Of a stretch of DNA of 24,782 nt, positions 1 through 24,782 are shown one piece after another. Numbering within the stretch: the first letter of the stretch is position 1; each line of letters opens with the position of its first letter. The notes under the pieces were generated by a model. It saw only the letters and a list, made by a program, of their open reading frames with translations. It ran no database searches and had not been told where the DNA came from. Origin of the DNA: Pseudobdellovibrionaceae bacterium (lineage in GTDB: Bacteria > Bdellovibrionota > Bdellovibrionia > Bdellovibrionales > Bdellovibrionaceae). The stretch lies in NCBI GenBank assembly GCA_041288045.1, contig JBGGMM010000018.1, forward strand, positions 1 through 24,782. The letters are read 5' to 3'. Both the position numbers and the translations under genes were made by a program.

Positions 1-1
1 G

Positions 2-19
2 CTCGCCTGCGGCGAGTTT
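2..19 (+). other. GC-rich hairpin (CTCGCC-tgc-GGCGAG followed by TTT); possible terminator or REP-like element at the window edge
   Basis: Perfect 6-bp inverted repeat at 2-7/11-16, downstream of the convergently ending kinase gene; left context is missing. Confidence 0.3.
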
Positions 20-31
20 CCAGAAAACCTT

Positions 32-94
32 AAGGGGAGGAGGGGAAAGGGAGGGAAAGAGGAAAAGAAAAAAGAAAAAAAAGAAAGAAAAAGG
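32..94 (+). repeat. 63-nt purine-only (A/G) low-complexity tract
   Basis: Positions 32-94 contain only A and G; G-rich in the first half and A-rich in the second. Confidence 0.85.
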
Positions 95-107
95 CAAAAC
101 TAAAGGC

Positions 108-1964
108 TCAAGAAGCTGCGTAGTCTCGCAGTGTATTGAGGAGCTGTGAGCGGGAGAATGGTTTGGTGACGTAGCCGTCGCAGCCGGCTTCTAGGGCGTG
201 GTCGATGTCGCTTTTTGTGGTGAGAGCTGTGAGGGCCAGGATGGGGACGTGGTGAGAGTTGTGGTTCACTTTGACTTCGAATTCTCGCATTTTTTGCGCG
301 GCTTCGAAGCCATCCATGACTGGCATCTGCAAATCCAAGAGAACCAAATTGAAATTTTCTTTTTGAAAGTTGCGCAGTCCTTCTTGGCCATTTTCTGCAA
401 ATGAAAGCTGCACGTTGGTGCCTTTGAGGAAAGCGCGAATCAGCATTTGAACTTCGGGAGTGTCTTCGACCACCAAGAGCTTCAGTTTGCGATCCAAAAT
501 TGAAGGAGTCTTGGGCAGGCTAGGTTGCAGGGGTTTGGCTTCTTCATGAGCGACTTCCAGCGGTAAATCAATCTGAAACTCGCTGCCAACGCCGACGTTG
601 CTAATGACTTTGATTGTGCCATTCATCAATTCAACGAGCTTTTTCGTGATCGAAAGACCAATTCCAGTTCCCTTTCGGATTTCGCCATTTTTTCCTGCGA
701 GCTGGCGAAAGGGGATGAAAATTTCAGAAATTTGATCGCTGGGAATGCCAATTCCATTATCGATGACTGAGATTCTGTATTTCGAATTCAAAGCTTTGAC
801 TTCAACTCGGATTTTTCCCTTCTGCGTGAATTTATTGGCGTTGCTGACGAGATTGATGACGATTTGATTCAGGCGATTGCCATCACCTCGGATTCGGCTC
901 GGAAAATTTGGGTCAATATTGATACTGAGCTGATTGCCTTTGTCCTGAATGGGTGTTTCCAAAATGGATCTTGTCGTTTCCAGACAATTGCGGATATCCA
1001 TCACAGTCGACTCGATTTTCATCTGTCCAGCTTCAATTTTTGAAAAGTCCAAAATCTCATCAACCAAATGAAGCAGATGCAAGCCTGAACGTTTTTGAAT
1101 AGTCAAAAGATCCTGAATTTCTGATGGTTCATTTAAAGAGTTTGGCAAGAGATCGGCCACTCCTAAAATCGCATTGAGGGGGGTGCGCAGCTCATGGTTG
1201 ATGCTTGCTAAAAACATCGATTTGGCCTGATTGGCCTTTTCAGCATTGCTTCTTAAATGCTCGATTTGTATTTGATAAAATTTGGACTCATCCACGGTGC
1301 GGTTAATGGCTGTGATCAAATTGTCTATTTCATCTTTAAATCGTCCGGGAATTTTTCGGTGAAAATGCGGGGTCGTTTTCGAGAACACTGAGTTTCGTTT
1401 GAAATAGCGAGAAATCCGCGAAATATCATTCAATACCAGCAAGCGAAAAGCGTACAAAAGCAACAGGCTTAAAATCAATGTTTCGAGAGTCTCTGAAATG
1501 AATCCTTTCAGAACTTCGTTTTTCAAACGTGTGAGCAAAGGATCCATTGTGATAAAAAGGCTCAGAGTTCCGAATCTTTCAACATTCGGGCCCGGTGATG
1601 AAAAAAGTTTGTACTTTCTTTCTTCGAGATGTTGAAAGTCTCCTTCTTTTTTGAGGTCGATGAGAGGTTTTGGATTTCCAGTCTCCGTGATTCGCACACG
1701 AGTGACATAGGGATTGGTCAACATTCCTTTGATCTGATCGCGAACCTGAGTGTGGTCCATTCCCCAAATCGATTTCTGCAACGCAGGTAAAACCACGGAT
1801 TCGATGTATTCAAAATCTTTCTTCAATTCTTCACGGCCCGATTGATCTTCGAAATAGATATTGAGAGCTGTCCAGAAGAAAGTAAAAATCACATTCACGA
1901 CCAAAATGACGGCAATCAATTTTTTATCAAGTGAAAGAAAAAAAGGTCGCTTCACAGAGCTCAT
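108..1964 (-). CDS. Membrane-bound hybrid sensor histidine kinase/response regulator (2 TM + periplasmic domain, HAMP-like linker, HisKA, HATPase_c, REC)
   Basis: H-box SINHELRTPLN, N-box QIVINLVSNANKFT, G1 DNGIGI, F-box IFIPF, G2 KGTGIGL; receiver VVEDT...LLDLQMPVMDG...ALT...KPF; two hydrophobic segments. ATG at 1964 chosen over the TTG at 2000, so the start is uncertain. Confidence 0.93.
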   Translation of the reverse strand: MSSVKRPFFLSLDKKLIAVILVVNVIFTFFWTALNIYFEDQSGREELKKDFEYIESVVLPALQKSIWGMDHTQVRDQIKGMLTNPYVTRVRITETGNPKPLIDLKKEGDFQHLEERKYKLFSSPGPNVERFGTLSLFITMDPLLTRLKNEVLKGFISETLETLILSLLLLYAFRLLVLNDISRISRYFKRNSVFSKTTPHFHRKIPGRFKDEIDNLITAINRTVDESKFYQIQIEHLRSNAEKANQAKSMFLASINHELRTPLNAILGVADLLPNSLNEPSEIQDLLTIQKRSGLHLLHLVDEILDFSKIEAGQMKIESTVMDIRNCLETTRSILETPIQDKGNQLSINIDPNFPSRIRGDGNRLNQIVINLVSNANKFTQKGKIRVEVKALNSKYRISVIDNGIGIPSDQISEIFIPFRQLAGKNGEIRKGTGIGLSITKKLVELMNGTIKVISNVGVGSEFQIDLPLEVAHEEAKPLQPSLPKTPSILDRKLKLLVVEDTPEVQMLIRAFLKGTNVQLSFAENGQEGLRNFQKENFNLVLLDLQMPVMDGFEAAQKMREFEVKVNHNSHHVPILALTALTTKSDIDHALEAGCDGYVTKPFSRSQLLNTLRDYAAS

Positions 1965-2153
1965 CCCTATTGGAGTAATTGGAATTTGCCTCTGAAACAA
2001 CTGAGAATATGCTGAGTCTTAAGCAGAGTCAGAGCTTCGTTTTCAAACTTCAATGTTAAAATAAACATTCGGTTTTCAAATCTTGAAATTTACAAGAAGT
2101 GAAAATGAATTGGACGTTCAAGCTTTGCAACACTGTTGGATCGCAAAGACAGT

Positions 2154-2168
2154 GTCTCAAATTGAGAC
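2154..2168. promoter_or_regulatory. Palindrome GTCTCA-AAT-TGAGAC, putative transcription-factor binding site in the divergent intergenic region
   Basis: Perfect inverted repeat; a near-identical copy lies at 22623-22637 in another divergent intergenic region. Confidence 0.5.
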
Positions 2169-2359
2169 CTAAAAACGAATTCAATCACTGATTTCAGATT
2201 AAGGCTTGGTAAATCAAGATTTTGACCTCATTCTATTAGGACAGTTTATTAACACGATGTTGATTTTCTAAAAGCAGGGGACTTTGAGCCGCCGGCTCAT
2301 GCTGCACGTATCTGCTCTGGGTCCCCCCTTGGTAAAAAATGTCATTCAGAGAGTGATTA

Positions 2360-3481
2360 ATGAAGGAAATGTTAGAGTTTCTCAAAGATTGCGTTTCTTA
2401 TCCCTCAGGCGACAATGCTCAGCCGTTTCGCTTTCGAGCCGTATCGGATCGTGTGGTCGAGGTCTTTCATGACTCTCAAACAGCCTCACATCGCTTGAAT
2501 TTTAAAAACGTCTCGTCTCTGCTGACGCTGGGAACTCTGATTGAAACTCTTTCTCTCCGAGCCCAGAAAGAGAAAAAGATCATTCGAGTGAAGTATCATC
2601 TGGATCAATACGCCGACATGGATCTGCAAAAATGGGCGACCGTGGAGCTTCTGGATGCCACAGGTGAGCCTGACCCTTCCGAAGTTTTATTGTCAGAATC
2701 CCTCCAGATTCGGCATGTGGATCGAAGGCTTTATAAGACGGAACCTCTGGCTGAGGCCGACATTCAGTGGCTCACCAAAGAGGCTTCGAAAAACAGCAAT
2801 CTCAGTTTTTCTTTGAATGAAAAATTCAGCTCTCAATTGGAAAAACTTTTCCTCAAGCACGAAGAGGAAATCTGGAAAGACTCTCTGGTCGCTCAAGACG
2901 TGCTGTCCTGGATTCGATTCAATTCCAAACAGGCACTGGCCACGAGAGACGGGATGACTTGGGCTTCTTTGAATGTTCCGGCATTTCAAAAACCTCTTGT
3001 GAAGCTTTTTGTGAAATTTCCGAGAATTTACCAGCTGATCGCGCGCTTAGGTGGAACGAAAAACAATCGGCAAATGCTGATTCAGCACTTGGCGAAATCC
3101 GGGGGCTTTGGCTGGTTGGCTGTTCGGCGCACCGATCCTCAAAGTCTGGTGGATGCCGGCCGTACTTTTTTTCGCATGTGGCTTTATCTCAATCATCGGG
3201 GCTATTCGTTTCAGCCTTTGACGATGCTGAGCCTTTTGCCATTTCAAAGTCAGCTGAACCTTTTGCCCGAAGATTGGAGCCCGCAATTGATGGCTCTCTA
3301 TCCAAAGATCCTCGAACAAATACAAAAAGAAGCAATGATCGAACCCCAGTTTTTACCGCTCTGGGGATTTCGCGCTGGAAGAGTCGAAAAACCACTGACC
3401 TCAGAGAAGAGAACATTTCGCAAAAACATCGAAGAATTGATCATCCAAAGTGGCGGTTCCAAAGGGGGAGTGGAGAAATGA
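2360..3481 (+). CDS. Nitroreductase-fold FMN-binding oxidoreductase (Acg/Rv3131-like; resembles the nitroreductase half of ThiF-nitroreductase enzymes)
   Basis: YPSGDNAQPFRF (APSxxNxQPW-type motif), LGTLIETL, IRHVDRRLY and DAGRTFFRMWLYLNHRGYSFQPL (AGR..R.WL.....G...QP-type motif). The stop codon overlaps the next start (ATGA). Confidence 0.75.
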   Translation: MKEMLEFLKDCVSYPSGDNAQPFRFRAVSDRVVEVFHDSQTASHRLNFKNVSSLLTLGTLIETLSLRAQKEKKIIRVKYHLDQYADMDLQKWATVELLDATGEPDPSEVLLSESLQIRHVDRRLYKTEPLAEADIQWLTKEASKNSNLSFSLNEKFSSQLEKLFLKHEEEIWKDSLVAQDVLSWIRFNSKQALATRDGMTWASLNVPAFQKPLVKLFVKFPRIYQLIARLGGTKNNRQMLIQHLAKSGGFGWLAVRRTDPQSLVDAGRTFFRMWLYLNHRGYSFQPLTMLSLLPFQSQLNLLPEDWSPQLMALYPKILEQIQKEAMIEPQFLPLWGFRAGRVEKPLTSEKRTFRKNIEELIIQSGGSKGGVEK

Positions 3482-4794
3482 AATACCAGATCCAAGAAAA
3501 AGTGAAAGTCCGCCGCGGTGTTGGGCGGAAAATGTGGAATTTGATGGCCAAGCTTCCCCTGTGGATGCGAGCCCCTTTGGTGCGAAGACTCTTTGCTATT
3601 GATAACGATCTGCCAAAGGATTTGGTGTTTAAAGTTGCAGAGACCTATGAAGAAATCGAGCAGGCTTTCCGAGTGGCCTTTGAGGCCTTTCACGAAAGAG
3701 GCTTGGTCACTGAAACTGAAAATCGTCTGCGTGTGACCAAATTTCATGCCCTTCCAACAACCAGCATTTTGATTGCCAAAAAAGGCGAAGAAGTCATCGC
3801 CACACTCACTGTGGTGATGGATTCGGCGCTGGGTTTGCCTTTGGAAAAACTTTTTAATATCCAAGATGTCAAACGCAAGTCTTTGCGAGTGGCTGAAATT
3901 TCAACTCTCGCGATTAAACGAAATTTTCGTTCTCAAAGGGGACAGTTGCTGTTGCCTCTTTGTAATTTCATGTATCGATTTTGCCGAGAGTACTTGGGAG
4001 TTGACACCCTCGTGGCGGCCGTCCATCCGGAAGTTCAGGATTTTTATCGCTGTGTTCTTCTTTTTAATGATATTGAAGGCGGCGAAGTGAAGACATATGA
4101 GTTTGTGCAAGGAGCTGCCGCGGTGGCCAGCTGGCTTCGAATTTCAGATCTGCCTAAAAATTACATCAAGGTCTATGGTAAAAAGCCTCCCAAGCGAAAT
4201 CTCTATCAATTCTTTGTGCATCAGCCTTTTTCGCAGTTTCAATTTCCAGAAAAAAAGCCCTATTCTTGTTCGGATGTCAGCTTTTCGCCTTCACTCTTAG
4301 AGTATTTTTTTCGCCATAAATCAGAAGTGATGGAAGAGCTGACAAATCGAGAGAAAGAAATCATTTCGACTTCTTATTTTTATCCCGAATATCGCTCGGT
4401 GATTGTCGGTGACGCCGACACAAAGCCGCTTTTTCCAAGAGAGCAGGCCAGATTCACAGTGTTTTGCAAAGTTCGCTACCATTTTGAGAACTCCAGACGG
4501 ATTTACTCGGGCCATGCTTTGGAAGCTTCCAGGCAGGGCCTTAAGATCGCAGCTGAAAAGTTCCCAGAAGCCAGTGAAGGGCAGGGGATTGTCCTGTCTT
4601 TAGAGCTTGAAGATGGCTCCACGCTTCTTCTGGGGGGACATGTGACCTGGCTATCGGCTGAAGCCGGCCATTTTGGGGTTCGCTTGAATACCTTCGTTCC
4701 CAAGGCTTGGCAGGAGCACATTCGGGGCTTTGAAAATGAAGTTCTGATGAAAATTCAAAGCGAACAAGCTCGGACTTCTAGGCGCTTTCGATAA
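3478..4794 (+). CDS. FeeM-like N-acyl amino acid synthase (GNAT fold) fused to a C-terminal PilZ domain (438 aa)
   Basis: ATG at 3478 overlaps the upstream TGA and has a GGAG SD. FeeM-type motifs: FKVAETYEEIEQAFR, ATLTVVMDSALGLPLE, VAEISTLAI, AVHPEVQDFYRCVLLF. C-terminal PilZ signature REQAR (RxxxR) ... EASRQG, followed by GHVTW...FGVRL. Confidence 0.8.
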   Translation: MKYQIQEKVKVRRGVGRKMWNLMAKLPLWMRAPLVRRLFAIDNDLPKDLVFKVAETYEEIEQAFRVAFEAFHERGLVTETENRLRVTKFHALPTTSILIAKKGEEVIATLTVVMDSALGLPLEKLFNIQDVKRKSLRVAEISTLAIKRNFRSQRGQLLLPLCNFMYRFCREYLGVDTLVAAVHPEVQDFYRCVLLFNDIEGGEVKTYEFVQGAAAVASWLRISDLPKNYIKVYGKKPPKRNLYQFFVHQPFSQFQFPEKKPYSCSDVSFSPSLLEYFFRHKSEVMEELTNREKEIISTSYFYPEYRSVIVGDADTKPLFPREQARFTVFCKVRYHFENSRRIYSGHALEASRQGLKIAAEKFPEASEGQGIVLSLELEDGSTLLLGGHVTWLSAEAGHFGVRLNTFVPKAWQEHIRGFENEVLMKIQSEQARTSRRFR

Positions 4795-4880
4795 GCCCTT
4801 AGCAGTCATTGACCGCGTCAGAAGAGTGCGCTACCCCTAATAAGATCGGTTTTTATTTATTGGGGGAGGAATTTTTAGGC

Positions 4881-6719
4881 ATGGCGTCACCAGCTGTCTA
4901 TCAAACAATGCAAGTCCGCAATCAGGAACTTTTAAACTGGGTCCAAGAGATCGCCTCTCTCACTCAGCCTGATAAAATCCATTGGTGCGATGGCTCAGAG
5001 AAGGAAAATGCAGAGCTTTTGGACCTGATGGTTCAAGCTGGCACTTTAAAAAAACTCAATCCCGAAAAGCGACCTGGTTCTTACTTGGCCTGGTCGGATC
5101 CTAGCGATGTGGCCCGAGTGGAAGATCGCACTTTTATCTGCTGTGAGAAAAAAGAAGACGCAGGTCCCAACAACAATTGGACGGCTCCGGCTGACATGCG
5201 CAAAACCCTGGGTGGTCTTTTTCAAGGCTGCATGCAGGGGCGGACCATGTATGTGATTCCATTTAGCATGGGACCATTGGGTTCTGAAATCTCTCAAATC
5301 GGGGTTGAAATTTCAGATTCCCCTTATGTCGTGGTGAATATGCGAGTGATGACTCGCATGGGAGAAGAAGCTTTGAAGGTTTTGGGCGAGGGTCCTTTTG
5401 TCAAAGCCGTTCATTCGGTTGGCGCCCCTTTGAAACCAGGACAAAAAGATGTCATTTGGCCTTGCAACGCCAACACAAAATATATTGTTCACTATCCGGA
5501 AACTCGAGAGATTTGGTCTTTCGGTTCCGGTTACGGTGGAAACGCCCTGCTTGGCAAAAAATGTTTTGCTCTTCGAATTGCTTCGACCATGGGACGTGAC
5601 GAAGGTTGGCTCGCTGAGCACATGCTGATTTTAGGCGTGGAGTCTCCGCGAAGAGAAAAGAAATATGTCGCTGCTGCTTTTCCGAGTGCCTGTGGAAAAA
5701 CCAATTTTGCCATGCTCGTTCCGCCTGCCGCTTTGGATGGCTGGAAAGTTTCAACGATTGGCGATGACATTGCTTGGATCAAAATCAATTCACAGGGCGA
5801 AATGCGAGCCATCAATCCTGAAGCTGGATATTTTGGTGTGGCGCCGGGGACTTCCTTTAAAACAAATCCCAATGCCATGAAAACAATTGAGAAAAACACG
5901 ATTTTCACCAATGTGGCTTTGACCGAGGACGGGGATGTCTGGTGGGAGGGCATGAGTGAAATGCCGCCAGCCAACTTAACGGACTGGCAAGGTCAAAAGT
6001 GGACTCCTGGCTGTGGTCGCTTGGCGGCTCACCCCAATGCCAGATTCACAGTTCCTGCTTCTCAATGTCCCTCCATCGATCCGGATTGGCAGAATCCAGC
6101 CGGAGTGCCTCTGAGCGCCTTTGTTTTTGGCGGACGAAGAGCGGATACGATTCCTTTGGTTTTTGAACCCAAGTGTTGGACCGAAGGCGTTTACTTTGCG
6201 GCCACTATCGGCTCTGAGACAACAGCTGCTGCCACCGGCACTGTTGGGCAGGTCCGACGGGATCCGATGGCCATGCTGCCGTTTTGTGGCTACAATATGG
6301 CTGATTACTTTCAGCATTGGCTTTCCTTAGGACAAAAGCTGCTTGGCCAAAACTCAAAGCTTCCCAAAATTTTCATCGTCAATTGGTTTCGAAAAAACGA
6401 AGCTGGAAAATTTGTTTGGCCAGGCTTTGGGGATAATGCCCGGATCTTAAAATGGATGTTTGGTCGTATTGATGGCAAAGAAAAAGCCTCGATTTCCAAT
6501 TTTTTGGGCCTGCTGCCTTCCTTTAAAGATTTGGATTGGTCAGGTTCCACTTTTTCTGAGAAGGAATTTTTAGCAGCCACTCAGATCCACCAGCAAACAT
6601 GGGTCAAAGAAGCTCAGTCACACAAAGAATTTTTTCAACAGTTTGGCGGGCGTCTGCCATCTGAGTTTATCGGATTGCAAGAAAAGCTCGAATCCAGCGC
6701 CAAGCAACTTGAGGCTTAA
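4881..6719 (+). CDS. pckG: Phosphoenolpyruvate carboxykinase (GTP)
   Basis: [91 protein letters not shown] at 4865-4870. Confidence 0.97.
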
Positions 6720-6727
6720 GAGGATGT

Positions 6728-8416
6728 ATGAGTCAGGCAAAAACAGATCCCAACACAGTCAATGAAGCGCCGAATTTTTTAAAGCAAATCATTGAGAAAG
6801 ACTTGGAAACGAACAAAACGGGCGGCCAGGTGGTGACTCGTTTTCCGCCTGAGCCCAATGGCTATCTGCATTTAGGTCATGCCAAAGCGATTTGTTTGAA
6901 TTTTGGTTTGGCTGAAGATTATCACGGACGCTGTCATTTGCGCTTTGATGACACCAATCCCGCAACCGAAGATGTCGAGTACGTGCAATCGATTCAAACC
7001 GATGTCAAATGGTTAGGTTTTGACTGGCAAGACCACCTTTATTTTGCCTCTGATTACTTTCAGCAGCTCTATGATTGGGCCGAGGGCTTGATTCGTGAAG
7101 GCAAGGCCTATGTCTGCAGCCTCAACGAAGAAGAGCTTCGTCAGTACCGGGGCGATTTCACCACTCCCGGAAAGGACAGTCCTTACCGCAATCGCAGTGT
7201 TGAAGAAAATCTGGATCTTTTCCGTCGGATGAAAGCCGGGGAGTTTGCAGAAGGACAGCATGTGTTGCGTGCGAAAATCGATATGAAATCGCCCAATATG
7301 AACATGCGTGATCCACTTTTGTATCGGATCCGAAAAGTTCATCATCATCGCACTGGCGATCAGTGGAACATTTATCCCATGTATGATTACGCTCATCCGC
7401 TGTCCGATGCGATCGAAAAGGTGACCCATTCGATTTGCACTTTGGAATTTCAGGATCATCGGCCCTTTTATGACTGGTGCATTGAAAACGTGCCGACACC
7501 CGGGCATCCTCATCAGTACGAATTTGCTCGCATGAACATGACTTATTTGGTGATGAGCAAGCGCAAACTTTTGCAGCTGGTGCGTGAAGGTCTGGTCAGC
7601 GGCTGGGATGATCCCCGCATGCCGACCATTTCAGCCATTCGTCGTCGTGGTTACCGGCCTGAAGCCGTTCGTCTTTTTGCCAAAAGAATCGGAGTTTCCA
7701 AAGCTGAAAGTCTGATTGACTACGACATTTTGGAAAATTGCGTGCGCGAAGATCTGGACGCTGTCGCTCATCGGGCCATGGCCGTCTTAGATCCGATCAA
7801 AGTGGTGATTGAAAATTGGCCCGCCGATCGTGTGGATGAAATTCAATCTTCCATTCATCCCAAAAAAGCGGAGCTGGGCAAAAGAACACTCTACTTTAGC
7901 AAAGAAGTTTTTATTGATGCTTCTGACTTTAAAGAAAATCCAGATCCTGATTTCTTTCGGCTTTCGCCAGGCAAAGAAGTGCGCCTCAGAAATGCCTATG
8001 TGATCAAATGCAAAGAGGTCATCAAGGACTCCTCTGGCAAAATCACTGAACTGCGCTGTGATTATGATGCAGCCACGTTGGGTGGAAAACCGACTTCGGA
8101 TGGCCGCAAAGTCAAAGGCGTTATTCACTGGGTGTCTGCCGCCAAATGCATCGACGCCGAAGTTCGCATTTACGGCCGCCTTTTCAAAGTCCCAGATCCA
8201 GACAACGTGCCTGAGGGCAAAGATTTTAAATTCAATCTCAATCCCGATTCCTTGAAAGTGAATCGCCAGGCCAAGCTCGAATGGAGCCTCAAAGACGCAA
8301 GCCTTGAGCACCGATACCAATTTGAGCGAGTGGGCTACTTCTGCCTCGACAGCAAAGACTCCAAACCCGGAGCCCTGGTTTTCAACATGACCGTGGATCT
8401 TCCGACAGGCCACTAA
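6728..8416 (+). CDS. glnS: Glutamine--tRNA ligase (no C-terminal YqeY appendage)
   Basis: TRFPPEPNGYLHLGH (HIGH motif), RFDDTNP, HSICTLEF, VMSKRKL (KMSKS equivalent), GWDDPRMPT, KGVIHWVS, QFERVGYF. Confidence 0.97.
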   Translation: MSQAKTDPNTVNEAPNFLKQIIEKDLETNKTGGQVVTRFPPEPNGYLHLGHAKAICLNFGLAEDYHGRCHLRFDDTNPATEDVEYVQSIQTDVKWLGFDWQDHLYFASDYFQQLYDWAEGLIREGKAYVCSLNEEELRQYRGDFTTPGKDSPYRNRSVEENLDLFRRMKAGEFAEGQHVLRAKIDMKSPNMNMRDPLLYRIRKVHHHRTGDQWNIYPMYDYAHPLSDAIEKVTHSICTLEFQDHRPFYDWCIENVPTPGHPHQYEFARMNMTYLVMSKRKLLQLVREGLVSGWDDPRMPTISAIRRRGYRPEAVRLFAKRIGVSKAESLIDYDILENCVREDLDAVAHRAMAVLDPIKVVIENWPADRVDEIQSSIHPKKAELGKRTLYFSKEVFIDASDFKENPDPDFFRLSPGKEVRLRNAYVIKCKEVIKDSSGKITELRCDYDAATLGGKPTSDGRKVKGVIHWVSAAKCIDAEVRIYGRLFKVPDPDNVPEGKDFKFNLNPDSLKVNRQAKLEWSLKDASLEHRYQFERVGYFCLDSKDSKPGALVFNMTVDLPTGH

Positions 8417-8440
8417 CCGAACTTCCTTCCCAATTTTCGC

Positions 8441-8479
8441 GGGTGTCCGTTCTGCTTCAAACCAGCGGACACTCTTTTT
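8441..8479 (+). terminator. Rho-independent terminator of pckG-glnS
   Basis: GGGTGTCCG(tt)CTG-loop-CAGCGGACACTC followed by TTTTT, 25 nt after the glnS stop. Confidence 0.75.
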
Positions 8480-8671
8480 CCTCTCCTCTCACTGATTGCA
8501 CTTGAGCCCTGCCTTAAGCTTGCACTCCCTGCTTGTCATGGAGGTAGGTGGGGCTTTCGACAGCCGATTGGCAGCTGCTGTGGTCGTAAAGAAAAAGCTT
8601 CAGAGGGACTGACGAATTTGGGCACTGGTTGTCTGAATTTGCATTTCAGATCGAACTCAGTGGGGGCGTGC

Positions 8672-8687
8672 TGGCATACTGATTGAT
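8672..8687 (+). promoter_or_regulatory. Imperfect sigma54 (-24/-12) promoter TGGCAT-ACTGA-TTGAT
   Basis: Good -24 element and correct spacing, but GA instead of GC at -12; 34 nt upstream of ATG 8722. Confidence 0.35.
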
Positions 8688-8721
8688 AGATAGAGAGGGG
8701 AAGGGAACAAAGGAGTTTCCA

Positions 8722-9312
8722 ATGGAGTTCTTGTCTCGAAATTTCATGTTTTCAATCGTGATTTTGACTCTGTCGATGCAGGCCGGGGCTGCCGTCTCGT
8801 CGATTTCAGGTCCGGTGGTCAATAAGTGCAATCCGCGCGATGTTCAGCAAAAGCAAATCAAATTCAAATCACTTGAATACAGTGTCAAAGAATCCGAAGT
8901 GGATTTTGCACGTGTGGATCAAAATTATCAGGCTCAGCTGGCGAAATCCATCGATCGCAGTGTTGGCAATATGAAAAAGGCAGGAATTTCAGATAAAAAG
9001 ACTCTGCAGAAATATCGAGATTTGGAATCGGCACTTCGCAACTTTCAGGAGCGACCCGATGATGAGCTGGAATCAACGGTTTCTGAAAACTATTTCCAAT
9101 TTATCAATCAGCTCAATGCCAATCCTGACTTTAGCATCTCTATGGTCAATGCCAATTATGTCTGGCTCAAAGAATTGAAAAAAGAGCAGGCCCTCTGGCA
9201 AAAATCTTTTGCGACAAAAAGCAAAGTTTTTGCGGATTACGTTGAAGCTATCAATGGCTATCATCAACTTCAAAAAACCTGCAAACTGGGAAAATACCAG
9301 GCCAGCAATTAA
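8722..9312 (+). CDS. Hypothetical secreted, helical/coiled-coil-like protein
   Basis: SD AAGGAG before ATG 8722; signal-peptide-like N-terminus (FMFSIVILTLSMQAGA); two Cys near the termini; no recognised family. Confidence 0.75.
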   Translation: MEFLSRNFMFSIVILTLSMQAGAAVSSISGPVVNKCNPRDVQQKQIKFKSLEYSVKESEVDFARVDQNYQAQLAKSIDRSVGNMKKAGISDKKTLQKYRDLESALRNFQERPDDELESTVSENYFQFINQLNANPDFSISMVNANYVWLKELKKEQALWQKSFATKSKVFADYVEAINGYHQLQKTCKLGKYQASN

Positions 9313-9316
9313 AAAG

Positions 9317-10186
9317 CTAAAGTAAAGGCTTCGTATCAGACAGTCGAGTGTAGAGCTCGGGTCTTCGATCTCTGAAAAAACCAAAAGCAGCACGATGACG
9401 GCGGATTTGTTCCAAATCAAATTGGGCCGTGATCACTCCGGTCTGCTGTCGATCCAATTCGGCCACTTTGTTCCCGCGGTGATCCGTGATAAATGAATGC
9501 CCATAAAAAGTTTGTTGAGCTTCAGTGCCGATTCGATTGGCGGCGATCACAGGAACCACATTGCTGACCGCATGGCCAATCATCGCTCTTTGCCAAAGAT
9601 CCTTGGTGTCAAGATTCGGTTCCTCTGGTTCCGTTCCAATGGCAGTCGGGTAAAGAAGAAGATCAGCCCCCAAAAGCATCATGGATCTTGCCGCTTCGGG
9701 AAACCATTGATCCCAACAAATGCCCACACCGATTTTCCCATAAGCTGTGTTCCAAACCTGAAAACCCGTGTTCCCGGGACGGAAATAATATTTTTCTTCA
9801 TAGCCAGGGCCATCAGGAATATGTGATTTGCGATAAAGCCCTAGCACGCTGCCATCGGCATCAATCATCGCTAGGCTATTGTAATAGTGCTGACCTTCCC
9901 GTTCAAAAAATGAAATCGGCAGAACCACTTTCAAATCTTTTGCTAATTTTTGAAAATGCAAAATTGTCGGGTGGTTTTGAAAAGGCTGGGCCAGTTCAAA
10001 AAACTCATCTTTTTCAAAAGTGCAGAAATAGACATTTTCAAAAAGTTCCGGTGGAAGAATCACTTGCGCACCTTTTCGGTGCGCTTCATGCAATAGTTCA
10101 GTCACACGCAAAACATTTCGCTGTTGATTGGTGTTGAAATCACTTTGCAAAGCTGCCACTTGAACATTCGATCGATTGGTGCTCAT
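9317..10186 (-). CDS. aguB: N-carbamoylputrescine amidase (nitrilase superfamily)
   Basis: E-K-C triad in PPELF, YRKSHIPDGPGYEEKYYF and GICWDQWFPE; YPTAIG; directly downstream of the agmatine deiminase. Confidence 0.95.
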   Translation of the reverse strand: MSTNRSNVQVAALQSDFNTNQQRNVLRVTELLHEAHRKGAQVILPPELFENVYFCTFEKDEFFELAQPFQNHPTILHFQKLAKDLKVVLPISFFEREGQHYYNSLAMIDADGSVLGLYRKSHIPDGPGYEEKYYFRPGNTGFQVWNTAYGKIGVGICWDQWFPEAARSMMLLGADLLLYPTAIGTEPEEPNLDTKDLWQRAMIGHAVSNVVPVIAANRIGTEAQQTFYGHSFITDHRGNKVAELDRQQTGVITAQFDLEQIRRHRAAFGFFRDRRPELYTRLSDTKPLL

Positions 10187-10199
10187 TGATATCCTTTTT

Positions 10200-11252
10200 T
10201 CAGACCGGTTGTTGCTGACTAATACAATGGAAGGCCCCGCCCCCCGTCAAGATGGATTTTGCAGAAAGGCCAACAGTGCGGCGTTCTGGGAAAAAAGAGG
10301 CAATTTCCGCAACTGCGTCCTGGTCCCAATCGCTGCCATAAGTGGGAACAATCACAGCCGAGTTGCTGATGTAAAAATTCAAATAGCTGGCCGGCATCAC
10401 TTCATCTTCGAAATTCAGAACTTTGCCTGGAGAGGGAACTGTGAAAACCTGCAAAGCCTGGCCCTGGGCATCCGTCATTTGTCGTAAATCTCTCTCGATC
10501 TCTTGTAAAATTTCGGAGTTGGGATCTTGGGATCCCGAAGCTCGCATGCACAAAGCCTTTCCCGGAGCCACAAACCGAGCGATTGTGTCGATATGACCGT
10601 CGGTGTGATCATTGAGCAGACCCTCATTGAGCCAGAGAATCTTTTGGACTGCGAATGATTCTTTCAAACCCTTTTCCAGATCCGCTTGGGACAAGTCGGG
10701 GTTTCGATTGGGATTGAGAAGGCATTGCCTGCTGGTCAGGCAAGTCCCTTGGCCATCCACTTCGATGGAGCCGCCTTCGAGCACCCAAGGCACAGAAAAA
10801 TGGCGATGAGGAATTTTCTGAGCTGAAGCTTTGGCAATTTCTGCTGCCAGCTCTCGATCAAAAGGAAGATTGTATTTCTCACCCCAGCCATTGAATTGAA
10901 ATCGCAAGGAAGCCAGTCCTTCGGACCCCTGAAGGAAAATCGGTGCCGTGTCTCTCAGCCAGATATCACCGAAGGGAATGAGGTGCAGTTGGACTGGAAG
11001 ATTTCGCAAAGCCAATTCAGCTTTTGCACCAGCTTCTAAATCAGCAACAAGGACATTCAAGCGCTCGCCGCGAACTTTTGAGGATTGGGCATCGACATCA
11101 GCAATGGCTTTGCAAAATTCAATGAATTCTTCTTGTGCAGGTTCTAAGTCCTCTTGCCATAAGTGAGAGTGACTGGGCCAGGCAAGCCAAACAGAATCAT
11201 GTTTTTCCCATTCAGCGGGCATTCGATATCCAAAGGCACTTGGTGAATTCAT
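10200..11252 (-). CDS. aguA: Agmatine deiminase
   Basis: MPAEWEKH..WLAWP, DIWLRDTAP, FNGWGEKY, LEGGSIEVDGQGT, DHTDGHID, ASYLNFY, GGGAFHCISQQQP; ATG 11252 has an AAGGGG SD. Confidence 0.93.
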   Translation of the reverse strand: MNSPSAFGYRMPAEWEKHDSVWLAWPSHSHLWQEDLEPAQEEFIEFCKAIADVDAQSSKVRGERLNVLVADLEAGAKAELALRNLPVQLHLIPFGDIWLRDTAPIFLQGSEGLASLRFQFNGWGEKYNLPFDRELAAEIAKASAQKIPHRHFSVPWVLEGGSIEVDGQGTCLTSRQCLLNPNRNPDLSQADLEKGLKESFAVQKILWLNEGLLNDHTDGHIDTIARFVAPGKALCMRASGSQDPNSEILQEIERDLRQMTDAQGQALQVFTVPSPGKVLNFEDEVMPASYLNFYISNSAVIVPTYGSDWDQDAVAEIASFFPERRTVGLSAKSILTGGGAFHCISQQQPV

Positions 11253-11379
11253 TGATGTGATCCCCTTGTCGATTTTTTTGATCAAAAAAGGTCATCATTG
11301 AAATTGAAAAAAGAAAACTAAAAAACAAAAGAGCAATTATTCAATCGCGTGAATTTTTGATGAAGTGGAATATATACTC

Positions 11380-11398
11380 GAGCAAAGAATAACTGCTC
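11380..11398. promoter_or_regulatory. Inverted repeat GAGCA-N9-TGCTC, possible NtrC-like activator site
   Basis: The GCA-N9-TGC spacing equals that of the NtrC consensus TGCACCA-N3-TGGTGCA; it lies upstream of the sigma54 motif, closer than typical enhancers. Confidence 0.3.
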
Positions 11399-11420
11399 TA
11401 GATAAAAAGAAAAATTTCTT

Positions 11421-11436
11421 TGGATCAAGGATTGCA
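11421..11436 (+). promoter_or_regulatory. Sigma54 (-24/-12) promoter TGGATC-AAGGA-TTGCA of amtB-gltBD
   Basis: TGG-N10-GC with TTGCA at -12, about 57 nt upstream of the amtB ATG; amtB operons are classically sigma54/NtrC-controlled. Confidence 0.65.
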
Positions 11437-11493
11437 ATTTTTCATCGAAGCTAGATAGCATTCATGCGTTTGAATGAAAAAGGAGAAATAAGA

Positions 11494-12807
11494 ATGGATG
11501 CGCAAACAACAGTGAACACCGGGGACACCGCTTGGATGTTAATCTCCACAGCCTTGGTGCTTTTAATGACACCAGGCTTGGCTTTTTTCTATGCCGGAAT
11601 GGTAAGAGCAAAAAATGTGGTCTCTACACTTTTTCAAAGTGTCAGCGCTGTGGCTGTTGTCGGATTGCTCTGGGCAGTGGCGGGATACAGTTTGGTTTTT
11701 TCCGGCGATAAAGGCGGACTCATTGGAAATTTAGACCTCGCGTTTTTACAAGGCGTGGGTCTTGATCCGCATCCAACGTACGGGCCGACGATACCGCATG
11801 TTCTTTTCATGGCCTTTCAGATGATGTTTGCAGTGATCACTCCGGCTCTGATCACTGGAGCTTTCGCTGAGAGAATCAACTTTAAAGCTTGGATTCCATT
11901 TATGGCTTTGTGGGTTCTCGCGGTTTACATTCCAATTGCTCACTGGGTCTGGGGACCGAATGGTTGGATTGCGCAACTGGGGGGCTTGGATTTCGCTGGT
12001 GGCTTAGTGGTTCATATGAGTGCTGGCTTTTCCGCTTTGGCAGCCAGTCTTTATTTGGGAAGACGGGCGGATCATCGAGTCGTTCCGATGAAGAGCTACA
12101 ATATCGCCTTGGTTGTCTTGGGAACGGCCCTTTTGACATTTGGCTGGTTTGGTTTCAACGCCGGTTCAGCACTGGGGGCGAATGGCCTCGCGGCGCAAGC
12201 TCTGGCCACCACTTTCTTTGGTTGTGCAGCTGCCAGCTTTGCTTGGATGATGATGGATTGGGTTTTAGATAAACCCACATTGGTGGGCTCCAGTGTCGGA
12301 GCCGTGGCTGGACTTGTGGCGATCACTCCAGCTGCTGGTTATGTCACTCTACCTGCAGCTTTGTTGATTGGACTGTGTGCAGGCCTTGTTTGCAACGGAG
12401 CGGTTCGCGCAGTCAAAAAATATTTGCATGTGATGGATGACACCTTGGATGTTTTTGCCTGTCATGGAGTGGGCGGTCTTTTGGGAACAATTCTGACAGG
12501 AGTTTTTGCCTCGAAAGCTGTGAATCCTGCAGCCGCGAATGGCCTCTACTACGGTGAGAGCAAGGTTTTTGTAGCCAATTTGATTGCTGCTGGCGTGGTT
12601 GCTCTTTTTTCTGTGGCGGCCAGTTTTCTTTTGTTTCGAATAGTCGAAGTGATGGTGCCAGTCCGAGTTCCACGCGAGCTTGAAGAAAAAGGCCTGGATA
12701 CTTTGCATGGCGAAGAAATTTTGGCTTTGGACGAAGTCTACATTTCGGAAAATCGGCTTTCTGTTCATTCAACTCCGAAACTCCAAAGTGCGGAGATGTC
12801 CCACTGA
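11494..12807 (+). CDS. amtB: Ammonium transporter (Amt family)
   Basis: GDTAWML..TALVLLMTPGLAFFYAG, FQMMFAVITPALITGAFAER, LDFAGGLVVH and DDTLDVFACHG (twin His), GWFGFNAGS, GAVAGLVAITPAAG; SD AAGGAG before ATG 11494. Confidence 0.97.
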   Translation: MDAQTTVNTGDTAWMLISTALVLLMTPGLAFFYAGMVRAKNVVSTLFQSVSAVAVVGLLWAVAGYSLVFSGDKGGLIGNLDLAFLQGVGLDPHPTYGPTIPHVLFMAFQMMFAVITPALITGAFAERINFKAWIPFMALWVLAVYIPIAHWVWGPNGWIAQLGGLDFAGGLVVHMSAGFSALAASLYLGRRADHRVVPMKSYNIALVVLGTALLTFGWFGFNAGSALGANGLAAQALATTFFGCAAASFAWMMMDWVLDKPTLVGSSVGAVAGLVAITPAAGYVTLPAALLIGLCAGLVCNGAVRAVKKYLHVMDDTLDVFACHGVGGLLGTILTGVFASKAVNPAAANGLYYGESKVFVANLIAAGVVALFSVAASFLLFRIVEVMVPVRVPRELEEKGLDTLHGEEILALDEVYISENRLSVHSTPKLQSAEMSH

Positions 12808-15800
12808 TGAAATATCAGATGAGATATCGGCAGGGACTTTATGATGAAAGCTTTGAAAAGGATGCCTGTGGAATTGGCTTTATCCTCAATGCCCAAAGAC
12901 CTGCACAGCATGAAATCGTGCAAAAAGGCCTTGAGATTTTGGCTGGCCTTTCCCATCGCAGTGCCTTAGGGGCTGACAATGCCACGAGTGATGGTGCGGG
13001 ATTGATGTTGCAGATCCCAGATCTTTTTCTTCGCCAAGAATTAAAAAAGCTTTCTCTCACTGAAGATCTGCCGCCGCCTGGGCAATATGCTTTGGGGCAG
13101 ATTTTTTCACCGCCTGGTTTTTTTGCGCATACCTCTCATTGGACGCAATTGCAGCTTCAGGCCCAAGAGCTGGGATTTCGAATCTTTTGCTTGCGCCAGT
13201 TAAAAGTAGACTCCCAAGTCCTAGGCGAGCAAGCCAAATCAGTTGAACCCGACATTCATCAAATCATTTTGGTTCCCGAATCAGGACAGGCGGAAACGCA
13301 GGTTCGAAATCTCTTTCTTTTTCGCAGAAGATCCGAGTCTCTTTTTCGCCAGTGGAGCGGATGCCTGGATCCGATGACCGGCAAAGCGAAATCGCAGTTT
13401 TATTTCTGCAGTCTTTCCTTTGAAACAGTTATTTATAAAGGTTTGATGCAACCCAAAGATTTGGGCCGCTATTATGTGGATTTGCAAGACCCTCTCATGG
13501 TCAGCCAGCTGGCAATTGTGCATTCTCGCTTTAGCACCAACACTTTGCCAGCTTGGGAGTTGGCGCAGCCTTTTCGTTACTCTTGTCACAACGGAGAGAT
13601 CAACACCATCAAAGGCAATCGGCATTGGATGAAAGCCCGTGAAAAAGATTTTTGGCGGCAGATGCGGCTTTCGGAAGAAGCCCCGCTTCTCAGTGAAAAT
13701 CGCAGTGACTCGACAAGCTTGGATGAAGCTTTGGAGCTGCTTCTCATGCGGGGCTATTCTCTCACTCAGGCGATGATGATTTTGATTCCTGAGCCTTGGG
13801 AGGATTCAAGCCGACTTTGTGATGAGTTGAAGGACTTTTATCAATACTATTCGCTTCGAATGGAAGCTTGGGATGGGCCGGCGGCTCTGTGTTTTTCAGA
13901 TGGCCCTTTTTTTGGCGCCCGGCTGGATCGAAATGGTTTAAGGCCTTTTCGCTTTCAGCTTCTGAAAAACGGAACTTTGATGGGTGGATCGGAAGCTGGT
14001 GTTTTGCCGGTTGCCGATCAAGAAATTCGCCTCAAAGGCAGGTTGAAGCCAGGGCAGATTTTGCTTGTGGATCTTCGCTCTGGGAGGATGGATCTCAATG
14101 ACGAATCCAAATCCGTTTTGGCAAAAACAAAAGATATTCACAAGCTCTTGAAAGCTGAAATCCTCAAGCCCCAGCCAATCGAGTTCGCCCAAAACAAAAG
14201 GCAAACTTTGGATTGGAAAAATTTGCTTCGCTTTGGTTATCATTACGATGAAATCCTGCAAGTGCTTTTGCCGATGTTAAAAGACGGAGAAGAAGCCATC
14301 TCCTCGATGGGTGCAGATACTTCATTGGCTCTTTTAAATAATGAACCTCAGCTTTTGGATCGGTACTTTCGCCAGATGTTCGCGCAGGTGACGAATCCAC
14401 CAATTGATCCCATTCGTGAAAAATCAGTGATGTCGCTGATGACTTTCGTTGGCAGCAAGCCTTCGCCTTTTCAGTTGGAATCGGATGGCAAGAAGCGAAT
14501 TTTATTTTCCCATCCTTTGGTCAGCCCCCAGCAGCTGCATGGTTTGAAAATTGAAACTTTAGATGGAAGCTTTGAGTATCGGAGCCAAAGTCTTCAGGAA
14601 AGACTTGTGTCGCTCCAAGCTCAAGCTGAATTCTATGCGCAATCGGGAGCAGAAGTTTTGATTCTCTCGGATGAAAAATGCGACACACAAAGAGCTGCCA
14701 TTCCATCCTTGCTTTTGGTTTCAGCCATTCATTCGCATTTGATCCGAAAGCAATTGCGCTTGCGGCTGTCCCTCTTGGTGGACAGTGCTGAGCTTCGAAA
14801 TGTGCATCAAATGGCTTGCCTCTTGTCTTTTGGTGCTGATGCTTTGAATCCAAGGATTGTGCCTGATCTCATTTTGGAATTGCAAAAACAAAACCTCATT
14901 CCCCAGTCTCTTTCAACTGAGAATGTGATGAAAAACTATCAGCAGGCTGTTCAAAAAGGTCTGCTGAAAATTCTTTCGAAACTTGGAATATCCACTTTGC
15001 AGTCTTACAAAGGAGCTCAAACTTTTGAAATTCTCGGTTTGGGAGATGAAGTCGTCAGTCGCTATTTTCCGGGAACTGTGTCGCGAATTGGTGGATTGAA
15101 TCTGGAACAGATTGCTGAAGAAGTCAAAAGGCGATGGGAAAATCCATTGATTCCCGATGTGCAGGGACTGTGGGATTTGCCCTCCCGCGGCGATGTGCAC
15201 TATCGCAGTCAAGGGGAGCATCATCAATGGAATCCAATGACGATTGCAAAGCTTCAAATCGCAAGTCGCAATCAGGACATTGAAAGCTACCAGGAATTTT
15301 CAAAACTTTTGCAGGAATCAGATCGTGGCACTCTTCGTGGTGCCTTGAAGTGGAAAAAAGTTTCGAGTCCTCTCGAGCTCTCTCAGGTCGAGGAGGCAGA
15401 AAGCATTGTTCGCAGATTCACAACAGGGGCGATGTCTTTAGGAGCTCTCAGTTCGGAAGCTCATGAAACTCTGGCCATCGCCATGAACCGGATTCAAGCG
15501 AAAAGCAATTCCGGCGAAGGCGGCGAGGACCCACGTCGGTTTCAGCCTTTGGCAAACGGTGATCAAAAGAATTCGGCAATCAAACAAATTGCCTCGGCTC
15601 GATTTGGAGTGACGACGGATTATTTGACCAGTGCCAAAGAGCTGCAAATCAAAATGGCTCAAGGTGCAAAGCCTGGAGAGGGAGGTCAACTTCCTGGAGC
15701 CAAAGTAGATGCCGAAATTGCCAGAATTCGCCATTCCATCCCCGGGGTGACCTTGATCTCTCCACCTCCACACCATGATATCTATTCGATCGAAGATTTA

Positions 15801-17267
15801 GCGCAGTTGATTCATGATTTGAAGTCCGTCCATCCAGAGGCCGTGATTTCGGTTAAATTGGTTTCCGAAGCGGGCGTGGGGACGGTTGCCGCCGGAGTGG
15901 CTAAAGCCAAAGCGCAAAAAATCTTGATCAGTGGTGATGGCGGTGGCACAGGGGCTTCGCCGCTTTCATCCATTCAATCAGCTGGTGTGCCTTGGGAGCT
16001 GGGATTAGCAGAAGCACATCAAACACTGACTCGAAATGGCTTGCGAAGCCGAGTCCGGCTTGAAGCCGATGGTCAACTGCGCTCAGGCCGGGATGTGGCA
16101 TTAGCTGCGGCTTTGGGGGCTGATGAATTTGGATTTGCCACTGCCCCTTTGATCGTCCAAGGCTGCACAATGATGAGAAAATGCCATTTGAACACTTGCC
16201 CTGTTGGCATCGCCACTCAAGATCCTGAGCTGAGACAGAAATTTTCTGGATTGCCAGAGCACGTGGTGAATTATTTCTTCTTCGTTGCTGAAGAGCTTCG
16301 GCAAATCATGGCTTCTCTGGGAATTGCCAAAGTTGAGGATTTGATCGGCCGGTCTGACCTTTTGGATTTTGAGGCGCCTTCTCATCATTGGAAAGGGAAA
16401 AGCCTTGATCTCAGTCGACTTCTTGAAAGGGCCTCTGAGCTCGAGTTTCAAAGTGCTTTCGCGAAAACTGCGCGCAAGCTCGTCCATTTTTCTGAATCTT
16501 TCGATTTCGCAATTCAAAAAAGAATCAGCACTCGAGACCGCGCCGTCGGATCTGGGCTTTCGGGTGAAAGAAGCCGCCTGAAGAGGCAAAAACACTCCCT
16601 CTATCCCGCAGAGCATTTTCTCATGGGCTCGGCGGGTCAGTCCTTCGGGGCTTTTCTTGGGGAAGGATTGACCCTGAGGTTAGTGGGTGAAGCCAATGAC
16701 TATGTCGGCAAAGGACTGAGTGGTGGAAATCTGGTGATTCGGTTTTCACCTGATTATCAAGGAGAGAGCTTGGAATCAATTTTGGTTGGGAATACCTGTT
16801 TGTACGGGGCCACATCGGGGAAAGCTTTTTTCGCAGGTGGCGCTGGTGAAAGGTTTGCAGTTCGAAACAGCGGTGCTCTTTCTGTTGTCGAGGCCATCGG
16901 AGATCATGGCTGCGAGTACATGACGGGTGGAGCTGTGGTTGTTCTCAGCACTCCTGGCTTTAATTTTGCCGCTGGAATGTCGGGTGGCGTGGCCTTTATC
17001 TATGACGAAGAAGGTCTTTTTCTGGAGAGATGCAATCGCGGCCTAGTGGAAATCGAAAATCATTTCAATCTAGAAGATGAAAAATTTCTTTTTGAACTTT
17101 TATCTGACTTTGCCAATGAAACCGAAAGCAAAAAGGCCCAGTTGATTCTTTCAAATTGGCAAGCGATGAAGTCGAATTTCGTCAAAGTGATTCCAAGCGA
17201 ATACAAAAAAGCCAAAGCCTTGGCTAAAAACAATCTCCGGCCGGCAATGGAATCAGCAATCCTATGA
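12807..17267 (+). CDS. gltB: Glutamate synthase large subunit
   Basis: EKDACGIGF (catalytic Cys after propeptide), HSRFSTNT, HNGEINT, WDGPA, FAQVTNPPIDP, SNSGEGGED, KMAQGAKPGEGGQLPG, CTMMRKCHLNTCPVG (3Fe-4S), GXGXG domain (ANDYVGKGLSGG, AGERFAVRNSG). Confidence 0.97.
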   Translation: MKYQMRYRQGLYDESFEKDACGIGFILNAQRPAQHEIVQKGLEILAGLSHRSALGADNATSDGAGLMLQIPDLFLRQELKKLSLTEDLPPPGQYALGQIFSPPGFFAHTSHWTQLQLQAQELGFRIFCLRQLKVDSQVLGEQAKSVEPDIHQIILVPESGQAETQVRNLFLFRRRSESLFRQWSGCLDPMTGKAKSQFYFCSLSFETVIYKGLMQPKDLGRYYVDLQDPLMVSQLAIVHSRFSTNTLPAWELAQPFRYSCHNGEINTIKGNRHWMKAREKDFWRQMRLSEEAPLLSENRSDSTSLDEALELLLMRGYSLTQAMMILIPEPWEDSSRLCDELKDFYQYYSLRMEAWDGPAALCFSDGPFFGARLDRNGLRPFRFQLLKNGTLMGGSEAGVLPVADQEIRLKGRLKPGQILLVDLRSGRMDLNDESKSVLAKTKDIHKLLKAEILKPQPIEFAQNKRQTLDWKNLLRFGYHYDEILQVLLPMLKDGEEAISSMGADTSLALLNNEPQLLDRYFRQMFAQVTNPPIDPIREKSVMSLMTFVGSKPSPFQLESDGKKRILFSHPLVSPQQLHGLKIETLDGSFEYRSQSLQERLVSLQAQAEFYAQSGAEVLILSDEKCDTQRAAIPSLLLVSAIHSHLIRKQLRLRLSLLVDSAELRNVHQMACLLSFGADALNPRIVPDLILELQKQNLIPQSLSTENVMKNYQQAVQKGLLKILSKLGISTLQSYKGAQTFEILGLGDEVVSRYFPGTVSRIGGLNLEQIAEEVKRRWENPLIPDVQGLWDLPSRGDVHYRSQGEHHQWNPMTIAKLQIASRNQDIESYQEFSKLLQESDRGTLRGALKWKKVSSPLELSQVEEAESIVRRFTTGAMSLGALSSEAHETLAIAMNRIQAKSNSGEGGEDPRRFQPLANGDQKNSAIKQIASARFGVTTDYLTSAKELQIKMAQGAKPGEGGQLPGAKVDAEIARIRHSIPGVTLISPPPHHDIYSIEDLAQLIHDLKSVHPEAVISVKLVSEAGVGTVAAGVAKAKAQKILISGDGGGTGASPLSSIQSAGVPWELGLAEAHQTLTRNGLRSRVRLEADGQLRSGRDVALAAALGADEFGFATAPLIVQGCTMMRKCHLNTCPVGIATQDPELRQKFSGLPEHVVNYFFFVAEELRQIMASLGIAKVEDLIGRSDLLDFEAPSHHWKGKSLDLSRLLERASELEFQSAFAKTARKLVHFSESFDFAIQKRISTRDRAVGSGLSGERSRLKRQKHSLYPAEHFLMGSAGQSFGAFLGEGLTLRLVGEANDYVGKGLSGGNLVIRFSPDYQGESLESILVGNTCLYGATSGKAFFAGGAGERFAVRNSGALSVVEAIGDHGCEYMTGGAVVVLSTPGFNFAAGMSGGVAFIYDEEGLFLERCNRGLVEIENHFNLEDEKFLFELLSDFANETESKKAQLILSNWQAMKSNFVKVIPSEYKKAKALAKNNLRPAMESAIL

Positions 17268-18655
17268 AAAACACAAAAAGCTTTTATCAGATTCAAAGAC
17301 AGGAAATCCCCCGCCGTTCTGTCGGTGTTAGAAAAACGGACTGGAAAGAAGTCGATCAAACCCCAGACTTTCAGATGATGGCTCAGCAGGCTGAGCGGTG
17401 CATGGATTGCGGAGTTCCTTTTTGCCAAAGCGAAACCGGGTGTCCTGTTGACAATGATATCCCTGATTGGAATCAGCTGACCTCTCAGGGGCGTTTGCAC
17501 GAAGCTTTGACCCGTCTTCAAGCGACCAATAATTTTCCAGAAATGACCGGCAGATTGTGTCCAGCGCCCTGTGAATCCGCCTGTGTGCTGGGACTTCGCT
17601 CCGATCCTGTGAATATTCGAGCCATCGAATGGGGGCTGGTTGAAGAGGGATTTCGCCAGGGTTGGATTCAGCCCAAGCCTGCAGTGAAAAAAACCGAAAG
17701 AAAAATTGCGATCATTGGCTCTGGCCCAGCCGGTCTCGCAGCTGCACAACAGCTCGCGAGGCAAGGTCATTCAGTGACAGTGTTTGAAAAAGAAAGGCAA
17801 GCTGGCGGTCTTCTTCGCTACGGAATTCCAGATTTCAAATTGCAAAAATCCTGGGTGGATCGGCGGTTGACTCAGCTGCAGGCTGAAGGGGTTGAATTGA
17901 AAACCTCTACTTGTTTGGGAAAAGATTTTGACTATCAAGATTTGCAAAAAAATTTTGAGGTTGTGGCGCTCGCCATGGGAGCTGAAAAGCCCCGGGATCT
18001 GCTGGTTCCTGGACGGGAACTGAGGGGCATTCATTTAGCAATGGATTATCTGAAAGATCAAAATCGCTTTTTCTCAGGAGAAAGCCAGGATCTTCAGATC
18101 AATGCTCGTGGCAAGCGAGTGGTCATCCTCGGAGGCGGAGATACGGGCTCCGACTGTTTAGGGACGGCTTTGCGCCAAGAGGCTTTGAGTGTCGTTCAAT
18201 TTGAAATCCAAGCCCAGCCATCTGAATTACGAAGTGAAAAGACTCCCTGGCCCTTCTGGCCAATGAAGCTCAAAGTTTCTCATGCTCATGAAGAGGGAGG
18301 CAGTCGGCAGTGGAGCTTTTCCACGGAGGCCTTCCTTGGGAGTGGGGGCCGAGTTGAAAAGTTAGCCGTGCGAAAATTAGGAGACAAAGGCTCTGATTCG
18401 CTCATGACCTGGGAAGCAGATCTGGTTTTTTTAGCTCTTGGATTCACCGGCATCCAAAGAGACTATCTCAAATCCATTCCAAATTTGAAAATCAGTGAGA
18501 ATGGCCGCATTCAAACGGATCAGTTTCAAACGTCTGAACCAGGAGTCTTCGCATGTGGAGACAGTCAAAGAGGAGCGAGTTTGATTGTTTGGGCGATTGC
18601 AGAGGGACGAAAGATGGCGACTGCGATTGAAGCCTATCTGGCAAAAGAAAAATAA
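17264..18655 (+). CDS. gltD: Glutamate synthase small subunit
   Basis: RCMDCGVPFC..GCP, NNFPEMTGRLCPAPCESAC, GSGPAG, GGLLRYGIPDFKL, GGGDTGSDC, RGASLIVWAIAEGR; ATGA overlap with gltB. Confidence 0.97.
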   Translation: MKNTKSFYQIQRQEIPRRSVGVRKTDWKEVDQTPDFQMMAQQAERCMDCGVPFCQSETGCPVDNDIPDWNQLTSQGRLHEALTRLQATNNFPEMTGRLCPAPCESACVLGLRSDPVNIRAIEWGLVEEGFRQGWIQPKPAVKKTERKIAIIGSGPAGLAAAQQLARQGHSVTVFEKERQAGGLLRYGIPDFKLQKSWVDRRLTQLQAEGVELKTSTCLGKDFDYQDLQKNFEVVALAMGAEKPRDLLVPGRELRGIHLAMDYLKDQNRFFSGESQDLQINARGKRVVILGGGDTGSDCLGTALRQEALSVVQFEIQAQPSELRSEKTPWPFWPMKLKVSHAHEEGGSRQWSFSTEAFLGSGGRVEKLAVRKLGDKGSDSLMTWEADLVFLALGFTGIQRDYLKSIPNLKISENGRIQTDQFQTSEPGVFACGDSQRGASLIVWAIAEGRKMATAIEAYLAKEK

Positions 18656-18690
18656 AAAAAAGACCAGCCTTTTAGAAATTGGCTGGTCTT
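18654..18690. terminator. Intrinsic terminator between the convergent gltD and hypothetical genes (probably bidirectional)
   Basis: 10-bp perfect stem AAGACCAGCC (18660-18669) / GGCTGGTCTT (18681-18690); the A-run on the left gives the U-tail for the minus-strand gene. Confidence 0.8.
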
Positions 18691-18712
18691 AAAATGATTC
18701 TTTGAAAGAAAA

Positions 18713-19114
18713 TTAATTCTCAACAACTTGAACTTTGCAATCAGCAGTTGCCAACCAGACAGGCCAGCTCGGAAGGAGCGCATTGACTTGCAAGAGGCTT
18801 CCTTCGACTGTTTGCAATTTTGACTTTGTTGGTGCCAATTGCAAAGCCAACATATAGAGAGCCTCTCCATTTTCATCATTCAAGTGCAGGTAAGTTGGAG
18901 ATTCATAACCGACCACGCCGACAGTGACAGTGAAAGGCTTGGTGTAGGTGCCGAGCTTGGACTCGACAACAAGTCCTTGAGCAGAACGTTTTTGAGTTTC
19001 AAGTGTGACGCCGTTTGAAAGTTCGCACTCGAGATAATTCACTCGGTATTTTTCAGCGGCAGATGCGATTGTGGCAGCCAGTAAAAGACCGGTAATGACG
19101 AAAAACTTAGACAT
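18713..19114 (-). CDS. Hypothetical small secreted beta-rich protein
   Basis: SD AAGGAG; signal peptide MSKFFVITGLLLAATIASA; one Cys near each end (possible disulfide). Confidence 0.8.
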   Translation of the reverse strand: MSKFFVITGLLLAATIASAAEKYRVNYLECELSNGVTLETQKRSAQGLVVESKLGTYTKPFTVTVGVVGYESPTYLHLNDENGEALYMLALQLAPTKSKLQTVEGSLLQVNALLPSWPVWLATADCKVQVVEN

Positions 19115-19442
19115 GATTGTCTCTCCTTCATGGTAGTTGAGAGAAGGAATTAACAGGCCAGGAGACTGAAGACAACATTTTGAGCAATGACAAGCTTGTT
19201 AGAGTATTTGCCCTATTTGGCTAAGAGCAATTCTTGATCTTCTATTAACATCTCTTGCAAAATCAATCAAAAGCATGGCCTTGCGAAAGAAAAAGTTCAG
19301 CGTTCTGCTCGAGATTTGTTGTTCGCATTCAAAAATAAAATTTCATTGAATCAGAAGTCGCAAAAAAGAAAACCTCGATCTTGATCTAGATCGAACACTG
19401 GACCTCGGACTGCTTTATGACCTTTGGTATTGTCTAAACAAT

Positions 19443-20375
19443 TTGTCTCTAGTAATTTTATTTCAGGTCTCAGTCAAAGATCGTTTTTCAAACTCAACAT
19501 TTCGAGAATCGAGTTGCTCTGTGAACCTCTTCAGGGATGAATACGGGAAAGCCGAAGCAGATTTTCTTCAGTTCCACTCGCAAGCGCGCTATCCAGCCGA
19601 GTTGATTCGAGACCAAAGTCAGTTTCTTTTTGAATCCAAATTTGTTCAGCAATTATCCACAATGGATGAATACTTCATCTATCGTCTTCTGTGCTGGCGT
19701 CGAAGCCGCTATATTTCCACTTCTTTACAGCTTTCCGTTTTTCTGAATCACTGGATTGAATTCAAAAAAATATCACCCTTTCTTTCTGCGACTTTTCTCT
19801 CCGCTGCTCGGGTTCGATTGAAAACCTTCGAGCTTAAAAATTTGTTGGAATCATTTTCAAAGCTCGAAAAGTTTGGATTTGCCAGGCATCCCAATTTGGC
19901 CGGACTTGAGATGATCCTGAATCGCAACAATCAAATCCAAAATTTTTCAGAAGCCGATAAAATCCAATGGCTGTTTTGTGCGATTGAAGCACAAACAAAA
20001 AATCCTCGGACTCCCTATCCCGATTACTGGAGTTACGATGAGATTTGGGATTTGGCCCTCCAATGGGAAGCGGAGACGCTTGTTCCGCTGATGATTTTTA
20101 AAAAATTTAAAACCACCGATTTAACCCGATGTCGAGTGCTTCAGTTTTACCTTCAGCAAAATCGGCTTGAGAATTTGGAGACCATGGTGACAATTCTAAT
20201 GCCGTCGCTCAGCGATTGTTTTGTTTGCCCCGAGGTCATTCGATTGGGACTGCAATCGGATATTCCTGAATTGGTTCAAGCTGCGGCTCAAAGAAAAATA
20301 TTTTTTCAAAATCCCGAACTTGAGAAAAAAAGAAGTCTTTTTTATCAAAATCCCGAGCGTGAAATCACAATTTAA
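19443..20375 (+). CDS. Hypothetical protein (start uncertain, possibly degraded)
   Basis: 310-codon ORF with no competing long ORF; TTG start lacks an SD; the frame stays open upstream to a TGA at 19347. Confidence 0.5.
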   Translation: MSLVILFQVSVKDRFSNSTFRESSCSVNLFRDEYGKAEADFLQFHSQARYPAELIRDQSQFLFESKFVQQLSTMDEYFIYRLLCWRRSRYISTSLQLSVFLNHWIEFKKISPFLSATFLSAARVRLKTFELKNLLESFSKLEKFGFARHPNLAGLEMILNRNNQIQNFSEADKIQWLFCAIEAQTKNPRTPYPDYWSYDEIWDLALQWEAETLVPLMIFKKFKTTDLTRCRVLQFYLQQNRLENLETMVTILMPSLSDCFVCPEVIRLGLQSDIPELVQAAAQRKIFFQNPELEKKRSLFYQNPEREITI

Positions 20376-20926
20376 ATTCCTTTGAGCTGAACGAAAGCAT
20401 CAAGTCCCGTTGCTTTTAATTTCTTTGAAAGCTCTTGCATGGCTGCATCAGCGGAAAGCTTGGATGAAAAAGAGTCACAGGTCAGGCTGATGCTCAGCTT
20501 TTCCCGAGCAGGTAAAAAATGAGCGATTTGGCCACTTTTTTTCATTCGTTTTTTCATTTCAGGGCTTTCACTGATCCACTGGAAAAGCAGAGTGTGGCCG
20601 GTGGTGGAACCATTTAAGCTGTCGACTGTCCATTTGGCAGTCTGAATAGCTAATGCCGACGGAAGGCGTTCGCGCCGAGGTTCTTGGCTGTCTAAGACAG
20701 AAAGAGTGCATTTGCTTTCCCCGGCTTTTTTTTGAATCGACCAGGAGCTGCCAATTTCAGCATTGCTTTGATTTTCCCGATCTTTCGCTTGAATTTTGGA
20801 AAGATCGAGACTGTATTTTTTAGAATTCGAAGAAAACTTCAAAATTGAAGCTTTGTCGCCATCCGAAGAAGATGGCGACTGGGCCTGAACGCTCAAACAG
20901 AGAGAAAGCAGAATGAAAAGAATCAT
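20372..20926 (-). CDS. Hypothetical secreted protein
   Basis: SD AAGGAG upstream of ATG 20926; signal peptide MILFILLSLCLSVQA; 30 nt downstream of the beta-helix gene, probably co-transcribed. Confidence 0.7.
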   Translation of the reverse strand: MILFILLSLCLSVQAQSPSSSDGDKASILKFSSNSKKYSLDLSKIQAKDRENQSNAEIGSSWSIQKKAGESKCTLSVLDSQEPRRERLPSALAIQTAKWTVDSLNGSTTGHTLLFQWISESPEMKKRMKKSGQIAHFLPAREKLSISLTCDSFSSKLSADAAMQELSKKLKATGLDAFVQLKGI

Positions 20927-20956
20927 GCGAAACTGTCTCCTTCGCCGATTCAATTA

Positions 20957-22546
20957 TTACTGAACAGCTCCCTGGGTGCAAGCAGATGGAGGTCTGGCAA
21001 CCCCTCGCTGGTCCGTGGCGGGGCAGCTGGTTCCAGTGTTGTAAGCTGGGCTTCCAGCAGCTGGTTTCAAAGTCGCCGTTGGGCCACCGTTATAGGCCAG
21101 AGCTGTTGGCAACAAAGGGTCCTTGAACTGAGTTCCAGATGTGCACAAAGGATCTGGATTGGTGCAGATCAAGTGTTTGTTCGGCCATTGCAAATTGGGA
21201 GAACCAGAACTTCCTGGTGCCCGGCAGGCCATCGGTGAGCCGCAATCGTTGGTGGTGTTGTTGGCAAACAGAGTGTTTCTGACGGTGAGATTGTCGCCAA
21301 AAATCGCAGCTCCGAAATAACCAGGACCCCCGCTGGCTTGATTGCCTGCAAAAGTGAGATTGGTCAGGCTGCCAGTGTTTCCGAAAGAAGCCATCGCTCC
21401 GCCGACACCTTTCGTGGAAATATTTTTAAAGAAGGTGCTGTTGATAAAAGTCAAGGCACTGCCGTCGACGAAGATGCCTCCACCGGCTCCTGTCGAGCTG
21501 TTGTTGGAAAGTGTCGTGGCTTCGATTTTCAAAGAAGAATTGTGGATGTAAAGAGCTCCGCCACCTTTGCTGGCCACGTTGCTATCAAAAGTGCTCTTGG
21601 TGATTTGTGTTGGCTGTCGACTTGTGTTGACAGTTCGAAACAGGGCGCCGCCAAAAGCATTGACTCCAGATTTGTTGCGCTGAAAAGAGGATCCGCACAC
21701 TTGCACTGAGAAAATCTCGGCCCCATCAATGGAAATCGCTCCGCCGTTTCCACCATTTCCAACCTGGCCGCCAGCATAAGAGCAAGTGGAAGTGGAGATG
21801 CTATTGGCACCGCTGCCAGTTGCAATGTTGTCGGTGAATCGGCTGTTGTAGACTTTCAAATTTCCAAAGAGAGAACCGATGGCCGCACCGTTAGCGCCAG
21901 TGTTGCCACTGAAAACACTGCCAACAACCGTTGTTTCCATCATTCCGACTGCATAGATACCACCGCCGGCCACATCAGGACCTATACTGGGTGCTTTGTT
22001 GGTGATGAATTGCGAATTAAAAACGCGAAGAATTCCATCACGTGCAAAAATCGCTGCTCCGCCGCCATCGACATCCGTTCCCTGTGAGCAAGGAGCTGGA
22101 GCATAGGGGATTGCCGGGCCTGTGGATTTGGCATTTCGAAAAGTGATATTTTGAATTGTGATCCGTCGAGCGGTTTTTTGCCAGTTCGGGCCACTGTAAA
22201 ATAAAATTCGGGTTTTGTTTTGCCCATCCAAAGTGATCAGGCCTTTCCCATCAATTGTGGTGTCGATATCAGAGCGCAATTTTTTCTGTGAATTGATATA
22301 AATCGTGGCCGCACCGCCACAGTTAAAAGTGATCTTTCCACCTTTCGCTATGGCATTGGCCAAAGCCGTTTCCGTGCAAGAGGCCGCTGTTCCAGTTCCC
22401 ACCACTACATTGGGAACCGACATATCAACCGGAGCCACTGGTGGTGCGCAGACGGCTGAAGTCAAAGCTGTCGCCGCTTGAGTCTGCAAGGAAAAAGTCA
22501 GGGAAAGGCCCGCCAATGGCAGGGATAGAATTCTGAGTCGTTGCAT
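20957..22546 (-). CDS. Secreted right-handed beta-helix (Pmp-like repeat) protein with a C-terminal choice-of-anchor-Q-like domain
   Basis: Signal peptide; N-terminal VGTGTAASCTE...GGKITFNCG; repeated GG(A/G)(I/L/M) and FxxN motifs; C-terminal NGGPTATLKPAAGSPA...CPATDQRGVARP...GAVQ. Confidence 0.8.
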   Translation of the reverse strand: MQRLRILSLPLAGLSLTFSLQTQAATALTSAVCAPPVAPVDMSVPNVVVGTGTAASCTETALANAIAKGGKITFNCGGAATIYINSQKKLRSDIDTTIDGKGLITLDGQNKTRILFYSGPNWQKTARRITIQNITFRNAKSTGPAIPYAPAPCSQGTDVDGGGAAIFARDGILRVFNSQFITNKAPSIGPDVAGGGIYAVGMMETTVVGSVFSGNTGANGAAIGSLFGNLKVYNSRFTDNIATGSGANSISTSTCSYAGGQVGNGGNGGAISIDGAEIFSVQVCGSSFQRNKSGVNAFGGALFRTVNTSRQPTQITKSTFDSNVASKGGGALYIHNSSLKIEATTLSNNSSTGAGGGIFVDGSALTFINSTFFKNISTKGVGGAMASFGNTGSLTNLTFAGNQASGGPGYFGAAIFGDNLTVRNTLFANNTTNDCGSPMACRAPGSSGSPNLQWPNKHLICTNPDPLCTSGTQFKDPLLPTALAYNGGPTATLKPAAGSPAYNTGTSCPATDQRGVARPPSACTQGAVQ

Positions 22547-22606
22547 ATAAAACCCCCATACGTGCATGCTTGTGCATTTGAATTGAAATCTATCTTCTAT
22601 CGATTT

Positions 22607-22622
22607 TGCAATTTAAGAGCCT
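22607..22622 (-). promoter_or_regulatory. Sigma54-type promoter AGGCTC-TTAAA-TTGCA for the beta-helix gene
   Basis: GG-N10-GC with TTGCA at -12, 60 nt upstream of ATG 22546. Confidence 0.5.
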
Positions 22623-22637
22623 GTCTCAGATTGAGAA
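22623..22637. promoter_or_regulatory. Palindrome GTCTCA-GAT-TGAGAA (second copy of the 2154 motif) abutting the -24 element
   Basis: 13/15 identical to the palindrome at 2154-2168. Confidence 0.45.
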
Positions 22638-22785
22638 GGGCCTTGAAAGTATTGAAGTTAGCTTTGCACGAATTGCTCAACTTTTTCAATTTGCCTGTTT
22701 TTTCGACAGCAAAAAAGTGCATTTTTCTGAGGAATGGCAATTTTTTAATTAACCACAAGCCCGGAGTTCGTGGATAATCGGCGGC

Positions 22786-23718
22786 ATGAAGAATCTTCTG
22801 TGGTTTCTGACTCTTTTTTTGTCACTCTCAGTTTGGGCCGATGAAGGGGGAGTGAGTTTTTGGGTCCCTGGTCAAGTCGGAAGCTTTGTGGCCCTGTCGG
22901 ACCCTGAGGGTTGGTCACTGCCGATGAGTTATTACTACGCCAACGTCACGGCCAGTGACTCTCAGAATTTTCGCTATGGTTCGCGTCTGACTGCTGGAAT
23001 GGAGTCCACATCGGGTTTTTTTTATTTTCAACCCACTTACGCCTATCCTCAAAAAATTTCAAATGGGCAGCTGGCTTTAGGGCTTCGATTTGCTTATGGA
23101 ACAAAAATGGTTTCTGCCCGGACCGACCTGACGACAGCACAAACTCCGGCATTTTCAAATTTTCGTGAGGATCAAATCACTGGGATGAGTGATCTTTCCC
23201 CCATTGTTAGCATGAAATGGAATGAAGACTCAAAAAATTCTCTTCTCTATTTTCGCGCCAATCTTCCGACTGGTGAATACAAAACAGACCGGCTGGCGAA
23301 TATGGGTCTTGGACGAGTGGCTTTTGATTTGGGTGGGGGAGCCACTTATTTTGATGAAAAAAAAGAGCGTGAGTACTCTTGGGTTTTTGGCATGACTTAC
23401 AATTTTGAAAATCCCAATACGGATTATCAAAGCGGCATCAGTGCGCATTTGGATTTGGCTTCGGCGCAGTTTGTGTCGGATCGAAATTTCCTTGGACTGG
23501 TTGCTTATTTTTATGAGCAAATTGGATCTGATACAGGACCTGGAGCTCTTTTGGGCGATTTCAAATCCCAAGTGGCTGGAATCGGTCCACAAGCGGGAAC
23601 TTTTATTCCTGCTGGGAAAAAGAAACTTCTCGTTCATTTCAAAGGCTATTATGAATTTGCTGCTAGCAATCGACCAGCTGGCTGGAACACTTGGTTGAAT
23701 GTGGTGATTCCGCTTTGA
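22786..23718 (+). CDS. SphA / MetA-pathway-of-phenol-degradation family outer-membrane beta-barrel (putative hydrophobic solute channel)
   Basis: Signal peptide followed by DEGGVSFWVPGQVGS, PTGEYKTDRLANMGLG, NFENPNTDYQSG, QIGSDTGPGALLGDFKSQVAGIGPQ, and a terminal beta strand WLNVVIPL. Confidence 0.8.
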   Translation: MKNLLWFLTLFLSLSVWADEGGVSFWVPGQVGSFVALSDPEGWSLPMSYYYANVTASDSQNFRYGSRLTAGMESTSGFFYFQPTYAYPQKISNGQLALGLRFAYGTKMVSARTDLTTAQTPAFSNFREDQITGMSDLSPIVSMKWNEDSKNSLLYFRANLPTGEYKTDRLANMGLGRVAFDLGGGATYFDEKKEREYSWVFGMTYNFENPNTDYQSGISAHLDLASAQFVSDRNFLGLVAYFYEQIGSDTGPGALLGDFKSQVAGIGPQAGTFIPAGKKKLLVHFKGYYEFAASNRPAGWNTWLNVVIPL

Positions 23719-24024
23719 TCAGGTTGTTTTGGACCAATCGATTCGATCGATTTTTTTTGCCAATTCAAAATCCTTTTCAGTGATTCCGCCTTCATCGTGA
23801 GTGGTGAGCTCGATTTTGACTTTGTTGTAAGAATTCGACCAATCGGGATGATGATTCAGACTTTCAGCTTCAAATGCCACTCGGGTCATGAATGAAAAAG
23901 CTTCGGCGAAGGATTTGAAAACAAATTCTCTTTCCAATTTTTTCTCGGCGTTGACTCGCCATTGGGGGAGATCTTGTTTGAGATGATCAATTTTTTCATA
24001 ATTTCTTTGCTCTGCCGTGGCCAT
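23719..24024 (-). CDS. phhB: Pterin-4-alpha-carbinolamine dehydratase
   Basis: [59 protein letters not shown] before ATG 24024. Confidence 0.93.
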
Positions 24025-24108
24025 GGAATTTCTCCTTCTTTGTTGATTGGCAGCCAAGCCCCCTTTTTGCCTCAGAGAAACGAATGGACTTGGCTTGATT
24101 TGAGATCG

Positions 24109-24124
24109 AGCAAGATAAGGGCCA
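24109..24124 (-). promoter_or_regulatory. Sigma54 (-24/-12) promoter TGGCCC-TTATC-TTGCT upstream of phhB
   Basis: Close match to TGGCAC-N5-TTGC(A/T) in the nupC-phhB gap. Confidence 0.6.
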
Positions 24125-24140
24125 GATTGACCGGCTAGAT

Positions 24141-24782
24141 TTACAAAATCATTCCGGCAATCGTTGCTGTCATAAATGTGCAGATTGTTCCGCCCACCAG
24201 AGCCAAAGGTCCCAATTGTGTGAGGTGAGTCCGTTGCTTGGGTGCCATGGCGCTGATGCCACCAATTTGGATTCCGATCGAGGCGAAATTGGCAAAACCG
24301 CAAAGAGCGTAAGTGGCCAGCAAGGAGGATTTCTCATTGAGAAAAAGACCAGCATCTTTCATTTTTCCCAAAGAAGTGTAAGCATAAAATTCGTTGAGAA
24401 TTGTTTTTTCTCCCATCAGCTGACCCACAAGCTTCATATCATTCCAGTTATCGACACCGATGAGCCAGGCAATCGGTGAAAAGAGCCAGCCAAAAATCAC
24501 CTGCAGCGAAAGAGGCCGGCCCCCCGTGTATTCAGCAAGGCTTGCACTCAGCCCGCTGAGATCGCCAAAGGATCCGATCAGCCAATTCATCATGGCCATC
24601 AGGGCCGTAAAGACGAGCAGCATGGCGGCCACATTCACGGCCAGAACCACGCCATCTGTCGTTCCGACAGAAATGGAATCCAAAATATTTTCGCCTGGCC
24701 GCTCTTTGGACATTTCCAATTTGGTGTCGAGATTTTCTGTTTCCGGCAAAAGAATTTTTGAAACCAAAATTGTCGCCGGAGC
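24141..24782 (-). CDS. NupC/CNT-family nucleoside transporter, C-terminal part (5' end outside the window)
   Basis: [62 protein letters not shown]. Confidence 0.93.

Follow-up and report, generated by a model that had tools for sequence, protein, structure and literature searches.

The question raised by this locus is whether two overlapping genes in a Pseudobdellovibrionaceae genome, one for a nitroreductase-like flavin oxidase and one for an acyltransferase with a PilZ tail, form a c-di-GMP-gated route to oxazolone-like lipids, and whether such a route lacks a ThiF partner, as the initial annotation proposed. The window analysed is the whole 24,782-nucleotide stretch of contig C18. As annotated, both open reading frames lie on the forward strand, at 2360–3481 (373 aa) and 3478–4794 (438 aa), and share an ATGA stop/start overlap at 3478–3481. 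A ribosome-binding site (GGGGGAG) stands 7 nt ahead of the second ATG, and this site and the overlap (3464–3481, forward strand) suggest that the two genes are translationally coupled. A contig from run X1, possibly the source sample itself, covers 2739–3764 without gaps and with one differing letter. Scans for promoters and terminators stayed at chance level (two vs 2.9 expected and five vs 4.3 expected, respectively), and the only repeats found upstream were short two-copy ones.

The −1 frame of the first gene contains a stop-free run of 220 codons (2821–3477) that leads in frame into the second. A length of 219 codons is reached by only four of 1,194 long ORFs in the genome and by none of 5,000 codon resamplings. 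Two of 50 same-genus homologues of the first gene contain similar runs (322 and 241 codons), and in the genomes of these two, five of 118 other ORFs reach 219 codons, so that the resampling null is too lenient. We rejected an overprinted gene or frameshift fusion because the run has no Pfam match, relatives of the second gene start at the same position as in the window, and the two same-genus runs show no similarity to that of the window.

The second gene encodes a fusion of a synthase of N-acyl amino acids (NAS) to a PilZ domain, which confirms the annotated FeeM-like acyltransferase with a PilZ tail; Pfam passes its cut-offs for both domains and the fold matches agree. Pfam FeeM (PF21926) covers aa 62–219 (3661–4134, forward strand) with E = 1.3e-34 and 119.7 bits (cut-off 27), and FeeM is the top match of the structure model (pLDDT 87.2, pTM 0.87) in both Foldseek (E = 1.2e-9) and VIA (Z 20.1, rmsd 2.1 over 175). 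Glu140 (3895–3897) aligns with the Glu in the AEVVQFA stretch of FeeM, and 171 of the 172 family proteins have Glu there; the catalytic residue is given as Glu95 in FeeM and Glu103 in Nas354 (PMC4897644). From profile, modelled fold and catalytic residue, the protein is predicted to synthesise N-acyl amino acids. The acyl-ACP donor named at the outset stays an option, ACP not being obligatory: OxzA, TyzA and TrzA are described as using acyl-CoA. Scanning genome_contigs with the window protein gave no match. A second FeeM-like match in the genome (contig C181, 30.9 bits) has no score on the NAS profile built here; we take it to resemble an OlsB-type GNAT.

The first gene (2360–3481, forward strand) encodes a probable Acg-fold monomeric flavin oxidase (FDO), an assignment drawn from the structure model, shared residues and NCBIfam scores below cut-off. 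For the model (pLDDT 90.3), the top match is Acg 2YMV (Z 29.6, with 300 residues aligned at rmsd 2.9; the runner-up reaches 15.0), which places the protein in the monomeric FDO subgroup, in which a chain of 340–370 aa mimics a homodimer. The label "Acg-type nitroreductase" thus holds for the fold but not for the Acg family proper (NF047509, FDO-B), on which the protein scores 90 bits against a cut-off of 199, about the same as its likewise sub-threshold 84 bits on the ThiF–FDO fusion family PRK14851; moreover, it has Asp18 where 2YMV has His. The window FDO shares S16, D18, N19, Q21, G58, R118, R122, G267, W274, P286, R338, G340 and R354 with 52 of 52 ThiF-linked FDOs, a set pre-filtered on the N-terminal motif with D, G or H allowed at position 18. 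In a tree from which FDOs shorter than 280 aa or without that motif were excluded, and which did not include TyzC and OxzB, it falls into a lineage-specific clade (support 0.98), apart from the ThiF-linked clade (1.0) and Acg (0.96), with deeper nodes at 0.43–0.63. The eight closest FDOs (41–47% identity) are known without genomic context; a metagenome scan with close FDOs returned 18 loci, all distant (22–37%) and none with a NAS. An FDO alignment search found no fused forms among 7,999 scored candidates from proteins of 771–2,200 aa, which is weak evidence, ThiF–FDO fusions of 650–700 aa lying outside this range.

A genome-wide search found ThiF genes only on contigs C17 and C149, and the window indeed contains none. 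The title of the initial annotation nevertheless erred in stating that the partner is lacking: a ThiF gene on C149 (34625–35497, reverse strand) has a product of 290 aa that belongs to the oxazolone-type family. It passes NCBIfam PRK08223 with 314 bits (cut-off 266), as do the ThiF half of ThiF–FDO fusions (408 and 447 bits) and the ThiF part of a NAS–ThiF–FDO tri-fusion from Nitratidesulfovibrio (354 bits), while the canonical ThiF, MoeB and TcdA models reach 60–90 bits in this comparison. In the tree, the C149 protein nests in a clade (0.99) with the ThiF–FDO fusions and the tri-fusion; its own clade (1.0, nine members) includes one ThiF coupled to a NAS–PilZ gene (L118) and two others, L238 and L239, that have an FDO no more than 1.5 kb away. 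Tetranucleotide composition fits the genome for C18 (r 0.989) as for C149 (r 0.992; median of 65 contigs 0.984). By architecture and NCBIfam families, from which the label OxzB-type is taken, the C149 protein is the candidate cyclase of an oxazolone pathway. Adjacency or fusion of ThiF to FDO, as described in PMC12856293, is not seen, ThiF lying on C149 and FDO on C18, and we therefore class the system as a variant of that pathway.

Co-occurrence across 172 family genomes points in the same direction. ThiF is present in 22 of 25 FDO-carrying genomes vs seven of 147 without FDO, mostly unlinked, and in 18 of 21 carriers once the four profile-source genomes are left out; NAS is present in 24 of the 25 carriers vs 29 of the 147 others, and in 28 of 29 ThiF-carrying genomes. 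The Fisher p of 9e-19 overstates the association because kin genomes are not independent. The three carriers below the ThiF threshold are G029, whose ThiF is in two pieces at contig ends, and G150 and G183, with weaker ThiFs only. In its own genome and in relatives, the window FDO is thus accompanied by an oxazolone-type ThiF and by an acyltransferase, as expected of FDO-A. Of the two ways out that the initial annotation left for the absent ThiF, supply in trans agrees with the C149 gene, whereas a pathway that does not need ThiF is disfavoured by this co-occurrence; the guess of an oxazolone or oxidised N-acyl amino acid product gains support from both ThiF family and genome counts.

The exact FDO–NAS gene pair, whose conservation had been set as a check, is only loosely conserved. 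The FDO-to-NAS order recurs at L057, L225, L227 and L243. Of the 43 FDO matches, at least five have a NAS within 1 kb and at least six a ThiF within 5 kb. These counts are lower bounds since divergent FDOs, those in L243 and L249 for example, escape the thresholds (1e-35, 1e-70 and 1e-30), and they are so for short contigs too; one locus duplicating another was omitted from trees and counts. At L243, a NAS 49% identical to that of the window follows its FDO in the same order, with a ThiF head-to-head. We also found a methyltransferase–ThiF–NAS fusion (P0079) and, on plasmid AP029178.1 of Bdellovibrio sp. HAGR004, NAS, ThiF and FDO within about 11 kb across the origin. The annotation of this strain gives its FDO as a CDS of just 166 aa, although the open frame extends over 366 aa. 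NAS–PilZ paralogs number up to nine per genome.

The reading we favour, and consider likely, is that the window pair and the C149 ThiF constitute a three-enzyme pathway to oxazolones resembling TyzA/B/C, whose opening step may be tuned by c-di-GMP; for the chemistry taken by itself our confidence is fairly high. NAS–PilZ would acylate an amino acid, probably an aromatic one, via Glu140, with acyl-CoA or acyl-ACP as donor, and it is this acylation that c-di-GMP might tune. The C149 ThiF would then use ATP to convert the carboxylate to its adenylate and close the ring to an oxazolone, and FDO, with FMN and O2, would introduce the alpha-beta double bond, the latter two steps possibly in either order, giving N-acyl-amino-acid oxazolones or ring-opened dehydro forms. 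Such chemistry has been published for OxzAB, TyzACB and TrzAS (PMC10404671, PMC12856293, bioRxiv 10.1101/2020.06.11.147165). The ThiF clade, the co-occurrence, L243, P0079 and the plasmid speak for this reading. Against it count the position of the window FDO outside the ThiF-linked clade and the lack of pathway neighbours around the nearest homologues: the closest NAS (65%, L223) has no FDO or ThiF beside it, the closest FDO with context (37%, L229) has no NAS neighbour, and neither of the two nearest ThiFs (69% and 64%) has a partner gene in the surrounding 3 kb.

The 64% ThiF sits in a 99%-complete genome (G006) that has two such ThiFs and no NAS or FDO match, which would suit a self-sufficient two-gene operon in which FDO acts directly on the N-acyl amino acid, desaturating it to the N-acyl-dehydroamino acid, while the C149 ThiF serves another purpose. 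The coupling here likewise covers only FDO and NAS, TyzC can desaturate an uncyclised substrate with the TyzACB order not obligate (PMC10404671), and producers of stieleriacine, kyonggic acid and thalassotalic acid are described with no oxazolones observed (PMC12479983). We nonetheless regard this alternative as unlikely, given that FDO nearly always occurs with this ThiF type (22 of 25 genomes, 23 with the split G029 gene), that dehydrotyrosine producers too have ThiF beside the nitroreductase (PMC12479983), and that TrzS is described as requiring cyclisation first (PMC12856293). Still less probable, to the point of being remote, is that the FDO resembles Acg/FDO-B, acts on an unrelated substrate and adjoins NAS incidentally. 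Its top NCBIfam score and top solved fold are indeed Acg, the tree leaves it unjoined to the ThiF-linked clade and 34 of 43 FDO matches have no NAS within 5 kb, but its score does not come to half of the Acg cut-off, ThiF-fused FDOs perform alike on that family at 98–128 bits, and for TrzS, too, the nearest solved homologue is 2YMV (PMC12856293). Asp18 of the SxDNxQP motif, a His in 2YMV, is found in all 52 ThiF-linked FDOs, and the recurrence of the FDO-to-NAS order at four loci argues against chance adjacency.

Whether the first step is gated depends on the PilZ domain (aa 321–406; 4438–4695, forward strand), which Pfam PF07238 detects with E = 2.2e-5 and 25.1 bits (cut-off 22.5) and whose model matches the c-di-GMP-bound PilZ protein PA0012 (Z 13.2, rmsd 1.9 over 85). 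The barrel retains an intact RxxxR motif (R321–R325, 4438–4452), but the second motif (aa 349–354, 4522–4539) reads E-A-S-R-Q-G instead of [D/N]hSxxG, keeping Ser and Gly and deviating twice, with Glu for D/N and Ala for the I/L/V residue "h"; we therefore do not class the domain as canonical. Among 172 relatives, position 349 is D in 63, E in 52 and N in 33, and R325, S351 and G354 are conserved in 170, 156 and 166, respectively. The genome has five GGDEF and 13 PilZ matches in total. From motifs and model, we give binding of c-di-GMP slightly better than an even chance; gating of NAS is a plausible hypothesis given the intact RxxxR, and real control of pathway flux seems to us somewhat doubtful. 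Also to be weighed is three-enzyme chemistry with a PilZ domain that is an appendage, whether structural or degenerate, or that binds c-di-GMP and leaves the rate unchanged, a proposition we find credible but short of probable. It accords with the deviant window motif E-A-S-x-x-G and with the distribution of motifs in relatives, only 65 of 172 having both canonical motifs, 48 the Glu variant and 59 lacking one or both even with Glu allowed. In addition, the first Arg is lost in a paralog clade (e.g. L063, L065, L067–L069), proteobacterial pathway NAS proteins (~260 aa) are entirely without PilZ, and in Myxococcus xanthus PixB the acetyltransferase domain alone suffices in growth (PMC8316039). 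Conversely, R325, S351, G354 and W411 are retained across proteins just 30–45% identical, PA2989 is reported to bind c-di-GMP with Ser replacing D/N, and the Glu variant typifies nearly the whole clade around the window protein. For Nas343/Nas354, c-di-GMP control was only proposed in 2016 (PMC4897644), and search listings gave no published test of it for NAS–PilZ. Nas354 product formed in ordinary E. coli, apparently without any manipulation of c-di-GMP levels (PMC4897644), which we count against gating.

The initial annotation overrated the novelty of the stand-alone nitroreductase and of the NAS–PilZ fusion, itself a large family, both having been published as TyzC (PMC10404671) and Nas343/Nas354 (PMC4897644). 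By description, a close likeness is to TyzA/TyzB/TyzC (Rv2336, Rv2338c, Rv2337c; PMC10404671), three separate proteins with a FeeM-like-fold N-acyltransferase, a stand-alone ThiF and a stand-alone monomeric FDO (TyzC, 372 aa, vs 373 aa here); however, the Tyz genes form a cluster and no PilZ is described for TyzA, whereas here ThiF lies on another contig and NAS carries PilZ. OxzAB (bioRxiv 10.1101/2020.06.11.147165) and TrzAS (PMC12856293) have the same domain set, and the C149 ThiF groups with fusions of their architecture, but there ThiF–FDO is fused and beside the acyltransferase, while here the two are unfused and unlinked and FDO falls in a separate clade. The metagenomic Nas343/Nas354, which make N-myristoyltyrosine, share the NAS domain, ~80-aa linker, C-terminal PilZ and catalytic Glu with the window protein, yet are described as 394 aa long, outside a biosynthetic operon and with no FDO or ThiF (PMC4897644). 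The gene sets of PMC12479983 likewise comprise NAS, ThiF and nitroreductase, with several paralogs of NAS in a genome and some dispersal of the genes in Planctomycetota, but ThiF and nitroreductase there remain neighbours or share a cluster, and neither "PilZ" nor "Bdellovibrio" appears in the main text of that paper. A nucleotide second messenger is also linked to a GNAT-fold acyltransferase in PixB of M. xanthus (PMC8316039) and in NasP, of which PixB has two PilZ domains and NasP is cAMP-activated (as cited in PMC4897644). In the literature, we found no description of a scattered, paralog-expanded pathway in Bdellovibrionota or of a cultured Bdellovibrio plasmid with all three pathway genes.

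Upstream of the pair, a divergent hybrid sensor kinase (108–2000, reverse strand; CHASE5, HisKA, HATPase and receiver by Pfam) is a neighbour and candidate regulator whose membership in the pathway is possible. As a conserved partner it is unsupported, its best matches in related loci being 28–37% identical and confined to the kinase core; across 102 related loci, only four places have a kinase no more than 2.5 kb from pathway genes. The regulators that adjoin pathway genes are of the TPR-winged-helix, XRE/DUF4423 or kinase type.

What oxazolones do physiologically in bacteria is termed unresolved (PMC12856293), and the locus makes both this question and c-di-GMP control experimentally tractable, with three small soluble-looking genes, a mutable ligand motif and a cultured Bdellovibrio. 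As the genes are mostly unlinked, cluster-based mining misses the pathway in this lineage. We further offer, as an unlikely but consequential idea, that in predatory Bdellovibrionota c-di-GMP-gated NAS–PilZ paralogs feed a shared, scattered cyclase/desaturase toolkit, yielding a library of oxazolone or dehydro lipids that serve as signals and are read by the adjoining regulators. If true, a second messenger inside the cell would be relayed directly into a lipid signal in these predatory lineages.

The two overlapping genes of the initial annotation proved to be a real operon. A gene for an Acg-fold flavin oxidase/nitroreductase (FDO; 2360–3481, + strand, 373 aa) and one for a synthase of N-acyl amino acids that carries a PilZ domain (NAS-PilZ; 3478–4794, + strand, 438 aa) are joined by an ATGA overlap, with a GGGGGAG ribosome-binding site 7 nt ahead of the NAS-PilZ start. 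The pair has the same GC and GC3 as its neighbours, and its junction is spanned gap-free by a contig of run X1, which may be the source sample itself. The run that contains the window is a soil metagenome. FDO and NAS-PilZ each match one end of PRK14852, a NAS-ThiF-FDO tri-fusion family. The -1 frame within the FDO gene is stop-free for 220 codons (2821–3477) and continues in frame into NAS; being rare in the genome yet not conserved, it is taken as chance. Ordinary genes occupy 4809–18655, presumably including those for PEP carboxykinase, glutaminyl-tRNA ligase and glutamate synthase subunits; Pfam identifies agmatine deiminase and carbon-nitrogen hydrolase (9317–11285), and an ammonium transporter (11464–12807). 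Beyond these, the gene for a secreted protein that weakly matches Chlamydia-PMP-like repeats (20957–22567, − strand) diverges from a MetA-pathway-type barrel gene (22786–23718, + strand). GC is 0.52 at about 21–22 kb.

Both domains ascribed to the second gene are borne out, as FeeM (aa 62–219, E 1.3e-34) and PilZ (aa 321–406, E 2.2e-5) exceed their Pfam cut-offs and the folds agree. In the structural model (pLDDT 87.2, pTM 0.87), FeeM is the top fold match (E 1.2e-9; Z 20.1), Glu140 lines up with the active-site Glu stretch of FeeM, and residues 318–405 match c-di-GMP-bound PA0012 (Z 13.2). The family is large (1,062 clusters at 50% identity, E 1e-30 or better), with full-length matches in nearly all of the best 150 of these clusters. 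Across 172 aligned family proteins, the residues R321 (136), R325 (170), S351 (156), G354 (166) and W411 (165) are kept; 65 of the 172 contain both canonical PilZ motifs and 48 a Glu variant. The window protein has RxxxR, and its second motif, E-A-S-x-x-G, departs from the [D/N]hSxxG consensus given in bioRxiv 10.1101/814665. Because RxxxR is present, because PA2989 still binds c-di-GMP despite a Ser variant of the motif, and because the host genome yields five GGDEF and 13 PilZ matches, c-di-GMP binding by NAS-PilZ is plausible; gating by c-di-GMP is put forward as a hypothesis.

The FDO model (pLDDT 90.3) matches the Acg fold with Z 29.6 vs 15.0 for the next chain, and the protein scores under every NCBIfam cut-off. 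In an 87-sequence tree, the FDOs of the lineage form their own clade (0.98), distinct both from the ThiF-linked FDOs of proteobacteria (1.0) and from the group (0.96) that contains the two sequences passing the Acg cut-off, the deeper nodes being unresolved. Asp18 and a dozen further positions are common to 52/52 ThiF-linked FDOs, where Acg has His at 18. The function of FDO is assigned by context rather than by tree.

The initial annotation held that the module lacks a ThiF partner, which a search of the host genome (2.89 Mb, 83% complete, with the window as its contig C18) overturned in favour of its own alternative, a ThiF supplied in trans. Of two ThiF matches, the one on contig C17 (90 bits on the ThiF profile) resembles TcdA. 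The other, a 290-aa ThiF on contig C149 (34625–35497, − strand), aligns with the central part of PRK14852 (E 4e-52). Its score of 314 exceeds the PRK08223 cut-off of 266, a threshold that the ThiF halves of ThiF-FDO fusions also pass, and a tree built from 119 ThiF domains places it in one clade with those fusions (0.99). C149 fits the host genome by composition, and the closest named ThiF (62%) comes from a Pseudobdellovibrionaceae genome. In a 52-sequence tree the C149 ThiF belongs to a nine-member clade (1.0) including the ThiFs of three related loci, one of which (L118) is coupled to a NAS-PilZ that shares 44% identity with that of the window, while the other two (L238, L239) adjoin FDOs. 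However, its two nearest relatives (69%, 64%) are solitary, one of them in a genome without NAS or FDO match (G006), which counts against a pathway role for the C149 ThiF. G006 (99% complete) contains two oxazolone-type ThiF genes (L100, L101) with no NAS-PilZ or FDO match in the genome. A second, more distant ThiF clade (L044, L048, L056; 113–120 bits, support 0.999) is likewise paired with NAS genes.

In a set of 61 relatives, each of the 12 genomes with a strong FDO (E < 1e-40) also matched NAS and ThiF, the latter partially in G029. FDO, ThiF and NAS are carried by 25, 29 and 53 of 172 family genomes, respectively. ThiF is present in 22/25 FDO carriers vs 7/147 others (18/21 FDO carriers after removal of four genomes that had fed the profiles) and NAS in 24/25 vs 29/147, as well as in 28/29 ThiF carriers. 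Related genomes in these counts are not independent of one another, FDO and ThiF each being present in 12 of 39 genera. Three FDO carriers were missed for ThiF: in G029 the ThiF gene is split into two parts lying at contig ends, G150 has a weaker ThiF and 10% contamination, and in G183, at 89% completeness, the FDO frame stops at 291 aa. In genus g10, represented by 43 genomes of which many are closed, there are no FDO carriers, one ThiF carrier and two NAS carriers. The nested occurrence NAS > ThiF > FDO fits a pathway whose FDO depends on both.

Linkage of the pathway genes is loose in the lineage. Conservation of the gene pair, by which the initial annotation was to be judged, holds in part: the FDO-to-NAS order recurs at four loci (L057, L225, L227, L243; ThiF alongside in the last two), and at least five of 43 FDO matches have NAS within 1 kb. 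ThiF lies within 1 kb of at least three FDOs, NAS within 1 kb of at least 18/54 ThiFs, and at least one of the 43 FDOs has both within 5 kb. At L243, NAS is 49% identical to that of the window and in two frames, and FDO just 24% identical; the closest NAS (65%, L223) has neither FDO nor ThiF nearby. All three genes stand together on pBdHAGR2 (AP029178.1; L216, L217) of the cultured Bdellovibrio sp. HAGR004, the best plasmid match for both window genes, near two UGT-like glycosyltransferases, a dTDP-glucose dehydratase and a LolA-like/ABC exporter, and the product there is possibly glycosylated. Together with the Pseudobdellovibrionaceae origin of the closest named ThiF, this plasmid match points to Bdellovibrionota as the lineage.

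Other arrangements include a 664-aa fusion of N-terminal FDO and C-terminal ThiF (L226:5358–7352, G121:C56), reversing the domain order of the OxzB/TrzS-type fusions seen here, a methyltransferase-ThiF-FeeM fusion of 949 aa whose tail weakly resembles PilZ (P0079), and a NAS relative of 303 aa (35% identical) that lacks PilZ, on a Methylorubrum populi plasmid (L222, NZ_AP014813.1), whose operon also holds methyltransferase, FAD oxidoreductase, tryptophan halogenase and amidase genes. A ~500-aa family with TPR repeats and a winged-helix-like C-terminus occurs 12 times ≤2.5 kb from NAS, ThiF or FDO among 102 loci (L063:6611–8056, L068:6718–8193, L087:7464–9020, L225:2284–3777, L228:3497–5056, L235:3771–5291 and six more), often accompanied by a secreted lipoprotein-like gene (11). 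Its members, candidate regulators or receptors, number 16 matches in G002 (five adjoining pathway genes) and six in G121 (three adjoining), with no match in the host genome. A ~320-aa XRE-HTH/DUF4423-like regulator directly adjoins ThiF, FDO or NAS genes (L101:4742–5746, L223:7349–8404, L241:10173–11183; also L055, L064, L104, L106 and L107); 11 loci match its profile, three being seeds, and the host genome gives just a 24.6-bit match.

The trans ThiF and the co-occurrence of FDO, ThiF and NAS make the initial call of an oxazolone-type pathway a good one. By analogy, NAS would acylate an amino acid, ThiF would cyclise the product using ATP, and FDO would desaturate it with FMN and O2, chemistry demonstrated for OxzAB (10.1101/2020.06.11.147165), TyzACB (PMC10404671) and TrzAS (PMC12856293). 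Acyl-CoA, which OxzA, TyzA and TrzA use, could serve as acyl donor, or else acyl-ACP, the donor proposed for FeeM and Nas354. The pathway might end in an oxazolone or in a ring-opened dehydroamino acid, the latter found in stieleriacine-type producers according to PMC12479983, which also notes gene dispersal of such pathways for Planctomycetota. TyzC (PMC10404671) is likewise a stand-alone FDO, of 372 aa. Nas343 and Nas354 are NAS-PilZ proteins making N-myristoyltyrosine, with Glu103 required, and their control by c-di-GMP is a proposal only (PMC4897644). In the published literature, of which few subscription papers were covered, we found no report that links Bdellovibrio with PilZ, c-di-GMP and an acyltransferase together, no tested c-di-GMP control of NAS-PilZ and no work on the pathway in Bdellovibrionota, although the OxzB homologue table or the taxon-coloured networks of PMC12856293 and PMC10404671 could list such organisms. 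That c-di-GMP-gated NAS-PilZ paralogs feed a scattered cyclase/desaturase toolkit yielding oxazolone or dehydro lipid signals seems to us an improbable reading. The locus is a variant of known chemistry assembled from known parts, to which it adds an identified ThiF partner in trans, a layout that in this lineage is scattered and rich in paralogs, and a question of regulation that can be put to the test.
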